NCBI RefSeq assembly: GCF_051903065.1
Contig: NZ_CP178439.1
Reading direction: 5' to 3' (one strand)
DNA length: 64,000 bases
Source: Escherichia coli
GTDB lineage: Bacteria; Pseudomonadota; Gammaproteobacteria; Enterobacterales; Enterobacteriaceae
Of the stretch, positions 1 to 64,000 are shown piece after piece. The translations under genes were made by a program, and so were the position numbers. How positions within the stretch are numbered: the first letter of the stretch is position 1; every line of letters begins with the position of its first letter. The notes under the pieces were generated by a model. The model was not told the DNA's origin. It did no database searches and worked only from the letters and a program-made list of their open reading frames with translations.

Positions 1-341
1 TTTCGAGATTTCCTCAAAACCTGACGATGATAATTTTCGATCCACTCAATCCGGGCCAGCTGGTATGGGCTGAGCAGCAGTATCGACAACGTCTGGGTAG
101 TGGAAAAGTAATGCCAATGTTTACCCGTATCCAAAAAGATAATGGATGGGATCACCTAAATGATTTACGTGAAAAATTTAACGGTAAGGTGTTTAAAGTA
201 AACGAACAGATTATCTCACGCTTTCAGATTAAAAATACACCTGCGCTTATAACTACTGACCAAGATAAATTCCGGATCACCCTGTTTAGCGAGGCAGAAG
301 TCCGTGGAATCGGAGCCCCAAATCTTTCAGAGGAAAAATAA
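1..341 (+). CDS. traW: TraW/TrhW-like conjugal transfer protein, C-terminal part (5' end lies outside window)
   Basis: Frame is open from the window start; C-terminal residues (IIFDPLNPGQLVWAEQQ, RITLFSEAE) resemble the F-plasmid TraW C-terminus; sits directly upstream of traU and traN. Confidence 0.6.
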   Translation, partial: SRFPQNLTMIIFDPLNPGQLVWAEQQYRQRLGSGKVMPMFTRIQKDNGWDHLNDLREKFNGKVFKVNEQIISRFQIKNTPALITTDQDKFRITLFSEAEVRGIGAPNLSEEK

Positions 342-479
342 TATGAAACTCGGATTTATTATAGGCGCTCTCTTTGCAACATGGCTGACGCTAAATTATC
401 CGGACCAGATGAGAAGTTATTTTACCAAAGCCGTCGACTATATCGAAAGTGTTGCAACATTTATTACATCCAAGTGAGC

Positions 480-1541
480 ATGATGGTGAAAAAATTCAAA
501 AAGTTACTTTTAGAGTTCATTGTAGCAGTTATGCTTTCGCTTTCTATACCTGGTATGGCTATGGCAGCAGATGCTGGAGTCCCTGGGGCTATGTGTCAGT
601 CAGCTGGAGTGTGGCAGGGCTTGATTAAGAATATCTGTTGGAGCTGCATTTTTCCCATGAGGATAATGGGCATAGGGGCTGCTCCAGAAGGCGCTGCACC
701 TTCACGTCCGGGTTGCTACTGCACAGATCAGAACGGCGTACCGGAAATAGGTTGGCAATTGAGCTTCTTTCAGCCGGTGAAGATTGTAGAAGTTGTAAAG
801 AGCCCCTGGTGCAGCCCCTTTCTTGAAGGCACGATGCTTCAAAAATCGCAGTTTGATATTGGTAAAAGCAACACTAATCAGCCAATGACAGCAACTGAAG
901 CCGGATTTTACGATGTTCATCTTTGGGAGTTCCCAATCATGACAATGCTCAAATTACTGATTATTGGCGAGTGCACTGCTGAACCCTATATAGATGCCAG
1001 CCTGACCTATATAAGCGAAGTGGACCCTATGTGGGAAAGTGATCTGCTTACACTCGTCCTGAATCCCGAGGCAGTAGTTTTTGCAAACCCAATTGCCTCA
1101 ATGGTGTGCGCTGCTGACTGTGTAGCAGTAACAGCAGGAAAGGATAATCTCGCTGCATACTTTTGTGCCGGATGCGATGGCAACCTTTACCCATTAACCG
1201 GCCACATTTACGCAAATGATGACGCTGTAAGGACGAGTTCACTGATTACCCAGCGTCTTCTGACAAAACTACATCGCCAAGGCATGCTGATGCGAACGAT
1301 GGGAGCAGACGCAATGTGTGAGAAAACGTGGGAATACTTTACACCACGTTCCCAGTATCGGCTTTCAATGCTTTTCCCTACTCCTGAGGCGAAGGGACCG
1401 GATTGCTGTCATCGTCTTGGTGATTCGGTACACGACTGGTCAACCCTTAAAGGTGGGCGCAAAAAAATAGGCAACGATAATTATGTCTATATGTTGTGGC
1501 GTTACAATGACTGTTGTGTTCGCTACGTTCCGGGCGTTTGA
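480..1541 (+). CDS. traU: F-type T4SS protein TraU/TrhU
   Basis: Signal peptide (MMVKKFKKLLLEFIVAVMLSLSIPGMAMA) then TraU hallmark motifs ICWSCIFP, LNPEAVVFANPIA, KLHRQGM, YMLWRYNDC. Start moved to ATG 480; the track start at 381 adds an unlikely leader. Confidence 0.9.
   Translation: MMVKKFKKLLLEFIVAVMLSLSIPGMAMAADAGVPGAMCQSAGVWQGLIKNICWSCIFPMRIMGIGAAPEGAAPSRPGCYCTDQNGVPEIGWQLSFFQPVKIVEVVKSPWCSPFLEGTMLQKSQFDIGKSNTNQPMTATEAGFYDVHLWEFPIMTMLKLLIIGECTAEPYIDASLTYISEVDPMWESDLLTLVLNPEAVVFANPIASMVCAADCVAVTAGKDNLAAYFCAGCDGNLYPLTGHIYANDDAVRTSSLITQRLLTKLHRQGMLMRTMGADAMCEKTWEYFTPRSQYRLSMLFPTPEAKGPDCCHRLGDSVHDWSTLKGGRKKIGNDNYVYMLWRYNDCCVRYVPGV
500..510. repeat. AAAGTWACTTT palindromic motif copy 1
   Basis: AAAGTTACTTT inside the traU signal-peptide codons (KKLLL). 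Confidence 0.6.
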
Positions 1542-1559
1542 TTTCTAAGGAGAAAATAA

Positions 1560-4500
1560 GTGAAACTTAGAAAAACAATCACCTCAGCGATTATTGCATC
1601 AATGGTTGCCAATACTATGAGTTGGGCTTTTTATGTCACACTCATAAACATGGTAATGACACCACGTGTTTACGCTGCTGACGCTATATTTGACCAGCTC
1701 GAAAATAATTTTAACCTTGCAAATCCTAACGCAAATCGCAATGCAACCACCAGTGCTCAGGACATTGTGGAGAAATACAAGAACGCGGATTCAGGCGAGA
1801 ATGTCAGTGGGAAGATCACCGAGAAATACGTGGGTAAAGCCGAATCCGCTAATCTTAATCTCGGGAAGTATGGGGCAGGGAACTCTAATGAAAGTGTCAT
1901 GAAAAATGCCGCATCCGATGGAAAGTCTATTGGTAGCGCCGTACAACTGCCGAGTATGTCTGGAGGGACAATCAATTCAAACTACACCAAGGAAGGGGCA
2001 AAGCTGCTCTCTCGTGATGCTAATGGCAACATTGGTATAAGCAGTAATCCCAATACTACTCCTGGAACCAAAACAAATACGGGAGAGATTTTCAGCTCAG
2101 AGCAAAAGCACAGCGATATAAAGTTCAACGCCGCAGATCGTTATGGGGATGAGGATGGCTTTGTTAACGATATAAAGAATCGGAAAAGCCAGTTATTTGA
2201 TGCTCAAAGTTATGATGGCGTTGCCTACCGCACCCTCGTAAATGCTAACAAGGACAACCCGGCATCGTCTGTAAAGCCTAACGATCCCATGTTTACTGCG
2301 GGGAGAAATGAGATAACCAATGCTGTTGCTGGTACTGGAAACTGGCTTCAGAACTGTAATGTTGAGACCTCCAAAAAAACAGTAACCACACACTATCCTG
2401 ATTACAAAGAGTTCTACTGTAACTCGCCTAAGCAAGATAACTTCAGCAGCTGCACGATAACTCGTGACTTCTCTGTTCCTGTATACATTTCAGGCGGAAA
2501 CGGAGACATGTCGATGTGCGGCGATAATTGTGTGCGTATATGGTTTGGTCGCCGTGATGACAACTACTGGAGTGACGGGGTATTTAATAACGAACTGACA
2601 TTAAAATTCCATCCGGATGCAAAATTGGCCTCAGCAAAGATTGTTAACGCGGAGTGGGATGACCACATGCGGGTAACACTTGATGGCACGCAGATTTTTG
2701 CTCACATAGATGGTGCATATCGAGAAAGTGACTATCCGGCTCCAAAGGGATCTTGGGAGTTAAAAAAATCGTGGAAACTCGACAAAGTATACGATGTAAC
2801 TGAAAAGGTCAGAAAATCAGTTTATGAAGAACCTGATCGTGAAGTGACAATGGCATCCAGAGTCTGGGTTGGTGGGGGAGGTGAAGGGTACTTTGAGGTT
2901 GAGCTGACGTTTGAAAATATGAAGCTCGAAGATAAGCACGTCCAGGAACCAGCTGGTTGTTACGATGCTGTACAAACACCAAATACATTCTGCCGTTTCG
3001 ATCGGTTTAAAGATATGGATGTTGGCACGAAGCGGCTTCCGGAAAGCGTGCTTTCTATGGCAAAGCCGCTGTATGAAGGCGATAAAGGCTTTCTTACCTG
3101 GAAGACTAACCTTGAAGGCTATTTTTGTGATCCATTGGCTAAAGACAAGATTTGCTCTTATGACGCTAGTGGGAAAATTATGAAAGACGCTAATGGAAAG
3201 GACCTCTGTTACAACTACGAAGAAATTAAGAGTATGCCTGATGCATGTAGTTCTTATAAAAATGATGCAGCATGTGTACTCGATAAACAAACATGTGCAG
3301 AGGGTTGGTTCGATGAGGGCACTAACAGCTGCTACATGTATGAACAGAAATACACCTGTGACAGAGGTAAGGATGTAGTTCGTGAGGTTGAATCTTCTAC
3401 AAATGCCTGTGTTGGCATGATCCCATGTTCTGGAGGAACATGCGAAACTGGGCCAAAGGAAGAGAACAACGATTTTGGAAAAGTTGCGGCTTATTCAAAC
3501 ATGGTTCAGTACATGCAGGGCGAAGCCAAATGCGAAGACCCTAACGATGCCAATTCCTGTTCTGTCTTTGAAGGAAAACCTGAATGGTGTGGTCGTTCAG
3601 TAGGCTTTGTAAATGGCCTGGCAAAGACGGACTGCTGCGAAGCACCGCAGGGAACCGCAGGAGCACTTGAAGGTATCATGCTTGCCGGATCTATGATCAG
3701 AAACACTAACTGGACCAGAGTTAATGCTCAGCTAATAAAATGGACCGGCGGTGATACAGGTACATGGGCTTCTATGTCCAATGCGGTCGGTGAGTGGACT
3801 GCATCAGCTGGTAAAACAGTAGGGCAAATGTGGAACAATGTCACGAGCTCCTTAACGAGCGTATATGAAAACGTCGCTGGTAATCTAAGCAGGGCAGTTG
3901 GGTCTTCCGCAACTTCTGGAGGGGCAGGAGGTGCTGGCCAGTTGGCACAGGAAACAATGTCCAGCTTCGGTATAGGTCAGCTTAAGCAGATGGCAATGAA
4001 GAAAGCCTACGAATTGCTACCAGATACAGTTCGAGACTTTGTCTTTAAGAACGTTGCTACTACCGGAGGAGAGGTTGTCTTCTCGGCTGCGGTTCAAAAC
4101 TTTATGCTTGCATTAAACGTGATCGGTTGGATTTATACAGCCTATCAGGTCACTAAAATGCTTTTAGAAATGTTGGTAGCATGCGACCAGAAAGAGATGG
4201 AAGCTTCTATTCATAAGAATCAAAAATCCTGTTTTACATTAGATACGGAACGATGCGTCAAATATCTGAATGTTGGTTTCACAAAGAAATGCGTTAAAAA
4301 AGCAACAGACATGTGCTGTTATAATTCCATGTTGTCACGCGTTATTATGCAACAAGCTTATCCGCAATTAGGAATAGACCCTGTCGCCTCTAATTGCGTG
4401 GGGCTATCAATAAAGCAAATACAGCAACTGGATTTCGATAAAATTGATCTGACGGAGTGGATTAATGATGCAGTTCAGGTAGGAGAAGTTCCTGATCAAT

Positions 4501-4748
4501 ATTCAAAATTCTCCGAAGAATCAATTGTGGAAAACTTACCATTCCAGAATGAGAACTATCAACTTCCATCAGAACGTACCAAGGAAGCAATGGGCGGTGA
4601 AGAAAATATGATAAAGGCCAGACAAGAAAATGCTCAGGCTATAAAAGAGGAAAATGTAGATTGTAGCTATTTACCTCGACCGGCCATATGTGAGGTAGGT
4701 TCAACTACGCTGGATCCGGTTACGGGCAAGCAGTTGCCGAAATATTGA
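1560..4748 (+). CDS. traN: Mating-pair stabilisation protein TraN/TrhN, long form
   Basis: 1062-aa ORF with GTG start, N-terminal signal peptide, many conserved cysteines in the C-terminal half; conserved traW-traU-traN order. Confidence 0.8.
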   Translation: MKLRKTITSAIIASMVANTMSWAFYVTLINMVMTPRVYAADAIFDQLENNFNLANPNANRNATTSAQDIVEKYKNADSGENVSGKITEKYVGKAESANLNLGKYGAGNSNESVMKNAASDGKSIGSAVQLPSMSGGTINSNYTKEGAKLLSRDANGNIGISSNPNTTPGTKTNTGEIFSSEQKHSDIKFNAADRYGDEDGFVNDIKNRKSQLFDAQSYDGVAYRTLVNANKDNPASSVKPNDPMFTAGRNEITNAVAGTGNWLQNCNVETSKKTVTTHYPDYKEFYCNSPKQDNFSSCTITRDFSVPVYISGGNGDMSMCGDNCVRIWFGRRDDNYWSDGVFNNELTLKFHPDAKLASAKIVNAEWDDHMRVTLDGTQIFAHIDGAYRESDYPAPKGSWELKKSWKLDKVYDVTEKVRKSVYEEPDREVTMASRVWVGGGGEGYFEVELTFENMKLEDKHVQEPAGCYDAVQTPNTFCRFDRFKDMDVGTKRLPESVLSMAKPLYEGDKGFLTWKTNLEGYFCDPLAKDKICSYDASGKIMKDANGKDLCYNYEEIKSMPDACSSYKNDAACVLDKQTCAEGWFDEGTNSCYMYEQKYTCDRGKDVVREVESSTNACVGMIPCSGGTCETGPKEENNDFGKVAAYSNMVQYMQGEAKCEDPNDANSCSVFEGKPEWCGRSVGFVNGLAKTDCCEAPQGTAGALEGIMLAGSMIRNTNWTRVNAQLIKWTGGDTGTWASMSNAVGEWTASAGKTVGQMWNNVTSSLTSVYENVAGNLSRAVGSSATSGGAGGAGQLAQETMSSFGIGQLKQMAMKKAYELLPDTVRDFVFKNVATTGGEVVFSAAVQNFMLALNVIGWIYTAYQVTKMLLEMLVACDQKEMEASIHKNQKSCFTLDTERCVKYLNVGFTKKCVKKATDMCCYNSMLSRVIMQQAYPQLGIDPVASNCVGLSIKQIQQLDFDKIDLTEWINDAVQVGEVPDQYSKFSEESIVENLPFQNENYQLPSERTKEAMGGEENMIKARQENAQAIKEENVDCSYLPRPAICEVGSTTLDPVTGKQLPKY

Positions 4749-4752
4749 AGAA

Positions 4753-4774
4753 GGGGCCGTTAGGCCCCTTTTTT
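4753..4774. terminator. Bidirectional rho-independent terminator between traN and the convergent lipoprotein gene
   Basis: GGGGCC-gtta-GGCCCC stem-loop followed by TTTTTT and preceded by an A-rich tract. Confidence 0.7.
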
Positions 4775-4776
4775 AA

Positions 4777-5649
4777 TTACTTGGCTTTCAATGTTTTTTC
4801 TGGGAAGCCTTTTTTACCGTATTCACCGGTAAAGAGGTAATAATCTTTTCCGTTGATGGAGGCTGCAACACCCCCTGGAGTTGTTGTATTTGGGCTATCA
4901 GAACGGAAAATGATACCCGAAAAATCAGCGCTTGTTTCGTTTCCTTTAAATGGGATGAACACATAACGAATTACAGCGTAATCACCAGCGGGAAGGTTTA
5001 GCTGAGGAATTTCGGTTCCTGTTGCGGGGCGAATCGCCTGAAAGCTGTACATTGAATCTGTAGGGAAAACATCAGCATCAGGCTTAGAGGGCAGATCACA
5101 GGTACTCCATTTATTGACGACTGCCATATCAATTTTACATGTGGCCAGAGCTGCTTTCTGTTTTTCAGGGTTGTATCCAAATGAGGCCTGAGTTGCTTTT
5201 GTATGCTCAAAAACATACTTAGCTCCTTCACGTACCAAACTTTCATCATTGTAAGGCAATTTTTTTGGATTGGGGACGAACACTAGGTATTGATTGACCT
5301 GGATGTATTCGGCGTCAGAAGAACTGTACAAAGAGCCGAGGCTCATGATCCCAAAACCTTTTAGACCGCCTGTTACGTAGCCCATCGAACTATTGATGAG
5401 ATACTTAGAAAGAAAGTTGTCGGCATCCCCTCCAGGAGTAACCTCTTGCTCCTTAAAATTAACGTCGAAACCAGCAAACGAATAGGCATTCTTGGCGACA
5501 GAATCATTTGCTTTAGCATGCCAGTACTGGCCGTGACTGTACGCATTCAGAGCGGTGCCTGGCGTAGTGCCGGTGTCACCGGCACAACCCGATAGGGAAA
5601 AACCAATGACGACAGAAGAGACCAGAGATACTAAACGTAAAAGTTTCAT
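4777..5649 (-). CDS. Putative lipoprotein, function unknown
   Basis: 290-aa ORF; signal peptide with lipobox-like LSGC (LVSSVVIGFSLSGCAGD); no recognised catalytic motif. Confidence 0.6.
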   Translation of the reverse strand: MKLLRLVSLVSSVVIGFSLSGCAGDTGTTPGTALNAYSHGQYWHAKANDSVAKNAYSFAGFDVNFKEQEVTPGGDADNFLSKYLINSSMGYVTGGLKGFGIMSLGSLYSSSDAEYIQVNQYLVFVPNPKKLPYNDESLVREGAKYVFEHTKATQASFGYNPEKQKAALATCKIDMAVVNKWSTCDLPSKPDADVFPTDSMYSFQAIRPATGTEIPQLNLPAGDYAVIRYVFIPFKGNETSADFSGIIFRSDSPNTTTPGGVAASINGKDYYLFTGEYGKKGFPEKTLKAK

Positions 5650-5828
5650 TTAAAGCCCTTTTTGTAATGTCTTTTGGAGATGGAACCATTATTCCATAGT
5701 CACGCGTTTCACAAACAACCTGATTGCATAAAAAAGGAAAAAAAGTGATTTCCAGTAGAACCAGCAGTACACAAGAAAAGCGCTTTTATAAAAATGTATA
5801 ATTATTAAAACGAAGTAATGAGGTTGAA

Positions 5829-7613
5829 ATGGGTAAGCCAACAGAAGAGCAAAGACCTGTTATCGAGAATGCTAGCGCAAACAATATGGTGATAGCAGCG
5901 CCTGGATCAGGCAAATCATTCACCATGATAGAAGCGGTTATATCGATTCTCAAAAAGTATCCATATGCAAGAATCGGGATGGTGACCTTTACTCGCGCTG
6001 CAACAAACGCACTTGCAGCAAAGTTACAAAAGCGATTGAGCAAGAAGGATCTTGACCGGGTGCTGGTGGATACTTTTCACGGACTCGTTAAGAAGCAACT
6101 GGACATGATTCGCTGGCCGGGAAAGATGTTGATAGGGCCAGCACAGAGATCTGTCATTCACCGGGCTTTGAAAGAATCCGGTGTAACGATGAAGTTTGCT
6201 GAAGCTGAATTCGTTATTGATGCTATCGGCAGAGAAATGGATACGGATGTGATTTCAGTTCGGCATAACAGACAACAGATCCATTTATTTAATACCTATC
6301 AGGCGTTATGCCAGAAAGACCATGTGGCGGACCTCAATGCTCTTTCAAAATTTGTTGTCGGTCAAATGCATTCGGGAAAAATGCGCACGTTAGATTTGAC
6401 ACATTTGATAGTAGACGAAGTTCAGGATACTGACTCTATACAATTCTCATGGATAGCATTGCATACAAGAGCTGGAGTCTATACGAGTATAGTTGGAGAC
6501 GATGATCAGGCCATCTACTCCTTCAGATCCTCAGGAGGAGTCAAAATATTTCAACAGTTTGAAAAACACTTCAGACCTAACATATTTTACTTAAACACAT
6601 GCTTTAGGTGTGAACCTGAAATTTTAGAGGTGGCCGGAGCACTGATAGGAAAGAATGTTTACCGTTATGCCAAAGAGTTACGCTCGGCAAAAAAGGGAGG
6701 AGGAAAGGTCACTTTTCGTTCATATGTAGATATGGAGGAACAGATACAGGGTATTTTAAGCCTTATAAATCAGGATCCACATGGATGGGCAATTCTAAGC
6801 CGCAATAATGCTCACTTGGATGAGCTAGAAAGTTTGATCGAACAGCCAGTAATTCGTTACGGAGGTAAATCATTCTGGGATGAAAAAGAAACAAGCGATG
6901 TGTTAAGCCTTATGGCCTTTTTCCGACAATCAAATGATCCTCGCTTAATGAAGAGAGTATTGGCATTGTTTGGAGAACAGGAATCAGTTTTGGATGAAGT
7001 GGCATTGAGTATGAGAGGAAGAAAAGTTACTTTTGGCGACCTTGCCATCCCGGAGGACAGTTCTCTCGAAACAAAAACATTACATTCAAACTTCGTGCGC
7101 TTTACCCAGGAAAGTACTGATAAAGTTGAGATAGCAAAACGTTTCGCCAACCTTACGAAATGGATGGAATCGTCGTCAATCAAGATGAGGAGTAATAAAG
7201 GTACAGCAACCTTAACAAAAATTGCTTTAGACACTTGTAAACAGTGGGCAGAAAAGACTGGTTGGATGAATATGATCAATCGTGCTGCTGCAATGTCATT
7301 AGGCCCTAGGAAGAAGGACGAGGAATACAGCCCAGAGAAAGTAGTCCTATCAACCTTGCATGGTTCAAAGGGTCTTGAGTGGAATAAAGTAATAATAATG
7401 AGTTGTAATGCGGATCAGATACCAAGTAAAAGATCAGTTGGGGAGGAGGCAATAGAAGAAGAAAGACGTTTGCTTTATGTTGGATTTACGCGTGCAGAAA
7501 AGCAACTTTTTGTAATGTGGTATGGTGACCCTTCTTTCTTTTTAAGAGAATGCAGTGAAGAAAAGATAAAAGAAGCAGCTAATATTCGAATTTCTCCAGT
7601 TTATACAGAATAA
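5829..7613 (+). CDS. UvrD/Rep-family (SF1) DNA helicase
   Basis: Walker A AAPGSGKS near the N-terminus, DEVQD (DExx box), C-terminal TLHGSKGLEW and YVGFTRAEKQLFV helicase motifs; 594 aa. Confidence 0.85.
   Translation: MGKPTEEQRPVIENASANNMVIAAPGSGKSFTMIEAVISILKKYPYARIGMVTFTRAATNALAAKLQKRLSKKDLDRVLVDTFHGLVKKQLDMIRWPGKMLIGPAQRSVIHRALKESGVTMKFAEAEFVIDAIGREMDTDVISVRHNRQQIHLFNTYQALCQKDHVADLNALSKFVVGQMHSGKMRTLDLTHLIVDEVQDTDSIQFSWIALHTRAGVYTSIVGDDDQAIYSFRSSGGVKIFQQFEKHFRPNIFYLNTCFRCEPEILEVAGALIGKNVYRYAKELRSAKKGGGKVTFRSYVDMEEQIQGILSLINQDPHGWAILSRNNAHLDELESLIEQPVIRYGGKSFWDEKETSDVLSLMAFFRQSNDPRLMKRVLALFGEQESVLDEVALSMRGRKVTFGDLAIPEDSSLETKTLHSNFVRFTQESTDKVEIAKRFANLTKWMESSSIKMRSNKGTATLTKIALDTCKQWAEKTGWMNMINRAAAMSLGPRKKDEEYSPEKVVLSTLHGSKGLEWNKVIIMSCNADQIPSKRSVGEEAIEEERRLLYVGFTRAEKQLFVMWYGDPSFFLRECSEEKIKEAANIRISPVYTE
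7023..7033. repeat. AAAGTWACTTT palindromic motif copy 2
   Basis: AAAGTTACTTT inside the helicase gene (codons K-V-T-F). Confidence 0.6.
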
Positions 7614-7701
7614 TTCGATATGGGCATTTACTTATGCTTAAAGCTATAGTATAAAAACAATGAGCTTAAATATCAGCTCCCAAATTTGAGTAACTTTGCT
7701 T

Positions 7702-7712
7702 AAAGTTACTTT
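7702..7712. repeat. AAAGTWACTTT palindromic motif copy 3
   Basis: AAAGTTACTTT, intergenic; with the half-site AGTAACTTT at 7689-7697 forms a 9-bp hairpin AGTAACTTT-gctt-AAAGTTACT. Confidence 0.6.
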
Positions 7713-8007
7713 CGCGTTAAGCGTTGATTTAGCCGTGAAAAGCGGCCAGCTTAAACAAGCTGTAAGACACCACCGGCAAAATGTCACCTTTGTCGCTGGT
7801 GCACTTCCCATGCCTGAAAAAGGCAATCTGAATTTACCAAACCGTAACTAATTTAGCTCCTCCTGGAGCTATTTTTGTTGCGTACTTCTAATGCCAGATA
7901 GTATAAATCAGGCGGTTCATAGCTTACGGGAGATGAATGACAGGCTTTGCCTTCGTGTTGAAACAAAAAATTGTTTCTTCCTTCTTACTATATATAGGTG
8001 ACCCCAA

Positions 8008-8880
8008 ATGTCTAAAAATAAAGCTCGCAGTAAAGCCCTTCATCAAACCTTTAGTGAAATTATTCCAGAGATGGATAAGGCGCTAAACAAACAGCTCTTA
8101 GAAGTTCTGATGAAATATACAGAACGTGATAATGAACTGATTGTTATTTTGAATGAGGACGGCCCAAATATCATTGAACTTAAGTCTCTTAAGCCTGTGT
8201 CTTTGTTGGCCGAAAAGCTTTCTGCTTATTCAAGCTATTATCATGTGGATGTTGTGGAGCTCGTGGTCAAGAAAATTGATTTCGAAGGAGCTTATAAGCT
8301 TCTTAAAGCTTCCCCAGATGTACCACTTTTTAAAAGCTTAACTGAACTGGATAAATATCTTGTTGAGGAGTTTGAAAAATACGGATTAAATTCATTTCTT
8401 GACGTGGATAATCTGGATTACTCACTTGAAAAAGCCAGTGAACTCAAAAATGAGCAGTTAATAAATTGGGTTTCGGACATCATTTGCAAACGTGAAAAAT
8501 TAACTTTACGTAAGCGTTTTGATGTCGCAGTAAAGGCCCACTACGAAAATGTAGAAAAAATGTATGATACCATTCGTCCGTTAATGAAAAAACTGGGTTT
8601 CCCAGAAGATCTCATGACGCACACCTTTAGTGAGTTAAGCGTTTTTGAAACTAAAGGATGGGACCATGCAATAAAATCGAAAATTGAGACTCTCGCTAAG
8701 CGTGAAACTCAATATTTAGATGATGCGGCTAAAGCAGAGAATCGACGTCTTGTAACAGAGAAGTTGGAGAACTCTTTAGCGATTGCACCAACTAAACCAA
8801 CAAGAAATTGGTTACATATTGCCGGAATTGCCTGTTTGGTAGTCTGCACGTTCATGTATGTAACTAATAAATTTATTTAA
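8008..8880 (+). CDS. Hypothetical protein, C-terminal membrane anchor (ORFan array)
   Basis: 290-aa ORF; hydrophobic C-terminal segment IAGIACLVVCTFMYV; followed by a hairpin element. Confidence 0.55.
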   Translation: MSKNKARSKALHQTFSEIIPEMDKALNKQLLEVLMKYTERDNELIVILNEDGPNIIELKSLKPVSLLAEKLSAYSSYYHVDVVELVVKKIDFEGAYKLLKASPDVPLFKSLTELDKYLVEEFEKYGLNSFLDVDNLDYSLEKASELKNEQLINWVSDIICKREKLTLRKRFDVAVKAHYENVEKMYDTIRPLMKKLGFPEDLMTHTFSELSVFETKGWDHAIKSKIETLAKRETQYLDDAAKAENRRLVTEKLENSLAIAPTKPTRNWLHIAGIACLVVCTFMYVTNKFI

Positions 8881-8884
8881 TCCT

Positions 8885-8916
8885 GTTAAGGGGGAACCCT
8901 AACGGGGCTTCTCTTT
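8885..8916 (+). terminator. Structured GC-run intergenic element E1
   Basis: GTTAAGGGGG-aa-CCCTAAC-GGGGC then T-rich tract, between the stop at 8880 and the start at 8938. Confidence 0.4.
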
Positions 8917-8937
8917 GAACAAATCGAGGAGCGGAAA

Positions 8938-9315
8938 ATGTCATATCTTGAATATATCAATGAAGTAAAAGTGTCCGGGATAGTTATCAGTGCTGTGGAG
9001 AAAAAAATGACTGACCAGAGTATAGGTTTGTTAATAAAGCTCAAAAATAGGATGAAGACAGAAGTTGATGGTGAAATCACTGAGAGAGAATTTTCAGTTC
9101 AAATCAAGGTGTCGCCTGAAATGTATTCAACCTGTTTCACTGGTATAAATCAGGGTGATGAGTTGATGGTCTCCGGTTATATTGTTGTCGATACTATTAT
9201 GATTGAAGGGAGAGAACATCCTCTTGACTACATGAGAGTGGTAGCAACAAGTAAGTTGGCTCACATACCTAAACCTCTAAAAGGTTTTGGACAAAGTAGC
9301 TTTAATCAGATCTGA
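8938..9315 (+). CDS. Hypothetical protein
   Basis: 125-aa ORF, ATG start, same strand as neighbours, followed by a strong hairpin. Confidence 0.5.
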   Translation: MSYLEYINEVKVSGIVISAVEKKMTDQSIGLLIKLKNRMKTEVDGEITEREFSVQIKVSPEMYSTCFTGINQGDELMVSGYIVVDTIMIEGREHPLDYMRVVATSKLAHIPKPLKGFGQSSFNQI

Positions 9316-9322
9316 CATTAAA

Positions 9323-9366
9323 CCCACCCTAAAGGGGAGAAATCCCTTCATGGGATTTCTCCTTTT
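9323..9366 (+). terminator. Structured GC-run intergenic element E2 (rho-independent terminator-like)
   Basis: CCCACCC..GGGG, then an 11-bp stem GGAGAAATCCC / GGGATTTCTCC with loop TTCAT, then TTTT; the CTCC in the 3' arm is complementary to the downstream GGAG ribosome-binding site. Confidence 0.55.
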
Positions 9367-9375
9367 GGAGTCCCC

Positions 9376-10353
9376 ATGAAACAAAAATTTAGGGCTACTG
9401 CAATAAGTAGTAATCAACTTAGTTTTTTTTCTATACTCGATATAGATGAAGATGAAATAACGCAAATAGTTGATTCACCCAAAGAGCATTTAAATGATGC
9501 TTACACGTCCGGATTAAACTTTAAATCAGAAGAAAGTAACATTTCTGAGATAAATTATGATTCTGAAAGGCGTGAAAATCACCTTTATGAAAAATCCAAA
9601 TTACTTAAAAATCAGATTTTGCATACAATTAATTTTGCAACAGAAACAGATTATCTATATACGGTTGAAGAATATAACCCAGATTTGGGTGGTCTGGTAA
9701 TAGAATGGACCCCTGAGGATGTGTATGTTGTTTTTCTATCCGCTATGGAAGAGTCTTTGGAAATCATTAAAGAACTAGTGTTGAGGAGAAAGTTATTCTT
9801 CAAAGATGACAATGGTAATATCACAGTGAATCCACTTTTAGAAGCTGAAACACGGTGGTATATGTCAAAATCATTTGAATACACTTGTTTATCTCATGGA
9901 CTTGATGCATGTGAATTTAGAGCGGAATTAAAATCATGGCTCTATTATCATTCGCATCGTTCGATTAGTGAAAACACGAAATTAGCTGAATGCAGGAATG
10001 ATGATGAAATCATTTTGCATGATTGCAATGACGATATGGGCTGGGACATCTTCTTTGATCAGGATTATTTAATGTCAGAAAAAAAACTGGCTGTTAAATG
10101 GACTGACAGGGAAATTATGGATGTTTACATAAAAGCTTTTAAATCCTCATTAGAGTTGTTTGACGAGCTTGTTTCATGTGATCTGTTAACTAAACGAAAC
10201 GCTTTTGGCAAGTTAGAAATCAATCCAATATTCGAAAATCATTTTGAATGGATCATGTCTGAAGCTTTTGAAATAGTGGGAAATCATCTTGGTTATAATG
10301 TGCCTCAAATCAGGAAACTGATGGCAACTATTTGCCAAATGAATCTCAAATAA
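9376..10353 (+). CDS. Hypothetical protein
   Basis: 325-aa ORF, ATG start 10 nt after element E2. Confidence 0.55.
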   Translation: MKQKFRATAISSNQLSFFSILDIDEDEITQIVDSPKEHLNDAYTSGLNFKSEESNISEINYDSERRENHLYEKSKLLKNQILHTINFATETDYLYTVEEYNPDLGGLVIEWTPEDVYVVFLSAMEESLEIIKELVLRRKLFFKDDNGNITVNPLLEAETRWYMSKSFEYTCLSHGLDACEFRAELKSWLYYHSHRSISENTKLAECRNDDEIILHDCNDDMGWDIFFDQDYLMSEKKLAVKWTDREIMDVYIKAFKSSLELFDELVSCDLLTKRNAFGKLEINPIFENHFEWIMSEAFEIVGNHLGYNVPQIRKLMATICQMNLK

Positions 10354-10410
10354 AATGCCACTGGCAAACATCTGCCAGAGGGCGGTGTTTGCATTTTACC
10401 GGAGTTAAAA

Positions 10411-11469
10411 ATGTCTAATGCCGCTATGAAGTTAAATGAAACATCTTCTGATGCTTATGAAAAATTAGAAGCTCTTCTTTCCCCGGATGTTATAAAGTTA
10501 AAACATTATGTGGATAAAGGTGAGTATCTTTTAGTTCTAGCAAAGGACCTTTTTGGTATTCCAGAAATGGATCCAAAGATGGCTGTGCCTGTTTTCAAAA
10601 CTAAAACCTCGTATCGAGCTCCGCTGAACAAAGACTACATACCAAATCCCCGAATACTTGAACAAGTGGTTAAACTGCTTATCAGTCCGGATATAGATTT
10701 AAGTGTGTGTCTTAAAGGTGAGTCCGGTTCTGGCAAGACTGAAATGGTAATGTACATTAGCCACATGATGAATTGGCCGCTGACAATTAAGCAGATCAAC
10801 AGCAATATTCGAGTTGATGAGCTTGAAGGTGAGCGCAGTCTTAATGGTGGTAATACAGGTTTTGTACACAGCGATTTGGTAACGGGATTTCGTAATGGTC
10901 ACCTCATTCTTCTGGATGAAGTGGACAAAATCGATCCTGATACGGCAGCAAAACTTCACATGCCCATTGAACGTAAGCCCTGGTCACTCAGTGCTAATGG
11001 TGGTGAGGTTATAACTGCTAATGGCTACACGCGATTTATTGGTACTGCAAACACAAACATGAGTGGAGGCGCTCGCCGGTTCGTTTCTTCTCAACGTCAA
11101 GATGCAGCTTTTATAAAGCGGTTCTTGATAGTTGAAATGGAGAAGCCCGACAAAGTTGCTTTAACCAATGTGCTTACTAAACGATATAGCTCTTTGCCTT
11201 TTCAGGTCATTGAGAAGTTCGTAAGAGTAGCGATTGCAGTAAATGACTCTGGTACAGAAGACAGTGTGATGGATATTCGTCAATTAGTAGCTTGGGTTGG
11301 CACGTCGATGACGTTAAAAACCTTTAGTCTTCTTGACACTTTCAAAATAGCTTTTGCTTCTGCTTTACCTTTACATGTGGTCGATCTTGTTCTTCAAGCT
11401 ATAGATCTTTCTCTTGGCGAAGACAAGGATAAATCGCTGGAGTATTTCACAGCAAAAAAGTCGAGTTAG
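10411..11469 (+). CDS. AAA+ ATPase, MoxR/CbbQ/CobS-like
   Basis: Walker A GESGSGKT and Walker B HLILLDEVDK; 352 aa; a vWA-domain partner lies two genes downstream. Confidence 0.7.
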   Translation: MSNAAMKLNETSSDAYEKLEALLSPDVIKLKHYVDKGEYLLVLAKDLFGIPEMDPKMAVPVFKTKTSYRAPLNKDYIPNPRILEQVVKLLISPDIDLSVCLKGESGSGKTEMVMYISHMMNWPLTIKQINSNIRVDELEGERSLNGGNTGFVHSDLVTGFRNGHLILLDEVDKIDPDTAAKLHMPIERKPWSLSANGGEVITANGYTRFIGTANTNMSGGARRFVSSQRQDAAFIKRFLIVEMEKPDKVALTNVLTKRYSSLPFQVIEKFVRVAIAVNDSGTEDSVMDIRQLVAWVGTSMTLKTFSLLDTFKIAFASALPLHVVDLVLQAIDLSLGEDKDKSLEYFTAKKSS

Positions 11470-11780
11470 ATGGGATTTGTTATGAAACCTCTGATATTTG
11501 TATCTCAGAGTTATCCCATCTTGAATTTAGTGCGTTTTTAAGTACGGATGGTGCTGCTACCATTGCTATAGCAAAAAACGGAACTAATTTTACTGGACTT
11601 ATGCAACTGAATAACGACTATTCTTTATTGTTTTATCATGATGGTAAAATAAATATGGAAGGTCTGATTAAACAAATGGAATTAAAAGGTTATATGTATC
11701 AGGGAGCAATGGGCAATGATGATGTTGTTGCTGAGTTTCCCGGTATTCTTTTAATTTCACCAGAGTAGCTTTAATATCAA

Positions 11781-11827
11781 CCCTATCGGGAAATCTTTCC
11801 CGTTGGGGAGGGTTTCCCCTTTTTTTT
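11781..11827 (+). terminator. Structured GC-run intergenic element E3
   Basis: CGGGAAA-tc-TTTCCCG hairpin, GGGGA-GGGTT-TCCCC hairpin, T8 tract; GGGTTTC is complementary to the downstream GAAACCC next to the start codon. Confidence 0.5.
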
Positions 11828-11837
11828 GGAGAAACCC

Positions 11838-12965
11838 ATGACTTTAAATACTTCAATGCTTAACAAAGTATCTGCAAAACAAATCTCTGAGAATTTTGCA
11901 AAATCATATCCAGATTTACTGGAAGGTGCAGTTATAACAAAAATTGAAATAAGTGGCTGTCAAGGATCGCGTCGAACCGATAAAATCGATTTGTCTTATG
12001 ATGGAGATGATATTACGGATCAAAAAAGCGTATCTAAAAGCGAAGTACGCTGGATTGACATAAAAGCCCTTAGCTTCAAAAGTACGATTACCAGCAGAAT
12101 ATCAACTCTTTGCTCACGCTTGTGCATCCGCTATAGCAATATGTGGATTTTACCAGTATCCAGTATGGAAGAGTTTCTGGAAGGGGCCCAAGAGATTGAA
12201 CGAGAGTTTCAGGCAGGTATTCAAAACGTTGTAGACAATTATGAGATGCATATTGAGGCTGAAAAAAATAGAAGCCCAAGAATGTCTTCTTTGATTGATC
12301 AGTTGAAATTAACTAAAGATGATTTCATAAAATCCTTTAGATTTAATATTGCTCACTTTATTCCTTTTACGCCTATTAGCGTTGAAGGTGATGAAACCCA
12401 GGACTACTATCAGGAACAATTGATAACAGATCTGGCAGAAGAAGCAATGAAGGTTTATGAAAAAATTAGCAAAAATAACAATTTGCGCTCAAGTACTATT
12501 GACCGACTGAAGCAAATGCAAAATAAGATCATTAGCTTCATGTTTATACATAAAGAGGCGGCAGTACTTGCAGAAGCTATAAAACACATAATGAATAATT
12601 TACCTAAAGGTGCCATTTCTGAACCTCGCGACGTTGCGGTGTTACAGCAGTGGTTTTATTTCATGAGTGATGCTTCAATGTTAAAGCGTATTATTTCAGG
12701 AGAGCAAAAGGTTACTGACTGGTTGGAATCTATTACCAGATCATTTAATCAAAGCTCACAAACAGAACCGAACGCGCTACAGAACACAGGTATTGAAGCT
12801 ATTTTAGATTCAACAAATGTGTTCCAGGTTGAACCTGTCGTAGAGAACGATATAAATAACAGCACGTTTTCAAACACTGATCCTGTAGCTGAACCTGAGA
12901 AATCAGTTTCGCAACAGGAAGACAATGTTGAAAATGGTTTTGATATCGAGCTCAAAGGCTGGTAA
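11838..12965 (+). CDS. Hypothetical protein
   Basis: ORF in track from 11826 (TTG); ATG at 11838 with GGAGAAACCC upstream preferred; 375 aa. Confidence 0.55.
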   Translation: MTLNTSMLNKVSAKQISENFAKSYPDLLEGAVITKIEISGCQGSRRTDKIDLSYDGDDITDQKSVSKSEVRWIDIKALSFKSTITSRISTLCSRLCIRYSNMWILPVSSMEEFLEGAQEIEREFQAGIQNVVDNYEMHIEAEKNRSPRMSSLIDQLKLTKDDFIKSFRFNIAHFIPFTPISVEGDETQDYYQEQLITDLAEEAMKVYEKISKNNNLRSSTIDRLKQMQNKIISFMFIHKEAAVLAEAIKHIMNNLPKGAISEPRDVAVLQQWFYFMSDASMLKRIISGEQKVTDWLESITRSFNQSSQTEPNALQNTGIEAILDSTNVFQVEPVVENDINNSTFSNTDPVAEPEKSVSQQEDNVENGFDIELKGW

Positions 12966-12984
12966 CTGTTTGCTTTATTAAAAA

Positions 12985-13027
12985 CCCCAGATGGGTACTT
13001 CACCATCTGGGTGAGTACCCCTTTTTT
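12985..13027 (+). terminator. Structured GC-run intergenic element E4, interleaved dyads
   Basis: CCCAGATGG/CCATCTGGG and GGGTACT/AGTACCC dyads interleaved (pseudoknot-like or alternative hairpins), followed by TTTTTT. Confidence 0.5.
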
Positions 13028-13042
13028 ATAAAGAGGTATTCT

Positions 13043-15055
13043 ATGAAATTAGATCTTAAATCATCACCGCGCCATATTAAGCGTTTACAGAATATAGCAA
13101 AAGTCATTAGCGGCTTAGGCGATGTAAGAGTTGTAATAGACGACAATACCAAAGGACCGTATTTTGATCCTGTAAATAAAGTTTGTGTTTTACCAAACGG
13201 CGATTATAGCGATGATGACTTTGTCAGTCTGATTGAAGGTTTTACCTGTCATGAAGCTGGTCATGGTCGCTATACCGACAGCGAGGTTTACAGTGACGCC
13301 TTTAATAGTGTTCTCAAGTCATCTGAAGGGTTTACACGCTTCGATGACGGAATGAATGCAGAGTTTGAGAGCCTCGCTGAGAAACGTAAAGCTTATAGCA
13401 GGGCAAAACGTCTTACCGGGCTTATAAATCTGTTCGATGATGTACAGATGGAAGAGAAGGTTGGTAACGATTATCCGGATGCAAAGCGGCGGCTTGCAGC
13501 CACTTACGCACTGATGGTTAAAGCCGGAAGGATGACTCCTGATATATCTTCTCGTCCGGAAAATCCTGTCCTATTTATTGAGTGGTATCTGCTTAACTCA
13601 TTGCGAGTAAAAGTCCTTCAGCAGGCAGGTCACAAAGAAACACTCGATCCGTTTTTTGACTATGCCCAAAAGATACTTTCTCCAGTAATTTCTGATGTTG
13701 AGGAAATTTTTCATGATGCTCTTGGTTGTGAAAATACTCAGGGCTGTGAATCCCTTGCTCGTAAGACCCTGGCTCTTTTAGAGAGACTGCGGGATGAGGC
13801 AAGGGAACAACAGCAGCAGACAGAGCAGGAGGAGCAGGAGGCATATGATGAATCCGAGACCGAGACCGAGACCGATACCGAATCAGAAGATAAATCGCTT
13901 GAGTCGACTGATAGTCGTGAGGATGATTCTGAGGACGATAGTGAAGGTCAGGCAGATACTTCCGATAACTCTGATCTTGCTCAAGAGGGATGTTCTGAGC
14001 CTTCAGAACTTGCTGAAGATAACGAGGGAAATAATGAACCCACCGGTGGCAATCCCACAGGTGATAACATTATTGAAGACGATACTGATGCGATTAACCC
14101 TTCCGAGAGTGAATCAGATGAAGCCAGTTCGACTAACGTTGAAGATGAAAGTAACTTTTCATCGGCTCAATGGGAGATACTGGCAGATTTGTTGGATGCC
14201 TTTCTTGGCAGTGATGAGGATAGCGAAGATTATCACGATGCTTTGGCTAAAGAGATTGAAGGTATTGCATCAAAAGTATCCGATGACGTGAAAGCCGAAT
14301 TCGGTGCTTCTGAATGGGATATCCCTGATCTCCTTATCGATTTGAATGTTTACAATGAGGCTTTGTCTCTGAGTCATTCAATCGGTAGCGACTTGTCTGT
14401 TTTACAGCAGGTTAAAATGCGTGGCCGAAACAAAACTCATGAGCGTGGAATTACCTTCGATGGAAATCGATTAATTCTGTCACCAATGGGAGTTCGTGAT
14501 GTCTTCAGAGCTCAAAGCGAATCTAAAAATAGAGGGCATGTTGGCCTCGTATTAGTTCGTGATATTTCAGCGTCAATGGCTAATGATGAAAGATATATTC
14601 ATGCCATTAAGTCAGATCTTGCTTTATCGATGGCCGCTGAAAGTTTGTCAAAAATGCATGTCTCCAATATAGTCTTTCCCTTCAAGGAAAGTGAATTTGA
14701 GATTATCAAAACGTTTGATCAAAGCGTTGAGGAATCTCTATCGAAATTCACTCTTGGATGTAAGGGTTATTATACCCCTACGGGATCGGCTTTAATGGCA
14801 GCTGTTGATCTGTTACTTGACAGCCAATTCGATAGGAAAATAATTTTTCTTATAACTGATGGTTATCCGAATAAATCGGAATTTACTATCGGCGAAGTTA
14901 TGGAAAAGGCTAAATGTAATGGAATAGAAATCGTTGGTGTTGGTATTAAGACTGATGAAATAATTGGTTTTGAAACGGACACTTTCGTAACAGTTGATGA
15001 TACTTCTTTATTGTCTATTGAAGTCAGTAAGCTAGTTCATCAAATACTTTCTTAA
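13043..15055 (+). CDS. vWA-domain protein with long acidic linker (CobT/ViaA-like partner of the AAA+ ATPase)
   Basis: C-terminal vWA/MIDAS motifs (VRDISASM, TPTGSA, ITDGYPN); central Asp/Glu-rich low-complexity stretch (ETETETDTESEDKS and onward); 670 aa. Confidence 0.7.
   Translation: MKLDLKSSPRHIKRLQNIAKVISGLGDVRVVIDDNTKGPYFDPVNKVCVLPNGDYSDDDFVSLIEGFTCHEAGHGRYTDSEVYSDAFNSVLKSSEGFTRFDDGMNAEFESLAEKRKAYSRAKRLTGLINLFDDVQMEEKVGNDYPDAKRRLAATYALMVKAGRMTPDISSRPENPVLFIEWYLLNSLRVKVLQQAGHKETLDPFFDYAQKILSPVISDVEEIFHDALGCENTQGCESLARKTLALLERLRDEAREQQQQTEQEEQEAYDESETETETDTESEDKSLESTDSREDDSEDDSEGQADTSDNSDLAQEGCSEPSELAEDNEGNNEPTGGNPTGDNIIEDDTDAINPSESESDEASSTNVEDESNFSSAQWEILADLLDAFLGSDEDSEDYHDALAKEIEGIASKVSDDVKAEFGASEWDIPDLLIDLNVYNEALSLSHSIGSDLSVLQQVKMRGRNKTHERGITFDGNRLILSPMGVRDVFRAQSESKNRGHVGLVLVRDISASMANDERYIHAIKSDLALSMAAESLSKMHVSNIVFPFKESEFEIIKTFDQSVEESLSKFTLGCKGYYTPTGSALMAAVDLLLDSQFDRKIIFLITDGYPNKSEFTIGEVMEKAKCNGIEIVGVGIKTDEIIGFETDTFVTVDDTSLLSIEVSKLVHQILS
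14148..14158. repeat. AAAGTWACTTT palindromic motif copy 4
   Basis: AAAGTAACTTT inside the vWA gene acidic region (E-S-N-F). Confidence 0.6.
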
Positions 15056-15063
15056 TAAACTCT

Positions 15064-15099
15064 ACCCAATCGGGGCAAAAGGCCCCGGTGGGTCTTTTT
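15064..15099 (+). terminator. Intergenic element E5, rho-independent terminator
   Basis: ACCCAATCGGGGC-aaaag-GCCCCGGTGGGT nested hairpin followed by CTTTTT. Confidence 0.6.
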
Positions 15100-15126
15100 G
15101 CTCCATGAAGGAATAAGGAGCAAAAT

Positions 15127-15348
15127 ATGACTCAGATAAAAACTTACCGTGTAGAACATGAAAAAGTCGGTGCGATGCATAAAGTCCGTATTTTCGGACG
15201 TGTTGGTGAAGTTATAAGCAATGATAGCCCTCAGGAAAGAATCTTCCGCGAAGTCACTATAGCGGAGGGTAATAGCCAGCAGGCTGCGTTACTTGTAGAT
15301 AACTACATACAGCGTCTTGAGAATAATGGCTTCACGACTGAAGCATAA
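15127..15348 (+). CDS. Small hypothetical protein (73 aa)
   Basis: ATG start with AAGGAG upstream; flanked by hairpin elements E5 and E6. Confidence 0.5.
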   Translation: MTQIKTYRVEHEKVGAMHKVRIFGRVGEVISNDSPQERIFREVTIAEGNSQQAALLVDNYIQRLENNGFTTEA

Positions 15349-15354
15349 ATGTTG

Positions 15355-15377
15355 AGGGCCCCCGGGCCCTCTTTCTT
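15355..15377 (+). terminator. Intergenic element E6
   Basis: GAGGGCCC-CC-GGGCCCTC perfect hairpin followed by TTTCTT. Confidence 0.55.
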
Positions 15378-15461
15378 AAATTCTGCGTTGTGGGTTTCTC
15401 CCTGTCTTCTGCACCGCAGAAGGCATTGAGAAACTCACAATGCCAGATAAGAGAGATCATC

Positions 15462-16694
15462 ATGACTTATGCATCCCCGGCTCTTCGTCGTAATCCACAG
15501 GAAGTATCTGAACACTTTATTAAACTCGTTCATGCTCGAATTGCTGAAGTGTCTGGCTGGAAGTATATATTCGAAAGAATACCTGCTTTCAAAGACGCTT
15601 GTGCAAAAGCCCCGAGCCAGGTTCCTTGCCCGTTTACTGGCGCAGGGAAATCGAAGTTTCGTTTCCGACAAAAAGACCTTTATACCGGATGTGCGATCCA
15701 TAATGACTTTCCGGTAAATGAGTTTTGCGACGGAATTGATGTTCTGGCGAAATATTATGAATTAAGTAAAACGCAGACTTGCAAAAAGATTCTCTCAGAT
15801 TTTTTCGGGATGGATCTGCATGCTCCGTTAACTGACGCCGACATTGAAAATGAACGACGCTATAAATCAGCAGTTCGTGCCACAGAAACTCTTGACCGAG
15901 AGGAAGTGGCAAAGCGAATGCGAAAACTTGATGTGATGTATCACTATACCGGTGAAATCAAGCCTAATACTCCTGTTGCTTTGTACCTCCGTAATCGTGG
16001 GATCTCCCGCTTACTGAGTCACTTACCAAAGGATTTAGGCTTTAATAACCGGATCTACTATTGGGATAAAGATAAGCAGAAATCGATTATCTATCCGGGA
16101 ATGATTGCGATCTATCGTGACACCCGAGGTCGGCCTCTGACTATTCATAGAACATACGTAGACAAAAATGGTGATAAGGCACCTGTAGAAAATCCAAAGC
16201 TGATGATGAAGCCTCCTGCCGATATGACAGGTGGCTCAATTCAGTTGTTTGACCCTCACTATGATTCAGGTAGTTCGACCTGGACACTGGGAGTGGCTGA
16301 AGGGATCGAGAACGCGCTTTCTGTTGTAGAAGCGACTTCAACACCATGCTGGGCAGCCAGCTCCGCATGGTGCCTTGAAAACGTTACTGTTCCTGATTTT
16401 TTACTGCCTCCGCCGGATGTAAAATCTATAAACTTTTATATCTGGGCGGATAAGGATATTGCTAACTCACAAGGCACTCGTGCCGGTATTGAAGCTGCTC
16501 AGCGACTTCAAAGCCGCATGGTTGAGTTTTTGGCTAAACGATATCCCGCATCAAAGCTGACAATTGAAGTCTTCGAACCAGCACAAGATATTCCTGATGG
16601 GAAAAAGGGTATCGACTGGAACGATGTTCTCCAGTTAACAGGGCAGGATGGATTCCCGATTCACTGGGCTCCTGAATGTCTTAATCAGCTGTAA
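15462..16694 (+). CDS. DNA primase-like protein (zinc-ribbon plus Toprim)
   Basis: N-terminal CPFTGAGKSKFRF..GCAIHNDF resembles the primase-helicase zinc-binding motif; Toprim-like VAEGIENALSV and WADKDIANSQG (DxD); track ORF starts at GTG 15390, ATG 15462 preferred. Confidence 0.5.
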   Translation: MTYASPALRRNPQEVSEHFIKLVHARIAEVSGWKYIFERIPAFKDACAKAPSQVPCPFTGAGKSKFRFRQKDLYTGCAIHNDFPVNEFCDGIDVLAKYYELSKTQTCKKILSDFFGMDLHAPLTDADIENERRYKSAVRATETLDREEVAKRMRKLDVMYHYTGEIKPNTPVALYLRNRGISRLLSHLPKDLGFNNRIYYWDKDKQKSIIYPGMIAIYRDTRGRPLTIHRTYVDKNGDKAPVENPKLMMKPPADMTGGSIQLFDPHYDSGSSTWTLGVAEGIENALSVVEATSTPCWAASSAWCLENVTVPDFLLPPPDVKSINFYIWADKDIANSQGTRAGIEAAQRLQSRMVEFLAKRYPASKLTIEVFEPAQDIPDGKKGIDWNDVLQLTGQDGFPIHWAPECLNQL

Positions 16695-16701
16695 CAACGA
16701 T

Positions 16702-16733
16702 AACTCCCCCGCTTTTTGCGGGGGGGGTTATCT
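16702..16733 (+). terminator. Intergenic element E7
   Basis: CCCCCGC-TTTTT-GCGGGGG hairpin immediately after the stop at 16694. Confidence 0.5.
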
Positions 16734-16773
16734 TATCAATATTATATTTTAAAATTGTATTGATAAGATAACC
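16726..16773. promoter_or_regulatory. 14-bp perfect inverted repeat flanking a 20-bp AT-rich spacer
   Basis: GGTTATCTTATCAA (16726-16739) and TTGATAAGATAACC (16760-16773) around TATTATATTTTAAAATTGTA; sits in a 270-bp gene-free interval. Confidence 0.4.
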
Positions 16774-16904
16774 GCTTTCCTTCGTGATAATTACCTGCCT
16801 TTAAGGTCTTTTCACGGCTGAGATGCTTGCTCAGTTAAATAAATGTGCGGTACTACTGGCTATGGTCGGTTGTATGACATGGTTATTCCATAAACTATTA
16901 AAAC

Positions 16905-16930
16905 CCATAACGGGAGTATTACCGTTATGG
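16905..16930. promoter_or_regulatory. 9-bp inverted repeat, candidate operator upstream of the gene at 16965
   Basis: CCATAACGG-gagtatta-CCGTTATGG, 35 bp upstream of the ATG. Confidence 0.35.
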
Positions 16931-16964
16931 TGATGCTCGTCGTTTTACATCGGAGAGCATTTTA

Positions 16965-17486
16965 ATGAATTTTCAAATTAACGAAGTTTTTAATAAATTT
17001 GCTGCTGTTATAAAATCGCGCATCGTCAATGAACCATCGTCATGCTATTTGCTGCATGATAATGAGATAGATATAACGATTTTGAAACATAGCATATTAG
17101 AAAATGACAGAAACCTGTTGTACGTAGTTCGTCCTTCAGGAACGTGTTTGTTGCGTTGTGACAAATATTTCTATCCGAAATATTATCTTCGTTGCCGTGG
17201 AGATTATAAGTCATTCATATATGTCCATCTTGATCTACATAGTGGTGAAGCTAAAGAAATCACATGGGAGCAAGCAGACGATATGCTGTCTAGTCCAGGA
17301 AAACCCCCATTAAAAGGGAATCTTGGACGATTTGAGTATATAAAAGTTGTGGTTGAGGACCTTCGTATTCGAGGTTACGCTGATTATCTTCCTGCGTATA
17401 ATCTTGATGACCTTCGCCGTTTTGCCTTACAGGACGACCGCCCATCCCTTGTCAGATACATTGACAATGTCATGGCAACGGTCTGA
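16965..17486 (+). CDS. Hypothetical protein
   Basis: 173-aa ORF, ATG start. Confidence 0.5.
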   Translation: MNFQINEVFNKFAAVIKSRIVNEPSSCYLLHDNEIDITILKHSILENDRNLLYVVRPSGTCLLRCDKYFYPKYYLRCRGDYKSFIYVHLDLHSGEAKEITWEQADDMLSSPGKPPLKGNLGRFEYIKVVVEDLRIRGYADYLPAYNLDDLRRFALQDDRPSLVRYIDNVMATV

Positions 17487-17512
17487 TTGATTGCTAATTG
17501 ATTTACATATTT

Positions 17513-17539
17513 TCCCTGATGGCCAACCTGCATCAGGGA
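17513..17539. other. Intergenic hairpin
   Basis: TCCCTGATG-gccaacctg-CATCAGGGA dyad between the genes ending 17486 and starting 17565; no downstream T-tract. Confidence 0.35.
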
Positions 17540-17564
17540 GGCCTCAATAACGAATGGAGGCTGT

Positions 17565-18443
17565 ATGAAGTTAGCTACGGACCTGGTAAAAGCTATTTTG
17601 ATTAGAAATGGCGTTGAACCAGTAAATATAAGCGAATCATCTAAGTTATCTTTGAAACAACCACTGACAGAACTTAAATTCAGTTTATATTTGCGAACTG
17701 AGCATTTATCTCACTTCCTACCCGGTTATGTTTATTCTATAAAAGAATGTCCACTGTCATATGACATCGGGATCGAAATTCAGAAAATCTTCGAAAGTTT
17801 ACATTTGTTAAACGAAGAATTTGAATCCCTCGGTTTTGTTTCTGTATGGATAGAAATGCATCAAAGCATTTTTGAACAAAGTCGGTTTAAGAAAAGTAAC
17901 TTTACTTTTCGGGAGGAAGAGGTCGAGCTTGCTAAAGGGCTTGTTTGTTCTCACAATTCACAAATAAGTAATGCGGCTTATTTCTGGCTTCAGCACTTTG
18001 AGGAGTTTATGATTTATGTTCGTAATAAGCTTATCGACCTCTTTCGAGAGGCCTATGACCTGATCCTTGGAATGCAGCAAGTATTTTTCATTCGGGAAAA
18101 GGAAGAGCTGTTGAAAACTATAAGTTATGGCGATGAGCTGTATGAGGTGAAATTCATGGCGGCTGAGCTTTACTCTATCGAACAGAACTTAAAGTGTTCT
18201 GAATCGATAAGTACAAAATCTCAAGCTTCGGCATATATTAACCGCATCCGTGAGTTTGTGCGTTCGGGGTGGAGGCAGGGCTATATAGTCTGCCATCATA
18301 AGCGAAGTAATCAAATTTCATCATTGTCATTACCGATGTACTTGAAAGATACGTCAGGCCGAAGTGCTCGAAAGCGAGTAAAACGTCTTATATCTTCTAC
18401 AGTTTGTGGTAGAAATAAAGATTTAGGTCTTACAGATTTTTAA
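17565..18443 (+). CDS. Hypothetical protein
   Basis: 292-aa ORF; contains one AAAGTAACTTT motif copy. Confidence 0.55.
   Translation: MKLATDLVKAILIRNGVEPVNISESSKLSLKQPLTELKFSLYLRTEHLSHFLPGYVYSIKECPLSYDIGIEIQKIFESLHLLNEEFESLGFVSVWIEMHQSIFEQSRFKKSNFTFREEEVELAKGLVCSHNSQISNAAYFWLQHFEEFMIYVRNKLIDLFREAYDLILGMQQVFFIREKEELLKTISYGDELYEVKFMAAELYSIEQNLKCSESISTKSQASAYINRIREFVRSGWRQGYIVCHHKRSNQISSLSLPMYLKDTSGRSARKRVKRLISSTVCGRNKDLGLTDF
17893..17903. repeat. AAAGTWACTTT palindromic motif copy 5
   Basis: AAAGTAACTTT inside the ORFan gene at 17565-18443 (K-S-N-F). Confidence 0.6.
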
Positions 18444-18453
18444 TTAAATTATA

Positions 18454-18497
18454 CCCATGTGGGGATCACACCCCATATGGGAGTGATCCCTTTTTTT
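18454..18497 (+). terminator. Structured GC-run intergenic element E8, interleaved dyads
   Basis: CATGTGGGG/CCCCATATG and GGGATCAC/GTGATCCC dyads interleaved, then T7; a third GGATCAC copy overlaps the downstream ribosome-binding site. Confidence 0.5.
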
Positions 18498-18513
18498 ATT
18501 GAGAGAGGATCAC

Positions 18514-19269
18514 ATGAAAATTATCGAAAAAATCATTAATGCCTTTTTGGTTGTTCAACATAAAAAAATACAGGTTAAAAACATTACATTTTTAGACAAT
18601 GGGCAGGGCATGTTCTCTGGTATGTCTTTTGATGCTGATGTTTCACTGGAGTTTATGTATGAATCAGCAAAAGCATATAGTTCTTGTTTCTGTGATATTC
18701 CCTTTCCAGGTTTTGAAGATGCAAATCTGGAGGAAATTACGAAATTTCAATTAGATGCTCTGAAGCAAAGAAAGAATCATTCTTTCTTTGTTAACCATTT
18801 GAGGTTTCCTATAGTTTTAAGGGAAGGGTGCAAAATCGAAAGAGGAGAAGTCTATTCAATTTCGAATTGCACTTATAATAAAGAAAGATTGCAGTATCTT
18901 TTTTCTCAGGATATTTACGGTAAGTTGTATAATTCCTTAGAGAAAGAATTAAGCTCGTTTTTCTCATTTATCAATGTTGAGGTGCACGAGTTGTTAAAAG
19001 ATGCTGTATGCTTTGCATTAAAAATCCTGAATAAGATATCTTTGGATACACCTGAAAGACTTATTAAAGCTTTTAATTATCGTGACTGGTATTGTAGTTA
19101 CGATGTTGAGCTTTTTAGGAAAGGCTTACCTGGTCATATTCTGGAAGAGCTCATTGCTCCAGATATCTTACTTTCAGACCTTAACGGTTGTAGAAAAATA
19201 CTTAGAAATGCAAAACGATTTCTAAATGGACATACACAAACCAATTGTGTTTATATTAAATATGAATGA
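18514..19269 (+). CDS. Hypothetical protein
   Basis: Track ORF from TTG 18499; ATG 18514 with GAGAGAGGA upstream preferred; about 251 aa. Confidence 0.55.
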   Translation: MKIIEKIINAFLVVQHKKIQVKNITFLDNGQGMFSGMSFDADVSLEFMYESAKAYSSCFCDIPFPGFEDANLEEITKFQLDALKQRKNHSFFVNHLRFPIVLREGCKIERGEVYSISNCTYNKERLQYLFSQDIYGKLYNSLEKELSSFFSFINVEVHELLKDAVCFALKILNKISLDTPERLIKAFNYRDWYCSYDVELFRKGLPGHILEELIAPDILLSDLNGCRKILRNAKRFLNGHTQTNCVYIKYE

Positions 19270-19462
19270 TGGTTGGGGCCTGTTGATACCTCACACTCAG
19301 CTAAGTTGATGTCTGACAAAGAAATTAATAACCGAAGTGACTTGAAGAATTTTTCAAAGGTCTTTTTCAAAGAGTGTTTAAGTTCTGGTAAGTCGGAATA
19401 TGAAAACCATCTTAGTGAAAAAGAACATGCGCTTCGCTATAATTATTAATTAAAATTATTTT

Positions 19463-19510
19463 CTCCCATAGGGATTTCTCCCTATGGGAGAAATCCCTCT
19501 ATTAAGAGGG
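19463..19510 (+). terminator. Structured GC-run intergenic element E9
   Basis: TCCCATAGGGA and GGGATTTCTCCC/GGGAGAAATCCC dyads (same arms as E2); CCCTCT-atta-AGAGGG can sequester the downstream ribosome-binding site. Confidence 0.5.
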
Positions 19511-19517
19511 TATTGAA

Positions 19518-20438
19518 ATGAATGCTATACAAAAGTTAGTTGAATCTATTCTTGTTAAAATGGGTTTTGTTGGCGCTGTAGTGGAAAATATATATTTGGA
19601 TTCAAAACCATTTCGGCATATTCGATTTGTGGCTGATATTCCAGTAATATCTTTTCTACCTCATTTGGTGAAATATCTTAAGGGTGCAGACCATCTTTAC
19701 AGTGGTAACGATGATTTGCATCCTCTTTTCATTTATTTTTCCGAAGCGGCTACATTAAAAGCAGGTCCTGTAAATCTCGCGAACTTTCGTTTTGAAGTTT
19801 CTATAGCTTCAACTCATTTACGACTGGTCTCAGAGCAGCCTGATTTGCTTTTCAAAGGATTTAACCGGGATAATCTAGAATACGTTTATTACCGCTCAGA
19901 TTTGGCCTCTAAGGATCTTATACTAGGCCTTGTTGAACACGGTTCTCCTTTCATAAAACATCTACATGGACTTATACAAAAGCGAATTTTAAACGAGTTC
20001 TCTCTGATTTTTTCTGTTCTTGAAAAGATTTTAGAAAGCGCGAAGCCACAAATTCTTGCTTGCTTCCATAGTGTTGATTATGAAATGAACGTAAAAATAA
20101 TAGCCGAAGCTATACCTGAAACTGTATCTAATCAGATAGTCACATCTGATTATATAGTTAATTCTATATCAGATGCGGACAAGTTTATAAATCATGTTCG
20201 TCGCTATTTAGCAGGCAGGGTAATGAAGAGGCGGATATACGCTGAATTAGATGTTTGTGAAGAAACATCAAGTATTTCACTAGTGAACTTAGGATGCTTT
20301 ACGTCTCCTCTGCTCGTTACGGAATATCAAATGTTTAAGCCACACTCTTCAGGGTTATATCGAAAAGCTATAAACAACTCCTTAAAACAGTTCAAACCAG
20401 AAATGCATGTACCTTCTGAAGAACTCTTTTATAATTAA
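19518..20438 (+). CDS. Hypothetical protein
   Basis: 306-aa ORF, ATG start. Confidence 0.55.
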   Translation: MNAIQKLVESILVKMGFVGAVVENIYLDSKPFRHIRFVADIPVISFLPHLVKYLKGADHLYSGNDDLHPLFIYFSEAATLKAGPVNLANFRFEVSIASTHLRLVSEQPDLLFKGFNRDNLEYVYYRSDLASKDLILGLVEHGSPFIKHLHGLIQKRILNEFSLIFSVLEKILESAKPQILACFHSVDYEMNVKIIAEAIPETVSNQIVTSDYIVNSISDADKFINHVRRYLAGRVMKRRIYAELDVCEETSSISLVNLGCFTSPLLVTEYQMFKPHSSGLYRKAINNSLKQFKPEMHVPSEELFYN

Positions 20439-20442
20439 TCTA

Positions 20443-20486
20443 ACCCATCCGGGAACCTGCTTCCCGGTGGGAAGCACTTCCTTTTT
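20443..20486 (+). terminator. Structured GC-run intergenic element E10
   Basis: CCGGGAA/TTCCCGG and GGAAG-cac-TTCC dyads followed by TTTTT; GAGGTAGTGTAAATG ribosome-binding context downstream. Confidence 0.5.
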
Positions 20487-20504
20487 AGTCATGAGGTAGT
20501 GTAA

Positions 20505-21368
20505 ATGTTTAAAGAATCTGACCACGTGGAATTTGTTAGTGCCTTTCTTTATCAAAATTTAGGCCTTAATGTTTCCGCTGACGATATAACCGTTCAATTA
20601 TCTGATACTTCGTTCGACAAAGTAACCTTTGATTACGATGTAGATATCGATAATTTAAATTGTATGTTGGATCTCTACATATCTGAGCTAATAAAGCACA
20701 ACGCATCTTACTCCGATTCTATTCTTTTGAAACAAAAAATAATTTATTTTCTTGGAGTATTTAAGAATTTCGGATTTTTTACGTTTGATATTCGCGGATA
20801 TAGTAATACTTTAAGCCCAGTTAAAGTTATTGATATTGTTTCAATGATTATTAATGACTGTGAAGAGTTATCTAAAGCTAATTCTTCTACTGATGCTATA
20901 AGAAATCTTTATCTCGATAAAATGAAGGTGGATGGGAAAGTGTTAGTTGCGAAATTTGCACTTAAACAGTTTTTTCATTCCGACTTTGGTGACTTTATCT
21001 CATTTGTCGAGAAAAGAATTACAGATTGTCTTAATGAAACTTTAAGGATTATCAAAGCTGTTGAACATGGCTTTGTACGTGTAGGGCAGCATAAGATTAA
21101 TCGCCGTATTAATGATGACTTAAAGTTATGCATTGATTTCAATACTGATGATTATCCGGCAAATATGCCAGATATATATATTAAGTTTAACGATACATTT
21201 GATGGGAACGGGGCGTTATATTGTGACAATGATGCCCTCATATCCCTCTATACCGATGTTGCTTCAATTATCAATGTGCCGGTGATGATGGAAGTAAGAT
21301 TGATCAATAAAAGAGGGCGTGTTGTCTGTGATTCTTCGCATTCAACTTACGTATCTCGGCTTTGTTGA
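20505..21368 (+). pseudogene. Hypothetical protein, paralog A; 3' end truncated by IS903
   Basis: Clear paralog of the gene at 22681-23637 (KVDGKVLVAKFALKQFF vs QVDGQVMIARFALQQFW). The ORF runs into the IS903 left end; removing the IS restores a C-terminus similar to the paralog. Confidence 0.6.
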
Positions 21369-22414
21369 ATAAATCGAACTTTTGCTGAGTTGAAGGATCA
21401 GATCACGTATCTTCCCGACAACGCAGACCGTTCCGTGGCAAAGCAAAAGTTCAAAATCACCAACTGGCCCACCTACAATAAAGCCCTCATCAACCGTGGC
21501 TCCATAACTTTCTGGCTGGATGATGAAGCTATTCAGGCCTGGTATGAGTCAGCAACACCTTCTTCACGAGGCAGACCTCAGCGCTATTCTGACCTTGCCA
21601 TCACGACTGTGCTGGTCATTAAACGCGTATTCAGGCTGACCCTGCGCGCTGCGCAGGGCTTTATTGATTCCATTTTTTCTCTGATGAACGTTCCGCTACG
21701 CTGCCCGGATTACAGCTGTGTCAGCAGGCGGGCAAAGTCGGTTAATGTCAGTTTCAAAACGCCCACCCGGGGTGAAATCGCACACCTGGTAATTGATTCC
21801 ACCGGGCTGAAGGTCTTCGGTGAAGGCGAGTGGAAAGTCAAAAAGCATGGCCAGGAACGCCGCCGTATCTGGCGTAAGCTGCATCTCGCCGTTGACAGTA
21901 AAACACATGAAATCATCTGCGCTGACCTGTCGCTGAACAACGTTACGGACTCAGAGGCCTTCCCCGGGTTAATCCGGCAAACCCACCGGAAAATCAGGTC
22001 AGCCGCCGCCGATGGCGCTTACGATACCCGGCTATGTCACGATGAACTGCGGCGTAAGAAAATCAGCGCGCTTATCCCTCCCCGAAAAGGTGCGGGTTAC
22101 TGGCCCGGTGAATATGCAGACCGTAACCGTGCAGTGGCTAATCAGCGAATGACCGGGAGTAATGCGCGGTGGAAATGGACAACAGATTACAACCGTCGCT
22201 CGATAGCGGAAACGGCGATGTACCGGGTAAAACAGCTGTTCGGGGGTTCACTGACACTGCGTGACTACGATGGTCAGGTTGCAGAGGCTATGGCCCTGGT
22301 ACGAGCGCTGAACAAAATGACGAAAGCAGGTATGCCTGAAAGCGTGCGTATTGCCTGAAAACACAACCCGCTACGGGGGAGACTTACCCGAAATCTGATT
22401 TATTCAACAAAGCC
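21358..22414 (+). mobile_element. IS903 (IS5 family), complete, 1057 bp
   Basis: 18-bp terminal inverted repeats GGCTTTGTTGAATAAATC at both ends; 9-bp direct target duplication ACGTATCTC at 21349-21357 and 22415-22423. Confidence 0.9.
21435..22358 (+). CDS. IS903 transposase
   Basis: 307-aa ORF from GTG 21435 (track extends upstream to TTG 21390); spans nearly the whole element between the inverted repeats; matches my recollection of the IS903 transposase. Confidence 0.85.
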   Translation: MAKQKFKITNWPTYNKALINRGSITFWLDDEAIQAWYESATPSSRGRPQRYSDLAITTVLVIKRVFRLTLRAAQGFIDSIFSLMNVPLRCPDYSCVSRRAKSVNVSFKTPTRGEIAHLVIDSTGLKVFGEGEWKVKKHGQERRRIWRKLHLAVDSKTHEIICADLSLNNVTDSEAFPGLIRQTHRKIRSAAADGAYDTRLCHDELRRKKISALIPPRKGAGYWPGEYADRNRAVANQRMTGSNARWKWTTDYNRRSIAETAMYRVKQLFGGSLTLRDYDGQVAEAMALVRALNKMTKAGMPESVRIA

Positions 22415-22529
22415 ACGTATCTCTCGAAAGTAATGACCGATACAGAGTAACTGATCGCACATTACTAATAACTGAAGCTTTTGACGATTTTCGTAACGCG
22501 TCTCAATGATCCTTTTGCTTCAGTCCAAA

Positions 22530-22540
22530 AAAGTAACTTT
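22530..22540. repeat. AAAGTWACTTT palindromic motif copy 6
   Basis: AAAGTAACTTT, intergenic; embedded between CTTCAGTCCAA and TTGGCTGAAG inverted repeats. Confidence 0.6.
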
Positions 22541-22620
22541 GGTTGGCTGAAGACACTTGTCTATGACAATGTAAAATCTGTCGCTGGCATCTTCTTTTAG
22601 CTTAACCAAATTTTTATCTA

Positions 22621-22662
22621 ACCCAGTGGGGAAGTCGCTTCCCTTCTGGGGCACTTCCTCTC
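22621..22662 (+). terminator. Structured GC-run intergenic element E11
   Basis: CCCAGTGGGGAAG-tcg-CTTCCC..GGGG runs ahead of the GAGGTAGTGTATATG start context, as upstream of paralog A. Confidence 0.4.
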
Positions 22663-22680
22663 AAATTCGAGGTAGTGTAT

Positions 22681-23637
22681 ATGACACATTCATCTGATGA
22701 TAAAAACTATGTCCGAGCAGTTCTGAGTTATCTTGGCATAGATTTTGATGAGGCGGATATAGTATTAAGTGTTTGCCATTGTCAAAGTGACGAGCTTTCT
22801 TTTACCTGTAATATCAAAGCTATTGAACTCAAGAATGCTGTTGATTTATATGTCGATAGTATCTCTGAGAATGAAATAGAAGCTTTAAACAGAGAATCTT
22901 TAAAATCGCGACTCTGTTACTTTCTTGAGGTGTTTGACGCAGTCTCTGGTCAGTACCTTGAAATTTCAGGAAAACACTTTGCAACTAGTCGTTTTGAATA
23001 TGATGATGTTTGTAGTGAAGTTCTTAGCATGTCTAATGATGTTTCTCAGTCGAAAGGTTATGACCGGGATGAATATAACAGACTGATGCAGGTTGATGGT
23101 CAGGTTATGATTGCCCGTTTTGCTTTGCAACAGTTCTGGGATACTCATTTTATTGGACTAATAACATTTGTATCTGAGTCTATAACATCGAGCCTCTATA
23201 AAGCTTATGAAACTTTTAGTGATATTAGTTTGGCTTGCTATAAACTGAGTGAATATTCTTATTCACGCTCTATCAACAGTGAATTGACCCTTAATATTTC
23301 ACTTAAAGAAAATGACTTCTGTGAGGACCTATCTGATTGCTATATGGAAGATGAGGCTTTACCTTCTGGTAGGGTAATTTCTCGACGCAACAATGACTCC
23401 ATAATAAGTATTTATGAGAGCTATGCTGCGGCTTCTTATATTCCGATGATTGCATCTTTGGAAGTCGTTGATGAATACGGCGAAGTGGTTACTGACCTCT
23501 GCCATACCGTTTATGTTTCAGAGTTAACCGGTGGGCGGATTAAAATCCACGACCGTAATGACTTAGTATCTGAAGTTTTCGATAACCTAAGAAATTTAAA
23601 TCTTGCAGTTGGAGATTCAGTTTCACAAGCTGCTTGA
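22681..23637 (+). CDS. Hypothetical protein, paralog B (intact)
   Basis: ATG 22681 with GAGGT upstream; 318 aa; C-terminal half aligns with paralog A. Confidence 0.6.
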   Translation: MTHSSDDKNYVRAVLSYLGIDFDEADIVLSVCHCQSDELSFTCNIKAIELKNAVDLYVDSISENEIEALNRESLKSRLCYFLEVFDAVSGQYLEISGKHFATSRFEYDDVCSEVLSMSNDVSQSKGYDRDEYNRLMQVDGQVMIARFALQQFWDTHFIGLITFVSESITSSLYKAYETFSDISLACYKLSEYSYSRSINSELTLNISLKENDFCEDLSDCYMEDEALPSGRVISRRNNDSIISIYESYAAASYIPMIASLEVVDEYGEVVTDLCHTVYVSELTGGRIKIHDRNDLVSEVFDNLRNLNLAVGDSVSQAA

Positions 23638-23676
23638 TTCTTTCCCTGATTTTGATTTTTTCTCACATACTCTTAT

Positions 23677-23701
23677 GGCACGGTTTCCGTGCCTTTTTTT
23701 T
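23677..23701 (+). terminator. Rho-independent terminator
   Basis: GGCACGG-ttt-CCGTGCC followed by T8. Confidence 0.7.
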
Positions 23702-23900
23702 GCCTCGCTTACAAGCGTCTACTCCTCTTCTACCTATCCCACCTTACATCACCACTTAAAATCTATCTTTCTAATTCCATTATCCTTTTCGTAGCCTCTA
23801 ATGCTCTGGTATGAACATACTCTTTAAACTCAAAAAAGTGCTATTAACGAAAAAAAATCCCTAAAGAGATTTGTATACTGTTCTCAACCAAGGAGAGCTC

Positions 23901-24176
23901 ATGAATGAACTAAAATCCAAAAACGAGAACAGTACCAAAAGCAACTTTCCCCCGGTTGATAATCAGTTTTGCTTTTACCATGTTGATTTCAGCATAGAAC
24001 GACTACTTTCTACGGCCGAGGATCTCCAGCTTGAGTACATCTTCCAGAAACCTGGAAGTGAAGTAAGAAAGGATTTGGTTGAGCGATTCGAACGTGGAGA
24101 GCGCTTTGTTACAGCTTCACACTGTGACAATTTCTGTGAAATCCTTGGTTGTCAAGGCCATCAGGAAAATGCATAA
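23901..24176 (+). CDS. Small hypothetical protein
   Basis: ATG 23901 preceded by AAGGAGAG; track ORF starts at TTG 23871. Confidence 0.45.
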   Translation: MNELKSKNENSTKSNFPPVDNQFCFYHVDFSIERLLSTAEDLQLEYIFQKPGSEVRKDLVERFERGERFVTASHCDNFCEILGCQGHQENA

Positions 24177-24220
24177 ACCCATAAACCTACATTTCCACTT
24201 TTAAGGATGTTCACTAAAGA

Positions 24221-24811
24221 ATGATTGGAGAAAGTATTTTTGACTGGGTAATTTACGGAATATCCATTTTGATATTTGCCTCAGCACTAATTGAAGGAAA
24301 GACAACTCGCTACCCAGCACTTTTTTTCTATGGGAGTTTAATTTTAATGTTAATCCTGATAGTTGCTGGAGGCCTTAACTGGTGGTTCTACAGGTCAAAA
24401 TATGGCGCAGTAATCGTTATCTTCACAGTGGTTTCTTTACTGATGACTCGATTCCGCCTGGTCATATATAAATTAAGATTAAGAAAGTTAGTTTCAGAGA
24501 TCAGATTTCGTATAAAAACGGGTTTTCGTATAATTCTTGTTTTGTCGGATAATGAGGATGAGCGTAATGTTCTGCTGTCTATGCTTAGCAACGTATTGCC
24601 AGAGCAAACGCTTATTCACACGCGTGATGCTCTCGGACCTCATTCAGGGCCTATCCTAAAAGCTCTTGAGCTACATCATCAACAGGGAACAGGTTACATA
24701 CTCGTCTGTGAACAACAAATCTCAGCGCGTACGTGGTTGAGTATCGTAGAAAATGGGAAACCTGATACATCTATAGCTGTTAATTTTCATTCGATCCCAG
24801 AAATGGAGTGA
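24221..24811 (+). CDS. Hypothetical membrane protein
   Basis: 196-aa ORF with three predicted N-terminal transmembrane segments. Confidence 0.5.
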   Translation: MIGESIFDWVIYGISILIFASALIEGKTTRYPALFFYGSLILMLILIVAGGLNWWFYRSKYGAVIVIFTVVSLLMTRFRLVIYKLRLRKLVSEIRFRIKTGFRIILVLSDNEDERNVLLSMLSNVLPEQTLIHTRDALGPHSGPILKALELHHQQGTGYILVCEQQISARTWLSIVENGKPDTSIAVNFHSIPEME

Positions 24812-24818
24812 TTTTTCA

Positions 24819-25076
24819 ATGAGTAGAACCGTTTCACAAAGTGTCACAGAAGATTGTCTTTTTGATACCCGCACACAAGTCAGATTACAACTAAGTCGAA
24901 GCGTTCATAAAACGCTGGCATCTGCTAAAGAAATTTTACAGGGAAGGGGGGTTGATTCGGTCTCTATTGAAGATCTTGTGCGAGCCTGTCTTGAAGAGAA
25001 CCAGCCAATTGATCTCGCCTCACTTTACCTTGAAAATCTCTTAAAACAGAAAGGTACCAGCATTTGCGATTTTTAG
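24819..25076 (+). CDS. Small hypothetical protein (85 aa)
   Basis: ORF 7 nt after the preceding stop, same strand. Confidence 0.4.
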   Translation: MSRTVSQSVTEDCLFDTRTQVRLQLSRSVHKTLASAKEILQGRGVDSVSIEDLVRACLEENQPIDLASLYLENLLKQKGTSICDF

Positions 25077-25149
25077 TGTTTTCAAACCTATTAGATAAAA
25101 TGCCGGTTGTGTTTATATAACATCAATAATTTCATGCAACAGGTAAAAC

Positions 25150-25686
25150 ATGAGTACTCAAAAGCAACTTTCCAGAACAACCGGCACTGAACGTATGTTT
25201 AAGGAAGAGCTGGCGTTATCCTTAATTTGTTGGGTTTTCACCAGTCCATTTACCAACTGGACCGATAAAGTCTTCAGTGGTATTGAAGTTCCGTCTGAAG
25301 GACCGTCAACATTACTGGGTGAGGCTGAAAAATTCTTTCGTTTTGTCGTTAATGAAGAAGGCTACGACGCAGGAAGGGCTGCTCTTGGTCTTGACCTATG
25401 TTGTTTTTCACTTCCGTCGTGTTTGTTCCCGGACGCTGCCCTGTCTGAGGAAGAGGTTATGAGTAAGTTAACCGGAGAAGTTATCCATGGGATTCTTCTT
25501 TCCTTACCTGAATTTATTGATATGCCAGAAGTGCTCGCTTACCAGGTCAGGGATGAAATTCTTGCTTTTAACACTCGCTGTGGAGACGGGATCTTTCATG
25601 GTTGGAACACGGCTTCAGAATTGTGGAAGTTTGAAATCTTTCCCCGCACCACCATCATGATGCAGCATACTTCGGCAATACATTAA
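25150..25686 (+). CDS. Hypothetical protein
   Basis: 178-aa ORF. Confidence 0.5.
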   Translation: MSTQKQLSRTTGTERMFKEELALSLICWVFTSPFTNWTDKVFSGIEVPSEGPSTLLGEAEKFFRFVVNEEGYDAGRAALGLDLCCFSLPSCLFPDAALSEEEVMSKLTGEVIHGILLSLPEFIDMPEVLAYQVRDEILAFNTRCGDGIFHGWNTASELWKFEIFPRTTIMMQHTSAIH

Positions 25687-25702
25687 AATTAGGCGGGGCA
25701 GA

Positions 25703-26149
25703 ATGCATAAAAAACTTTTTCTTCTCGAATGGAAACCCTGTCAGAGCCGCGTATGGGCCGGTTGGATGGCCCTGTGGTTGACTATCAGTTTTCTGATGTT
25801 ATCTGCCTTGCTTATGACAGATCATCTCCTGAACAAAGTCATCCTGCCGCCAACATGGTTGTTGATCTGGTTTTCGCCAATGCTGGGGTTTTTGATAAAA
25901 GTTCGCGTCGTCGAAACTCAACATTTCCTGGAGCATGACCTCTGTGTTGCAGGTTTCTCTTTTTACCGCTGGAAGAGGTTAGTTTCTCCCGGGCTTTGGT
26001 CAGTTGACTGTATAAATGGTCGTTTTCGCCTCAATCGGATCACCCAGGTGGGTAAGACTATCCACTATCCATGGCGTCTCCATTATCATCCTTTGTTCAT
26101 GAGCCCTATCGAACATAAATCGCATGCTGTGAAAGCTGTTTCAAAATGA
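25703..26149 (+). CDS. Hypothetical membrane protein
   Basis: 148-aa ORF with two hydrophobic segments. Confidence 0.45.
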   Translation: MHKKLFLLEWKPCQSRVWAGWMALWLTISFLMLSALLMTDHLLNKVILPPTWLLIWFSPMLGFLIKVRVVETQHFLEHDLCVAGFSFYRWKRLVSPGLWSVDCINGRFRLNRITQVGKTIHYPWRLHYHPLFMSPIEHKSHAVKAVSK

Positions 26150-26221
26150 CTTCTTTAGAGGTTTACATGACATTTATGTTCTGCAAGGTCAGCCAGGGCA
26201 GCAAAATTGATTTGAAATAAC

Positions 26222-27202
26222 ATGAGCCTGGAGAAACGTATGAGTTATGACGATTTGCCCTATTTTCGTGACCAGATTCTGGAACGTATCGACTCGCTTA
26301 AGTGTTTTCTTTCGAACACCCCCCCGCTGATGGCAAACCTGATGACTGTCTCCACCGTATCTCGAACAGAAGAGCGACTGAAGCAGGTTAAACCCATCAG
26401 GGTTAGTGTTAAAGACGATGCTTCGGTTGAGGAAATTATTCAGGCACTTACTGACATCTGTGTGGATGACATAGAGTCATTAAGTCATGATTCCACCAAA
26501 GTGACCACTAAATACCCGGGTCTTATCATTGTCCCAGAAAGAGCAGATCTTCTCGAAAGCTTGATCACATCTATAAATGAAGCAAAAAATGATTTTGCTG
26601 CGGCAATGAGGCGTATCGATAATAAAAAGAATGTCCGTTTTGATAAAGTGCACAAGAAGCTCCCGGGCCTTGTCGCTATGCACTCAACAAGAAATGTCCT
26701 TTTCATCAAGTCCCAGCTTAAAAAAGTTACTTTTTCATGGCGGCTAAACCGAAACCAGGAAGTTAAAACAGCAGAGCAACTTGTGAGTTTGTTGGAGCGC
26801 AGGAGAGCCTCAGAAGTAAAAAATGTAGCAACTACCAATTTGAATGTCGTGTCTAATATCGATAAGGCTTTACACCGTCTTGAATTTCACCCACTGAAGC
26901 AGGGCGAATCTTATCGCCTTTGTCGAACTAACTCTTTCCCTGTTCCGATTGCTCACATTTTTGCATTTAGGCCTGAAGGGCAGGAACGAAACGGGAATAA
27001 ATATGCTGAGACTGATTATTCAGTAGTAAAAGCATCCTTGCCCATTTTCGCAGCAGGCAACATACCTCAATTAAAAACGCTCTCTGACTGGGCTCCTGAA
27101 AACAGCCAGGGCCCGTCCAACCAACGGAAGCTGAGCCTGAAATATACAGAACTCGTGCCGGGGGCTGAGCTGGGCATTTTCATTGTCAGCCCCGAAAATT
27201 AA
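26222..27202 (+). CDS. Hypothetical protein
   Basis: 326-aa ORF; contains one AAAGTTACTTT motif copy. Confidence 0.55.
   Translation: MSLEKRMSYDDLPYFRDQILERIDSLKCFLSNTPPLMANLMTVSTVSRTEERLKQVKPIRVSVKDDASVEEIIQALTDICVDDIESLSHDSTKVTTKYPGLIIVPERADLLESLITSINEAKNDFAAAMRRIDNKKNVRFDKVHKKLPGLVAMHSTRNVLFIKSQLKKVTFSWRLNRNQEVKTAEQLVSLLERRRASEVKNVATTNLNVVSNIDKALHRLEFHPLKQGESYRLCRTNSFPVPIAHIFAFRPEGQERNGNKYAETDYSVVKASLPIFAAGNIPQLKTLSDWAPENSQGPSNQRKLSLKYTELVPGAELGIFIVSPEN
26723..26733. repeat. AAAGTWACTTT palindromic motif copy 7
   Basis: AAAAAGTTACTTTTT (15-bp palindrome) inside the ORFan gene at 26222-27202 (K-K-V-T-F). Confidence 0.6.
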
Positions 27203-27211
27203 GGAACAACA

Positions 27212-28117
27212 ATGCAATGGATTTCCACAGCCAGCCAGAAAATCGATGAGCGTCTCTATCGTGTCTGTGTCTGGGTAAAAAAATATCACGCTGATGCGAT
27301 TAACCGCGTTGTGCTTACCGTTGATCTAAGTAAAGCCCGACATGACCCTGACGAGGACCAGGTAAGAGCAGAGCTGCTGTGCGGCCATTATTTTTTGCTT
27401 CGTAAGGAAAACGCTTCGAACTCTGCGCCTGACGATCAAAAGTTTGCTTTCCTGCCTGACGGGCGCAATCTGTGTTGGCAGACCGCAACCCCGGTGCTTC
27501 AGCATCTCCTGCTCAATAAAAACGTTCCTGAGTCGCTGAGGTTGCTTACGGACTACATACATATGCGTCTGGCCAGGCTGACAATGGTACCAATGTCCGG
27601 AACCATCATGAACGAGGCTCTGCTGGACAGCATCAGCTGGGTTAAGGTGGATTTGACCTACTTCTGGCAGTACGAACAGCTCAGCTCTCATCTGGGACCC
27701 ATCCAGATAACCCACAAGGCACTAGTACGCTTCGGGCATCTGGCAAAGAATGATGAAAACTCCAGTGCCATAAGAATCCTGCGTCAGCGTCTGTCTTCAG
27801 AATTCTTACAAGAATTTCAGATGGCTGAGGATGAGCTAAAGCGCAAACAGTCGTTGATGGGCACCATGGACGTGAAAATGCTGTTTCATGCTCATTACCC
27901 CAGCCAGAAGATGCTGGTGGCTCGATATAAAAATGGTTGGGTAATGGTGGATTGTTTTCTGTTTCATCATACCAAACCTAAGAAAAAAGCAAAAAACAAA
28001 ACTACTGTGGCTAAGCCTCAACTTAAAGAGACTAAAAGAGAAGGGAGTGAAAATGGAACTGGGCATTATGGTGTGCATCGTGTTGTTACTCTCCGTGGCG
28101 GCGGCGTGGATCAGTAA
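27212..28117 (+). CDS. Hypothetical protein with Lys-rich C-terminus
   Basis: 301-aa ORF starting 10 nt after the preceding stop. Confidence 0.55.
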   Translation: MQWISTASQKIDERLYRVCVWVKKYHADAINRVVLTVDLSKARHDPDEDQVRAELLCGHYFLLRKENASNSAPDDQKFAFLPDGRNLCWQTATPVLQHLLLNKNVPESLRLLTDYIHMRLARLTMVPMSGTIMNEALLDSISWVKVDLTYFWQYEQLSSHLGPIQITHKALVRFGHLAKNDENSSAIRILRQRLSSEFLQEFQMAEDELKRKQSLMGTMDVKMLFHAHYPSQKMLVARYKNGWVMVDCFLFHHTKPKKKAKNKTTVAKPQLKETKREGSENGTGHYGVHRVVTLRGGGVDQ

Positions 28118-28397
28118 TAAGACAGTTGATTTGCTCGAAAGATTCTATTTCAAGCGTCCGCTGAGCATGGAGTACGCGGCATGGCTACGTGTAATGTGTG
28201 CAGGCTTGTTATTGGTTTTTATTCAGGTTGCTCCACAATTTACACTTCTGTATACCCTTAAACTTGTCACGCTTATTAATCTTGGAATCCAGACAATGAA
28301 ATTAAATGGCGTGTACAAATATAAAAGAACGGGAATTTTGCCTCCGGGAGGGGCACTCTCTAATCTCACCAGACTTAACCCGTTCAAGAAAAAATAA
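28053..28397 (+). CDS. Small hypothetical membrane protein
   Basis: ATG 28053 preceded by AAGGGAG; overlaps the 3' end of the preceding gene in another frame; two hydrophobic segments. Confidence 0.4.
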   Translation: MELGIMVCIVLLLSVAAAWISNKTVDLLERFYFKRPLSMEYAAWLRVMCAGLLLVFIQVAPQFTLLYTLKLVTLINLGIQTMKLNGVYKYKRTGILPPGGALSNLTRLNPFKKK

Positions 28398-28418
28398 AGT
28401 TATGCGCCCGTGAGGGCG

Positions 28419-29603
28419 CTATTCATCAAAGGCATTTCGCATAAGCTTGATCATTGCTTTTTTACCAGCTTCAATATTACGAATGTAGCGCATAACCATT
28501 TCTTCATTCGACCAGTTCCCCATTTCCATAATCTGTGGTAGCGAGTAACCTTCAATATTTAGCTGTATCGCTCCGCCTACACGAACGCTGTGCCCTGTCC
28601 AGTAACGAGTTTTAGTCTCATTTGGATAAAGCTCATTCCACATCTCTTTAAATGCTCGTAAAAGGGAATTTTTGCTGAGCATACCGGCATCGTCCACAGT
28701 GTCTTCTTCATCTTCATCGTTCAGAAGACTTTGCTTAGCACGATAGGGTAGGTTATGCCTTTTAAGAAGTTCAGATAGCTCATTCCCCTTACTCCGAAGC
28801 TTCCAGCCGGGTGGCATATAGCCTGTATCATGGAAATTTACGGCCTGGAAAAGGAATTCATCCGGATGACTGTGCTGATCCATTTTCACGAGGTTCATCA
28901 ATCTCAAGAGGCAGTTAGTTAACTGACGTGTCAGCCGGTAGGTAAGAAGTGTACTAATGTTCGTTTTTGTACGGTATACCGTCAGGTTAAATTCACCGGT
29001 CATACTATCCAGAGACAGATCTTTCAGACGTATACGTCGAATTTCGGATGAACGGAGCAGTGTTTCAAAGCCTGTCCAGATCAGGCACAGGTCACGAAGT
29101 TTACGAACTGAGTTTGTAGTACTGCGTAACTTTATCAGAGCCTTGAGATCGCCAATAAGAAAGGGAGTTGCCTGTTTAGTCGTCTTTCGCTTCCGGGCTT
29201 CCGATTGTTTTAAGGCTTCCAGCATGTACCATGCTTCAGACGTAATAATCCCGGGCAGGTTAAGCCCTTTTTTATGGATACTATTTAAGGCCTGAAGACA
29301 GCTGTTTATGCTGCTTCGTGACAATTTGCCTTCAAGATGCCCCATAAACGCAAGCAGAGCGTCCTCAGACACGGGGAGCGAACTTACTGGCCAGTCTGTA
29401 TGCAACCGGGCATTCGCCAGATACCATTCGTTCCATACTCGTAGCCAGTGCAGATAGGTTTTAGCAGTGTTGTATCTCAGATGGGAAAAGTAACGGATCA
29501 AGCGTGAAAGCTGTTTATCATGGTTGCCGAACGTTTCCAGCTGCTGATGCAATTCGCTTTCCGAAAACTGTCTGATCACTGATTGATTCTTCATCCTGCT
29601 CAC
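28419..29603 (-). CDS. Tyrosine site-specific recombinase (phage-integrase family)
   Basis: C-terminal catalytic region with GHSVRVGGA (H-x-x-R) and the nucleophile Tyr in MRYIRN; upstream Arg box (LRSSEIRRI); 394 aa. Confidence 0.75.
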   Translation of the reverse strand: MSRMKNQSVIRQFSESELHQQLETFGNHDKQLSRLIRYFSHLRYNTAKTYLHWLRVWNEWYLANARLHTDWPVSSLPVSEDALLAFMGHLEGKLSRSSINSCLQALNSIHKKGLNLPGIITSEAWYMLEALKQSEARKRKTTKQATPFLIGDLKALIKLRSTTNSVRKLRDLCLIWTGFETLLRSSEIRRIRLKDLSLDSMTGEFNLTVYRTKTNISTLLTYRLTRQLTNCLLRLMNLVKMDQHSHPDEFLFQAVNFHDTGYMPPGWKLRSKGNELSELLKRHNLPYRAKQSLLNDEDEEDTVDDAGMLSKNSLLRAFKEMWNELYPNETKTRYWTGHSVRVGGAIQLNIEGYSLPQIMEMGNWSNEEMVMRYIRNIEAGKKAMIKLMRNAFDE

Positions 29604-29758
29604 CGGGATACACTGGTTTTAATTACAGGTCATTTTAGCACTCATGTACCTGGTTATGAACAGGGTGGAAACAACGAAAAAGGTTGTGAAATCGTTAGGC
29701 TTAAGTGAAAAATGATATTAAGATTATCCCTGGCCAGTTGAGGCCTGTCTAAAGAAGG

Positions 29759-29977
29759 TTGATTATGTCTGACACAAAGCAGTCTTATTTAATGAAATTC
29801 CGTAAGTGTAGTTCGTTCGAAACGCTCGAAAAAGTATTTGAAAGGTTATGTGAAAAAAACTCGGGTGTCGCCTCTCTTGAAATTTCTGGTGCTTATGATC
29901 ATCGTAAAGCCGAACTGACAATGAAAAAGTTATATGACAAAGTTCCTGCGAGTGTGTGGACCTTTGTTCGCGAGTAA
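29759..29977 (+). CDS. Small hypothetical protein (72 aa)
   Basis: Isolated short ORF in the recombinase-proximal intergenic region; weak evidence. Confidence 0.3.
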   Translation: MIMSDTKQSYLMKFRKCSSFETLEKVFERLCEKNSGVASLEISGAYDHRKAELTMKKLYDKVPASVWTFVRE

Positions 29978-30167
29978 TTATTAATATTGGCACAACAAAA
30001 AGACTGTGCCTGGATTTGAAAATAGTTTATGCCCCTTTCGGGGCTAAAGGCATTGTAATAGCCTGTCTTTTAAAGTTGTTTATTAAGTTCGGAGAAAAAC
30101 TTTAATCATAAGCCAAGCCCACTGCTAAATACATCCGATATTCTCCTTCATTTTATTAGAAGTGATA

Positions 30168-30178
30168 AAAGTTACTTT
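30168..30178. repeat. AAAGTWACTTT palindromic motif copy 8
   Basis: AAAGTTACTTT, intergenic, upstream of the IS100-interrupted gene. Confidence 0.6.
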
Positions 30179-30184
30179 ACCTAA

Positions 30185-32774
<2,590 letters not shown>

Positions 32775-32779
32775 CTGAT

Positions 32780-33379
32780 ATTGAATATGAAATCAGTCAG
32801 GTGCAGCTCGGGCGACGTAAAACAACATACAGTGAGTGCATTGAAAGCCTGATCATTGATGAGACCAGTTCCCGGGAATGGCTATATCATCCATTAATGC
32901 ATGAACTTGAATCTGAACCTCTTCAGGAGTATCGGGGACGGGAGCCTTCAGAGGAAGGGCCTCTTCTTCAGCGCCTTGCTGACTGTAAGATGAAATTGCC
33001 TGATATCCTTCCGGGCAGTCATAACGCGCTAGTCAGGTTACAGCAGGATACGATTGTATGTCTGTGTCGGTTAACGGTTCGGGCTTATGACATCGCTCAG
33101 ACCGATGAATTTCCTTTGTTCCTTCGCTATTTCAGGTTGCACTGCCTGGAAAACAGCGAACATGTCAGTTACGAAAGACTGATCTGCTGGCAGGAAATGA
33201 TTTCAAAAACCCAGGAAGGCCAGTCCTTGACACAAAACGAACTTGAATATCTTCATGAGATTGTCCGCATCGCCTTTTACAATCACCGGCTTAACAATGT
33301 CAGTATTTCAGATGTTAAAAACCATGACACTGGAAAGAAGAGCGGCAGGGTAGAGTCACAAAACTATTCACTTTTATAA
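32780..33379 (+). pseudogene. Zinc-finger protein (CoiA-like?), 3' fragment downstream of IS100
   Basis: In frame with 30308-30820 once IS100 and one copy of the duplication are removed; the track ORF start at 32747 is inside IS100. Confidence 0.5.
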
Positions 33380-33545
33380 ATAACTTGGGCTTTGCGCATT
33401 AAACCCTTGCCGCAGGCGGTGTACCGCATATCCGGCACAGACAGTCAGTTTTTTCTGGCAGCTTAAATTTGACACTGCTTAATATAGTGATTCATTAAAC
33501 AGGTTCAGTATGCTGCCAGAACGTTTTAGTCGTAATGGGCGTCCG

Positions 33546-35099
33546 TTAGTTTTCAACTAACTGAACGACGACCAGCCTGCCGCCTTCCTCCTTTGACAGA
33601 ACAAACTGAGCGTTATTCGTCAGTTCAATTTTTTCCCCAATGGCAATCTGTCGTTTATCCGGTAATGACATAAGCCCATTTATGCCTTCATTTACTAACC
33701 ACCACTGATCGTTATGGAAAACAAAATACCCAACTCGTTTCCTTTGTGCATCGGTTGTGCGCTCATTTGGCGCAATGAGGCGATTCACATGCCACGCATA
33801 GATTGACTGCCCGCTCCACACCATCAACCGGTGGTCGTCAGGACGATAACTGCCTTCCTTTCGGGATGAATATAAATTTAGAACCGGTAATTTACCCTTG
33901 TATGGCGTACCGCAGTAGGGACAAACCGGCTTTGTCTTACCTGAGAAAACGTACCATTTCTGTTCACACGCCTTGTTCTGGCAGGGCTGTATCAGATCGA
34001 CTGTTTTAACCAGGGCACTTTCCCACTCATCGGCGGTCGGGCGTTTATTGGCATCGTGTAAGCCATCAATAAAGGCGCGTTCAAACAAAGGCGTCAAATA
34101 AGGGCCCATGATGGTGTAAGGAATTTTCTCCGGGTCAGCCCAGGGCAGTGAAAAGGAGGATAGCTGACTGACTTTGACTGCATTGCTTTTGTCTGTCGGA
34201 TGTTCAATGAAGAGTGCCTTCTCACCCATAGATAAGGTCTCATCACGTACTTCATCCGACATGTCATGTATTTTTCCGCCACGTAGCGGATGACGGAAGA
34301 ACAGATACATGTAGATAAGCACCGACAGCGCATGACGGTCAGTAGAAATGCTTGGCAATACGCGGTTCGGATCCTCTTTGGAAAGATGGCTGGTTTTCAC
34401 CACTTCCGGAGCGATAAAATCCGGGGTGCCCACGACGTCGGGAGGATACTTTCCAGGGACAACCAGGCCGTCTACGTCAATGATGCAGGCATGTCCCATT
34501 TCTGGATCGATAAGCACGTTTTTATAGCTTAGATCGCTGTGACAGAGACCTGCCGCATGCATCCTTCTGACGGCTCTTGTTAGCAGCAGACAGACCTTGA
34601 GATAGGTAAGCGTATTGCCTCGTTCACGTGGGTCGAGAAATTTATTCTGGTTGCTGGCGCTGGCAAACCATTTGCCTTCCTTTTCACGGCCTTTTATGCC
34701 AAGAAAATCATCGTTTTTAGAGCCGTATTTAAAGAAAAAGTAGCTTTTGTAGGTTGGAACCACGATGCCGATTTTATCCCCATGCTCAACAACGTGGGTC
34801 GGCCAGCAAAACAGGTCCTTCCAGTATTCACCTCCGGACTGGCCAAAAATGTTTTGCCTGTAGCGTCCGGTGATCATATCAATCCGATCCCGGGCCTGCT
34901 CGTTCTGCGGTTTATGATAAAAAGCGACGACGTATGATTTATCAGGCGAGAAGTAAACATCCTTCATCGAGCCCGAACCAATTACCTCGTCAACATACTG
35001 GACTGTTTCGCCGTCCTTTGTTTTGCACGTAACAATATTTGCCATATTGATCACCGAAGAAGCGTATCCCTTACCACAACACCGCAATAGTGCGGTCAT
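33546..35099 (-). CDS. Ser/Thr protein kinase, Ter-linked, with C-terminal zinc-ribbon region
   Basis: Glycine loop GSGSMKDVYF, catalytic loop HSDLSYKNVLI, DFG-like IIDVDGL; C-terminal CPYCG; the true start may be the internal ATG at 35045. Confidence 0.7.
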   Translation of the reverse strand: MTALLRCCGKGYASSVINMANIVTCKTKDGETVQYVDEVIGSGSMKDVYFSPDKSYVVAFYHKPQNEQARDRIDMITGRYRQNIFGQSGGEYWKDLFCWPTHVVEHGDKIGIVVPTYKSYFFFKYGSKNDDFLGIKGREKEGKWFASASNQNKFLDPRERGNTLTYLKVCLLLTRAVRRMHAAGLCHSDLSYKNVLIDPEMGHACIIDVDGLVVPGKYPPDVVGTPDFIAPEVVKTSHLSKEDPNRVLPSISTDRHALSVLIYMYLFFRHPLRGGKIHDMSDEVRDETLSMGEKALFIEHPTDKSNAVKVSQLSSFSLPWADPEKIPYTIMGPYLTPLFERAFIDGLHDANKRPTADEWESALVKTVDLIQPCQNKACEQKWYVFSGKTKPVCPYCGTPYKGKLPVLNLYSSRKEGSYRPDDHRLMVWSGQSIYAWHVNRLIAPNERTTDAQRKRVGYFVFHNDQWWLVNEGINGLMSLPDKRQIAIGEKIELTNNAQFVLSKEEGGRLVVVQLVEN

Positions 35100-36711
35100 C
35101 GTGGTTCCCTGTGGAGAAAAAGTTAAGCCAGTCGCCTAACCTCTCAGGCGCAATACTGGCGTCTGTAAGGACAGGGATGAGCTCATCAAGGAGACGGGTC
35201 CATTTTTCGTCACTGCGAAGCCCGTTATCTGTCTCAAACAGAGGGTCTGATACGCCATCTGTCATGAGGATCAAGTGAGATACATCATTCCATTTACCCA
35301 CGCTGATGCGGCCGCTAAACGAGGGGTCTGCGATAATGCTCTGGTCAAGAAAGCGGGTTTGTCCTGCGTATTCTCCGCTATCGGGATTTCCCAGTATCCT
35401 GACTTTACCGGAAGGGCTGTATGCACCTATCGCACCATCACCAAGCCAGAATGCAGCCGCAAACAGCTCGTTATCAGTTCGTAGCGCTACAGTTGCCAGT
35501 AGGGTTGTTGAATAGGATTTCACAGGTTGTTCTGCACAAATGGCTTCGTTCTGGATACTGTTGACCGCGAGCGTAGCTGCCTGTTTAAAATGATGAAGCA
35601 TGGCGTTTATGGTTGCCTGCTGATCGCTCCCTTCCCACGCCGTGATGTGCTGCTTTAGATGGACGCCTTTCAAACCACTGAGCTGATTGAAAAGGTAATC
35701 GCCAGCCGTTTGGACTGCAATCCGGGAGCCTTCCCGGGAATTTACCGCACTACCGGCCCCGTCTGCGACCAGCATGACAGACCATCCTGTTTCCTGGCAG
35801 TGGTTGATATAGAAGTCGTCATCTCTGAAGCTCCCGGCATGCTCATGAGATCGTCCCCGGCGACTGGCGGCAGCAATACGTATGTCACCCCTGACCAGGC
35901 CAGCAGCGTCCAGATGGGACTTAGGGTAGGAAGCGTCTGCTGGTGGCTCTACCACCTTCCACAGGCTTCTCGGATCGGGATTGACTATAAAAAGCTGTTT
36001 TGTTTCGCATTCGTCGTGCGAAGCGCATGACCAGAGTACTGAAAGCTCTATATCGCCGCTTTCGGTGGGTGTACCTGTCAGCAACTTATGCTCTTTGTCA
36101 AAGGTCAGGCCAATGTTCCTGGGAAAGACAACGTCCCTGACAGTAGCCTGCTGGCCCTCATCCAGAACTATAGCAACCGGCGAAGAGAAACGTTCGCCTG
36201 CGCGGGCGTTGGGAATAACTATTTTAGCTCTCGGGGGAACGGCAGGTGGCACAGCTAATCCGGCCCGCTGCTGGCCTGTCGGTATCTGCCCGGGTTTTAA
36301 TACCAGGGAAGACAGGTTTTCGTCTTCCCTCTGTGCTGGTTTATCAAATTCGTAATAAGGCATCAGCTTCCAGAACGGAGGATGAGGTTCATTTTCTGGC
36401 AGGGGTTGCAGTAATGGTGTATCGGTAGCGTCAATGCCCGGGTTATCAGCATCACTTACGACCGTTTGTTGCTGATCGGAAAGGCTGGATGCTGACGAGG
36501 GGGCGATCTCTGCGTCGTTATAACCTTCGCTAACCCGCGCAGATAAACCCTGTGCAAGGCTCTCAATCCGCTCTTTAAGCCGCATAATCTCTTCAGTAAG
36601 GGAAGGGTCGTGCGATAGAAGAAAAAGCCGCTCACCTTCTACAGGGTGGCCCAGCTCAGACAGCACTAAGCGGATAATCTTCTCTTCAAGTAAAACATTT
36701 TGCGACATCAA
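35071..36711 (-). CDS. PP2C-family Ser/Thr protein phosphatase, Ter-linked
   Basis: PP2C motifs LVADGAGSAV, WLGDGAIG, LMTDGVSD; 546 aa; overlaps neighbours at both ends (operon-like). Confidence 0.65.
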   Translation of the reverse strand: MMSQNVLLEEKIIRLVLSELGHPVEGERLFLLSHDPSLTEEIMRLKERIESLAQGLSARVSEGYNDAEIAPSSASSLSDQQQTVVSDADNPGIDATDTPLLQPLPENEPHPPFWKLMPYYEFDKPAQREDENLSSLVLKPGQIPTGQQRAGLAVPPAVPPRAKIVIPNARAGERFSSPVAIVLDEGQQATVRDVVFPRNIGLTFDKEHKLLTGTPTESGDIELSVLWSCASHDECETKQLFIVNPDPRSLWKVVEPPADASYPKSHLDAAGLVRGDIRIAAASRRGRSHEHAGSFRDDDFYINHCQETGWSVMLVADGAGSAVNSREGSRIAVQTAGDYLFNQLSGLKGVHLKQHITAWEGSDQQATINAMLHHFKQAATLAVNSIQNEAICAEQPVKSYSTTLLATVALRTDNELFAAAFWLGDGAIGAYSPSGKVRILGNPDSGEYAGQTRFLDQSIIADPSFSGRISVGKWNDVSHLILMTDGVSDPLFETDNGLRSDEKWTRLLDELIPVLTDASIAPERLGDWLNFFSTGNHDDRTIAVLW

Positions 36712-37748
36712 CCTCTCCCTCTGTTTACGTCGAAGTTAGTGTTTCCGCCATCATTGCTGAATGACAGACCTGTTTCACACCACGGGCAGATCACGTCATC
36801 CGGGCCGTCAATGCACAGCAATTTTCCGCATGAGCACAGGGCAAACGCACTGGCATTACCGCAGTGAGGGCAACCCGGTACGCCATGCAGTTCGCTGGTG
36901 TTTACCTGCAAACCGGTAGCGGTGGCATCTGACCATGCAAAATAGTCTTCATCGATGGGATAGCATCCGGCAATATTAAAGCTGTTCAGGTTCAGGCTGA
37001 AATCGAGCCCGGAAATCCTTGCTGGTGGCCGTTCATACTTCATCAGATACGGACGACGGGTCTTGCTGCAACGGCCGGTAAGCGTAACGCAGTTTTCGTC
37101 GTACGCTTTTACTGGCTCGTCCTTGGCCAGCCGGACTATGTATTCAGTCTGGCTGAGCTCAGGTTGTTTGTCGTCTCCGACGCTGCGGCTGTGCGCCGTA
37201 ACCGAGGCTGTGATCCATTTGATGAAGCGGGTAAAGTCCCCTTCCTGAGACTCGGTGAACAGCATGACATTCTCTGTCAGTTGCCGCAGGGTATTCAGGT
37301 CCGCTGACGGCCCCAGGCCAACGGCAATGAGATTCACTTTACTCGCGTAGTGATCCTTCCAGCGCTTCACTTCTGCGGTTGTGTCGTCAGTCGGACGTCC
37401 GTCGGTAAGGAGATACACGACGGGTTTCCAGTCGCCTTTAGCCTCATGAGTGGTTTTTCTGACCTGGGTATCAATTTGTACGGTCAGCTCACGCAATGCG
37501 GCCCCAAGGCTCGTACCGCCGCCAACGGGAAGGCGGGGAGGGTAGAACGAGGCAATTTCGTGAAGAGGTACAATCGTACGGGCTACACCGGCAAATGCGA
37601 TTACCGAAACCCAGGCTGTTTCAAGTGCGTGTGGATCCTTTCTTAAATCTCCGATGATCATTTGCAGACCATCAGTCATTTTTTTCAGGTTTTCACCAAT
37701 CATGGACTCTGAACAGTCCAGGACAAAAAACACGGGAAGGCGTCTCAT
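36708..37748 (-). CDS. terY: TerY-like vWA protein with C-terminal zinc ribbon
   Basis: MRRLPVFFVLDCSESM MIDAS start, LLTDGRPTDD; C-terminal CPHCG..CSCG..CPWC; start set at ATG 37748 with GAGGA upstream (track ORF extends to 37952). Confidence 0.7.
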   Translation of the reverse strand: MRRLPVFFVLDCSESMIGENLKKMTDGLQMIIGDLRKDPHALETAWVSVIAFAGVARTIVPLHEIASFYPPRLPVGGGTSLGAALRELTVQIDTQVRKTTHEAKGDWKPVVYLLTDGRPTDDTTAEVKRWKDHYASKVNLIAVGLGPSADLNTLRQLTENVMLFTESQEGDFTRFIKWITASVTAHSRSVGDDKQPELSQTEYIVRLAKDEPVKAYDENCVTLTGRCSKTRRPYLMKYERPPARISGLDFSLNLNSFNIAGCYPIDEDYFAWSDATATGLQVNTSELHGVPGCPHCGNASAFALCSCGKLLCIDGPDDVICPWCETGLSFSNDGGNTNFDVNRGRG

Positions 37749-37833
37749 AATTTTCCTCGTACGGCTGGTACGGCCAGCAGAAAACGTTGCTGTACAGAAA
37801 GGTGCTGCCCGGAAAGCAGCACCTTTCTGTCTG

Positions 37834-38475
37834 TCAGAGCACCAGCTGGATTTCTGGTGGAGGAGGGGGAAGGGTATCAGTTCCGTTATTGATCCCCGCG
37901 CTTGTGCTGCCGGAAGACACGCTGGCCGATACCCATTTAAAGAAACCTGCAAACGCGGTTGAATCTAGCGTCTCCAGAGACACAACCTTATCGGTGAGCT
38001 GTTTTAAGTGCTCATGGCCTGCTTTAGGACCAACGGCGCAGGCAATGATGGATCCGAATCCCCGGCCGCGAATCGCTTTTACCGCTTCACCGTACGCCAG
38101 GGCATCAGAAGGGGTTCCATCAGTCATCAGGAATACCAGAGGACGCCAGTCTCCTTTTGTATCACCATCTGAGCGACGTACATCCCGTTCAACACACTGC
38201 ATCAGACATTCAAGGGCAGCACCGGTGAACGTCCCGCCTGCGCTTGGCACAACGATGTCAGAAAACTGGAAGTCTTCCAGCGGCGTGAGAGGAATGAACT
38301 CACGCGCCTCATTGTCATAGGTGATAATGGAGATATGAACGCTTTCGAGGGCGTAGGGATCCTGGCGAAGAGCGCTAAGCATCGCCTGAATTCCAACGTT
38401 AACGGAATGGATGGACTCACCGCGCATCGAGCCGGATGTGTCGATAACAAGGTAAACAGGCAGGCGGCGCATCAC
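37834..38475 (-). CDS. terY: TerY-like vWA protein
   Basis: MMRRLPVYLVIDTSGSM, FLMTDGTPSD; 213 aa; start overlaps the terX stop. Confidence 0.75.
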   Translation of the reverse strand: MMRRLPVYLVIDTSGSMRGESIHSVNVGIQAMLSALRQDPYALESVHISIITYDNEAREFIPLTPLEDFQFSDIVVPSAGGTFTGAALECLMQCVERDVRRSDGDTKGDWRPLVFLMTDGTPSDALAYGEAVKAIRGRGFGSIIACAVGPKAGHEHLKQLTDKVVSLETLDSTAFAGFFKWVSASVSSGSTSAGINNGTDTLPPPPPEIQLVL

Positions 38476-39113
38476 ATGTAATTCCTCAGGTGCGAGACAA
38501 ACGAATCTGATTCTGAAGGCTCACCAATTGCCCTGAGTTTCCAGCCTGTAGCCTCGCGTATCAGCTCGGCAAAAACCATGGAGCGCTGGCTGGCGAAGGC
38601 GGGTCCGCCAGAAAGATCGAATCGTGCCATTTCAATATTACGGGCATCTACTGCCCGGATGAAGGCATTCTGAACTTTACCAAAGTGCTGCTGGAGCTTT
38701 TCACCATTGTAGATCTGAACGATGAACACAATTTTCTCGTACTGAGCGTCAAGGGAATTCAGGCGCACAATAATTTGCTCATCGTCACCATCACCGGCTC
38801 CGGTTCGGTTATCGCCCGTCAGCCAGATATTTCCTGACTTATGGCGAAGGCTGTTGAAAAAGATGATATCGCCATTCACAAGCGTTGGTTTACCATTTTC
38901 CACATTGCCGAGATCGGTCACCTTTCCGGCTGAATTACACAGGAAAGCGATCACATCAAGGTCGTATTCTTCTTCTTTTTTACCAAAGATCCCGCCGAGG
39001 AAACCTTTCTTTTCCTCATTAATATCCCAACCCAGGCCGATAGTAACGGACGAGAGATCGTATTCATTTTTTTTCAGGCTTACGCCCTGGCCTTTGCTCA
39101 GACTGACAGACAT
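38472..39113 (-). CDS. terX: TerD-family protein TerX
   Basis: TerD signature GDNRTGAGDGDDE; 213 aa; flanked by terY paralogs. Confidence 0.75.
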   Translation of the reverse strand: MSVSLSKGQGVSLKKNEYDLSSVTIGLGWDINEEKKGFLGGIFGKKEEEYDLDVIAFLCNSAGKVTDLGNVENGKPTLVNGDIIFFNSLRHKSGNIWLTGDNRTGAGDGDDEQIIVRLNSLDAQYEKIVFIVQIYNGEKLQQHFGKVQNAFIRAVDARNIEMARFDLSGGPAFASQRSMVFAELIREATGWKLRAIGEPSESDSFVSHLRNYM

Positions 39114-39135
39114 GACATCCCCTTAATTAATAAAA

Positions 39136-39774
39136 TTATAAGACCACGTTTACTTCTGGCGGCGGCGGTGGCAGGTCTTCAAGACCGATCACTTCTTTTT
39201 TGCTGGACTCCACTTTCTGACTGCCTACCGAAATGCTCGCACTGACCCATTTAAAGAAAGCTTTAATCGTCGAACTGTCAGCTGTATCGAGCTGAACCAC
39301 GATTTCAGTGATTTCTTTGAGGACGCTGGTATCGGCATCATGCCCGGCTGCACATGCCACAACAACGCCGGTTCTGGCCGCTTTAAAGTCATTCAGGCCT
39401 TTACGCCAGTCATCATTCGGACTTCCATCCGTCATCAGGAATACAAGGGGACGCCAGTCACCTTTAGTGTCAGCCGTCGTTTTCTGTACTTCTTTGGCAA
39501 TGGAGCTGGCCGTGAGGGAAAGCGCTTCGCCAAGAGAGGTGGTGCCGCTGGCTGTTAGTGCTGGCATCTGGAAACTCAGGAGGTCTGTCAGGGGGACTGC
39601 CTGTCGGGCTGAAGAATCAAAGGTGATCACTGACACGTAAGCCGTTTCGAGTGCATACGGATCCTGTTTCAGCGTGGTAAGCAGCGTCTGAACGCCATTC
39701 TTAACCGCTTCGATAGGCTCTCCGTGCATAGAGCCGGACGTGTCGAGTAGCAGATATACGGGTAAGCGTCTCAA
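39136..39774 (-). CDS. terY: TerY-like vWA protein, probable TTG start
   Basis: LRRLPVYLLLDTSGSM and FLMTDGSPND; homologs begin MRRLPVY, so the TTG at 39774 (AAGAAGGAA 6 nt upstream) is preferred over the track ATG at 39855. Confidence 0.65.
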   Translation of the reverse strand: MRRLPVYLLLDTSGSMHGEPIEAVKNGVQTLLTTLKQDPYALETAYVSVITFDSSARQAVPLTDLLSFQMPALTASGTTSLGEALSLTASSIAKEVQKTTADTKGDWRPLVFLMTDGSPNDDWRKGLNDFKAARTGVVVACAAGHDADTSVLKEITEIVVQLDTADSSTIKAFFKWVSASISVGSQKVESSKKEVIGLEDLPPPPPEVNVVL

Positions 39775-40200
39775 ATGTAATTCCTTCTTAAGAGATCGGA
39801 AGAGGAGAGTAGTTTCAGGAAGAGGCCAGAGTTTGTAGATTTGATAAAACGGCACGACATCTGTCGGGTGGAGATTAAATACTCAGAAGCGGCATTAAAG
39901 AAATAAGTTAACCACCATTGAATTACCGACATGTGAATGGCCTCTTATCAGAGAAAAAAATTCAGACCGTACTGGAATATAAATTTCTGAAAAAAACTCC
40001 GGCAAAAATAAACTTTCTTATGTATGAAAATCATCATACATCACAGATCTGCATGAATGGAGTGTAAATCGCCCAAAGATTGATGTGTAGCACAAGAGGA
40101 TGTCAAGACACCAGGTTTTGTAGGCAGAAAGGCGCTGCTGACATTGCGGGAGGAGAATAGATCAAAACTCCGTCACGCAGATACAGAGGTGAAATATGAC

Positions 40201-40222
40201 AAAACCGGGGTTTTCACCCCGG
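40201..40222 (-). terminator. Hairpin plus T-tract between terW and terY (attenuator/terminator on the minus strand)
   Basis: Minus-strand reading gives CCGGGG-tgaaaa-CCCCGG followed by TTTT. Confidence 0.45.
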
Positions 40223-40236
40223 TCTGAGATTTAGCG

Positions 40237-40704
40237 TCAGGACTTTTTAGCGCTGTATTCTTTTATCAGTTCATCAACGGAGTGCAGAGCCAGCTTCTCT
40301 ACCGCTTCACTTCGGGTCGAGCCACTCAGCGCAGCCAGACGGTCAATTTTTCTTAAAATCCGCATGCGTAGCGATAATGACACGGCTGTTTTTTTATCCT
40401 TATCGAGTACGACCTTCCCTGTGGACTCACCGGTTTTCAGTTCAGCATTCTGTGCGAGCGCTTCATTCATCCGGCGAAGGGTCTTTTTATCCAGCTGGCC
40501 CGGATTAACGAGATGGTAGGAATGACCTGCCTTGCTGTATTTGATCTCCGCAGAATATGACTCGCGTAGCTCTTTGAGTGCCCGGGTTAATGTCGGCTCT
40601 GAGCATTCCAGACTGGTTATAATGTCGGCAGCGGAAACGGGCTTGCCGGTGCCCAGTAAGTTGGCAAGCTTAAAAATCCGGGCCTGTCTGGTATTTAATT
40701 GCAT
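40237..40704 (-). CDS. terW: TerW, winged-helix DNA-binding protein
   Basis: 155-aa ORF with N-terminal helix-turn-helix-like segment (AADIITSLECSEPTLTRALKELR); position upstream of terY/terX. Confidence 0.65.
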   Translation of the reverse strand: MQLNTRQARIFKLANLLGTGKPVSAADIITSLECSEPTLTRALKELRESYSAEIKYSKAGHSYHLVNPGQLDKKTLRRMNEALAQNAELKTGESTGKVVLDKDKKTAVSLSLRMRILRKIDRLAALSGSTRSEAVEKLALHSVDELIKEYSAKKS

Positions 40705-40721
40705 CGTAAGATTTAGCCTGC

Positions 40722-41930
40722 TTAAAGGGTTAGTGGTTCAATAGGCTGAAAAATGAAGGTACTGCTCATCTTTCGAATAACCGGGTGATCGCCTAACGCT
40801 TCAACCGGATCAATGTGTTCTAAGCCTGCAAAATTTACTGACGACATCTGGCTGCGACTGCATTTGCAGGACAGGATATACTCATCCTCCAGATAGCCGG
40901 TCCGCTTACTGACCCGTTGCGTAAAGCCTGACACAATCACGTTGTCGAACGGTAGCGTATGTAAAACGATACCGACCAGGCGGAACAAGCAGCCATGGAC
41001 GTGGCGGGCATAGTTTTCGCGTACGGCTTTTTGCGTCATGGCTTTTTCCGTCAGCTCCGTGCCCCGGGCATTAACGCCGTAAATCTTATCAGGGAAATCT
41101 TCAATCTCAGCTAAATCAACATCCAGCAGGACTGCTGATAGCTCCGGCTTTACTTCAAATGCAACAAGCGTTTCACGCGGCCATTCAGTTTCTGCCAGCA
41201 CACCCGCCAGGTATGATTCGAAAAACGCGGCGTCTGTCCGGAACTGCTGCCGGGCATCTGCCTGAGCCGTGGCGAGCCGTTTTTCATGTTCTTCAGCCTC
41301 AAACTTCCAGTTTGCATACTGTTCGGCCCAGGCCGTCCGTTGTTGCTGGTACCGGTGCTGTCGAAGGGTATTCTCACGCTCCACATCAATCAGCTCCTGC
41401 TGCCACCGGCGAAGATTTTCGGCGTGGCGCTCAGCTTTAGCTGATTCCGATTCAAACCATTTACCCAGAAAACTAATGCCTTCGCTCTCGGCAGGCTTTT
41501 CCGGCAATGCAAGATAGTCTGGCTTTTCTGGACGCACCGGTGCCGGAACCTGAAAAGGCGACGTTCTGTTATGCAGGTATACTGCTTCCAGCTCTGCCCA
41601 GCTGATGCCTGTTTTAGGATCCGGCGTCAGCTCGTGAATATTACGGATTGCGGTCACCGCTGACATGAGATCAGCGGCTTCCTCCTCAAGCGCCTGTCTG
41701 AGCCCCGGGTCGGTAGCCGTCCGGTTCCCACCTCCGGAACGCGCGGCCCGATCAAGCCGGGTACGGTAACTCAGCCCGGTACCGGGCAAGCCCAGATTGG
41801 CATAGGTCCCCCGGCTTCCAAAAGAAACAGAAGCACCTCTCGGCCCGACACTCAGGCTCGGTGCACCGTTACTCAGGTTGAGGCGAACACCAGGAATAAT
41901 GTTGATCGACTTTCTGAATCTGAACCCCAT
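40722..41930 (-). CDS. Ter-linked hypothetical protein (DUF4236-like N-terminus)
   Basis: N-terminus MGFRFRKSINIIPGVRLNLS, Gly/Arg-rich, then coiled-coil-like region; 402 aa. Confidence 0.5.
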   Translation of the reverse strand: MGFRFRKSINIIPGVRLNLSNGAPSLSVGPRGASVSFGSRGTYANLGLPGTGLSYRTRLDRAARSGGGNRTATDPGLRQALEEEAADLMSAVTAIRNIHELTPDPKTGISWAELEAVYLHNRTSPFQVPAPVRPEKPDYLALPEKPAESEGISFLGKWFESESAKAERHAENLRRWQQELIDVERENTLRQHRYQQQRTAWAEQYANWKFEAEEHEKRLATAQADARQQFRTDAAFFESYLAGVLAETEWPRETLVAFEVKPELSAVLLDVDLAEIEDFPDKIYGVNARGTELTEKAMTQKAVRENYARHVHGCLFRLVGIVLHTLPFDNVIVSGFTQRVSKRTGYLEDEYILSCKCSRSQMSSVNFAGLEHIDPVEALGDHPVIRKMSSTFIFQPIEPLTL

Positions 41931-41940
41931 TATGATTTCC

Positions 41941-42900
41941 TTAATGATGCTGGGTCACGGTAAGTAATCTGATTCCATCAGCGCTTTGCTCGTTCTGTAA
42001 CCCATAAAAACGAGCTCTGTCCAGAATGCCAGCCGCCCAGCGGCGATGTGTGGCGGGTTCACACATTGCTCCCTGCGACTTAAACACGGCCTGGGTAGAG
42101 TTCAGGATCCGCAGAGCGTCAGAATGCTCACCCTGAGTGACCATCAGCGCGTTTTGAATGACCTCTATCTGACCCGGGTGAATGGCCGTTTTCCCAACAA
42201 GCCCATGTGCCATATCAAGAGCCAGCTCTCTGGCCATTACGGCATGATCGTCAATATGCTCACATACGGGCGCGGTCAGGGCAAAATCACGCGGGCCGAA
42301 GACCGAAACGAGCATTTTGATGACGTAGCCCATCGGGCTGTCATACAGCGTCAGGTCCCGGGGACGGCGAAGCGACACAACGTTCATAAGATCGTTGCCG
42401 CCGATTCGAAGCGCAATAATGCGGTCGTGGCAGGGATGTTCCACCAGACGGGTGGCCAGCTCCCGCATCTGAACCACGTCAAAGACGTCTTCTGTTTCCA
42501 GCGTTGGCATCATGCACAGGTGAGTCCCGCCCATGATATCCCACCATTCAGCTAACGAACTGAGGGTAAATTTCGGCAACACAAACCCGTCGACAGCGGA
42601 AAGATCATAATGCGCTTTTAACCATCTGCCCATTTCGGCATGCCGGGGGCGAATGAACACCAGAGGCCAGTCATTTTTACCCAGGCTATGCATGCTGTTA
42701 CTGAGCTCGTGCAGCAGGTGCTCCAGATTTTTGAGGGCGACGGGGATGTCTGCTTCACTGACAGCATCCTCCAGGCAAATCACCAGAGAGCGCAAACCCG
42801 GGATTTTCCCGTGCAGGACGGCATCAGCAATATCTTCCCGTGTTGCAGGCATGTATAGCGTGGCTCCCAGATTCCAGGGAGAAAGACGATTTTTCATCAA
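41941..42900 (-). CDS. HpcH/HpaI aldolase / citrate lyase beta-like (TIM barrel) protein, Ter-linked biosynthesis module
   Basis: LVICLEDAVSE motif typical of the CitE/HpcH family; 319 aa. Confidence 0.6.
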   Translation of the reverse strand: MMKNRLSPWNLGATLYMPATREDIADAVLHGKIPGLRSLVICLEDAVSEADIPVALKNLEHLLHELSNSMHSLGKNDWPLVFIRPRHAEMGRWLKAHYDLSAVDGFVLPKFTLSSLAEWWDIMGGTHLCMMPTLETEDVFDVVQMRELATRLVEHPCHDRIIALRIGGNDLMNVVSLRRPRDLTLYDSPMGYVIKMLVSVFGPRDFALTAPVCEHIDDHAVMARELALDMAHGLVGKTAIHPGQIEVIQNALMVTQGEHSDALRILNSTQAVFKSQGAMCEPATHRRWAAGILDRARFYGLQNEQSADGIRLLTVTQHH

Positions 42901-43976
42901 AGTACCTTCTTGATAATGGTTACAGCCCGATACTGGCCGAGGGTTCCCCCCATTTCTGTAACAACTATTCCCTTTTCACGAGCAAGCCCTACAAGCAAGG
43001 CAACGTCCGGGTCGTCAATAGAACGCACAAATACATGGTCCGGTACCCGACGTAATACAGCCCGGGTTGCTTCAGCAATACCGGGTTTTATACGATTGAC
43101 GCTGTCCACTTTAAATTCATCGGCCAGGAACGCGATAACGTCGCGACTTGTCTGCCATAAGATCCGGGCTGACTCCGTATTCCAGCTCAGGGGAGCGAGG
43201 GATGACGGGGTTAACTTCTTACGGAAATGAGCGACGGTATCGACAAGCATCCGGCTGCATTCGAATTCACTGAGATGCTCGCAAACCATGCACCCGTGTA
43301 ATCCTTCAGAGGACCACACTGACCGGGAGATCAGGCCTGACACCGGCGCACCCATGATGCCAAAAGGAATGAGCCAGTCATCATCACTGGCTGCAAGCCA
43401 GGAGCAGCCACAGGGATCGGCCAGGACAACCAGTCGCGGCTGCTCAGGATAGCCCGGGCGATCTTTCAGTGCGCGTACAAGCTCTCCGGTAATTGCGCCT
43501 TTACCTGTCCATCCGTCAACAAAGACAATACCGCTGGTACCATGCCGCTCTTCAATGACGTCGAGGGCTGCACCGTCAATTCCACGATCCCGGATAATGC
43601 TGATACCGTAATGCCATGAGGTTTTCCCCATGTCACGCAGGGCCTGGTGCAGCATAACGCCGAGCGGCACGCCAGCCCTGACAAGACTGGCCAGTACAAT
43701 GGGCTCATCACCAAAGCGTTTGGCCAGAGCAATAGCGAGCTGTGTGACTTCTTTTGCAAGTCTCTCTGCGCCCCGATCCAGCGCCCGGTGAAACAAATCA
43801 AGATGCCATTGTGTTGGCGCTGGCTCCTGACTGAGCATGTCCGAATAATGTTTCTTCCCTGACTGAATCAGCTCTTCTTTTTGCTCAACCGGCGTCATCT
43901 CAATGACAACCGGCTTTAGCAGAAATTCCACGTCACCGGGCTGGTATGAGCCGGTAAATGTGTCATGTGGCTGCAT
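42897..43976 (-). CDS. Ter-linked biosynthesis-module protein (possible divergent phosphoribosyltransferase-like)
   Basis: IVFVDGWTGKGAITG loosely resembles a PRTase PRPP loop; start set at the internal ATG (track ORF to 44042 overlaps the upstream gene). Confidence 0.45.
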   Translation of the reverse strand: MQPHDTFTGSYQPGDVEFLLKPVVIEMTPVEQKEELIQSGKKHYSDMLSQEPAPTQWHLDLFHRALDRGAERLAKEVTQLAIALAKRFGDEPIVLASLVRAGVPLGVMLHQALRDMGKTSWHYGISIIRDRGIDGAALDVIEERHGTSGIVFVDGWTGKGAITGELVRALKDRPGYPEQPRLVVLADPCGCSWLAASDDDWLIPFGIMGAPVSGLISRSVWSSEGLHGCMVCEHLSEFECSRMLVDTVAHFRKKLTPSSLAPLSWNTESARILWQTSRDVIAFLADEFKVDSVNRIKPGIAEATRAVLRRVPDHVFVRSIDDPDVALLVGLAREKGIVVTEMGGTLGQYRAVTIIKKVL

Positions 43977-43977
43977 T

Positions 43978-44751
43978 TTAATTTTCTCCAAAAATTCGCT
44001 GTGAAATGGCATCTGCAAACTGACTCTGACGCGGGATGCCAAACCAGCTGCACAGTTTCATAAAACGATGATCGCTCAGGCTGTCGCCCAGGCCAATTAC
44101 GGGGAAGACTCCGCGTTCAGCCCGAAGTTTTTCAAGCAGCCATCTGACGGCCAGCCCTTTCTCAACCGGGGTGGGAAGCCAGGCCACGTTATTACTGTTG
44201 CGGTGGATGTAGAAGCCCTCGGTCGGAAACACCGTTTCTATCTCATCTGCAATGGCATTGAGCTCGTCAAGGCGGGTGCTGTCGCGGTGCTTCATCACCA
44301 TATAAACCGCCGTTTCACCGTATTCGAAGTTCAGCCTTGCCCAGGCATTGATCCCTTTTGCGTCCATCATTTCAGTGATCAGACGCTGCATCGATGTCAG
44401 CTTTTCCTGGTAGGGAGCCAGCTGGCCAAGCATATGGGCCTTCCACTCCTCGTCGGGTTTGCCTTCAGGCGTGAGAATGACGGCCCCGTGCGTGGTGATT
44501 GCCCAGGAGTGGAAAGGGATCCGGACGCGGCTGATTTCTTCAGTTCCCCGGGCGGTAACAGGTATGAGTTCAGCCTGCTCCAGGAGCCAGTCCACCAACA
44601 TGGACTGTTCTTCCGTCATAAAGCTTCGTGGATTCAGGGTGCGATCAACGGCACCGGTACGGAATGGCTCCAGGGCCAGCTCGTCCACCATTTTACGACG
44701 GGTCTGAAAGAGCGTGTCGTCAAGGTCGCTCAGAACAACGGGTTTATTCAT
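43978..44751 (-). CDS. HAD-superfamily hydrolase, Ter-linked biosynthesis module
   Basis: HAD motif I VVLSDLDDTLF; start set at ATG 44751 (MNKPVV); the track ORF's upstream extension overlaps the PRTase gene out of frame. Confidence 0.65.
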   Translation of the reverse strand: MNKPVVLSDLDDTLFQTRRKMVDELALEPFRTGAVDRTLNPRSFMTEEQSMLVDWLLEQAELIPVTARGTEEISRVRIPFHSWAITTHGAVILTPEGKPDEEWKAHMLGQLAPYQEKLTSMQRLITEMMDAKGINAWARLNFEYGETAVYMVMKHRDSTRLDELNAIADEIETVFPTEGFYIHRNSNNVAWLPTPVEKGLAVRWLLEKLRAERGVFPVIGLGDSLSDHRFMKLCSWFGIPRQSQFADAISQRIFGEN

Positions 44752-45892
44752 AGGTAACAATCTCCACGACGGGCGCAACCTCAGCCAGGGCTTTAAGAAG
44801 CTGCGTGTCAATACTTTCTGCGGGTGTCTCAGTACACACAAGAATACGGTCAAACTGCTGGTGGGCGACGTTATAGACAAAATTGGGGATGCCCAGCCCG
44901 TAGTTATCCGTAAAGGAAATGGCGGACTCAATGGCATAACCAACGGCGATAGGGGAGCGGGTGGTCGAACCATAAAGTGCCTGTGCTCCGGCAGCTTCGA
45001 GCCGTTCAGCAAGCAGGAACGGCTCCCAGACGAATTCCCCGGTCCCGAGAACCAGAATACGTTCCCCCTTGCGGACGGAGACCTCATGGCCGAGATCGGC
45101 CGCAGGTGCGAGCATCCCCAGTCGACCCCAGGACTGTTTTCCCAGGATGTCCCATTCTCCGCGTGAAGTTACGTTGACTTTCGGCATGTCCGGGACAGGT
45201 GCATCAGGTAATGGGGTCCATCCCCACTGACCGCTTACAAGCGAAACCGAAGTGACGGGCAAGGATGTGCGCTCCGACAGGGCGTTGCTACTCCAGTCGG
45301 TAAGCGTAACGGCGATAACCTGTTCAATATGTTGAAGCTTGCCGGTATTACGCAGGGCAGAAAGCAGGTTAATAAAGGTATTACCGGTGGTTGCCTCGTC
45401 ATCAATCAAAACCAGCGTTCGTGCGTTGGTAACACGACGTCTTTTCTCTTCATCATCTGGCAGATAGATCAGATGATCGGTGGCGTGGCTGTGTTCTTCC
45501 TTGAACTCGCAAAGTAACGTGCCATCAACCGGGTGACGGGTAGAGGTCAGATAGACAGATTCACGATGCTGGTGGCGCACTTCATCAAACACACCGGCCC
45601 CTAGCCCAACGGCGGTTTCAGCCATACCGATAAAAAGTACGGGCCCTGTCAGCGTTGCGGGGAACTGGCTGGCAAGCTGTCTGTAGGCCTGCCGCATGAC
45701 TGAGGGTGGCACGGGAATGTGCCTGCCGAGTACTTTGCTGACAAACAGAAAGGCGCGTTTCGGGTTACGTCTTTCAGCGATATCAAACAGGTCATCGAGC
45801 GAAACATCACCCTGGTCGCGGGTTACCTGTATCGTACCGCATGAGAGGGTACGGCGATAAATCATATCTTCGAGGGTATCAGACATAAACAC
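44744..45892 (-). CDS. Phosphoribosyltransferase-domain protein, Ter-linked biosynthesis module
   Basis: PRPP-binding motif LVLIDDEATTGNTF; 382 aa. Confidence 0.65.
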   Translation of the reverse strand: MFMSDTLEDMIYRRTLSCGTIQVTRDQGDVSLDDLFDIAERRNPKRAFLFVSKVLGRHIPVPPSVMRQAYRQLASQFPATLTGPVLFIGMAETAVGLGAGVFDEVRHQHRESVYLTSTRHPVDGTLLCEFKEEHSHATDHLIYLPDDEEKRRRVTNARTLVLIDDEATTGNTFINLLSALRNTGKLQHIEQVIAVTLTDWSSNALSERTSLPVTSVSLVSGQWGWTPLPDAPVPDMPKVNVTSRGEWDILGKQSWGRLGMLAPAADLGHEVSVRKGERILVLGTGEFVWEPFLLAERLEAAGAQALYGSTTRSPIAVGYAIESAISFTDNYGLGIPNFVYNVAHQQFDRILVCTETPAESIDTQLLKALAEVAPVVEIVTYE

Positions 45893-45895
45893 GCC

Positions 45896-46954
45896 TTAAT
45901 TCAGATGGTTAGAGAGTGATTCCGGGTAAACGATGACATCTGTGATGGATCTCACTGCAACCGGAGAAAAGGTATTTCTGGCGCTCTGGATCACCGCATC
46001 TTCAGACATCAGACCGAGCTTAAAGGCAGCAAACAACCCGGGAAGGTTCACCCCGCTGTGAAGGGTATAACCCACCCCGCCTGACGGACGCATGTTGGTT
46101 TCAAGCAGCACCGGGTTGCCATTCACATCGTTTCGCGTCTGAACATTCACCAGCCCGTCGGCCTTCATAACCCGGGCGCAGTCACAAGCCAGTTCCCAGG
46201 CGCTTCCTTCGTTTACCAGATACTGGATAGCCCCTTCCTTACGGCGTCCCACGGCTGCGAGTATTTCGCCCTTATCCGCGAGGATATCGACGGAAAATTC
46301 CGGGCCTGGCAGGTACGGCATCAAAACAAGGGGTTTAAACGACTCAGAAGCCGATGCTGCTGCAATATACTGTTGCGGACTGACCAGACGATGTTCGGGA
46401 TGATTAAAGACGGCCATGGGCGAAGCACTGTCATCAAAGCGCCAGAATCCCATGCCATAGATACCCGTCACCGGCTTCACGCATACCGGGCTGTCCGAGA
46501 ACGGCGGGGCCGCGAGGTGCGTCTTTAATTCTGCCAGCGTATTCACCCGCCAGGACGGTACGACCGGGAGCCCGTTTTGCTCCATAAACTGAGCAAAAGT
46601 AACTTTTTCGTCAGCCAGAGTTAACCAGTCGACGCCTGTTGCACCGGTAGTAAGGGTGGCTCCGGTCGATTCAATGGCTGAACGGTGTTCTTCAAACCAC
46701 TGGCTGTTACGGCCAGTATGAATATGGTGGATGCCGTAGGTCTGAATGGTTTCCTGAATAAACTGAAGACGTTTTTGAGGATCTTCAGGTTCAGTCAAAG
46801 AATAATCGGCAACGGAAAGAATTTCATGTCTTTCGTTACGGTGGGAGGCAAATACGGTAATAGCAAAATTATTTTTTTGTGCAAATGATTTTACCCCCTG
46901 AATAATATCTCGCTGGGAGGACAAACCTTCCATAAACCAAATTTTCTTGTTCAT
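45896..46954 (-). CDS. ATP-grasp enzyme, Ter-linked biosynthesis module
   Basis: 352-aa ORF, first gene of the minus-strand biosynthesis operon divergent from terZ; Gly-rich VCVKPVTGIYGMGF segment; call based mainly on position. Confidence 0.5.
   Translation of the reverse strand: MNKKIWFMEGLSSQRDIIQGVKSFAQKNNFAITVFASHRNERHEILSVADYSLTEPEDPQKRLQFIQETIQTYGIHHIHTGRNSQWFEEHRSAIESTGATLTTGATGVDWLTLADEKVTFAQFMEQNGLPVVPSWRVNTLAELKTHLAAPPFSDSPVCVKPVTGIYGMGFWRFDDSASPMAVFNHPEHRLVSPQQYIAAASASESFKPLVLMPYLPGPEFSVDILADKGEILAAVGRRKEGAIQYLVNEGSAWELACDCARVMKADGLVNVQTRNDVNGNPVLLETNMRPSGGVGYTLHSGVNLPGLFAAFKLGLMSEDAVIQSARNTFSPVAVRSITDVIVYPESLSNHLN
46596..46606. repeat. AAAGTWACTTT palindromic motif copy 9
   Basis: AAAGTAACTTT inside the minus-strand ATP-grasp gene (E-K-V-T-F on the coding strand). 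Confidence 0.6.
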
Positions 46955-46985
46955 TTTTTTTAATTATCCGGAACGCCATGCAAAT

Positions 46986-47036
46986 TTATGATTGAGAAGT
47001 GAGTCTATGAGTGTCTACGCTACATGTCAATCATAA
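46986..47036. promoter_or_regulatory. Inverted repeats in the divergent ter promoter region
   Basis: TTATGATTGA (46986-46995) and TCAATCATAA (47027-47036), 31-bp spacer, overlapping a second dyad ATCATAaTATGAT; lies between the biosynthesis operon and terZ. Confidence 0.4.
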
Positions 47037-47277
47037 TATGATTAATAACTTCAGTGGTTATGGAGTGCGTCAGTGTTTTTTTTAGTGCCTTATAACGTAT
47101 TGATATTTAAATTAAAAATAGAAAAATGAACACCATGAAAAGGATTTATTTTTGTGTTTTTGAAGAAAACTACCAAAATTTCCCTTGTCAGAGAACTTCA
47201 TCATGATATGATTTTCTTCGTCAGTTACTAAATATACCTTTGATTGTCTCGGTCATTACCATTTTAAGGAATAAAAC

Positions 47278-47859
47278 ATGGTTTCATTAGTTAAGAACCA
47301 GACGGTATCACTCAGCAAAGAATCATCTGCATTAAGCCAGCTTCATTTCGGTCTCGGTTGGGATCCGGTTAAGAAAAAAGGTCTTCTTGGAGGATTGTTT
47401 GGAGGCAACGACTCAATCGATCTCGATGCTGGCTGCGTATTAATGGACAGCACCGGTAAAACAATTGACACCATCTGGTTCCGCAAACTGGAATCCACCT
47501 GCGGCGCTGTTGTGCACAGTGGCGATAACCTGACCGGTGAGGGTGACGGTGACGATGAGGTGATTAAGGTCAACCTCTCCCGACTGCCTGCAAACGTTGA
47601 ATACCTGGCGTTTACGGTAAACAGCTTCCGTGGTCAGTCGTTCAATGACGTCGAAAACGCGTTCTGCCGCGTTGTCGATCAAACCGGCAAAGAGCTGGCT
47701 CGCTACAAGCTGACTGAGCAGGGCTCACATACCGGGATCGTTATTTCTTCGCTGCGCCGTAATAACGGCAACTGGGACTTTACCGCCCTTGGCCATGCCT
47801 GTCGCGGCCGCACAATTGACGATATGCACTCCGATATCGTTTCAGCGGTTATTCGCTAA
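47278..47859 (+). CDS. terZ: Tellurite resistance protein TerZ (TerD family)
   Basis: [13 protein letters not shown] signature; 193 aa; first gene of the terZABCDEF order. Confidence 0.85.
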   Translation: MVSLVKNQTVSLSKESSALSQLHFGLGWDPVKKKGLLGGLFGGNDSIDLDAGCVLMDSTGKTIDTIWFRKLESTCGAVVHSGDNLTGEGDGDDEVIKVNLSRLPANVEYLAFTVNSFRGQSFNDVENAFCRVVDQTGKELARYKLTEQGSHTGIVISSLRRNNGNWDFTALGHACRGRTIDDMHSDIVSAVIR

Positions 47860-49016
47860 TGAACCTGACGCCGGGGGGCAATGCCCCCGTTCCAGCCCAG
47901 GAGTTGCGGGTCCGGATCACCTCGGGCGGCCAGGTGGATGCTTCGGCGTTTCGCCTGTATGCCGACGGGAAGGTGCAGGGTGATGCGGACATGGTGTTTT
48001 ATGGTCAGCCACGTAACGATGATGGTACCGTCAGCCTGGTCAGTGAAGGCCAGTACTCAACCTTTACTGTCGCGCTCAACCGGCTGAAACCTGATGTCCA
48101 GAAAATTGCGTTCACCGTGACCTGTGACGGTGGGCAGACGGTGTCCGGTCTTCGTAATCTTTCCATCGACGTGGAGCAAGGGGCTACCGGCCTGGTTAGC
48201 GGCAGTGTCGAACTGAGCGGCCGTCAGGAAGCAGCCTTAATTCTGGGTGAATTTTACCGTCGTAATAATGACTGGAAATTCCGCTTCGTTGCGCAGGGGT
48301 TCAACGGTGGACTTAAACCGCTGGCAGAGCATTTCGGCGTAAATATTGCCGACGAACCGGCTCCCGCAGCCCCGACTCCTCCGGTTGTAACCCCTCCGCC
48401 AGTTGAGACAAAAATCAGCCTGAGCAAGGTATCGCTGACAAAAGAGAAGCCTGCAATCAGCCTGACCAAACGGGATAACTTCGGTGAAATCCGGATCAAC
48501 CTGAACTGGCACCGGGGCAGCGGCAAATCAGGCTTTGCAGGCATGTTCGGCTCCAAAGGAATCGACCTGGATCTGGGGGCCTTTGTTGAGCTTCAGGACG
48601 GGTATAAATCGGTCATTCAGGCGCTCGGTAATGCATTCGGTAATTATCGCGATGAACCGTATGTTCAGCTCAAGGGCGATGACCGGACGGGTGATGTATC
48701 AGACGGCGAGTGGCTGCATATCAATGGACGTGAATGGAAGCATATCCGCGAAGTGCTGATTTACGCCTTTATTTATGAAGGTGTTCCCAGCTGGGACAAG
48801 ACTGATGGTGTGGTCACCATTCATGTGCCGGATCAACCGCCCATTGAGACCCGCCTGACCGAAGGTGAAAACCGTCGCACATTGTGCGCCATTGCCAGAC
48901 TCGTAAACGAAAACGGCGCAATTAAAGTCGAGCGAATTAACCAGTACTTCAAAGGCCAGGACGAAATGGACCGGGCATTTGGCTGGGGATTTCGCTGGAG
49001 CGCCGGTTCTAAATAA
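47859..49016 (+). CDS. terA: Tellurite resistance protein TerA
   Basis: 385-aa TerD-family-like protein; start overlaps the terZ stop. Confidence 0.8.
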   Translation: MNLTPGGNAPVPAQELRVRITSGGQVDASAFRLYADGKVQGDADMVFYGQPRNDDGTVSLVSEGQYSTFTVALNRLKPDVQKIAFTVTCDGGQTVSGLRNLSIDVEQGATGLVSGSVELSGRQEAALILGEFYRRNNDWKFRFVAQGFNGGLKPLAEHFGVNIADEPAPAAPTPPVVTPPPVETKISLSKVSLTKEKPAISLTKRDNFGEIRINLNWHRGSGKSGFAGMFGSKGIDLDLGAFVELQDGYKSVIQALGNAFGNYRDEPYVQLKGDDRTGDVSDGEWLHINGREWKHIREVLIYAFIYEGVPSWDKTDGVVTIHVPDQPPIETRLTEGENRRTLCAIARLVNENGAIKVERINQYFKGQDEMDRAFGWGFRWSAGSK

Positions 49017-49038
49017 CACAGCAACAAAGGAAACAGGT

Positions 49039-49494
49039 ATGAGCTTTTTCGACAAGGTAAAAGGTGCCATTAACTCTGGCCGGGACGAACTGACCCGCCA
49101 GGTTGGTCGTTTCAAAAACAAAAAATTTATGCACGGCACCGTTGCTGTATGTGCCCGTATTGCCGTATCGAGTGACGGCGTGAGTTCGGAAGAAAAGCAG
49201 AAAATGATGGGCTTTCTTCGCTCTTCAGAAGAGCTGAAGGTCTTCGATACCAATGAGGTGATCGAGTTCTTCAATAAACTGGTTTCAAGCTTCGATTTCG
49301 ATGTTGAAATCGGCAAGGGCGAAACCATGAAATACATCCTGGCGCTGAAAGATCAGCCTGAGGCCGCTCAGCTGGCCTTACGTGTTGGTATTGCCGTTGC
49401 GAAAAGTGACGGTAACTTCGATCAGGACGAGAAACTGGCCTCCCGCGAGATCGCTATCGCGTTGGGCTTCGACCCGGCTGAATTTGGCCTCTGA
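49039..49494 (+). CDS. terB: Tellurite resistance protein TerB
   Basis: MSFFDKVKGAINSGRDE N-terminus; 151 aa; start set at ATG 49039 (the track's earlier start overlaps terA). Confidence 0.85.
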   Translation: MSFFDKVKGAINSGRDELTRQVGRFKNKKFMHGTVAVCARIAVSSDGVSSEEKQKMMGFLRSSEELKVFDTNEVIEFFNKLVSSFDFDVEIGKGETMKYILALKDQPEAAQLALRVGIAVAKSDGNFDQDEKLASREIAIALGFDPAEFGL

Positions 49495-49516
49495 TCCACA
49501 TCCCTAAGGGTAAAAT

Positions 49517-50557
49517 ATGGTTTCCACACACATCGGCTTCCCGACTGAAACGGTCATTGTTTTCATTGCGCTTTCAGTCGGTGCCATCTTTATTGACCTG
49601 TTTATGCACCGTGATGACAAGCCCATTTCCCTGAAGAGTGCGGCGCTCTGGTCCGTATTCTGGGTTGTGGTTGCGATGGCATTTGCCGGTTTCCTCTACA
49701 TCCACCACGGTGCTGAGGTTGCCAGCCTGTTTGTAACGGGTTATGCGCTGGAGAAAGTGCTGTCGGTCGACAACCTGTTTGTCATGATGGCCATCTTCTC
49801 CTGGTTCGCCGTTCCTGATCGTTACCGCCACCGTGTTCTCTACTGGGGGATCATTGGTGCCATCGTCTTCAGGGGCATCTTTGTCGCCATCGGTACGAGC
49901 CTGCTGAGTCTGGGGCCGTATGTTGAAGTTGTCTTCGCTATCATCGTCGCCTGGACGGCGGTCATGATGCTTAAAAGCGGTGATGACGATGATGAAATTG
50001 AGGATTATTCCCAGCATCTGGCTTACCGCATGGTTAAACGCTTCTTCCCTATCTGGCCGAAGCTCAGAGGTCATGCTTTCCTGCTTAACCAGAAGGAAGT
50101 GGATGCCGAACTGGCGAAACCAGAAAACAGCGATGTCACCATTGGCCGTGGTAAAAAGGCGGCGCTGTATGCGACCCCTCTGTTCCTGTGTGTGGCCGTG
50201 GTTGAACTCTCGGATGTTATGTTTGCGTTTGACTCGGTACCGGCAATCATTGCCGTCAGTCGTGAACCGCTTATCGTCTATAGTGCCATGATGTTTGCTA
50301 TCCTGGGCCTGCGTACTCTGTACTTTGTCCTTGAAGCACTGAAACAGTACCTGGTTCATCTGGAGAAGGCCGTTATCGTGCTGCTGTTCTTCATCGCGGC
50401 AAAACTGGGCCTGAATGCGACCGATCACATTTGGCATCATGGTTACAGCATCGCGGCGACAACCAGCCTGTATGTTGTACTGGGTGTTTTGGCGCTGGGC
50501 ATTCTCGCAAGCGTCATGTTCCCGGGCAAACCTGAATCTGAGGAAAAGGGGAGCTGA
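49517..50557 (+). CDS. terC: Tellurite resistance integral membrane protein TerC
   Basis: 346-aa polytopic membrane protein with many hydrophobic segments, in the canonical position. Confidence 0.85.
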   Translation: MVSTHIGFPTETVIVFIALSVGAIFIDLFMHRDDKPISLKSAALWSVFWVVVAMAFAGFLYIHHGAEVASLFVTGYALEKVLSVDNLFVMMAIFSWFAVPDRYRHRVLYWGIIGAIVFRGIFVAIGTSLLSLGPYVEVVFAIIVAWTAVMMLKSGDDDDEIEDYSQHLAYRMVKRFFPIWPKLRGHAFLLNQKEVDAELAKPENSDVTIGRGKKAALYATPLFLCVAVVELSDVMFAFDSVPAIIAVSREPLIVYSAMMFAILGLRTLYFVLEALKQYLVHLEKAVIVLLFFIAAKLGLNATDHIWHHGYSIAATTSLYVVLGVLALGILASVMFPGKPESEEKGS

Positions 50558-50605
50558 TCCCCTGAAGTGTTAACCTGAACAATTACTAATCGAAGAGGTT
50601 ATTTT

Positions 50606-51184
50606 ATGAGTGTTTCTCTTTCCAAAGGCGGGAACGTCTCCCTGAGTAAAGCAGCTCCGTCAATGAAAAACGTCCTGGTGGGCCTTGGCTGGGATGCGCG
50701 TTCAACAGACGGTCAGGACTTTGACCTGGATGCTTCAGCATTCCTGCTGGCCGCAAATGGCAAAGTGCGCGGCGATTCAGATTTCATCTTCTATAACAAC
50801 CTGACGTCATCTGACGGTTCCGTAACCCATACCGGTGATAACCGTACCGGTGAAGGTGATGGTGATGATGAATCGCTGAAAATTAAACTGGACGCCGTCC
50901 CGTCTGATGTTGACAAGATCATCTTCGTTGTCACTATCCATGATGCTCAGGCTCGTCGCCAGAGCTTTGGTCAGGTATCCGGTGCGTTTATTCGCCTGGT
51001 CAATGACGATAACCAGACTGAAGTCGCTCGCTACGATCTGACCGAAGATGCGTCCACTGAGACTGCCATGCTGTTCGGCGAGCTGTATCGCCACAATGGT
51101 GAGTGGAAATTCCGCGCAGTGGGCCAGGGTTATGCTGGTGGTCTGGCATCTGTATGTGCTCAGTACGGCATTAACGCGTCCTGA
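50606..51184 (+). CDS. terD: Tellurite resistance protein TerD
   Basis: [13 protein letters not shown] signature; 192 aa. Confidence 0.9.
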
Positions 51185-51188
51185 TCGA

Positions 51189-51199
51189 AAAGTAACTTT
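51189..51199. repeat. AAAGTWACTTT palindromic motif copy 10
   Basis: GAAAAGTAACTTTTC (15-bp palindrome) in the terD-terE intergenic region. Confidence 0.6.
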
Positions 51200-51251
51200 T
51201 CACCCGGGGCTGTTAATGCAGCCCTCATTCAACTGTTTGCAGGAGCTAAAA

Positions 51252-51827
51252 ATGGCAGTTTCTCTCGTAAAAGGCGGCAACGTATCTCTGACCAAAGAAG
51301 CACCAACCATGAATATCGCTATGGTTGGCCTCGGCTGGGATGCCCGTGTAACTGACGGTCAGGCTTTTGACCTGGACGCTTCCGTGTTCGCAGTAGGCGA
51401 AGACGGTAAAGTGCTGTCAGATGCGCATTTCATTTTCTTCAATAACAAAACCAGCCCTGATGGCGCGGTAGAGCACCAGGGCGACAACCGTACCGGTGAA
51501 GGCGACGGTGACGATGAGCAGGTCAAAATCGATCTGACCAAAGTCTCAGCAGATATCAAAAAACTGGTGTTTGCCGTTACCATCTATGATGCAGAAGCGC
51601 GTAAACAAAACTTCGGCATGGTGAGCAACAGCTTCATGCGCGTTTACAACAACGACAACGGCACGGAAATTGCCCGTTTCGATCTGTCTGAAGATGCCTC
51701 AACCGAAACCGCTATGGTCTTCGGTGAACTGTATCGTCATGGCGCTGAGTGGAAGTTTAAAGCTGTCGGTCAGGGCTTTGCCGGTGGCCTGGCGGCTCTT
51801 GCCTCCCAGCACGGCGTTAACATCTAA
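51252..51827 (+). CDS. terE: Tellurite resistance protein TerE
   Basis: [13 protein letters not shown] signature; start at ATG 51252 with AGGAGC upstream (the track ORF begins upstream in the intergenic region); 191 aa. Confidence 0.9.
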
Positions 51828-51844
51828 AACAACGCTGAATCATA

Positions 51845-51869
51845 CCCCGGCAATGCCGGGGTTTTTTTT
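51845..51869 (+). terminator. Rho-independent terminator after terE
   Basis: CCCCGG-caatg-CCGGGG followed by T8. Confidence 0.75.
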
Positions 51870-52255
51870 GGTTGCGATCCGCTTTCAGGAGGGAGTAGTA
51901 GAAAGGGGACTGGAAATTTCAGAAAGCAGGTCATGTTAATTCAGACCTGAGCCTTTTAAAGGCAGGAAACGGATTTATCTCTGGTTGCTGGTTAAAGCCG
52001 GTATTCCGTGCCTTTTATCAACAGAATGCCCCTCTGATATATGTTACTTTTGCGGTTTATGAAGGAACGGGATCTGGAACATAAGATACCCGGTCAATCA
52101 AAATTCCAGTTCAACAGGTATAGAAACTTCAGCGTGATGAAATATGGTGTCACACCATATATACGCCTCACCAGAAATCCAGCGTCCTGAACTAAGCCTG
52201 GGGAACATATATAAGCGCTGCGCTTTAAAAATAATCAAAAATCAGGAGAGTTAAT

Positions 52256-53497
52256 GTGAATCTACAATCCGGACAAAACATACCGCTTCAGCAATCTGCG
52301 ATCAGGCTGAATCTTCAGTACCCTGCCAAATCCGGCTTTAAAGGCGAACCCGATACCTGCCTCTTCCTGCTTAATGCTCAGGGAAAGGTAACCGGCGATT
52401 CTGACTTTATCTTTTATAATAATCTGTCTTCTCCTGAAGGGGCAGTAAAGCTCGTTACCGGTTCTCAGCAGTCCAGCATTGAGATAGCACTGGATCGTGT
52501 TCCGGCGAACGTCAGTAAGATTGCGATCACCGTTGTCATTGATGGTGAAGATACTATCAGTGGGCTCAGTTTATTGAGCATTCAGGCTCCTGGTATCGCT
52601 GATTTTCAGGCTGAGACTCAGGGCCGCAGTGAGAAAGCAATCATCCTGGGTGAAGTATATCGGCACAATGGCGCCTGGAAGCTTCGTGCGCTCGGGCAGG
52701 GTTTCAACGGTGGTCTTGAGCCTCTGGCCATTAGCTTTGGCGTTGATGTCGCACAGCCAGCTCCGCAGCCAGCAAAGCCTGCTCGTATCAGTCTGGAAAA
52801 GAAACTTGAAACCAGATCTCCGCGCCTCGTAAGCCTCGCTAAAAAAGCCTCGGTCAGTCTCACTAAAAATAAACTGGACACCCTTGAGGCAGCGGTTGCA
52901 TTTGTACTTGACGCATCCGGCTCAATGAGTGGCCAGTTCAGTAAGGGCAACGTTCAGTCTGTGCTGGACCGCATCGCCGTTCTTGCCGCCCAGTTCGACG
53001 ACGACGGTGAAATGGATGTCTGGGGATTTGGAGAGAAGCACAAGAAGTATCCAAACGTCACACTGGACAACCTGGACACATATATTCAGTCCATTCGCGG
53101 GTCTGGAAAGCGTTCAGCCTGGGAGAACCTGCCGGGACTTGGTGGGACAAACAATGAGCCCCCTGTGATGGAAGAAATTGTCGACTACTTTAAGGACTCG
53201 AAAATCCCGGTATATGTTGTATTTATTACCGATGGCGGGATCAGCAAGACCCGGGCGATTAAAGATGCAATCCGGCGTTCTGCCAACTACCCCATCTTCT
53301 GGAAGTTTGTCGGCCTGGGTGGTTCAAGCTACGGTATCCTCAAAAATCTGGATGACTTTACTGACCGCCGGGTTGATAACACCCACTTCTTTGCCATGGA
53401 TGATTTCGGTTCGATCAGCGATGAAAAGTTATATGATAATTTACTGGAAGAATTCAGACCGTGGATCGATGAAACAAAAAGGTTAGGCATCCTGTAA
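52256..53497 (+). CDS. terF: TerF (TerD-like N-terminal domain plus C-terminal vWA-like domain)
   Basis: GTG start; N-terminal TerD-like region ([10 protein letters not shown]); C-terminal [11 protein letters not shown] and FITDGG vWA motifs; 413 aa. Confidence 0.75.
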
Positions 53498-53524
53498 TAC
53501 GCACAGTTTTCGCATGGTTAAAGG

Positions 53525-53560
53525 AGCTCTACAGCAGCTTAATACTGTAGAGCCTTTGTT
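53525..53560 (+). terminator. Hairpin terminator after terF
   Basis: GCTCTACAG-cagcttaata-CTGTAGAGC followed by CTTTGTT. Confidence 0.5.
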
Positions 53561-54059
53561 CACTGGAAATCGTACAGGGAGGAGCATATGGACCGCATCA
53601 AGTACCTGAAATGGATAGCTGAAGAATCACCAACTGATGATGAAATCGACAACTACGATAGTATCATTAGTCGGGGCGCAGAAAGGGCCGAGAAGGTTCA
53701 GTTGTCTTTAAGACGTTAATATACGGGAGTTTAAATGTTCGCAGAAATCAAAGATAATTATTCGTTAGGTGGATAAAGAAAGGTTGCCATTACCAGCTTT
53801 CGACGAGTCGAAAATAAAAACCTTATTTATAGTGACAGGGAGTATGAGCTGACGCTTGCCAATGGAACAATAATTAAAAATGTACTTAGAAAAGAAGAGT
53901 GGGAACTGTTAGAAAGCAATTCAATTAAGGTTATATTATAACGAAAATATATTTACAGTTTTGGATAGGTTTCAAACGAGTCCGGACATTTGTACCTGAA
54001 GTATCTGACATTACAGTTAAGTGACGATTATGCCAGCACGTCTGTTGCTGGCAGCTTAG

Positions 54060-54341
54060 CTATCGGTCTAAAAGCTGATCCATTAATAATTCTTCGTAAA
54101 GCCCAGAGGTATCGGGCTTTATTACAATATCCGTTATTTCGAAGCGTTCAAGTACAAATTGCAGATATTCCGGAGTAACGTAGTAGGGATCAGGTTCAGC
54201 CAGATTAGTATAGAGTGGGTCTTCTGCTGCATTAATGTCATAATCAATGCACATATGAAACCACTGCAAAGGTGGATCCCAGCCTAACATCACCTGAACA
54301 ATTCCCTGATTGCTTTTCACCTCATACCAGTGCTGGCTCAT
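54060..54341 (-). CDS. Small hypothetical protein (93 aa)
   Basis: ORF convergent with the ter operon; no recognised motif. Confidence 0.4.
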   Translation of the reverse strand: MSQHWYEVKSNQGIVQVMLGWDPPLQWFHMCIDYDINAAEDPLYTNLAEPDPYYVTPEYLQFVLERFEITDIVIKPDTSGLYEELLMDQLLDR

Positions 54342-54390
54342 ACTTAGTCCTTAAGAAAATTTGTCATCGGAAAATAACACGAAGCCTGCA

Positions 54391-54582
54391 TCATCGAGGC
54401 GCATAACCTTCTTCCCTTAACGCCTGTTGTAATTTATCAACTGCGCTTTTCATTACCCAGGCTTCTTCGTCACTCACAGCACAACCACGTAGATCGCTCC
54501 AGCTCAGACGTTTAACAAATTGAGCAAGGGCCATAGTTTCGTTCTCATCAAGCCGCAAACTCAGTGTCTCAATACCTTCCAC
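54391..54582 (-). CDS. Small hypothetical protein (63 aa)
   Basis: Immediately upstream of the 93-aa ORF on the same strand; possible two-gene module. Confidence 0.35.
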   Translation of the reverse strand: MEGIETLSLRLDENETMALAQFVKRLSWSDLRGCAVSDEEAWVMKSAVDKLQQALREEGYAPR

Positions 54583-54805
54583 TATCTAACCTCCCTTATA
54601 ATGAAAAATGGCGCTTTACTTCTGACCAGATGCCGAAGCCTTGAATGCAGCCGGAACTGTCGTTGTTTCTACTTTACAGAAATGGAATTAAAAAGTGGTG
54701 ATGCTGTCAGCGCCAGTGATATAAGACGGTAATTCGCCATTTGGATTGTCCGCTCCACCCAACATGTTGTTTCCTTAAGGTTCTCACACCAGAAAGGACA
54801 TCAAC

Positions 54806-56775
<1,970 letters not shown>

Positions 56776-56813
56776 CGAAAGTATTTAGCGGGCATGAAAA
56801 TGGCAAATAACGG

Positions 56814-57179
56814 TCAAACATCGTGGCGTTGACAATGCTGGGCACGTTTCTTTTCCAGCCGGGGTTTAAGCCAGAGCTGAAACTCATTCAACTTCTCAGC
56901 AGCCAAAACCGCTTCAACGGGGAAAACTTTATATTTACCCTGTTGCTGAGGTTCACCCAGCCATCGCCTGATGGCTCCGTCAGTCCATAAACGAGTCTCT
57001 TTTAGCCTAGTTACAGTGACCCATTTTCTGGACCATTCATCAAATTGTCGCTGGCGATCCCGATAACGTTGTTCTTCCTGCTGCCGAAGCCACTCGCGAT
57101 CAACAGCAAATTTTCGGTATCCAACAAAGAGCCCTTGTACTTTGGCCATGTCATATTCCGGTTGCTTAGAGTTACTCAT
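56814..57179 (-). CDS. Hypothetical protein, C-terminus altered by the IS21-like insertion
   Basis: The last 21 nt including the stop codon lie inside the IS right end; without the IS the ORF would end ..KRAQHHHFLIPFL. Confidence 0.5.
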   Translation of the reverse strand: MSNSKQPEYDMAKVQGLFVGYRKFAVDREWLRQQEEQRYRDRQRQFDEWSRKWVTVTRLKETRLWTDGAIRRWLGEPQQQGKYKVFPVEAVLAAEKLNEFQLWLKPRLEKKRAQHCQRHDV

Positions 57180-57482
57180 TCAACCAAAACCTAAACGTCG
57201 ATACAAACTCTGTTTCATAACCAGGGTTTTATCCTTACCGCGACAGTAAGTAACAGGGGCTGCATAAACCGGTCATTTAGTCCGTTATGCAAAAATTATT
57301 GAGGATCCGGGCTGTTAAACTGTTCTTCCTCTTTCGCTTCCGGTGAAAAGGGGAGGTGTCACCCTGCGAGCCCGTGTAGTGAAAGGGATTCGTCGTAATA
57401 CAGGCCAAAGGCTAACATGACCGCAAAGGACGCCCGGGCGACCGGATACCTGCCGGGTTGTGCGATGTAAAATCCGGAAGCA

Positions 57483-57914
57483 GTGATAACACAAACAGGC
57501 CCCTACAGCGTAAGGATTGTGATGGACGATAAAGAGCAGTTTACGAATCTTGTGGCAAAGCATGCCTCCGGACTCACCGAAGAGCAGCTGGCCGGGTACG
57601 ATGCCTGTTCCCTGGATGGTGAATGCGTCACGCCTTCATACGAGGTTTTCCGGGGGTATCGTACCCGCCACACACTGGATGAATTTCTGGAGATGGCCAT
57701 ATCGCTGAATGCCATCCACCCGGATGAATATTTAACGGATATGCTGCTGAAGCCTCATGAGGTGATCGGCGCTCTGGCCGATGAAGGCGACCAGCTGAAC
57801 AACGCCACCCCGGTTTATTTCTTTCCGGATACCGGCGTCTATGCAGCGGCCGTTAGTGAAACCCGGGTGCTCGATGCCTGGCTTTGCTGGCCATGCTACC
57901 CGGCGAACTGGTAA
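57483..57914 (+). CDS. Hypothetical protein (143 aa)
   Basis: ORF with ATG start; no recognised motif. Confidence 0.45.
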   Translation: MITQTGPYSVRIVMDDKEQFTNLVAKHASGLTEEQLAGYDACSLDGECVTPSYEVFRGYRTRHTLDEFLEMAISLNAIHPDEYLTDMLLKPHEVIGALADEGDQLNNATPVYFFPDTGVYAAAVSETRVLDAWLCWPCYPANW

Positions 57915-57982
57915 CGCGGCCGTTGGAATTGCACCGGCCGGATACGAATTTAACCGACCCCGTGGCGGGAAGGCTATCAGAG

Positions 57983-58235
57983 TTGCATGTCCTCATCCCT
58001 CAAGCCCCCTGCCAGGCCCCAACGTGCTGTCAGGCTTCGCCTGATTCCCGATCTGCGCCGATACTTCAGCCGATAACTTTTTGTTTTCTTTTTATTTTCT
58101 TCCCATTTCCTCAAAAATCGCGGGCGGCGTGGACAGGGCACCATTGCCGCATGTGGGGTCTTAATAAGGGCAGGGTGGTCAGTTTTGCTCGATGCCAGGG
58201 GTAGGCCCTCCCCTTCATGGGATGAGGACATGCAA
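57983..58235. repeat. Non-coding element of about 253 bp bounded by 17-bp perfect inverted repeats
   Basis: TTGCATGTCCTCATCCC (57983-57999) and GGGATGAGGACATGCAA (58219-58235); interior is GC-rich with T-rich stretches and no credible ORF. Confidence 0.5.
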
Positions 58236-58386
58236 GTAAGCTAACTATCTGAAATGACGAAGGTTCATTTGGTGAATGTCGCTTCATATTAATGTTGTGT
58301 CACTTATGATCGTATGTAGCTGGTTGCAAAGAGGAGCGATGAGACAATAAAGTTGTATCGCTAACAAGATTTATGCTGCCACATAG

Positions 58387-58490
58387 TAACAGCCTAAAAG
58401 TTGTACGCCCTATTTAACAGCTTTTAGGCTGTTAATTTGATATTACAGCTTTTAGGGTGTATGTTTAGGAAACAGCCTGCAAGGTGTATC
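58387..58490. promoter_or_regulatory. Four imperfect palindromic repeats (ACAGC-N6-GSTGT) upstream of hipB, candidate operators
   Basis: AACAGCCTAAAAG, AACAGCTTTTAGGCTGTT, TACAGCTTTTAGGGTGTA, AACAGCCTGCAAGGTGTA within 100 bp ending 25 bp before the hipB start. Confidence 0.5.
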
Positions 58491-58514
58491 AGAGGAAACT
58501 ACTGAGGCCAGCTT

Positions 58515-58811
58515 ATGATCAATAATGATTACCCGTTAAACACGCTCAACCAGCTGCGTCCCTTGCTCATTGGTTTTCGCAAGGCGAATGGCCTGACGCA
58601 AAAAGACCTGTCCGAAAGGTTAGGCGTCACTCAACAGACATACTCACGTCTGGAAGCCAACCCTGCCAGTGCGAGCATTGAACGGCTATTCAAGGTGTTT
58701 TCCATCCTGGGCGTAAAAATCAGCTTCTCCTCGGCAACCACCTCTTCAGAGAGGAAGCAGACGGAAGAAATGCTTAAATCAAACTCACCTGCACGACAGG
58801 AGGATTGGTAA
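58515..58811 (+). CDS. hipB: HipB-like XRE-family helix-turn-helix antitoxin
   Basis: Helix-turn-helix segment GLTQKDLSERLGVTQQTYSRLE; 98 aa; stop 4 nt before the hipA start. Confidence 0.8.
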   Translation: MINNDYPLNTLNQLRPLLIGFRKANGLTQKDLSERLGVTQQTYSRLEANPASASIERLFKVFSILGVKISFSSATTSSERKQTEEMLKSNSPARQEDW

Positions 58812-58815
58812 CGAT

Positions 58816-60141
58816 ATGAGCCGGAAACAGCAACGTCTGGTAATTTGGATGAACGGCATCAAAGTCGGGTACTGGGAAAAAAGCAAAGGGGTAGACAGCT
58901 TAGAATACCTTCCTGAATGGGTTGCTGACGAACAGGGAAGGCCGCTGTCATTGTCCCTTCCTTTTACTCCCGGGAACCAGGTCTGGCGTGGAAATGTGGT
59001 ACGTGACTATTTTGATAATTTACTGCCGGACAGCGAAGGCATACGCAGACGTCTGGCAATGCGTTACAAGGCCGATAGCCTGGAGCCTTTTGATCTGCTG
59101 ACGGAGCTGGGAAAAGACTGCGTGGGCGCGATACAGCTGCTTCATGACGGAGATGAACCCACTGATTTATATTCCGTGAAGTATCACCCGCTTACTGAAT
59201 CAGAAATTGCGGCAACTTTGCGTAATACCACGGAGACATTGCTACCGGGCAGGCCAGAAGATAACGACGACTTACGTTTATCTATTGCCGGTGCTCAGGA
59301 GAAAACAGCCCTACTGTGGCATGAAGATCGGTGGTGTATGCCGGAGGGTAATACACCAACGACGCATATATTCAAGCTACCGCTCGGACTTGTGGGGAAC
59401 ATGAAAGCCGACATGAGCTCGTCGGTTGAAAATGAATGGCTCTGCTCGGTACTTCTCGGCCAGTACGGGCTCCCCGTGGCAAGAACGCAGATTGCTCACT
59501 TTGAAGATCAGAAAGCGCTGGTGGTAGAACGTTTTGACCGAAAATGGTCAGGAGACGGACAATGGATCATTCGTTTACCCCAGGAGGATATGTGTCAGGC
59601 CCTGGGCGTTTCGCCATTACGAAAATATCAGGCGGACGGCGGGCCAGGTATATCGGAAATTATGGAGGTTCTGAGTAATTCAGACCGTGCTGAGCGTGAC
59701 AAAGCGCAGTTTTTTATGACGCAGATAATTTTCTGGATGATGGCCGCAACAGATGGCCACGCTAAAAATTTCAGTATTTCTATTGGGCCACAGGGACGTT
59801 ATCACCTTACACCAAACTATGATGTGTTGTCGGCATGGCCGGTGATCGGTCATGGGAACAATCAGATATCCTGGCAGAAGTGCAAACTGGCGATGGCCGT
59901 ACGTGGCAGTAGCAACTATTACCAGATATATCGAATACAACGACGCCACTGGATCAGGCATGGTGAGATAACCGGCCTGAGTAAACAGCAGACAGAGGCG
60001 ATGATAGAGGAAATCATCGCCAGAACCCCGGGTGTCATTGAACGTGTTAGCGGGCTTCTTCCGGACCAGTTCCCCCAGCAGCTTGCGGAAAGTATTTTTG
60101 ATGGAATGAGGCAGCAATGCAGGCGCCTGGCTGAGAAATGA
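58816..60141 (+). CDS. hipA: HipA-family Ser/Thr kinase toxin
   Basis: 441 aa; conserved HipA blocks (FFDNLLPDS, SIAGAQEKTALL, ERFDR, ATDGHAKNFS) matching E. coli HipA along its length. Confidence 0.9.
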   Translation: MSRKQQRLVIWMNGIKVGYWEKSKGVDSLEYLPEWVADEQGRPLSLSLPFTPGNQVWRGNVVRDYFDNLLPDSEGIRRRLAMRYKADSLEPFDLLTELGKDCVGAIQLLHDGDEPTDLYSVKYHPLTESEIAATLRNTTETLLPGRPEDNDDLRLSIAGAQEKTALLWHEDRWCMPEGNTPTTHIFKLPLGLVGNMKADMSSSVENEWLCSVLLGQYGLPVARTQIAHFEDQKALVVERFDRKWSGDGQWIIRLPQEDMCQALGVSPLRKYQADGGPGISEIMEVLSNSDRAERDKAQFFMTQIIFWMMAATDGHAKNFSISIGPQGRYHLTPNYDVLSAWPVIGHGNNQISWQKCKLAMAVRGSSNYYQIYRIQRRHWIRHGEITGLSKQQTEAMIEEIIARTPGVIERVSGLLPDQFPQQLAESIFDGMRQQCRRLAEK

Positions 60142-60201
60142 CAGCCGCAATTTATAGTGTGCATGTTTTCAGAATAGCTGATGTAAGCGTGAGGATTCAG
60201 T

Positions 60202-60408
60202 ATGACTGAAGAACAAAAAAGAATAGAGCGGGCTATTGAGTTGGCTTGTCGTTACGGCGGAACCGATGAAATGCATCATCTGCAATGGGTCGTGGATCAG
60301 ATGGTAAGAGAACTTGCTGGAGAACGTTATGCACAGATTGTAGCTGATGCCACCAGCGGAGAAGATGGGCCTGATACTTACAAATGGAGTGTTGGGATCG
60401 CGCCTTAA
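60202..60408 (+). CDS. Small hypothetical protein (68 aa)
   Basis: Short ORF with ATG start downstream of hipA. Confidence 0.35.
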   Translation: MTEEQKRIERAIELACRYGGTDEMHHLQWVVDQMVRELAGERYAQIVADATSGEDGPDTYKWSVGIAP

Positions 60409-60509
60409 CAGCTGTCGGTCTGGGGGTGAAAACGTATTCTTCATTCAGCGAATTCCCAGGCTTCACATTAAGACTAAAGCGGCGGCCGCAGTAACGTAAG
60501 AGAAAATAA

Positions 60510-60920
60510 ATGGCTATTTTAGCAATCATTGCAGTTATCGCCCTGGGTGGGTACGCCTACGGATTTATTAAAACCCGTGAGCTGAGCGCTTTGCGTAAAG
60601 AAATGAAACTATACGTGGATCGCATGGAAGCGGCGGAGCTGGACTTACACGCAATCAGAAGTGTAGCGGAGCACCGGTTGCACGGTGCAGGTAAACAGTT
60701 TGCCGACCTTTACAGCCGTATCGACGGTGCAACTGTGACGCTGACACCCGAAGATCAGCTGTTACTGGCAACGATGCCATTTAATATTCAGGATGTAGAA
60801 GACATCGTAAACGAGCGCGGTCCAAAGACAATTAGCGGCCGTCCATTCTGGGAAGTTGAGCCAGGCCCGCATGATTATGAATATGGCCCGCAATATCCGT
60901 ATTTCCCAGACCAGCGCTAG
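60510..60920 (+). CDS. Hypothetical protein with N-terminal transmembrane anchor
   Basis: N-terminus MAILAIIAVIALGGYAYGFI; 136 aa; ends 12 nt before the HNH gene. Confidence 0.5.
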   Translation: MAILAIIAVIALGGYAYGFIKTRELSALRKEMKLYVDRMEAAELDLHAIRSVAEHRLHGAGKQFADLYSRIDGATVTLTPEDQLLLATMPFNIQDVEDIVNERGPKTISGRPFWEVEPGPHDYEYGPQYPYFPDQR

Positions 60921-60932
60921 GAAGAGATCAAG

Positions 60933-61748
60933 ATGAGAGAGCCAAGACCACGCCATACCTTGCAGGTCATTCGTGTACCTTCTCTGGAGGTTCAGGACCT
61001 GGGGCTGACCAGCTTTGATAGCTGGCTTGACGAGCACGGGTATGACAAAACGAATGCCAGAAATAACCGTACCATCTGGGCGAGAGAAGGCGGATGGCAT
61101 CTGAAACGTTGCAGAAATCTTGAAACTGGCACGGACGATTTCTGGTTTATCGCTTTCGATGGTAAAGGCGGGAAGATTTACCCGCTGAAAACCCAAAGAG
61201 ACTACCGGGCTGCATATCGTAAGCTGGAAGCAGAAGGTTATGCGCCTGCGGTCATCGAGCAAATGACCACAGGCGCAGCATATAACCTGGCCTATCCACG
61301 TTCCACCCTAAAACAAGCTGAGACGGCCACCAGCGAGCCAATTCGGAAACCTGACGTAGATATCCAGGGTGAGCACTGCGAGCGCGTAGTGACGCAACGT
61401 AGTGGCGTGGCACAGGGTAAATTCAAAGCTCTGCTCATCGAGAATTTCGCAGGCCGTTGTGCGGTAACCGGTTGGGTTAATGGAGGTGTCCTGGATGCGG
61501 CACACATTGAACATGGAACCCGGTACAATCCGTCTAATGGCATCCTGATGACTCCAACAATGCATGCGCTGTTTGATGCCGATCTTATGGGCATAGATCC
61601 GGCCACCCTGACCGTTCATTTTAAGCCAGGCATTGAGGTGGGCGAGCTGTTTGAAGGCCGTAAAATCACACCGCTGGTGTACGATCTGGACTTAGAGCGG
61701 CTGGCCGTACGCTGGGCAGAATACCAGGGCCTTGCTCAGGACCAATGA
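60933..61748 (+). CDS. HNH endonuclease-domain protein (HNH_2-like)
   Basis: C-terminal CAVTGW..LDAAHIEH..SNGILMTPTMHALFDADLMGI matches the HNH nuclease signature; 271 aa. Confidence 0.65.
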   Translation: MREPRPRHTLQVIRVPSLEVQDLGLTSFDSWLDEHGYDKTNARNNRTIWAREGGWHLKRCRNLETGTDDFWFIAFDGKGGKIYPLKTQRDYRAAYRKLEAEGYAPAVIEQMTTGAAYNLAYPRSTLKQAETATSEPIRKPDVDIQGEHCERVVTQRSGVAQGKFKALLIENFAGRCAVTGWVNGGVLDAAHIEHGTRYNPSNGILMTPTMHALFDADLMGIDPATLTVHFKPGIEVGELFEGRKITPLVYDLDLERLAVRWAEYQGLAQDQ

Positions 61749-62001
61749 AGGGTGACAGCCAGGTTGTGCCTAAACCTGGCAGTAAAACCTGCATGCCACA
61801 AACCTTTAAATTCTGACTCAAGAGCCTGGCACAAGATAAAAGCGAAATGAAAAGGTTAAAACCGGTGCACCAGACCTCTTAGGTTTAATACCTGAGCCAG
61901 TATACTGGCAGTCTCAGGTAAGTGGGTATCATACACTTCAGAAATATCCACACCGAGATAACCGCAACAGTTAAAGAGCTAAAAAGGACGGTTTTAATTT
62001 T

Positions 62002-62427
62002 ATGAATAAAACAGCTTTAATTATGATTCTGGGAATCCTCGGATGTGGTAAAGCATTTGCAGCCACTGAATTACAGCTCCAGCAAAAACGCGTTATGCAT
62101 TTCTGTGCCAATGCCAGCCTTCCGTTGTTGATTGCCGGTACAACTTATGCGAATACGTCTGACAATGGACGACCAGAAAAAGAAAGAGTGGCAATCCTGA
62201 AAAATTCAGTTGCAAGCTCGACAGCTTATAAAATGGCATCTCCCGGAGTTCAGATGGCCATGATGAGCGTGGTGGAAGATATTGCCGATCCGAAAGAATT
62301 AGCTCTACATCAAAAAGAAGTTAGACGTCTTGGGGCTAGTTATCTTTCCGACAGCGGTGTTTCATGGGCTTCAAAAACTGTTTCACCATTTACAGCCTGG
62401 TGTAACTTTAACCGTTTAGAAAGTTAA
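62002..62427 (+). CDS. Putative secreted protein or lipoprotein
   Basis: Signal peptide MNKTALIMILGILGCGKAFAA; 141 aa. Confidence 0.5.
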   Translation: MNKTALIMILGILGCGKAFAATELQLQQKRVMHFCANASLPLLIAGTTYANTSDNGRPEKERVAILKNSVASSTAYKMASPGVQMAMMSVVEDIADPKELALHQKEVRRLGASYLSDSGVSWASKTVSPFTAWCNFNRLES

Positions 62428-62453
62428 GGCTGGCAAGGCGGTTTCTGTTCAGG

Positions 62454-62464
62454 AAAGTTACTTT
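62454..62464. repeat. AAAGTWACTTT palindromic motif copy 11
   Basis: GGAAAGTTACTTTCC (15-bp palindrome), intergenic; a related inverted pair GTAACTTT..AAAGTTA lies at 62402-62427. Confidence 0.6.
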
Positions 62465-62975
62465 CCGTGCGGGGACCGTAAGATACAGATAAAGCTTAAG
62501 GCCTTTGAATTTTTGGAAAGCATTTGAAAATTTCATTGCGCTTGTCTGATATGAAACAGCCCCTGCATTTCTGCAAAGGCTGAAAGAGTGTGTACGGACT
62601 TTGGAAGGAGTGATGATATACGCCTGAGCCATCCCATCACCGCAGACAGGGTAATTAACCCTGACTAAAGCTTTCACCTATTCCGTCGCTCGCAAGCGGC
62701 TTTCGCACACTAACGAAGGTATGGCCTTTCGTCGGTGTTAAATTTTTCAAACTTTGCTTACTTTGTCAAGGAAGGTGACCGCAGTAGCAGGCACAACTAC
62801 TTTAATCTGTATGAATAATAAGGTAGAACCGGCCAGTGAATGAATGCTTACCCTGAAATCAGGCGGACAACCTTCAGGAATATTGATAGCAAGACTGAAT
62901 CTCTCGCTGCGGCGATAAACATTTCGCCATAACCCTGAACGAGAGTGGTTCATCCATCATATACAGGAGCGTTAC

Positions 62976-63284
62976 ATGCGCAAATTTAAGTACATAATCT
63001 GTCACCAGTGCGAAGGCCACGGGACCATGGAAAACCCGGCCTTTGAAAATGGATTCACCCAATCAGAAATGGCTGAGTGGGAGCCAGAAATGCGTGAAAA
63101 GTATTTTGCCGGAGCATTTGATGTTCGCTGTAACGTTTGTGCCGGTGACGGTAAGCTCAGCGTACCAAACGTAGCGGCTATGTCTTTTTCAGAACGACGG
63201 GTTCTGGCAGCACGGCGGCGTGATGAGCGTCTTCAGGCTGCTGATGAACGGCTGTCCCGCCAGGAACGAGCAATGGGGTACTGA
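62976..63284 (+). CDS. Small zinc-finger protein (CxxCxGxG repeats)
   Basis: CHQCEGHG and CNVCAGDG DnaJ-type zinc-finger motifs; 102 aa; directly upstream of the second HNH gene. Confidence 0.5.
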   Translation: MRKFKYIICHQCEGHGTMENPAFENGFTQSEMAEWEPEMREKYFAGAFDVRCNVCAGDGKLSVPNVAAMSFSERRVLAARRRDERLQAADERLSRQERAMGY

Positions 63285-63299
63285 GGTGCTACAGCAAAG

Positions 63300-64000
63300 A
63301 TGAAAATGACGAAGCCAAAACCGGTAAGCCGGATGAAAAGACCGTTTATTAGTGAGCTTGCAGAGCTGGGTTTATCGGGTGAAATTCTTTCAATTCGAAC
63401 TGACGGCATGCAGGGGACGCTCATACCCGATCTTACCGCAGGGGTGAGTGAAGCAGGCCGTGTGAAAACCGGCAACTGGGTAATCTCTGACAAGAGAACC
63501 TTCGACCATGTCGTTCTGTGTGTTGAAAGACAAGATGAGAACCATGATGTGTACGTAGGTAAATTCATCCAGTTACATGTAGCCGCTAATAAGAGCCTTA
63601 AGATCGTCGAAATGGGCGATGTGAAACTGGTGGCCATAACCAGCTCGATTCCTACCACTTTTAATGGTGGGATAAAGAGATACAAAGGGGTTACGTATGT
63701 GTCACTTTCCCAAACAGCTCAAACCACTATCGACTTCCCGAAGCGTATCTACAAAGAGGGCCAGGAATGTACTTCTGTCACCAGTCCTGACCAAGGTCCT
63801 TTCGCCCGGGATGTTAGGTTGAATTGCTACGGGCGATGTGTTGTCACCGGCGTAAGGTCCCCCTGGCGTACTGAGGCCGCGCACTTAACGCCACGTCATG
63901 AAGAAGGCATTCCCGACGTAACGAACGGAATTTTACTTCGCCGTGATATCCATACACTGTTCGACAATGACCATTGCGCCATAAACCCTGACACTATGAA
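63300..64000 (+). CDS. HNH endonuclease-domain protein, paralog-like (3' end outside window)
   Basis: Open frame from ATG 63300 to the window end, absent from the ORF track; contains CVVTGV..EAAHL..TNGILLRRDIHTLFDNDH, similar to the C-terminus of the 60933-61748 protein. Confidence 0.6.
   Translation, partial: MKMTKPKPVSRMKRPFISELAELGLSGEILSIRTDGMQGTLIPDLTAGVSEAGRVKTGNWVISDKRTFDHVVLCVERQDENHDVYVGKFIQLHVAANKSLKIVEMGDVKLVAITSSIPTTFNGGIKRYKGVTYVSLSQTAQTTIDFPKRIYKEGQECTSVTSPDQGPFARDVRLNCYGRCVVTGVRSPWRTEAAHLTPRHEEGIPDVTNGILLRRDIHTLFDNDHCAINPDTM

What the first reader, a model, noticed from the sequence alone, without database searches (positions are those of the whole stretch)
10411..16694. AAA+ ATPase, vWA protein and zinc-ribbon/Toprim primase-like protein as a candidate module
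A MoxR/CobS-like AAA+ ATPase (10411-11469), an ORFan (11838-12965), a vWA protein with an acidic disordered linker of more than 100 residues (13043-15055), a 73-aa protein and a primase-like protein (15462-16694) lie consecutively on one strand. AAA+ plus vWA pairs usually act as chaperone-like remodelers. Linkage to a primase-like protein is not a combination I recognise, and could reflect a plasmid establishment or DNA-processing machine.
Basis: partly seen in the sequence, partly recalled or inferred. Interest (0 to 1): 0.55.

Follow-up and report, generated by a model that had tools for sequence, protein, structure and literature searches.

The report
Plasmid CobS/CobT-like ATPase–protease establishment module
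This stretch of an IncHI2 resistance plasmid carries a conserved but uncharacterised gene set (a motor ATPase, a DUF3150 protein, a predicted protease fused to a vWA domain, and a primase-like protein) whose ATPase relative in IncC plasmids helps incoming plasmid DNA escape host restriction enzymes.

Summary
The genes are real and lie where stated, but three descriptions need correcting. The "ORFan" is a DUF3150 protein. The "vWA protein" is a CobT-family protein whose N-terminal domain keeps an invariant HExxH zinc-protease motif that true cobaltochelatase CobT has lost. The primase-like protein is DUF7146+Toprim with a degenerate zinc ribbon.

The window is an IncHI2 plasmid (MOBH/MPF_F). 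ATPase, DUF3150 and peptidase-vWA form a conserved trio in IncHI1/HI2/HI1B, IncC, IncT, pAQU1, SXT, other plasmids and some viral contigs, usually among DNA-processing genes. One element fuses the exonuclease to the ATPase. The primase-like gene is a recurrent but optional neighbour: adjacent in IncH, SXT and several others, 25–40 kb away in IncC.

The linkage is old (SXT s067–s072) and never explained. The IncC ATPase homologue vcrx089, with vcrx090, gives anti-restriction activity in the recipient, but IncHI2 has no vcrx090. Deleting the homologues costs at most 10-fold in SXT transfer.

Best reading: an AAA+/MIDAS/zincin remodeller-protease that helps establishment in new hosts, next to a conjugative primase. 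The mechanism is inferred. New here: the intact HExxH, an SSB-like acidic-aromatic C-terminus in 132 of 150 DUF3150 proteins, and the fusion. Verdict: new variant of a known kind, moderate interest.

The parts
10411..11469 (+). MoxR/CobS-class AAA+ ATPase (352 aa). It is the homologue of IncC vcrx089 and SXT s067.
   Evidence: AAA_5 9e-28. PDB relatives are midasin, NorQ and CobS. Walker A G103/G106/G108/K109, Walker B E170/D172, N214, R237 and R290 are invariant in 12 lineages. It is 27% identical to the IncC ATPase, E 2e-19.
11601..11768 (+). 55-aa ORF annotated as hypothetical, of uncertain significance.
   Evidence: Annotated in RefSeq. No family hit. IncHI1 has a different small ORF at this position.
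11838..12965 (+). DUF3150 protein (375 aa): a structured core (residues ~1-310) followed by a disordered acidic tail ending in Trp.
13043..13795 (+). N-terminal zincin-like (HExxH) domain of the CobT-family protein (residues 1-251).
13787..14180 (+). Acidic, low-complexity linker (about residues 249-379), variable in length and sequence between lineages.
   Evidence: Read from the translation. It is the poorly aligned, variable region in A1.
14180..15055 (+). Middle region and C-terminal vWA domain with a complete MIDAS motif.
   Evidence: VWA 7.8e-7. D507-x-S509-x-S511, T578 and D606 are invariant. The profile hits CobT (9uka_G), NorD and integrin I-domains.
15127..15348 (+). 73-aa conserved small protein, function unknown.
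   Evidence: Conserved in IncHI1 (66% identity, dN/dS 0.24) and in Klebsiella IncHI1B (30%, E 3e-7). No family hit.
15462..16694 (+). Primase-like protein: degenerate zinc-ribbon remnant, then DUF7146, then Toprim_3 (410 aa).
   Evidence: Pfam. PHROG 510 'DNA primase' 1.4e-27. E280-G-I-E283 and D330-x-D332 are conserved, and only one Cys and one His are kept in the ribbon. The homologue in L023 has a bona fide Zn_Ribbon_Prim.
16704..16726 (+). Strong GC-rich hairpin followed by T-rich sequence; a likely terminator closing the primase-like gene.
   Evidence: 9-bp stem with 8 G-C pairs; the best terminator-like site in the region.
8008..10353 (+). Three co-directional conserved genes of unknown function (290, 125 and 325 aa) between the TrhI helicase gene and the ATPase gene. 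They may belong to the same transcription unit.
   Evidence: Conserved in IncHI1 and Klebsiella IncHI1B. dN/dS 0.13-0.20. No family or PDB hit. Not related to vcrx090/s088.

Best explanation
This is the IncHI2 version of a conserved three-protein machine found on MOBH-type conjugative elements and some phages. The three parts are a CobS-like MoxR AAA+ ATPase, a DUF3150 protein, and a CobT-like protein that joins a zincin-type metallopeptidase domain to a MIDAS-containing vWA domain through an acidic linker.

By analogy with other MoxR-vWA pairs, the vWA/MIDAS domain would hold a target protein, the ATPase ring would remodel it, and (specific to this family) the HExxH domain would cut it. DUF3150 would act as an adaptor or decoy through its acidic, aromatic-ended C-terminal tail. 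That tail resembles the C-terminal tip of SSB, the hub for DNA-processing proteins.

The most likely biological role is to help the element establish itself in a new host by disarming or removing host proteins that attack or block incoming DNA, such as type I restriction enzymes. The adjacent primase-like protein is probably the plasmid's conjugative primase, which primes the complementary strand. It is a frequent neighbour serving the same life-cycle step, not a subunit of the machine.

Shown: the domain identities, the conserved motifs, the conserved gene order, the co-occurrence with DNA-processing genes, and (from the literature) the anti-restriction phenotype of the ATPase homologue in IncC. 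Inferred: proteolytic activity, the targets, the adaptor role of DUF3150, and that the IncHI2 genes act as the IncC ATPase does.
For: - Domains and intact catalytic motifs.
- HExxH is invariant in all mobile-element homologues but lost in genuine CobT. The zincin-like fold is nearest to M48/M56 gluzincins and minigluzincins.
- The trio is conserved across IncHI1/HI2/HI1B, IncC, IncT, pAQU1, Shewanella, Aeromonas and Pseudomonas plasmids, a TrfA plasmid, other metagenomic elements and viral contigs.
- A YqaJ-exonuclease::AAA_5 fusion occurs in L029/L030.
- Neighbours are SSB, RecT/Bet, YqaJ/Exo, helicases, DNA polymerase and RadC.
- DUF3150 ends in F/W/Y in 132/150 representatives, usually after acidic residues. 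vcrx090/s088-like proteins have the same tail, and a canonical DDDIPF SSB sits in the same operon in L029.
[quoted passage not shown] Deleting vcrx089-90 raises restriction by EcoBI/EcoKI 424-/906-fold (PMC11602122). The SXT operon holding s067-s072 is activated by the transfer regulator SetCD (PMC4344509).
- Purifying selection acts on every gene.
Against: - No experiment exists for any IncHI gene of this module.
- IncHI2 has no detectable vcrx090 partner (hhalign probability <1%), so the tested two-gene system is only half present.
- In the IncC TnSeq, depletion was confined to vcrx089-093. The DUF3150 and vWA genes were not needed in that assay.
- Deleting SXT s067, s068 or s070 lowered transfer at most 10-fold (PMC2791158).
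- Rts1 conjugates although IS2 splits its peptidase-vWA gene, and deleting the block left transfer at 0.21 of wild type.
- An HExxH site could bind metal without cutting protein.
- IncHI2 has no bet/exo/ssb homologue in the window, so the SSB-hub idea rests on other elements.
- No PADLOC model gives a meaningful hit.
Confidence: 0.5

Rival explanations
1. Accessory factor of single-strand-annealing recombination and repair. The ATPase/vWA/DUF3150 set loads, unloads or protects the element's SSB-RecT/Bet-Exo machinery, or host equivalents, at DNA ends. It would contribute to double-strand-break repair and recircularisation, not attack host defences directly.
For: The trio is interleaved with ssb-bet-exo in IncC, pAQU1, Rts1, SXT, L023, L027 and L029. 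Exonuclease and ATPase are fused in L029/L030. SSB-like tails occur on DUF3150 and s088-like proteins, and even on IncC Bet and Exo. [quoted passage not shown]
Against: IncHI1/HI2/HI1B, Shewanella, Aeromonas and Pseudomonas plasmid loci and the viral contigs have the trio without a detectable RecT, YqaJ or SSB nearby. In IncC the ssb-exo deletion had no effect on transfer without CRISPR targeting, whereas the vcrx089-90 deletion did, so the phenotypes are separable.
Confidence: 0.2
2. One reading: the ATPase and vWA proteins are chaperones that assemble or activate the primase-like protein, forming one priming/replication-establishment complex.
For: The primase-like gene lies next to the trio in IncHI1/HI2/HI1B, Shewanella, Aeromonas (upstream, so linkage survives rearrangement), SXT, L023 and L027. 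A homologue is present somewhere on IncC and Pseudomonas plasmids too.
Against: Adjacency is lost in IncC, pAQU1, Rts1, the Pseudomonas plasmid and L029, and is absent from all viral contigs. DUF3150 and peptidase-vWA are far more tightly coupled: the gap is under 60 bp in 20 loci and 1.3 kb in L027. A protease domain is not expected in a primase chaperone.
Confidence: 0.1
3. Assembly chaperone for the transfer apparatus or for virions, like the MoxR-vWA pair needed for tail development in an archaeal virus and the peptidase-vWA/MoxR pairs proposed for jumbo-phage virion assembly.
For: The module lies between transfer-gene blocks in IncH, IncC, SXT and Rts1. The jumbo-phage paper describes MoxR plus vWA-with-N-terminal-metallopeptidase pairs and proposes virion assembly (PMC7824862).
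Against: Deletions barely affect transfer. In the viral contigs the neighbours are DNA polymerase, exonuclease, helicase and methyltransferase genes, not structural genes. The IncC ATPase acts in the recipient.
Confidence: 0.07
4. A cobalt chelatase (CobS/CobT) carried as an auxiliary metabolic gene for vitamin B12 synthesis, as database names such as 'porphyrin biosynthesis' or 'CobS' suggest.
For: Weak hits to CobS (TIGR01650, 34 bits), PHROG 249 'porphyrin biosynthesis' (2.5e-30), CobT Pfam and CobT_C.
Against: The scores are far below the curated cut-offs (34 vs 558 bits; 33 vs 779 bits). No CobN or other cobalamin gene is annotated or called beside the trio in any neighbourhood examined. 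The family keeps HExxH, which genuine CobT lacks. The context is DNA metabolism.
Confidence: 0.02

Closest known systems
IncC/pVCR94 hde operon: vcrx089 (AAA_5+CbbQ_C ATPase) and vcrx090, the 'vcrx089_090' anti-restriction system of AntiDefenseFinder, followed by ssb-bet-exo and then DUF3150 and vWA genes
   Same: The ATPases are homologous (27% identity, same catalytic residues). IncC also has DUF3150 and peptidase-vWA genes downstream, in the same transcript at least as far as vcrx094. Both are MOBH/MPF_F backbones, with the module next to traN/trhN.
   Different: IncHI2 lacks vcrx090 and ssb-bet-exo. Its ATPase shows no Pfam CbbQ_C hit. It has the primase-like gene adjacent. The published system is defined by 089+090 only, and DUF3150 and the vWA protein have never been assigned a role.
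SXT/R391 ICE backbone genes s067 (CobS-like), s088, s068, s069, s070 (CobT?), s071 (radC), s092, s072 ('primase?'), s073
   Same: The same order of ATPase, s068 (the DUF3150 counterpart, by position only), vWA and primase-like genes, annotated as shared with the S. Typhi IncHI1 plasmid. The genes lie within the SetCD-activated operon.
   Different: SXT has ssb-bet-exo upstream and radC inserted. I mapped its genes by annotation and position only, because I had no sequence. Deletion phenotypes are 10-fold or less.
Aerobic cobaltochelatase CobS-CobT (with CobN)
   Same: A CobS-like AAA_5 ATPase, and a CobT-like protein with the same three-part plan: N-domain, acidic linker, and vWA/MIDAS.
   Different: No CobN is annotated or called in any neighbourhood examined. 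The scores are far below the equivalog cut-offs. The N-domain here has an intact HExxH, which genuine CobT lacks. The gene context is DNA processing.
Other MoxR-vWA remodellers: NorQ-NorD, CbbQ-CbbO, RavA-ViaA, midasin/Rea1
   Same: An AAA_5 ring plus a MIDAS domain tethered by an acidic linker. Sequence matches to midasin, NorQ, CbbQ and NorD.
   Different: Those systems mature or remodel specific enzymes or ribosome precursors, and have neither a peptidase domain nor a DUF3150 partner.
Jumbo-phage MoxR plus vWA-with-N-terminal-metallopeptidase pairs (Iyer et al. 2021, PMC7824862)
   Same: The same architecture in concept: a MoxR ATPase next to a vWA protein carrying an N-terminal metallopeptidase, on a mobile element.
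   Different: Homology to those phage proteins was not tested here. They were proposed to act in virion assembly. DUF3150 is not mentioned.
Conjugative-plasmid and P4-type Toprim primases (RP4 TraC, ColIb Sog, P4 alpha N-terminal domain)
   Same: The Zn-ribbon/DUF7146/Toprim plan, the PHROG 'DNA primase' hit, and the conserved Toprim Glu and DxD. The motif EGIENA resembles the EGYATA motif of those primases (my recollection of Strack et al. 1992, not checked here).
   Different: The zinc ribbon has lost its ligands in IncH. There is no helicase domain. Primase activity is untested.

Membership tests
MoxR/CobS-class AAA+ ATPase (AAA_5) | AAA_5 domain with Walker A, Walker B, sensor-1 Asn, and arginine finger/sensor-2 | tested here: met
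   PF07728 9e-28. G103/G106/G108/K109, E170/D172, N214, R237 and R290 are invariant in 12 lineages.
MoxR/CobS-class AAA+ ATPase (AAA_5) | C-terminal CbbQ_C lid domain | tested here: inconclusive
   Pfam does not detect it in the IncHI2 protein. It is detected in homologues, and the alignment runs through that region.
Cobaltochelatase CobS/CobT | Scores above the curated equivalog cut-offs | tested here: not met
   TIGR01650 34 bits against a cut-off of 558; TIGR02442 33 bits against 779.
Cobaltochelatase CobS/CobT | CobN partner and cobalamin gene context | tested here: not met
   No cobN or other cobalamin gene is annotated or called beside the trio in any neighbourhood examined.
Cobaltochelatase CobS/CobT | CobT-type N-domain sequence at the HExxH position | tested here: not met
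   Genuine CobT has ADAYALRHRFHD or similar. This family has HE[AVGLCS][AGS]H.
vWA/MIDAS domain proteins | DxSxS...T...D metal-ion-dependent adhesion site | tested here: met
   D507, S509, S511, T578 and D606 are invariant. VWA Pfam 7.8e-7.
Zincin (HExxH) metallopeptidases, gluzincin type | HExxH motif on a helix following a small beta-sheet | tested here: met
   H70-E71-x-x-H74 is invariant in all homologues examined. In the model, strands 29-51 are followed by helix 58-77, which carries the motif.
Zincin (HExxH) metallopeptidases, gluzincin type | Third zinc ligand (Glu/Asp/His) downstream | tested here: inconclusive
   Candidates are D133 (invariant) and E137 (nearly invariant) in the N-x-x-E-D-x-R-I-E motif. 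I could not inspect the geometry.
Zincin (HExxH) metallopeptidases, gluzincin type | Significant fold match to known zincins | tested here: inconclusive
Zincin (HExxH) metallopeptidases, gluzincin type | Zinc binding and peptide-bond hydrolysis | not testable with these tools
   Needs biochemistry.
vcrx089_090 anti-restriction system | vcrx089-type ATPase | tested here: met
   tblastn 27% identity, E 2e-19, to the IncC gene. It aligns throughout.
vcrx089_090 anti-restriction system | vcrx090-type partner protein | tested here: not met
   No BLAST or hhalign similarity between the vcrx090/s088 family and any neighbouring IncHI gene family.
vcrx089_090 anti-restriction system | Protection from type I restriction on entry | not testable with these tools
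   Requires mating assays.
DnaG/Toprim-type primase (P4 alpha, TraC, Sog type) | Toprim catalytic Glu and DxD | tested here: met
   E280 and D330 are invariant; the DxD (D330-x-D332) is kept in four of five lineages and is DxE in Shewanella. Toprim_3 6.6e-12.
DnaG/Toprim-type primase (P4 alpha, TraC, Sog type) | Four-ligand zinc ribbon for template recognition | tested here: not met
   Only one Cys and one His are conserved in IncH and Shewanella, and Pfam gives no Zn_Ribbon_Prim hit. The feature is met in the L023 homologue.
DnaG/Toprim-type primase (P4 alpha, TraC, Sog type) | Primer synthesis | not testable with these tools
   Needs an enzyme assay.
Lambda Red-like ssb-bet-exo recombination module | RecT/Bet annealase and YqaJ/Exo exonuclease genes in the locus | tested here: not met
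   HMMs built from six such operons find nothing in the 64-kb window.
Known anti-phage defence systems (PADLOC) | A match to a defence-system model | tested here: not met
   Only weak generic P-loop hits, E >= 2e-4.

The most novel reading that the evidence does not exclude
The trio is a new kind of counter-defence machine: an AAA+ motor, a MIDAS clamp and a built-in zinc protease that find and proteolytically disarm host nucleases, such as type I restriction enzymes, on incoming DNA. DUF3150 uses an SSB-mimicking acidic-aromatic tail to place the machine at single-stranded DNA/SSB hubs or to act as a decoy. As a corollary, the CobT subunit of vitamin B12 cobaltochelatase descends from such a protease-vWA protein and has lost its catalytic site.
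Probability: 0.2. Interest if true: 0.8.

Novelty: new variant of a known kind. Interest (0 to 1): 0.55.

Why it matters
IncHI2, IncHI1, IncC and SXT/R391 elements are major carriers of multidrug resistance, including mcr-1 and carbapenemases, and they are known for crossing species barriers. The ATPase of this module is already linked to a 400- to 900-fold protection from type I restriction in IncC, by an unknown mechanism. The published system is defined by two genes only.

This analysis shows that the ATPase belongs to a wider, strongly conserved set containing a predicted protease-vWA protein and a DUF3150 protein with an SSB-like tail. That gives the unexplained anti-restriction activity concrete, testable parts: HExxH, MIDAS and tail mutants.

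It also suggests that annotations such as 'CobS/CobT' or 'porphyrin biosynthesis' on plasmids and phages are misleading, and that cobaltochelatase CobT carries a dead protease domain.

Tried and rejected
- **Defence system.** PADLOC gives only generic P-loop noise.
- **Cobalt chelatase or auxiliary metabolic gene.** Rejected on curated cut-offs, the absence of CobN, and the HExxH difference.
- **s063 as the ATPase.** My first guess was that SXT s063, whose deletion costs 100-fold in transfer, was the ATPase. It is the divergently transcribed lipoprotein-like gene; the ATPase is s067.
- **DUF3150 fold.** A confident model gives only generic helical-bundle matches, so nothing can be inferred from it.
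- **Hidden vcrx090/s088 counterpart among IncHI2 neighbours.** None found.
- **125-aa upstream protein as SSB-like** (my by-eye impression). No support from NCBIfam, PHROGs, PDB sequences or my SSB HMM.
- **Small ORFs replacing DUF3150 in viral contigs L015-L020.** They do not carry the acidic-aromatic tail.
- **Word-seeded homologue searches with the N-domain.** Both returned only fragments.
- **Aligning to the solved CobT N-terminus by sequence or Foldseek.** This failed. The question was settled with database CobT sequences instead.
- **Literature.** I found nothing on these genes in IncH plasmids, and only one paper anywhere mentions DUF3150.

Full report
**What the window is.** The 6.3-kb segment is 100% identical to more than a thousand IncHI2 plasmids of Salmonella, E. 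coli, Enterobacter and relatives. These plasmids are typed MOBH/MPF_F. The segment has no near match among phage genomes. In the annotated plasmid pMTY18780-1 it lies just downstream of the Tra2 transfer genes (trhF ... trhU, trhN) and the helicase gene trhI. It is part of a long run of genes on one strand.

**Checking the observation.** All five ORFs exist at the stated coordinates.
- The ATPase is an AAA_5 protein (9e-28). Its nearest solved relatives are midasin, NorQ and CobS. Walker A, Walker B, sensor-1 and the arginine residues are invariant in twelve lineages.
- The "ORFan" is a DUF3150 protein (3.7e-23). An exhaustive profile search finds about 2,000 clusters of this family at 50% identity.
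- The primase-like protein is DUF7146 plus Toprim_3, and matches a phage "DNA primase" family at 1.4e-27. Its Toprim glutamate and DxD are conserved. The supposed zinc ribbon keeps only one cysteine and one histidine across lineages, so it is a degenerate remnant. A distant homologue has a bona fide primase zinc ribbon.
- All genes, including the three upstream and one downstream, are under purifying selection between IncHI2 and IncHI1, with dN/dS 0.04–0.24. dS is saturated for several genes, so these values are rough.

The N-terminal 250 residues of the vWA protein contain HExxH (H70, E71, H74) and a second motif, N-x-x-E-D-x-R-I-E.
- These are conserved in every homologue I collected from plasmids, metagenomic elements and viral contigs.
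- The domain folds with high confidence (pLDDT 93, pTM 0.90): a small sheet followed by the HExxH helix.
- Foldseek gives nothing significant. Its highest-probability local hits are again minimal gluzincins. Fold support is therefore moderate.
- Ten of nineteen N-domains hit Pfam CobT, so the protein belongs to the CobT family.
- Proteins that databases name cobaltochelatase CobT align across this domain and keep the MIDAS motif, but they have lost HExxH (for example ADAYALRHRFHD). Distant mobile-element relatives, including some from Firmicutes, keep it.
- The plasmid and phage family is therefore a CobT relative with an apparently live zinc site, and B12 CobT carries a degenerate copy of the same domain.

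**How conserved the module is.**
- The same gene string occurs in IncHI1 pHCM1 (79% DUF3150 identity) and in Klebsiella IncHI1B/FIB plasmids (40%). It also occurs in an Aeromonas MOBH plasmid (about 20%), where the Toprim gene lies upstream and is split by an IS.
- The ATPase–DUF3150–vWA trio, without an adjacent Toprim gene, is present in IncC, pAQU1, a Pseudomonas MOBH plasmid and IncT Rts1. A Shewanella plasmid has the trio with the Toprim gene.
- Unrelated metagenomic elements show the same set: L023 (a TrfA-type plasmid), L027, L029 and L032.
- Several viral contigs carry the trio, or an ATPase plus peptidase-vWA pair, beside DNA polymerase, exonuclease, helicase and methyltransferase genes.
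- The peptidase-vWA gene follows DUF3150 in 21 loci. The gap is under 60 bp in 20 of them and 1.3 kb in L027. L024 and L025 have only 500–600 bp of downstream sequence and show no vWA ORF.
- Wherever enough upstream sequence is available, the ATPase lies within 4 kb.
- The Toprim protein has homologues on IncC and the Pseudomonas plasmid, but 25–40 kb from the trio.
- The trio is therefore the core, and the primase-like gene is a frequent but optional neighbour.

**Links to DNA processing.**
- In IncC, pAQU1, Rts1, SXT, L023, L027 and L029 the trio is interleaved with, or adjacent to, recT/bet and yqaJ/exo; an ssb is also annotated in all of these except pAQU1 and L023.
- In L029/L030 the exonuclease and the ATPase are one continuous 746-residue protein.
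- IncHI2 has no such recombination genes in the 64-kb window, so the association is frequent but not universal.

**A tail motif.**
- 132 of 150 DUF3150 representatives end in an aromatic residue (F 102, W 25, Y 5), against a 6.7% aromatic background. The aromatic end usually follows acidic residues (…DEDCFF, …DDDCFF).
- The IncHI2 protein ends …ELKGW. The DUF3150 model shows a structured core and a disordered tail.
- The vcrx090/s088-like proteins encoded beside the ATPase in IncC, pAQU1, L027 and L029 end the same way. So do IncC Bet and Exo. The SSB of L029 ends in the canonical …DDDIPF.
- This resembles the SSB C-terminal tip that docks many DNA-processing proteins (established knowledge). 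The functional meaning here is inference.

**What is already known.**
[quoted passage not shown] Several are noted as shared with the S. Typhi plasmid. That operon is activated by the transfer regulator SetCD.
- Deleting bet, exo, s067, s068 or s070 lowered SXT transfer at most 10-fold.
- In Rts1 the peptidase-vWA gene is split by IS2, and deleting the block left transfer at 0.21 of wild type.
- In IncC pVCR94, vcrx089 (AAA_5+CbbQ_C) and vcrx090 confer evasion of type I restriction. The defect is complemented in the recipient but not the donor. ssb-bet-exo repairs CRISPR-Cas breaks. vcrx094, which is DUF3150 by position, is co-transcribed. TnSeq depletion was confined to vcrx089–093.
- In pKAZ3, deleting vcrx089-90 raised restriction by EcoBI and EcoKI 424- and 906-fold.
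- AntiDefenseFinder lists vcrx089_090 as an anti-defence system.
- None of the papers I read that deal with vcrx089-090 or the SXT and Rts1 homologues discusses DUF3150, the peptidase domain or the primase-like gene. I found nothing on IncH.

**Interpretation.** The most likely reading is an AAA+/MIDAS/zincin remodeller-protease with a DUF3150 adaptor. It would serve establishment of the element in a new host, most plausibly by neutralising host proteins that attack incoming DNA. The neighbouring gene would be the plasmid's conjugative primase.

I give this general statement about 0.5. The specific protease-of-restriction-enzyme mechanism gets about 0.2. The main weaknesses are these:
- IncHI2 lacks vcrx090.
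- DUF3150 and the vWA protein were not required in the one screen done.
- Deletion phenotypes are mild under laboratory matings.
- Peptidase activity is unproven.

The rivals are a recombination accessory (0.2), a primase chaperone (0.1), an assembly chaperone (0.07) and a cobalt chelatase (0.02). They are set out separately with their evidence.

**Novelty and score.** The linkage itself is old, and part of it has a known phenotype, so this is not a new kind of system. It is a variant of the vcrx089-type module with a different partner set. The analysis adds three features not described in the literature I could search:
- the intact HExxH in a CobT-family protein;
- the SSB-like tail of DUF3150;
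- the exonuclease–ATPase fusion.

Interest is 0.55.

Noticed in passing
window 7854-16938 (+ strand intergenic gaps: 7854, 10372, 11788, 15069, 15354, 16704, 16914): GC-rich terminator-like hairpins are enriched (25 found against 9.5±3.3 in shuffles). They sit in almost every gap between the co-directional genes of this AT-rich region. They may be partial terminators or mRNA stabilisers.
   Followed up: no
window 9376-10353: The 325-aa protein upstream of the ATPase appears to contain an internal duplication. It matches the Klebsiella 273-aa homologue in two registers (residues 111-308 and 242-312 both align to 61-...). It has no family or structure hit.
   Followed up: partly
window 37837-39882 (- strand): Two further vWA ORFs weakly hit my peptidase-vWA HMM through the vWA part only. 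The identical plasmid annotates a TerY-C protein, a PP2C phosphatase and a helix-hairpin-helix protein further downstream, at about window 52,500-56,700. Whether these two vWA ORFs are TerY-type was not checked.
   Followed up: no
L021 (Rts1) 11030-14192; L004 (Aeromonas pK520-KPC) 5022-7468: Module genes are interrupted by insertion sequences in some plasmids: IS2 splits the peptidase-vWA gene of Rts1, and an IS3-family element splits the Toprim gene of the Aeromonas plasmid. The module is therefore dispensable for maintenance in those hosts.
   Followed up: partly
L019 5865-7901: In this viral contig the ATPase domain starts at about residue 400 of a 679-residue ORF. The N-terminal extension has no similarity I could recognise and includes a coiled-coil-like stretch. 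It may be another fusion partner.
   Followed up: no
L006 (IncC) 11541-13603: IncC Bet and Exo also end in acidic-aromatic C-termini (…EGAEGSYY, …EEVETFYW), like DUF3150 and vcrx090. This hints at a shared docking site for several proteins of the operon.
   Followed up: partly
L001 34763-35725 (about window 25,170-26,135); L003 16496-17455: IncHI2 and the Klebsiella IncHI1B plasmids both encode a Tus-like 'DNA replication terminus site-binding protein' in the same downstream gene string.
   Followed up: no
L003 10102-12066 (Klebsiella peptidase-vWA) and homologues P0180, P0195: The acidic linker is highly variable in length and is built of short repeats in some lineages (for example runs of DGSDDS in Klebsiella; variants of 709-719 residues among IncH relatives). 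This suggests rapid expansion and contraction.
   Followed up: no
window 1-64000: GC content rises from about 36-42% in the first 25 kb, which holds the transfer-adjacent backbone including this module, to about 50-54% beyond 34 kb. That is consistent with a mosaic of backbone and acquired regions.
   Followed up: no

Follow-up and report, generated by a model that had tools for sequence, protein, structure and literature searches.

A variable-length acidic linker, predicted to be disordered, in the vWA protein of IncHI2 plasmids

Introduction

The window analyzed here, a 64,000-nt stretch of Escherichia coli contig NZ_CP178439.1, contains a gene for a vWA protein whose middle part encodes an extremely acidic, repetitive sequence. 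Is this sequence a spacer between two domains, an active part of the protein, a locus that switches its activity, or the trace of a second, overlapping gene, and does its length vary among isolates? The original prediction, made from the sequence letters, described an Asp/Glu-rich linker prone to length variation and regarded a long alternative-frame ORF across it as spurious. Below, we consider the plasmid setting, the domain structure of the protein, the linker and its evolution, and then the competing explanations of its role.

Results

Plasmid setting and gene neighborhood

The window represents the backbone of an IncHI2 plasmid, a resistance plasmid, and many IncHI2A/MOBH conjugative plasmids from Salmonella, E. 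coli, and Enterobacter contain the 6.3 kb around the linker with 100% identity. The vWA gene is situated directly 3' of the transfer genes trhF-trhU-trhN, and the following genes are of interest:

5829-7613: UvrD-like helicase gene
10411-11469, + strand: AAA_5 (MoxR/CobS/NorQ/midasin-type) ATPase gene, AAA_5 profile E = 5e-28
11826-12965, + strand: DUF3150 protein gene, always found between the ATPase and vWA genes
13043-15055, + strand: vWA gene, 670-aa product identical to WP_000762699.1 of IncHI2 plasmids
between the vWA gene and the primase-like gene: ORF of 73 aa
15390-16694, + strand: DUF7146 + Toprim primase-like gene, a conserved neighbor 3' of the vWA gene

The RefSeq name of WP_000762699.1 is "VWA domain-containing protein", and nothing more. 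The ATPase gene is located 1.6 kb 5' of the vWA gene, and its product is presumed to be the motor partner of the vWA protein. Compared with PDB sequences, the AAA_5 protein matches midasin (7e-21), NorQ (2e-9), CobS (2e-8, near full length), and CbbQ. The order AAA_5 – DUF3150 – vWA – primase is retained in a Shewanella locus, where the vWA protein is approximately 24-27% identical, and in Buttiauxella as well. A larger module, comprised of the UvrD-like helicase gene and, further on, AAA_5 – DUF3150 – CobT-like vWA – small ORF – DUF7146/Toprim, is common to the IncHI2, Buttiauxella, and Shewanella elements, and short IncHI1 stretches also show the core order DUF3150 – vWA – small ORF.

Among the PADLOC defense models, the vWA and DUF3150 proteins have no match and the AAA protein has only weak generic ATPase matches; no match to the vWA protein was found by tblastn in a phage collection, and no Rfam family reached its gathering threshold anywhere in the window. 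In the literature on DUF3150, or on IncHI2 together with von Willebrand, we found no account of function. Deletions of s067, s068, and s070, described in a paper on SXT/R391, lower transfer by 10-fold at most, these genes being only putative homologs.

Two more features of the window were observed. Almost all genes of the module are followed by a GC-rich hairpin with a T-run (11788-11818, 12986-13011, 15069-15089, 15354-15371, and 16704-16726), with 16 terminator-like sites in the region 10000-17200 compared to 5.4 +/- 2.4 expected; this excess suggests gene-by-gene punctuation of transcripts or structured intergenic elements. Further downstream, relative to the IncHI2 plasmid NZ_CP037959.1, the window has a 1057-bp insertion at 21358-22414, with a 9-bp target duplication (ACGTATCTC) at its ends and an ORF of a DDE transposase inside (21390-22358; IS5-family, IS903-like). 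The hypothetical gene 20505-21368 loses its 3' end to this insertion, its product being shortened from 312 to 287 aa. The genes on both sides of the insertion, 20505-21368 and 22675-23637, encode paralogs (26% identity over 286 aa, E = 4e-31).

Two folded domains of the vWA protein

The protein consists of two folded domains separated by the acidic stretch:

13043-13801 (aa 1-253), + strand: N-terminal domain with a zincin/M48-peptidase-like fold
13250-13264 (aa 70-74), + strand: HExxH motif (HEAGH)
13802-14149 (aa 254-369, 116 aa), + strand: acidic low-complexity linker, as delimited by the homolog alignment
14150-15052 (aa 370-670), + strand: C-terminal domain, comprised of a helical N-terminal extension, a low-confidence segment, and the vWA fold

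[quoted passage not shown] The N-domain is laid out as a helix, a three-stranded sheet, and then a helix with HEAGH; its last helix (aa 232-273) continues into the first residues of the acidic tract. The HExxH motif is invariant in 30 homologs and is present in 137 out of 138 distant representatives, and given this sequence conservation the protein may be an active zinc peptidase, beyond being a scaffold.

The assignment of the C-terminal part to the vWA family, already made in the original prediction, proved correct: Pfam VWA matches with E = 2e-7, over the gathering score, and in the homolog alignment the MIDAS residues D507-x-S509-x-S511 (nt 14561-14575), T578, and D606 are all invariant. 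The nearest structures found by Foldseek are the MIDAS domain of Rea1/MDN1 and the vWA domain of NorD bound to NorQ (E ~2e-7). As in motor-adaptor pairs, a MIDAS-complete vWA protein is encoded beside an AAA_5 ATPase, and the pairing holds in distant loci.

A conserved segment, aa 456-498 (nt 14408-14536), directly precedes the MIDAS strand and contains low-pLDDT patches at 458-471 and 488-494. It is positioned 9-49 residues before D507, and in CobT Q373-R413 have the same offset from D422. By this analogy, we infer that aa 456-498 are a candidate equivalent of the pore-inserting "shaft" of CobT (preprint 10.64898/2026.07.21.739949). Many Arg and Gly in this segment are invariant; conserved positions are R460, R468, G469, R476, G483, and F488. 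One nr record (P0051, 584 aa, named aminotransferase), probably chimeric or misassembled, matches 35% of the query, the vWA protein, at 100% identity.

Composition and predicted disorder of the linker

Among the 116 residues of the linker, 45 are D or E, only three are K or R, and nine are hydrophobic, yielding the net charge of -42. No other 100-aa stretch encoded in the 64 kb is as acidic as the best one of the linker (net -39): over 67 long stop-free segments the runner-up has -16 and the median is -7, so this acidity is far outside chance. Both peptides quoted in the original prediction, ETETETDTESEDKS and DDSEDDSEGQ, are present in the translation of ORF 13043-15055, so the Asp/Glu-rich linker is indeed encoded within the vWA gene. 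Its boundaries were initially set at 13794-14120, that is, aa 251-360; we place them at aa 254-369 by alignment, or at aa 274-368 by pLDDT.

The disorder prediction proposed with the original description agrees with it: AlphaFold2 pLDDT is below 50 at aa 274-368, while aa 254-273 prolong the last helix of the N-domain. In keeping with its initial description as a linker, the stretch lies between two length-conserved, separately folded domains, and it is predicted to be disordered. It has the features of disordered low-complexity linkers, that is, predicted disorder, few hydrophobic residues, sequence and length that are not conserved, and conserved flanks. We conclude that the stretch is an ordinary disordered acidic spacer of approximately 116 residues between two folded halves.

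Evolution of the linker

The IncHI1-type homolog, found in pHCM1 and others, has 670 aa, the same total as the protein from the window. The N-domains of the IncHI2 and IncHI1 proteins share 69-70% identity and the C-domains 71-72%, compared to 25-26% for the linkers, where indels compensate each other. For two IncHI1-type homologs dN/dS is 0.15 in the N-domain, 0.45 in the linker, and 0.15 in the C-domain, with similar dS. Judging from these substitutions, the constraint on the linker is relaxed, not absent, and the mutation rate is not elevated.

In a set of 30 homologs with 24-91% identity, the lengths of the flanking domains are stable. The C-domain has 299-302 aa in all 30, and the N-domain, 252-253 aa in 25, with N-terminal extensions in four (268 or 292 aa) and 238 aa in Shewanella. 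The linker varies from 26 to 164 aa; still, every linker is acidic (net -7 to -52) and contains few hydrophobic residues. In several lineages it is built of tandem peptide repeats whose copy number varies. Linkers of the Yersinia/Buttiauxella group are made of (QQQD[G/S/D])n and span 47-152 aa; a second group has a 16-aa unit, Shewanella has a 16-aa unit as well, and a further group has (EQ)n. At the DNA level, the Shewanella array is a 48-nt repeat in 6.8 copies, and the Buttiauxella array is a 15-nt repeat in approximately 19.5 copies.

With a profile from which the linker was left out, a search of 1.84 billion cluster representatives retrieved a vWA family of 8,369 proteins at E <=1e-3, with 2,991 cluster representatives at E <=1e-10. 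From these we considered a distant set, the best 138 proteins of at least 500 aa at <=50% identity. The linker was defined there by composition, as the longest (maximal) hydrophobic-poor polar segment; hmmalign misplaced the inserts of these distant proteins, matching acidic linkers to the acidic residues with which the C-domain begins. In these best 138 representatives the polar segment starts at approximately residue 210 and has the median length of 90 aa (range 7-186) and the median net charge of -20, the charge being -5 or lower in 91% of them. The length of the segment strongly correlates with the total protein length (r = 0.92). Nine out of the 138 have almost no linker, and hence a long tether is unnecessary for the core function.

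Length alleles among IncHI2 plasmids

Two micro-repeats were identified in the linker-coding region of the window:

13823-13841, + strand: 9-nt tandem repeat GAGCAGGAG (TRF), approximately two copies, encoding EQEEQE
13856-13879 in frame (TRF span 13854-13881), + strand: hexamer repeat, three copies of GAGACC and one of GATACC, encoding ETETETDT

The vWA gene is present in approximately 1,400 plasmid records, of which 1,118 match a 100-nt probe spanning the repeats. The IncHI2 gene has five lengths (the counts, obtained by identity banding and by sampling the records at even spacing, are approximate):

1998 bp: three hexamers and a single 9-mer; NZ_MF083142.1
2007 bp: three hexamers, ETDTDT; ~446 records, a lineage at 98.8% identity
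2013 bp: four hexamers; ETETETDT, the form of the window, in ~110 records, and ETDTDTDT in ~498 records
2019 bp: five hexamers; ~60 records
2025 bp: six hexamers; NZ_MT604108.1

All indels are accounted for by the two in-frame micro-repeats, the GAGACC/GATACC hexamer (3-6 copies) and the 9-mer (1-2 copies). Thus the length variation anticipated for this linker is observed both between these alleles and across the 30 homologs, and an invariant linker is not what we find on either scale. The four-copy hexamer alleles are present on two SNP backgrounds, so the copy number of the hexamer has changed more than once.

Discussion

Comparison with known systems

The closest analog is CobT, the adaptor of the aerobic cobaltochelatase CobNST (PDB 9UKA). 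As described in a preprint (10.64898/2026.07.21.739949), CobT has an M48C-peptidase-like N-domain, a disordered linker of approximately 90 residues, and a vWA C-domain with a shaft. Its N-domain binds to CobS at the small domain of the latter; the shaft, just N-terminal to the MIDAS strand, inserts in the pore of the CobS ring; the client CobN is held between the two CobT domains; and the linker is never resolved in the structures. The plasmid protein has the same three-part plan, an M48-like N-domain, a disordered linker (approximately 90-116 residues in the two proteins), and a C-domain where vWA/MIDAS follows a helical extension and a flexible segment, and it is likewise encoded with a CobS-like AAA_5 ATPase. 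By this analogy, it would work as a CobT-type adaptor.

At the sequence level the similarity is weak. Curated CobT/CobS models score far below their cut-offs (TIGR02442, 33.5 bits vs. the cut-off of 779), Pfam CobT and CobT_C do not match the vWA protein of the window, PHROG "CobT" matches with only E = 2.4e-4, and the match to CobT in PDB is marginal (E ~1e-3 over 34 residues, in the vWA part only). No CobT entry was returned by Foldseek against PDB, with the April 2026 cut-off of the library as the probable cause. The setting also differs, as the gene resides on a conjugative plasmid with DUF3150, primase, and UvrD-like helicase genes; its neighbors are tra genes, UvrD-like helicase, DUF3150, and primase, and neither CobN nor cob genes are found in the 30 kb that are annotated or in related loci. 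Given the sub-threshold CobT/CobS models, the lack of cobalamin context, and the different conserved neighbors, we do not classify the vWA protein as CobT proper.

Similar arrangements are known from other AAA+ systems. In ChlD/BchD of magnesium chelatase an extended acidic linker also precedes the C-terminal integrin-I/vWA MIDAS domain, which bridges the AAA+ motor and the client (PMC6604950); however, the N-domain of ChlD is an inactive AAA+ domain, not an M48-like one, and its linker is proline-rich, while that of the plasmid protein has few prolines. In midasin/Rea1 a flexible, unresolved D/E-rich region tethers the MIDAS domain to AAA_5-type modules (PMC6286127), and it is the Rea1 MIDAS domain that is structurally closest to the plasmid vWA domain, and the midasin AAA domains that are closest in sequence to the AAA_5 protein. 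Midasin differs in being a single eukaryotic polypeptide of approximately 5000 aa; its acidic region is much longer, and its clients are pre-60S assembly factors. The pairs NorQ-NorD and CbbQ-CbbO share with the plasmid module the two-gene combination of a MoxR/AAA_5 ATPase and a vWA adaptor, with the NorD vWA domain among the top structural matches and NorQ/CbbQ among the sequence matches of the AAA_5 protein; they differ in the N-terminal regions and in the clients, nitric oxide reductase and Rubisco.

Alternative explanations

Could the tract have an active role of its own? It might be a pseudo-ligand of the MIDAS or the pore that auto-inhibits the adaptor, the former because MIDAS sites bind carboxylates, or a polyanionic mimic of DNA or of a client in plasmid DNA processing. 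The conservation of negative charge in the distant set, the linker dN/dS below the neutral value, the recurrence of D/E-rich linkers beside MIDAS domains in ChlD and midasin, and the DNA-related neighbors (UvrD-like helicase, primase) are consistent with such a role. [quoted passage not shown] We consider an active role unlikely. A broader version is quite improbable: D/E-rich tracts beside MIDAS, here as well as in ChlD and midasin, would serve as a carboxylate pseudo-ligand that fills the MIDAS or the pore until displaced by the client, in the plasmid protein gating an HExxH-bearing, possibly proteolytic adaptor whose client takes part in conjugation or replication, e.g., DUF3150 or primase.

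The micro-repeats and the open alternative frame offer two further explanations. At least five length alleles in a backbone otherwise differing by approximately 1% might point to a contingency locus, that is, phase or antigenic variation switching the activity of the protein. In phase-variable loci changes in the number of units shift the frame or promoter spacing, whereas here the 6- and 9-nt units never break the frame and all five alleles are in frame, affecting approximately 2-4 residues within a 116-aa disordered tract. The copies are few (3-6), no Pfam domain of the signal or surface type is present in the protein, and the ATPase paired with it is of the cytoplasmic type, making a contingency locus highly improbable. 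The other explanation is that the alternative-frame ORF represents a real overlapping gene:

13794-14291, + strand: ORF of 165 codons with an ATG start, offset +1 to the vWA gene

It would encode a basic 165-aa protein. Across the linker, 169 codons in the +1 frame contain no stop. When synonymous codons of the gene are resampled, the longest +1 run is mostly shorter (102 +/- 32 codons, and 3.9% reach the observed length). The +1 frame is open in IncHI1 homologs too, over 159 and 106 codons. However, T occupies codon position 2 in just 6% of linker codons, compared to 31% in the rest of the gene, and hence +1-frame stops are lacking. IncHI2 and IncHI1 have unrelated +1 peptides, the run in pHCM1 has only 106 codons, substitutions fit coding in frame 0 with its dN/dS of 0.45, and changes in hexamer copy number also alter the +1 peptide; neither peptide conservation nor constraint in the +1 frame, expected of an overlapping gene, is observed. 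As far as sequence data go, ORF 13794-14291 is a compositional by-product, not a gene, which supports its initial description as spurious and leaves an overlapping gene as an extremely remote prospect.

Proposed mechanism

The explanation that we prefer, with the probability of approximately three in four, is that the linker is a disordered polyanionic tether joining the M48-like N-domain to the shaft and vWA/MIDAS of a CobT-type adaptor, most likely acting with the AAA_5 partner. Beside the observed composition, predicted disorder, domain architecture, length polymorphism, and relaxed constraint, it includes a docking geometry and a motor-adaptor role that are suggested by analogy. As in CobS-CobT, the N-domain would dock outside the ATPase ring, and the C-domain would put a loop into the ring pore and grip the client via MIDAS, the tether letting both halves of the adaptor engage the ring and the client simultaneously. 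For this, the linker would have to be flexible, soluble, and non-sticky, with nothing further required, and so selection would act on its composition, acidic with hydrophobic and basic residues nearly absent, and not on its sequence or exact length. Replication slippage of short in-frame repeats would then produce both the length alleles of isolates and the divergent arrays of distant homologs. Still, the steady negative charge, dN/dS of 0.45 rather than approximately 1, and the near-equal length in IncHI2 and IncHI1 suggest something more than a passive spacer.

On its own, the linker is of little weight, and its length polymorphism looks neutral, but the hexamer and 9-mer alleles could be a minor typing marker of IncHI2 lineages. 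The CobST structures provide a mechanistic template for the plasmid module. More interesting than the linker is this module itself, comprised of CobS-like, DUF3150, CobT-like, and primase genes, which is uncharacterized, very widespread, and belongs to the backbone of IncHI1 and IncHI2 resistance plasmids.

What the first reader, a model, noticed from the sequence alone, without database searches (positions are those of the whole stretch)
16695..16964. 270-bp gene-free interval with a 14-bp perfect inverted repeat around an AT-rich spacer, plus a second dyad
GGTTATCTTATCAA (16726-16739) and TTGATAAGATAACC (16760-16773) flank a 20-bp AT-only spacer right after a terminator hairpin. A second dyad, CCATAACGG-N8-CCGTTATGG (16905-16930), lies 35 bp upstream of the next gene. 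This is the longest non-coding gap in the ORFan array. It may be an operator/promoter region, a protein landing site, or a small origin-like element.
Basis: seen in the sequence. Interest (0 to 1): 0.4.

Follow-up and report, generated by a model that had tools for sequence, protein, structure and literature searches.

The report
Structured intercistronic spacer in IncHI plasmid
The two inverted repeats are real and conserved, but they look like RNA hairpins inside a long, cold-induced plasmid operon (a weak terminator or stabiliser after a primase-like gene, and a hairpin pair that hides the next gene's ribosome-binding site) rather than protein-binding operators or a replication origin.

Summary
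The window is IncHI2 plasmid backbone. The 270-bp gap lies between a primase-like toprim gene and a conserved 173-aa gene. Both dyads exist. IR1 is longer than reported: 16-bp perfect arms that extend to a 22-23-bp AU-rich hairpin, never matched in shuffles. IncHI1 plasmids keep both dyads through compensatory and G·U changes on the sense strand, while IR1's inner sequence is only 33-42% identical. That pattern fits selection on a hairpin, not on a protein half-site. Dyad 2 is one copy of a two-hairpin module found before about ten genes of this array. In this module, hairpin A has a CCC…GGG base and hairpin B pairs the Shine-Dalgarno sequence with an upstream tract. IncHI3/5 plasmids keep the module in a 68-nt gap with no room for a promoter. 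Published R27 microarrays, mapped by gene order, show the genes on both sides equally silent at 37 °C and about 100-fold derepressed in an htdA mutant, with no drop across the gap. I found no convincing conserved σ70 promoter, DnaA boxes, iterons or repeated operator motif. The match of dyad 2 to Rfam ssNA-helicase is partial and fails membership. Best reading: a transcribed, structured intercistronic spacer. This is modestly interesting, and function is inferred, not shown.

The parts
15462..16694 (+). Upstream gene: toprim-domain, primase-like protein (410 aa as annotated in RefSeq)
   Evidence: Annotation of the identical pSTM6-275 locus. Pfam DUF7146 + Toprim_3. PHROG 510 DNA primase, E = 1.4e-27.
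16704..16726 (+). H1: GC-rich hairpin (9 pairs, 5-nt loop), extendable to 16699-16732 through GATAAC/GTTATC. Weak intrinsic terminator or 3' exonuclease barrier, starting 9 nt after the toprim stop codon.
   Evidence: Predicted -19 kcal/mol. Stem invariant in IncHI1. Its tail GUUAUCUUAU is not a clean U-tract.
16726..16773 (+). IR1: 16-bp perfect arms extending to a 22-23-bp AU-rich hairpin directly abutting H1
   Evidence: Predicted -20 kcal/mol. H1 + IR1 gives z = -8.9. Five pairs changed on both sides between IncHI2 and IncHI1. Wobbles are 9 G·U cells on the + strand and none that would be G·U on the - strand. The IncHI2b variant turns an A·A mismatch into U-A.
16776..16787 (+). Invariant tract TTTCCTTCGTGA between IR1 and H3, partly unpaired in the predicted structure
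   Evidence: Invariant in all five aligned sequences. No complementary target and no other copy in the window.
16783..16816 (+). H3: interrupted hairpin (CGUGA…UCACG closing ACCU/AGGU). In IncHI1 its 3' side is a run of 8 U.
   Evidence: One-sided changes keep pairing as G·U/G-C.
16817..16835 (+). H4: GCUGAG/CUCAGU hairpin, invariant. Its loop holds the ATG (16823) of a candidate 36-codon upstream ORF (16823-16933).
   Evidence: The ORF is open from the same ATG in IncHI1 (25 codons) and IncHI1B (28 codons), but the substitutions are mostly non-synonymous and it has no proper SD (read; inference).
16847..16891 (+). H5/H5b: predicted hairpins in the most conserved block (90-95% identity to IncHI1). 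Overlaps the weak promoter-like hexamers ATGACA (16874) -N16- TATTAA (16896). A second weak pair is TTCACG (16811) -N18- TTAAAT (16835).
   Evidence: There is no covariation here, because the block hardly varies.
16905..16930 (+). H6 = dyad 2 = 'hairpin A' of the junction module (CCAUAACGG-GAGUAUUA-CCGUUAUGG)
   Evidence: Predicted -13.6 kcal/mol. IncHI1 differs by A-U→C-G and A-U→G·U. IncHI3/5 keep the CCAUA…UGG base with a wholly different 8-bp upper stem. Partial hit to RF03070 at 23.4 bits.
16932..16961 (+). H7 = 'hairpin B': GAUGCUC.UCG pairs with CGG.GAGCAUU and encloses the Shine-Dalgarno GGAGAG (16952-16957). An alternative helix A' (16914-16938, -12.7 kcal/mol) pairs the H6 loop and 3' arm with the anti-SD. 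A closing helix P1 (16896-16903 with 16960-16967) covers the ATG.
   Evidence: The SD is predicted 85-99% paired at 20-45 °C in five IncHI lineages. The module gives z = -5.3.
16965..17486 (+). Downstream gene orf173. It follows the toprim gene in IncHI1, HI2, HI3 and HI5. No family match.
   Evidence: The single-sequence AlphaFold model is unusable (pLDDT 43).
8881..15126 (+). Upstream copies of the two-hairpin junction module, in the gaps 8881-8937, 9316-9375, 11775-11837, 12966-13042 and 15056-15126
   Evidence: z from -2.4 to -5.7. R27 counterparts keep the folds.
17487..22674 (+). Downstream copies of the module, in the gaps 17487-17564, 18444-18513, 19450-19517, 20439-20504 and 22622-22674
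   Evidence: z from -2.3 to -7.5. R27 counterparts show compensatory changes, for example GUGAUCC/GGAUCAC → GUAAUCC/GGAUUAC.

Best explanation
The interval is a transcribed, highly structured spacer between two cistrons of a long co-directional IncHI backbone operon (trhI … AAA-ATPase, DUF3150, VWA, toprim, orf173, ORFan genes). In R27 this operon is silent at 37 °C, induced at 25 °C and controlled by HtdA. The dyads act as hairpins in the sense-strand RNA, not as DNA binding sites.

Proposed roles:
1. H1 plus IR1 form a compound 3' structure just after the toprim stop codon. H1 is a leaky terminator or exonuclease barrier. IR1 is a 22-23-bp AU-rich duplex of the size RNase III cuts. Together they would set the stability or processing of the upstream and downstream mRNA halves.
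2. Dyad 2 (H6) and the following hairpin H7, closed by P1, form the junction module that precedes about ten cistrons of this array. It holds the SD and ATG of orf173 in helices, so translation needs the structure to be opened. The likely route is the alternative pairing A' (H6 loop and 3' arm with the anti-SD) or upstream translation.

In IncHI3/5 the module sits 9 nt after the toprim stop. IncHI1/HI2 carry an extra conserved structured segment of about 200 nt (H1-H5) in between.

Shown: the sequences, their conservation, the compensatory changes, the predicted folds, and the recurrence of the module. Taken from the literature: co-regulation of the flanking genes in R27. Inferred: transcription through the gap in IncHI2, RNase processing, and the opening mechanism.
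For: - Identity: the region is 100% identical to many IncHI2 plasmids.
- Fold strength: the sense strand folds to -99.8 kcal/mol (z = -7.2), against -82.2 (z = -5.4) for the antisense strand.
- Consensus structure: seven hairpins, with 6 pairs changed on both sides and many G·U substitutions.
- Wobble asymmetry in the two strand-neutral dyads: 12 G·U cells on the + strand and 0 on the - strand.
- IR1: inner identity to IncHI1 is 33-42%, yet symmetry is kept, and the core is more conserved than the flanking genes.
- IncHI3/5: H6-like and SD-pairing hairpins are kept in a 68-70-nt gap with no room for a promoter.
- Recurrence: the same two-hairpin fold occurs in 11 of 12 short gaps tested, 9 of them with z ≤ -4. 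It is kept in R27 with compensatory changes and at the IncHI3 VWA junction.
- SD occlusion: orf173 has the least accessible SD of 50 genes tested in the window.
- R27 microarrays (PMC7366339, Tables S3/S4), with toprim = R0202 and orf174 = R0201 by gene order: 2740 versus 3378 in the htdA mutant and 27 versus 32 in wild type at 25 °C. Both are about 100-fold derepressed and about 10 at 37 °C.
Against: - Only about three independent lineages carry the long gap, and the most conserved block (16817-16900) does not vary enough to test its helices.
- The genome-wide G·U asymmetry is biased, because the structure was predicted on the + strand.
- SD pairing is only marginally stronger than in shuffled upstream sequence (Fisher p = 0.044; for this gap, 58 of 150 shuffles did as well).
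- Fixed-window SD accessibility does not separate array genes from other genes (p = 0.23).
- The R-number mapping rests on gene order, and array intensities depend on the probe.
- Equal RNA on both sides would also fit a similarly regulated internal promoter.
- No transcript ends, RNase sites or translation data exist for this gap.
- The strong conservation of H3-H5 is not explained by a spacer role alone.
Confidence: 0.55

Rival explanations
1. Internal promoter/operator region. The conserved core 16800-16900 is an activator-dependent promoter for orf173 and the ORFan genes, for example TrhR/TrhY-dependent. H1 terminates the toprim operon. One or both dyads bind a regulator.
For: - The core is 82-95% identical between IncHI1 and IncHI2, higher than the coding flanks.
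- H1 passes a terminator-like scan.
- Weak conserved hexamers exist: TTCACG-N18-TTAAAT, and ATGACA-N16-TATTAA. The second would start transcription near the foot of dyad 2.
- Two of three long gaps in the R27 AN operon showed promoter activity in lacZ fusions (PMC7366339).
- Equal, co-regulated RNA on both sides also fits a co-regulated promoter.
Against: - No promoter-like site inside the gap in the consensus scan. PWM scores are only 5.6-7.2 and not positionally strong in all lineages.
- IncHI3/5 express the homologous gene from a 68-nt gap with no promoter space.
- The dyads evolve like helices.
- The arm motifs are not repeated elsewhere.
Confidence: 0.2
2. The gap encodes a small regulatory RNA. 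One form is a sense RNA processed from the toprim 3' UTR (H1, IR1, the invariant UUUCCUUCGUGA tract as seed, then H3 with a U-run). The other is a cis-antisense RNA over the orf173 ribosome-binding site, ending at the dyad-2 hairpin, in the manner of FinP/traJ.
For: - In IncHI1, H3 ends in eight U, like an sRNA terminator.
- A 12-nt invariant tract lies between variable hairpins.
- On the - strand, dyad 2 is followed by GUUUUAAUAG and passes the terminator-like scan.
- The two stem-loops over an RBS resemble the FinP target layout (own knowledge).
- A weak - strand promoter-like site lies at +97/+122 of orf173 in IncHI1 and HI2.
Against: - No complementary target in the window.
- The IncHI2 H3 has only four U.
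- The antisense promoter is weak and is not at the same place in IncHI3/5.
- The wobble pattern favours the sense strand.
- No Rfam family matches.
Confidence: 0.1
3. The hairpins act in single-stranded DNA. They could be a priming or loading signal (ssi-like) for the primase-like protein encoded just upstream, or a hairpin used when the plasmid enters a recipient as a single strand.
For: - The element sits next to a primase-like gene.
- The fold is strong on one strand.
- G·T wobbles are tolerated in DNA hairpins.
- Dyad 2 resembles the hairpin of RF03070. I recall that family's authors flagging it as possibly ssDNA, but neither the paper's text nor its supplements mention it, so this rests on my own knowledge.
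Against: - Dyad 2 belongs to a family positioned on ribosome-binding sites, including junctions unrelated to the primase.
- The region is at the end of Tra2, far from Tra1, where the literature places oriT (PMC7366339 for the Tra1/Tra2 layout; oriT location from my own knowledge).
- There is no -35/-10 pair within a stem long enough for an Frpo-type promoter.
- The RF03070 match fails membership.
Confidence: 0.07
4. A short leader ORF (16823-16933, 36 codons; 25-28 codons in IncHI1/HI1B) is translated. Its terminating ribosome opens H6/H7 and so restores translational coupling across the long gap.
For: - The ORF is open from the same ATG in three lineages.
- Its stop lies 5 nt before hairpin A in IncHI1, inside hairpin A in IncHI1B, and on the anti-SD arm in IncHI2 (read).
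- In the other junctions the upstream stop lies mostly 5-10 nt before hairpin A.
Against: - It has no usable SD, and its ATG lies in the loop of H4.
- The substitutions are mostly non-synonymous, with one synonymous among about ten.
- The stop position is not conserved.
- An open frame of 25 codons is not rare in a 90%-conserved block.
Confidence: 0.06
5. A DNA-level site: a small origin, a recombination site, an attC-like site, or a cruciform target.
For: - A long perfect inverted repeat with an AT-rich centre can extrude as a cruciform.
- Hairpins recur in consecutive gaps of an ORFan array, which superficially resembles a cassette array.
Against: - No DnaA boxes, iterons or skew change.
- No core/inverse-core motifs were seen by inspection.
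- The upstream genes are a fixed syntenic block in many plasmid families.
- Each gap holds two separate hairpins tied to the SD, not one bulged attC stem.
- In pSTM6-275 (IncHI2), whose gap is identical to the window's, PLSDB/MOB-suite types replicons (IncHI2A, IncN, rep_cluster_1088), and none of the 27 features annotated in the 25 kb around the gap is a replication gene.
Confidence: 0.02

Closest known systems
RBS-occluding intercistronic hairpins and translational coupling (for example MS2 coat/replicase, E. coli rpmI-rplT, IncP trbB leader; from my own knowledge)
   Same: The SD, and in some lineages the start codon, of orf173 lies in a conserved helix directly downstream of another hairpin. 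An alternative pairing (A') could free it. The upstream stop codons of the sister junctions lie mostly within ribosome reach of hairpin A.
   Different: The module recurs at about ten junctions with a common CCC(A/U)…GGG hairpin base. Here it lies 210 nt from the upstream stop, so direct coupling is impossible in IncHI1/HI2. No experiment exists.
Intrinsic terminators and 3' stabiliser or RNase III processing hairpins in polycistronic mRNAs (REP stabilisers, T7 early-region sites; from my own knowledge)
   Same: A GC-rich hairpin sits 9 nt after a stop codon, followed by a 22-23-bp AU-rich duplex. RNA levels continue across it in R27.
   Different: There is no clean U-tract. No cleavage or 3'-end data exist. 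IR1 occurs only in the IncHI1/HI2 lineages.
Long structured gaps of the R27 AN (Tra2) operon, with processed transcripts and internal promoters (PMC7366339)
   Same: Same plasmid family and the same HtdA/temperature regulon. The gaps are of similar length (197-249 bp) inside a co-transcribed unit.
   Different: Those gaps were tested by circRNA, RACE and lacZ fusions. This one was not, and it shares no sequence with them as far as I examined.
Rfam RF03070 ssNA-helicase motif
   Same: The hairpin CCAUAA.GG-(N)AGUAUUA-CC.UUAUGG matches model positions 3-29, including the loop.
   Different: - It scores 23.4 bits against a gathering score of 41.5.
- It lacks the 3' tandem UGUAGCA repeats that true members carry.
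- True members found here come almost entirely from gut and rumen metagenome-assembled genomes, mostly labelled Clostridia or its families.
- The one other proteobacterial pattern match lies in what reads as ankyrin-repeat-like coding sequence by inspection (one search lists no ORF there).
- The resemblance is best read as coincidence.
FinP antisense RNA / traJ leader of F-like plasmids (from my own knowledge)
   Same: Two adjacent stem-loops cover the RBS of a plasmid gene. The complementary strand of the distal stem-loop is followed by a U-rich tail.
   Different: No convincing antisense promoter, no sequence similarity, and the wobble pattern favours the sense strand.

Membership tests
Rfam RF03070 ssNA-helicase | Score at or above the curated gathering threshold (41.5 bits) | tested here: not met
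   23.4 bits. E = 0.03 when only the 300-nt gap is searched and 0.43 for 4 kb. Not listed when the whole window is searched.
Rfam RF03070 ssNA-helicase | Hairpin with the conserved loop UAGUAUUA and the stem CCAUAAGGG/CCCUUAUGG | tested here: met
   CCAUAACGG-GAGUAUUA-CCGUUAUGG aligns to model positions 3-29 with one compensatory pair.
Rfam RF03070 ssNA-helicase | 3' tail with the tandem repeat UGUAGCA UGUAGCA (model positions 35-49) | tested here: not met
   True members at 45-71 bits carry it. The window has UGAUGCUCGUCGUUUUAC instead.
Intrinsic (Rho-independent) terminator, for H1 | GC-rich stem-loop immediately followed by a U-tract | tested here: inconclusive
   A stem of 9 pairs, 8 of them G-C, passes the loose scan. 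The tail is GUUAUCUUAU, with no run of three or more U, and it is also the 5' arm of IR1.
Intrinsic (Rho-independent) terminator, for H1 | Drop in downstream RNA in vivo | tested here: not met
   R27 arrays give toprim (R0202) 2740/27 and orf174 (R0201) 3378/32, for the htdA mutant and wild type at 25 °C. This is literature data for the IncHI1 homologue, mapped by gene order.
Palindromic operator for a dimeric DNA-binding protein | Half-site sequence conserved among relatives, and/or the site recurs at other regulated promoters | tested here: not met
   The inner half of each IR1 arm is replaced in IncHI1, with pairing kept. The arms have no other copy with one mismatch or fewer in 64 kb, and the match count with up to 3 mismatches (11) is within the chance range (mean 6.7, largest 12). 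The same holds for dyad 2.
Replication origin | DnaA boxes, iterons and an AT-rich unwinding element near a rep gene | tested here: not met
   No DnaA-box match inside 16695-16964 and no enrichment in the window. No direct-repeat family in the gap. No skew change. No rep gene nearby.
RNA thermometer (ROSE / FourU type) | SD paired in a marginally stable helix that melts between about 25 and 42 °C | tested here: not met
   The SD is paired, but the predicted unpaired probability stays at 0.15 (IncHI2) or 0.01 (IncHI3/5) from 20 to 45 °C. This is a prediction only.
Frpo-type single-strand promoter / ssi signal | A long hairpin that rebuilds -35 and -10 boxes at correct spacing, located in the leading region next to oriT | tested here: not met
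   The IR1 stem is 23 bp, too short to hold both boxes. The best hexamer pair is not conserved. The locus is at the distal end of Tra2. Primase-dependent priming cannot be tested with these tools.
IncHI two-hairpin junction module (defined here) | Hairpin A with a CCC(A/U)…GGG base, followed within 0-2 nt by hairpin B whose 3' arm contains the SD, ending 3-8 nt before the start codon | tested here: met
   16905-16961 fits this description. Ten further gaps in the window do too, as do their R27 and IncHI3/5 counterparts. The family is defined by inspection. No covariance model was built.

The most novel reading that the evidence does not exclude
The recurring two-hairpin junction is a dedicated switch used at about ten consecutive gene boundaries of a 25 °C-induced IncHI operon. 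Hairpin A would carry an SD-like copy, followed by an anti-SD tract, often a U-run, and then the true SD. A ribosome terminating upstream, or a plasmid-encoded RNA-binding factor that recognises the common CCCAU…GGG base, would flip the pairing. That would couple translation, or attenuate transcription, gene by gene. The IncHI1/HI2-specific insert of about 200 nt (H1, IR1, the invariant UUUCCUUCGUGA tract, H3-H5) would be an added riboregulator or processed small RNA controlling the primase partner gene orf173.

Concerted three-way changes at some junctions hint at this. For example, GGAUCAC / GUGAUCC / GGAUCAC in IncHI2 becomes GGAUUAC / GUAAUCC / GGAUUAC in R27. An SD-like copy is clear at only about half of the junctions.
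Probability: 0.2. Interest if true: 0.6.

Novelty: new member of a known kind. Interest (0 to 1): 0.3.

Why it matters
IncHI plasmids are major carriers of multidrug, mcr and heavy-metal resistance, and most of their backbone genes have no known function. This result assigns both dyads to RNA structure and ties the flanking genes to the HtdA/temperature regulon. Nearly every boundary in this 15-gene block carries the same hairpin pair, which gives concrete, mutable targets for testing how the block is expressed. It also links the toprim gene and orf173 as a conserved pair. For the scan as a whole, it shows that conserved palindromes in plasmid gaps need a covariation check before they are called operators or origins.

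Tried and rejected
- Rfam scans of the gap, of 4 kb around it and of the whole window gave only sub-threshold hits.
- I followed the ssNA-helicase lead with a pattern scan. It found 0 hits in viral contigs and 49 in genome contigs, nearly all uncultured gut and rumen genomes, mostly labelled Clostridia. Rfam scoring of those loci showed that the defining 3' repeat is absent here. The only proteobacterial match lies in what reads as ankyrin-repeat-like coding sequence by inspection (one search lists no ORF there). The supplement of the paper describing the family is not held.
- I searched the window for further copies of the IR1 arm, the dyad-2 arm, the invariant tract and its complement as an sRNA target. 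Counts were at chance level.
- Ter-like (GTTGTAAC) and DnaA-box searches found nothing in the gap.
- σ70 scans on both strands and in all lineages found nothing strong or conserved.
- The RNA-thermometer idea failed: no predicted melting.
- A test for SD sequestration beyond base composition was only marginal (p = 0.044). Fixed-window SD accessibility, array genes versus others, was not significant (p = 0.23). The upstream 90 nt are, however, significantly more structured (p = 1.5e-4).
- Pfam, NCBIfam and PHROGs gave no family for orf173 or the ORFan genes. The single-sequence AlphaFold model of orf173 was too poor to use.
- Relatives outside IncHI (Aeromonas, Pseudomonas, IncC) do not show the module.
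- The cross-lineage alignment A3 puts the IncHI3/5 hairpin in a different register, so formal pair counting across all five lineages was not done.
- The FORC_082 variant (L004) was set aside as a likely error-rich assembly: the toprim gene is not annotated there and the gap has indels.
Full report
**Where the window comes from.** The 900 bases around the finding are 100% identical to more than a thousand large conjugative plasmids of Salmonella, E. coli, Enterobacter and Klebsiella typed IncHI2 (MOBH, MPF_F). In pSTM6-275 the gap lies at the distal end of the Tra2 transfer region. The gene order there is trhN, a reverse-oriented gene, and trhI. Three hypothetical genes follow, then AAA-ATPase, a small ORF, DUF3150, VWA, a 73-aa ORF and the toprim gene. 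Next come the gap, a 173-aa gene and a run of 290-320-aa hypothetical genes, all on one strand. The toprim protein is primase-like (Pfam DUF7146 + Toprim_3; PHROG 510 DNA primase, 1.4e-27). The rest of the window holds the Tus-like gene, an integrase, hha and the tellurite cluster. It does not hold Tra1, where the literature places oriT.

**The observation.** All elements are present.
- IR1 has 16-bp perfect arms (16726-16741 and 16758-16773). It continues to 23-nt arms at 87% complementarity with a 2-nt tip, so it is one long AU-rich hairpin rather than two half-sites around a spacer.
- The spacer has one G.
- IR1's left arm shares GGTTATC with the extended stem of the GC-rich hairpin H1 (16704-16726).
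- Perfect inverted repeats with arms of 14 bp or more never occurred in 40 dinucleotide shuffles of the window. A 9-bp dyad such as dyad 2 is expected about four times per shuffle.

**Conservation.** IncHI1 plasmids (R27, pHCM1, pCP53-mcr) and an IncHI1B-typed group carry a homologous gap of about 274 nt.
- Against IncHI1 the flanking genes are about 75% identical.
- The distal 200 nt of the gap are 82% identical, with peaks of 90-95%.
- The inner part of IR1 is only 33-42% identical.
- IR1 nevertheless remains a 21-23-bp hairpin. Five pairs changed on both sides, and further one-sided changes give G·U. The IncHI2b variant turns an A·A mismatch into U-A.
- Dyad 2 changes A-U to C-G and A-U to G·U.
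- In the two dyads, which are strand-neutral by construction, all 12 wobble cells are G·U on the sense strand, and none would be G·U on the other strand.
- The sense strand folds to -99.8 kcal/mol (z = -7.2), against -82.2 (z = -5.4) for the antisense strand.

This is the pattern of selection on a single-stranded hairpin read from the gene strand, not on a protein half-site.

**What dyad 2 is.**
- IncHI3/HI5 plasmids of Klebsiella have the same toprim-orf179 pair, but their gap is only 68-70 nt.
- That short gap contains a hairpin with the same base (CCAUA…UGG) and a completely different 8-bp upper stem. A second hairpin follows, pairing GCUCUCC with the Shine-Dalgarno GGAGAGC. A closing helix includes the AUG.
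- The IncHI2 equivalent is H6 (dyad 2), H7 (16932-16961, enclosing GGAGAG at 16952-16957) and P1 (16896-16903 with 16960-16967).
- The SD is predicted 85-99% paired from 20 to 45 °C in five lineages, so it is not a melting thermometer.
- An alternative helix A' (16914-16938, -12.7 kcal/mol) pairs the H6 loop and 3' arm with the anti-SD arm. The terminator-like scan also flags it.

**The same design recurs.**
- When I folded every gap of the co-directional array, 11 of the 12 short gaps gave the same picture. A hairpin with a CCC(A/U)…GGG base starts 1-26 nt, mostly 5-10 nt, after the upstream stop. It is followed at once by a hairpin whose 3' arm is the SD, often with a U-run in the loop.
- Nine of the twelve have z ≤ -4, with no shuffle folding as well.
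- The R27 counterparts keep both hairpins with compensatory changes. At some junctions a segment inside hairpin A, the anti-SD and the SD region change in concert: GGAUCAC/GUGAUCC/GGAUCAC becomes GGAUUAC/GUAAUCC/GGAUUAC.
- IncHI3 shows the module at its VWA junction. Aeromonas, Pseudomonas and IncC relatives do not.
- Controls temper this. SD pairing alone is only marginally beyond shuffled upstream sequence (Fisher p = 0.044). A fixed-window accessibility measure does not separate array genes from others (p = 0.23). The upstream 90 nt are, however, more structured (median -28.9 versus -18.9 kcal/mol, p = 1.5e-4), and orf173 has the lowest SD accessibility of the 50 genes tested.

**Is the gap a transcription boundary?**
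- Gibert et al. 2020 (PMC7366339) published R27 microarrays at 25 and 37 °C for the wild type and an htdA mutant.
- I mapped R-numbers by gene order between two anchors: R0001 = trhI and R0194/R0195 = IS2. Fifteen RefSeq genes fill R0196-R0210. This gives toprim = R0202 and orf174 = R0201.
- Signals at 25 °C, htdA mutant / wild type, run as follows: VWA 15984/403, 73-aa gene 5679/49, toprim 2740/27, orf174 3378/32, next gene 6669/129, then 3245/33 and 3955/104. All are about 10-80 at 37 °C.
- RNA therefore does not fall across this gap, and genes on both sides are derepressed about 100-fold together.
- The simplest reading is read-through of H1, whose tail is not a clean U-tract. A co-regulated internal promoter would give the same numbers.
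- Promoter scans found nothing strong or conserved. The best are TTCACG-N18-TTAAAT (16811/16835) and ATGACA-N16-TATTAA (16874/16896).

**What remains unexplained.**
- IncHI1/HI2 carry about 200 extra nucleotides (H1, IR1, the invariant TTTCCTTCGTGA, H3, H4, H5) between the toprim stop and the ancestral junction. This insert is more conserved than the neighbouring genes.
- I propose that H1 plus IR1 act as a leaky terminator, a 3' barrier and an RNase III-size duplex. That is inference from anatomy.
- The invariant tract has no target or second copy in the window.
- A 25-36-codon ORF opens at the same ATG (16823, in the H4 loop) in three lineages and ends near hairpin A. It lacks an SD and evolves mostly by non-synonymous changes.

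**Known families.**
- Dyad 2 hits Rfam RF03070 (ssNA-helicase) at 23.4 bits, and the loop matches exactly.
- True members were retrieved with a pattern scan and scored 45-71 bits. They come almost entirely from uncultured gut and rumen genomes, mostly labelled Clostridia, and carry a 3' tandem UGUAGCA repeat that is absent here.
- The only other proteobacterial match lies in what reads as ankyrin-repeat-like coding sequence by inspection (one search lists no ORF there). So this is not a member.
- There are no DnaA boxes, iterons or skew change.
- No Rfam family reaches threshold anywhere in the window.

**Verdict.** The operator, landing-site and origin readings are not supported, although an internal promoter in the conserved core cannot be excluded. 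The best-supported explanation (about 0.55) is a transcribed, structured intercistronic spacer. IR1 and H1 would shape the 3' side of the primase-like cistron. Dyad 2 would be half of a recurrent hairpin pair that occludes the orf173 ribosome-binding site. This is a new member of a known kind. The recurrence of the junction module across an entire thermoregulated operon is the most interesting by-product.

Noticed in passing
window 8881-22674 (gaps listed under parts): Nearly every gene boundary of the co-directional array carries the same two-hairpin module: a CCC…GGG hairpin followed by an SD-pairing hairpin. It is conserved with compensatory changes in R27 and present in IncHI3/5. I know of no published description.
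   Followed up: partly
window 15349-15461: The gap between the 73-aa ORF and the toprim gene holds a long hairpin (about 19 bp, GCGUUGUGGGUUUCUC…GAGAAACUCACAAUGC). It is conserved in R27 and IncHI3. In R27 the 3' arm contains the annotated toprim start codon.
   Followed up: no
window 19267-19269: TGA here replaces TGG in pSTM6-275. This truncates the third ORFan gene (311 aa elsewhere) at codon 252 in this plasmid.
   Followed up: yes
window 58387-58470: A 14-bp perfect inverted repeat with a 20-nt spacer (TAACAGCCTAAAAG…CTTTTAGGCTGTTA), plus further ACAGCTTTTAGG / AACAGCCTG copies. It lies upstream of the DNA cytosine methyltransferase gene and looks like a repeated regulator-binding motif.
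   Followed up: no
window 7614-8007 and 22359-22674: Two longer gaps in the same array (394 and 316 nt) also fold strongly (-123.7 and -92.7 kcal/mol). The second ends in a junction module.
   Followed up: no
L006 (p56415CZ_MCR_9) 3145-4145, equivalent to window position 16794/16795: IS903B is inserted just after TGATAATTAC in the gap. The distal gap, orf173 and the following four or five genes of the ORFan array are missing, yet the plasmid is still typed conjugative.
   Followed up: partly
R27 genes R0204/R0203 (homologous to window 15055/15127): Published array signals drop 3-fold (htdA mutant) to 8-fold (wild type) between the VWA gene and the 73-aa ORF. The stronger polarity point therefore lies one gap upstream of the finding.
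   Followed up: no
L021, L027, L041, L064 and other metagenome-assembled genome contigs, mostly labelled Clostridia or its families: True RF03070 (ssNA-helicase) members consist of a hairpin followed by tandem UGUAGCA/GUGGCA repeats just upstream of a gene start. The layout is reminiscent of a relaxase or Rep nick region.
   Followed up: no
window 37794-37830 and 18766-18790: Two further long perfect inverted repeats: 15-bp arms with a 7-nt loop (ACAGAAAGGTGCTGC…), and a 12-bp palindrome inside the third ORFan gene.
   Followed up: no

Follow-up and report, generated by a model that had tools for sequence, protein, structure and literature searches.

In a 64,000-nucleotide stretch of Escherichia coli DNA (hereafter the window), a block of genes for small and membrane proteins ends at a convergent tyrosine recombinase gene, which raises the question of what the recombinase does there. 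An earlier description made from the letters alone (the sequence-only reading) had suggested that it might lie at the border of an acquired island, or be a resolvase or a shufflon-type recombinase for this region. We find that the whole block is ordinary, highly conserved IncHI2 resistance-megaplasmid backbone and not an acquired island. Taken together, the evidence is probably best explained by a fixed IncHI backbone in which the recombinase serves as an SOS-induced dimer resolvase beside a Tus-fold gene and hha. Most of this biology is known; the new element is a predicted LexA (SOS) box at the recombinase promoter.

Composition and conservation of the block

The window is part of an IncHI2 plasmid (matching records are typed IncHI2A/MOBH). 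The block and its flank have three components: eight co-oriented genes, a convergent Cre-type recombinase gene and a divergent hha gene. All ten open reading frames (ORFs) are conserved as proteins, with 51–90% identity to IncHI1 and Pantoea plasmids, and are therefore real genes. A 6.7-kb query is contained to at least 80% in 1,094 plasmid records, every one at 95% identity or more. Comparison with relatives, which the sequence-only reading had proposed, shows one gene order that extends past either end of the block in 11 lineages, including IncHI1, Pantoea, Klebsiella, Photorhabdus and metagenomic loci, over which recombinase identity falls from 75% to 37%. The region is thus fixed, neither a mobile nor a variable unit.

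The coordinates of the eight plus-strand ORFs (23901–28397) agree with the RefSeq annotation of identical plasmids. Their earlier description as small or membrane proteins holds for most of them and fails for a 320-amino-acid Tus-fold protein and a 301-amino-acid protein. Downstream of a terminator-like hairpin (23677–23693), the first gene encodes a 91-amino-acid conserved hypothetical protein (23901–24176; WP_001004201.1 in identical plasmids) that is 51–57% identical to its IncHI1 and Pantoea orthologs. Then come a 196-amino-acid membrane protein (24221–24811; 63% identity in IncHI1 and Pantoea) with about three N-terminal transmembrane segments (Kyte–Doolittle, residues 5–25, 29–58 and 62–83) and no match in Pfam, NCBIfam, PHROG or PADLOC; an 85-amino-acid conserved hypothetical protein (24819–25076; 64–65% in the same relatives) for which the family search gave no significant match; an acidic 178-amino-acid conserved hypothetical protein (25150–25686; 25 D+E versus 13 K+R; 57–59%, and 25% in a Klebsiella plasmid); and a 148-amino-acid membrane protein (25703–26149; 56–58%) with about two transmembrane segments (Kyte–Doolittle, residues 19–40 and 46–70). 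The Tus-fold gene (26240–27202) precedes that of the 301-amino-acid conserved hypothetical protein (27212–28117), which is more conserved than the recombinase (77–78% in IncHI1 and Pantoea), has homologs in just 13 clusters from a set of 5.8 billion proteins and gave a poor AlphaFold2 model (pLDDT 54). Its 3′ end overlaps by 65 bp, out of frame, the gene for a 114-amino-acid membrane protein (28053–28397; 78–80%), the third ORF in which the Kyte–Doolittle scan detected transmembrane-like segments. This overlap (28053–28117) had been noticed from the sequence and is retained in the IncHI1, Pantoea and Photorhabdus relatives. Between the convergent genes, a GC-rich hairpin (GCGCCC-gtga-GGGCGC; 28404–28419), read straight from the sequence, is a probable bidirectional terminator; the terminator scan skipped it because it lacks a T-run.

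Beyond the recombinase gene, the roughly 700 bp (29595–30337) formerly described as mostly non-coding hold the recombinase promoter, the predicted LexA box and, divergent from the recombinase gene, the 213-bp hha (29765–29977, plus strand), which encodes a Hha/YmoA nucleoid-associated regulator (Pfam HHA, 68 bits) 90% identical to Hha (R0182) of plasmid R27. The gene adjoins the recombinase gene in 9 of the 11 lineages; in Photorhabdus an unannotated 64-amino-acid ORF occupies its position, and in a Rahnella-like locus a YeeR_C gene lies in between. Both hha and the Tus-fold gene had been overlooked in the first reading. The conserved synteny also takes in a CoiA_N-domain ORF (30338–33379, plus strand; 1083 bp if intact; 32.5 bits in Pfam for the intact pAPEC-O1-R product), interrupted here by IS100 according to the colinearity map.

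A Cre-type recombinase with a predicted LexA box

The recombinase gene (28419–29594, minus strand) encodes 391 amino acids from the RefSeq start, an ATG at 29594; gene and strand had been called correctly, and the start formerly placed at 29603 is an upstream GTG. The product matches Pfam Phage_integrase, and its similarities assign it to the Cre type. Its PDB matches are Cre or the engineered derivative Tre (best match P1 Cre, E = 2e-23, covering both domains), BLASTP aligns it with P1 Cre over the full length (27% identity, E = 8e-27), and all six catalytic residues are kept, the invariant R181, K210, H335, R338, W361 and Y370 corresponding to Cre R173, K201, H289, R292, W315 and Y324. Classification by HMM, advised earlier, excludes the Xer and the archaeal XerA/integron types by their low scores (15–17 bits against cutoffs of 220–335; for XerC, 17 against 335).

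Within the IncHI group, the recombinase is the positional ortholog of R0183 of R27 (IncHI1; WP_001086279.1), with 64% identity and the same neighbours. R27 without R0183 (delta(y-rec)) was lost only when XerC, XerD or the FtsK ATPase was also inactive, and the authors concluded that R27 has two redundant dimer-resolution systems (PMC11724359). These genetics, done on R27 only, demonstrated a stability defect and not recombination itself, and the IncHI2 plasmids of 241–275 kb in that study were tested only for their XerCD xrs. That R0183 and host XerCD/FtsK back each other up in keeping R27 stable indicates dimer resolution. The resolvase option of the sequence-only reading thereby gains support, and by analogy with its R27 ortholog the IncHI2 recombinase is most likely a plasmid dimer or multimer resolvase with the same job.

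The sequence-only reading had named, as the outcome that would tell against its proposal, a conserved backbone dimer-resolution protein with its site elsewhere and a block that does not vary among relatives. The block is indeed invariant and the protein is apparently of that kind; a site elsewhere is borne out only in part, because none was found near the recombinase gene or anywhere else in the 64-kb window. Around the IncHI2 gene, no lox-type palindrome (13-8-13, at most two mismatches) was found within about 5 kb, and across lineages no lox-type sites occurred at a consistent position.

The recombinase gene has a predicted sigma-70 promoter (29632–29660, minus strand; TTCATA, 17 bp, TAAAAT, with a TG extended −10; promoter scan) whose sequence is conserved whether four or seven lineages are aligned. 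The predicted LexA box, ACCTGTAATTAAAACCAGTG (29611–29630, minus strand), lies 1 nt after this −10 and overlaps the predicted transcription start. At 15.6 bits it is the top matrix match in the window (the runner-up scores 11.5) and lies mid-range among known boxes, which score 12.5–25.6 on this matrix, compiled from 26 E. coli boxes. The LexA consensus is CTGT-N8-ACAG (PMC3108266), and the CTG-N10-CAG of the box is invariant across seven aligned lineages. A box of 12–24 bits, 0–1 nt after a −10-like hexamer, is found in all 11 lineages, even those whose flanking DNA no longer aligns; that of Photorhabdus is weak (CTAT, 11–12 bits). Integron integrases offer a precedent for a LexA operator overlapping the −10 (PMC3108266). 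Given this conserved LexA-type box at the promoter, LexA is predicted to bind there and recombinase expression to be SOS-inducible, with DNA damage as the probable trigger.

In the mechanism that we propose, homologous recombination would fuse sister plasmids and leave two copies of a plasmid site in direct repeat, which the recombinase, like Cre at loxP, would recombine to restore partitionable monomers, redundantly with host XerCD/FtsK acting at the separate xrs site of the plasmid. The operator would keep the recombinase low in unstressed cells, and it would be induced in the SOS response, in which more RecA activity leads to more dimers, and possibly also after conjugative entry.

Linkage to the Tus-fold gene and alternative roles

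Dimer resolution by itself leaves the constant linkage to the Tus-fold gene and hha unexplained. The 26240–27202 product scores 69 bits against Pfam Ter (PF05472; replication terminus site-binding family; cutoff 22). Its AlphaFold2 model (mean pLDDT 79.8) matches the E. coli Tus–Ter structures 1ecr and 4xr2 in Foldseek (E = 7e-18, TM 0.71–0.76, 15% identity), and on this model a plasmid-borne full Tus fold, very divergent from E. coli Tus, is confirmed. The gene and the recombinase gene are linked in each of the eight lineages for which enough of the locus was compared, and wherever this is so, genes for a protein of about 260–300 amino acids and a membrane protein of about 110 amino acids are linked as well.

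Routine dimer resolution might not be the main role of the recombinase. It would instead work with the Tus-fold protein, and possibly also the 301- and 114-amino-acid proteins, in a larger module for replication termination or establishment. Its target might lie within a fork trap on the plasmid, or the SOS burst that follows conjugative entry might induce it to process DNA that is incoming or multimeric. Besides the linkage and the modelled fold, the conserved LexA box and the replication initiator genes that repeatedly adjoin the module are consistent with such a role, and plasmid-borne tus genes are a recognised (‘mobile’) group, functionally unexplored (PMC6549158). However, E. coli-type Ter sites in the window are not above chance (two one-mismatch matches versus 1.7 expected), a site was found for neither the Tus-fold protein nor the recombinase, the published R27 phenotype is already accounted for by dimer resolution, and linkage alone is no proof of joint function. 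We consider the module role unlikely.

Far less probable still is an integrase at the edge of an acquired island that inserts and excises the small and membrane-protein genes at att sites. The recombinase gene does end a co-oriented array and carries the Phage_integrase match, and in the present plasmid the block sits between two insertion sequences. These are an IS903-like (IS5-family) element upstream of the block and outside the module (21358–22414; 1057 bp missing from pAPEC-O1-R there) and IS100 (30821–32774). Each has its own target duplication (9 bp, ACGTATCTC, and 5 bp, CTGAT, respectively) and is missing from most relatives; both are simple insertions into colinear backbone. The search for core sites and flanking direct repeats, also advised in the sequence-only reading, found neither repeated core sites nor att-like direct repeats around the block, and by structure the recombinase comes closest to Cre rather than to lambda-type integrases, which have an arm-binding domain. 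Together with the presence of at least 80% of the block in about 1,100 IncHI2 plasmids and an order kept on both flanks down to 37% recombinase identity, this effectively refutes the island edge.

Equally improbable is a shufflon-type switch that varies the neighbouring membrane or small proteins by DNA inversion, as Rci and similar tyrosine recombinases do on some large conjugative plasmids: membrane-protein genes do adjoin the recombinase gene, but no inverted repeats of a core site turned up in the block or its surroundings, the loci compared showed neither invertible segments nor any rearrangement or other layout, at least 80% of the block is matched in about 1,100 plasmid records, and in a direct comparison with Cre the recombinase aligns over its full length.

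Comparison with known systems

The preferred reading, an SOS-induced dimer resolvase in a fixed backbone, can be set against four kinds of system. The Tus/Ter fork trap resembles the present locus in that the 26240–27202 product exceeds the Pfam Ter cutoff and its model can be superposed on the whole of E. coli Tus; by contrast, at about 15% identity it falls far under the NCBIfam equivalog cutoffs, the window lacks E. coli-type Ter sites above chance, and a role in plasmid fork arrest is only putative.

IntI1 and IntIA (PMC3108266) are likewise tyrosine recombinases on mobile elements, with an E. coli-type LexA box, conserved across lineages, beside or overlapping the promoter −10. The IncHI recombinase differs in its Cre-type subfamily, with no integron-type score, in a presumed job of dimer resolution rather than cassette capture, and in that its LexA control is a prediction only.

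The R27 ortholog, the self-encoded Y-Rec dimer-resolution system, likewise lies next to hha; the report on it gives neither a recombination site nor a Cre-type classification, and mentions no LexA, SOS or promoter regulation (PMC11724359).

Among Cre-type recombinases, we count Dre/rox, Vika/vox, Panto/pox and Nigri/nox with Cre/loxP of P1 as the closest known systems. The IncHI2 recombinase differs from Cre by an insertion of about 40–45 amino acids common to the whole IncHI family, and from the Cre-type systems by having no nearby 13-8-13 lox-type site by published search criteria, by the conserved LexA box and by its constant association with a Tus-like gene and hha. With P1 Cre it shares full-length similarity over both domains, the Cre-specific Trp and the other five catalytic residues, and, towards the C terminus, a closely similar helix region (GHSxRVG...GxWxxxxxVMxYIRN). 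Its gene, too, sits on an extrachromosomal replicon of low copy number, the setting in which P1 Cre also resolves dimers.

Class and role of the recombinase

The minus-strand gene at 28419-29594, which converges on a block of eight plus-strand genes (23901-28397), encodes a tyrosine recombinase of 391 aa. Its sole PDB matches in a phmmer search are P1 Cre and the engineered Cre derivative Tre (E = 2e-23). The similarity falls in two stretches, residues 37-253 and 329-387, which together involve both domains of the protein, and BLASTP aligns the protein with Cre along almost its entire length at 27% identity (E = 8e-27). Cre-type recombinases are delimited by a length of 300-400 aa (PMC10250229); the protein lies within this range and resembles Cre in both the N-terminal and the catalytic domain. 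In an alignment of the recombinase, Cre and three plasmid orthologs, residues R181, K210, H335, R338, W361 and Y370 are invariant across all five sequences and correspond to R173, K201, H289, R292, W315 and Y324 of Cre. The same alignment displays an insertion of ~40-45 aa that is common to the plasmid recombinase family and absent from Cre. A translated search of plasmids also recovered P1-like plasmids at ~27% identity, presumably through Cre itself.

Classification by HMM, which the sequence-only reading had proposed as a check, places the recombinase far below the thresholds of two other candidate classes. It reaches 17.1 bits with the XerC model TIGR02224, whose cutoff is 335, and 15.8 bits with NF040815, the integron integrase/archaeal XerA model, whose cutoff is 220. 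By score the protein is thus neither XerC nor of the integron type, and phmmer and BLASTP point to the Cre type.

The positional ortholog on the IncHI1 plasmid R27 (WP_001086279.1) is 64% identical to the recombinase and likewise adjoins hha. The R27 hha gene is named R0182 in one paper and the potential Y-recombinase R0183 in another (PMC11724359). R27 lacking the R0183 gene is stable in wild-type cells and is readily lost from cells in which XerC, XerD or FtsK ATPase activity is missing. The authors concluded that two redundant systems resolve R27 dimers, one being the Y-recombinase that the plasmid itself encodes and the other a XerCD site that depends on FtsK (PMC11724359). Because the IncHI2 protein is the ortholog of R0183, it most likely shares this dimer-resolution role, and the suggestion in the sequence-only reading that the enzyme might be a resolvase finds support in the R27 genetics (PMC11724359). 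The function of the key gene of the region is already backed by published genetics on its ortholog. The XerCD site of R27 (xrs) is an element separate from the Y-recombinase, lying ~24 kb from the R27 recombinase gene; a search for R27-type xrs sites returned no xrs-like sequence in the window.

Predicted LexA control of the recombinase gene

A sigma-70 promoter is predicted for the recombinase gene at 29632-29660 on the minus strand (TTCATA, 17 bp, TAAAAT, with an extended -10) and is conserved among lineages. One nucleotide after the predicted -10, at 29630-29611 on the minus strand, lies a LexA-type box, ACCTGTAATTAAAACCAGTG. The E. coli-type LexA box is CTGT-N8-ACAG (PMC3108266); one half-site of the recombinase box reads CCAG instead of ACAG, as it does in several of the boxes behind our scoring matrix. 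This matrix was assembled from 26 known E. coli boxes, which themselves score 12.5-25.6 bits. On it, the recombinase box scores 15.6 bits and is the top match in the 64-kb window (runner-up, 11.5 bits), and shuffled windows gave 0.25 hits of at least 14 bits.

The box is retained across the plasmid family. Across seven aligned lineages, the triplets CTG and CAG, separated by 10 bp, never vary, whereas the sequence around them diverges. All 11 lineages (11/11) carry a box of 12-24 bits, positioned 0-1 nt after a -10-like hexamer and upstream of the recombinase start; in one of them, an overlong gene call had hidden it. Because of this conserved LexA-type box after the -10, the recombinase is predicted to be repressed by LexA and induced in the SOS response. 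Such control would make biological sense for an enzyme that undoes dimers made by RecA. The searched literature held no report of a LexA box upstream of this recombinase, and the R27 dimer paper mentions neither LexA, SOS nor promoters (PMC11724359). If the prediction is true, SOS control would couple the maintenance of the plasmid to antibiotics that damage DNA, quinolones among them, as already shown for integron integrases.

A conserved backbone block with a Tus-fold gene

The ORFs described from the sequence alone are present at their reported positions and agree with the RefSeq gene calls. They include the 65-bp out-of-frame overlap at 28053-28117 between the 301-aa gene (27212-28117) and the 114-aa gene (28053-28397), which is annotated in the same form in IncHI1, Pantoea and Photorhabdus relatives. 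Membrane products had also been proposed, and three proteins contain TM-like hydrophobic segments. The minus-strand placement of the recombinase gene was likewise borne out, with a correction at its 5' end: the earlier boundary of 29603 corresponds to an upstream GTG, and RefSeq starts the gene at 29594. The ~700 bp beyond it, taken as mostly non-coding, in fact contain hha (29765-29977), divergent from the recombinase gene (Pfam HHA 68 bits, cutoff 25) and 90% identical in product to R27 Hha/R0182. Each ORF of the block has a conserved protein counterpart on IncHI1 and Pantoea plasmids, at 51-90% identity (77-80% for the overlapping pair), and we therefore regard them as genuine genes. The small, acidic and membrane ORFs matched no family, defence system or phage family in PADLOC, PHROGs and NCBIfam. 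Homologs of the 301-aa protein are very few, and its AF2 model is poor (pLDDT 54).

One gene of the block, at 26240-27202, is a Tus homolog that had been missed. Its 320-aa product matches Pfam Ter (PF05472) with 69 bits against a cutoff of 22. The AF2 model, built with eight orthologs, has a mean pLDDT of 79.8 and aligns by Foldseek with E. coli Tus-Ter complexes over its full length (E = 7e-18, TM 0.71-0.76; for 1ecr, TM 0.73-0.76 over 326 columns) at ~15% identity. The E. coli Ter core (GNRNGTTGTAAYKA) has two one-mismatch matches in the window against 1.7 expected, which is not above chance; the divergent Tus-fold protein may recognise another sequence. The occurrence of 'mobile' tus genes on plasmids has been described, along with a proposal that the chromosomal tus gene originated on a plasmid (PMC6549158). 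A 16-nt inverted repeat (26111-26126 and 26166-26181), whose arms are 88% complementary and separated by 39 nt, extends across the end of the 148-aa ORF to just upstream of the Tus-like gene; the other aligned lineages show no obvious conservation of it.

The 6.7 kb around the block are 100% identical in many IncHI2A/MOBH conjugative megaplasmids, such as the IncHI2 plasmid pAPEC-O1-R, from Salmonella, E. coli, Enterobacter and other hosts. This query matched 1,419 plasmid records, 1,094 of them with at least 80% coverage at at least 95% identity, and ~1,130 plasmids encode the recombinase at at least 90% identity. One gene order recurs: small ORFs, the Tus-like gene, a ~260-300-aa protein, a ~110-aa membrane protein, the convergent recombinase, the divergent hha and an ORF with a CoiA_N domain. 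It occurs in IncHI1 (R27, pPSJ-16_1), a Pantoea IncHI1B plasmid, Klebsiella MOBH plasmids, a Photorhabdus contig and several metagenomic contigs. Synteny extends over 11 lineages, while recombinase identity falls from 75% to 37%, and the Tus-like, Cre-like and Hha genes stay linked in each lineage whose examined locus extends far enough. The comparison of gene order with related plasmids, suggested earlier as a check, thus returned the same order in all lineages compared. Replication initiator genes recurrently adjoin the hha/CoiA-like end of the module: an IS1-flanked RepFIA in R27-type plasmids (IncHI1 locus L002:3158-6267), RepB with a long iteron-like repeat array in a Klebsiella plasmid (L004:1560-3330) and Rep3_N in a metagenomic plasmid (L027:7803-8885). 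None lies there in IncHI2.

On a larger scale, the window reaches from trhU/trhN/trhI, which are transfer genes, as far as the tellurite-resistance (ter) cluster and is colinear with pAPEC-O1-R but for three IS insertions. The first, an IS903-like (IS5-family) element of 1057 bp at 21358-22414 with a 9-bp target duplication (ACGTATCTC), sits close to the 3' terminus of a gene in a tandem series of ~310-aa paralogs and is absent at this position from pAPEC-O1-R and most relatives. The run of tandem paralogous ~290-320-aa genes to which this gene belongs (~17600-23637) lies just upstream of the block and is conserved in IncHI1 and metagenomic relatives. The second is IS100 (IS21 family, istA/istB) at 30821-32774 with a 5-bp duplication, CTGAT; shared by some IncHI2 plasmids, it divides the CoiA_N-domain ORF of 1083 bp into 30338-30820 and 32775-33379. 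Each of these two elements interrupts an otherwise colinear backbone and has its own target duplication. The third insertion, 2128 bp at 54707-56834, contains two ORFs (390 and 266 aa), carries a 6-bp duplication, ATGCTG, and resembles a further IS21-family element.

These observations bear on two other roles that had been considered for the recombinase. As a shufflon recombinase or invertase of the Rci type, it would be accompanied by multiple core repeats and alternative arrangements. The repeats in 22415-30820 are short, two-copy and at chance level, with no att-like or multiple shufflon cores among them, and in the loci compared we found neither a rearranged arrangement nor inverted core repeats bounding invertible segments; the shufflon proposal is accordingly set aside. 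The idea that the gene marks an island edge, as a prophage or island integrase, fails on the lack of flanking att-like repeats, the invariance of the block among relatives and the nature of the IS flanks, which are independent simple insertions. Such integrases often use a tRNA gene as target, and an Rfam search of 21000-34000 found no RNA gene. The region is ordinary conserved plasmid backbone, neither an island nor a switch. The IncHI2 backbone does part company with that of IncHI1 and Pantoea, directly beyond the CoiA-like ORF rather than at the recombinase, because a ~21-kb IncHI2 segment (the ter cluster and a few neighbouring genes; 33.5-54.7 kb of the window) occupies the exact position at which IncHI1 and Pantoea have only a 477-bp ORF and palindromes.

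Candidate recombination sites and comparison with known systems

The published search logic for Cre-type enzymes looks for 13-8-13 palindromes with at most two mismatches near the gene. We applied it together with SeLOX-style scans (13-bp arms, spacer 4-10). No palindrome matching at 11/13 or more with a spacer of 4-10 is present in 20157-37795 of the window, and none lies within 5 kb of the gene in IncHI2. No lox-type palindrome is consistently placed among seven lineages, and a resolution site was found neither in the window nor next to the gene in any lineage.

The best lead lies elsewhere on the backbone, outside the window. The palindrome P2, ATGGGATTTA-N8-TAAATCCCAT, is found at ~108.77 kb of pAPEC-O1-R (L008:38772-38805) and at ~146.79 kb of R27 (L005:11786-11819), with identical 10-bp arms and 8-bp spacers that differ between R27 and IncHI2. 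It is part of the backbone in ~1,125 plasmids and lies 13 kb from the recombinase gene in R27 and ~48 kb from it in pAPEC-O1-R. P2 is absent from the examined parts of the Pantoea and Klebsiella plasmids, and among 100,044 species genomes it was recovered only in two IncHI2-type contigs and in chance-like hits; neither locus comparison nor genome scan showed a link to the recombinase. Judged from its sequence, P2 is a candidate protein-binding or lox-like site and an unproven lead. In IncHI2 it sits in an islet of ~380 bp with two other palindromes, between an apparent Tn3-family end, which differs in two sub-lineages, and a Tn7-like end. GTTGTA repeats near P2 are Ter-like in look; they adjoin the Tn7-like transposon end, and we take them to be its TnsB-site repeats rather than Ter-like sites.

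A second candidate, again a strong palindrome, follows the CoiA-like ORF in IncHI1 (L002:1439-1474) and Pantoea (L003:4199-4234) and is of the form GCTAAyG-N6-8-CATTAGs, with 21-bp perfect arms in the Pantoea copy. IncHI1 has a second related copy (L002:904-925); the two are 18/22 identical and flank the 477-bp ORF. They could be viewed as two sites flanking a cassette, a view that we rejected on the conservation of the 3' end of the intervening ORF in Pantoea. Against a recombination site stand the different loop lengths in IncHI1 and Pantoea (8 versus 6), the presence of the ter cluster in place of this segment in IncHI2 and the unrelated GC-rich hairpins that other lineages have at similar positions, and the palindromes are more likely hairpins or terminators. 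A lox-type site between the recombinase gene and hha was likewise rejected, as the conserved stretch there is the promoter and LexA box, with weak symmetry beyond the box (~8/13 arm positions by hand in IncHI1).

What is new here is modest: the placement of the recombinase in the Cre family; a well-conserved predicted LexA operator; a Tus fold, confirmed at the level of a structural model, beside the recombinase; and the lack of a lox-type site nearby. A far bolder reading joins these elements into a 'terminus kit' in the style of a chromosome, complete in itself and SOS-inducible, with which megaplasmids would be equipped. In it a Cre-type recombinase under LexA repression would recombine a novel lox-like site (with P2 as the best lead) in concert with the co-inherited Tus-fold protein, which would arrest forks at plasmid-specific Ter-like sites. 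We consider this improbable; were it true, it would supply a new orthogonal pair of Cre-type recombinase and site for genome engineering. The plasmids concerned are of practical weight: those of the IncHI2 group persist very stably in their hosts and are major vehicles for mcr, ESBL, carbapenemase and metal-resistance genes.

Three known systems frame the proposed assignment. Cre-type systems have a lox-type site of 34 bp near the gene, whereas the scans found none near the recombinase described here. R27, the IncHI1 relative, has two redundant dimer-resolution routes, and our analysis assigns the plasmid-encoded one to the Cre family. The predicted placing of the recombinase under LexA and the SOS response matches the arrangement documented for integron integrases (PMC3108266).
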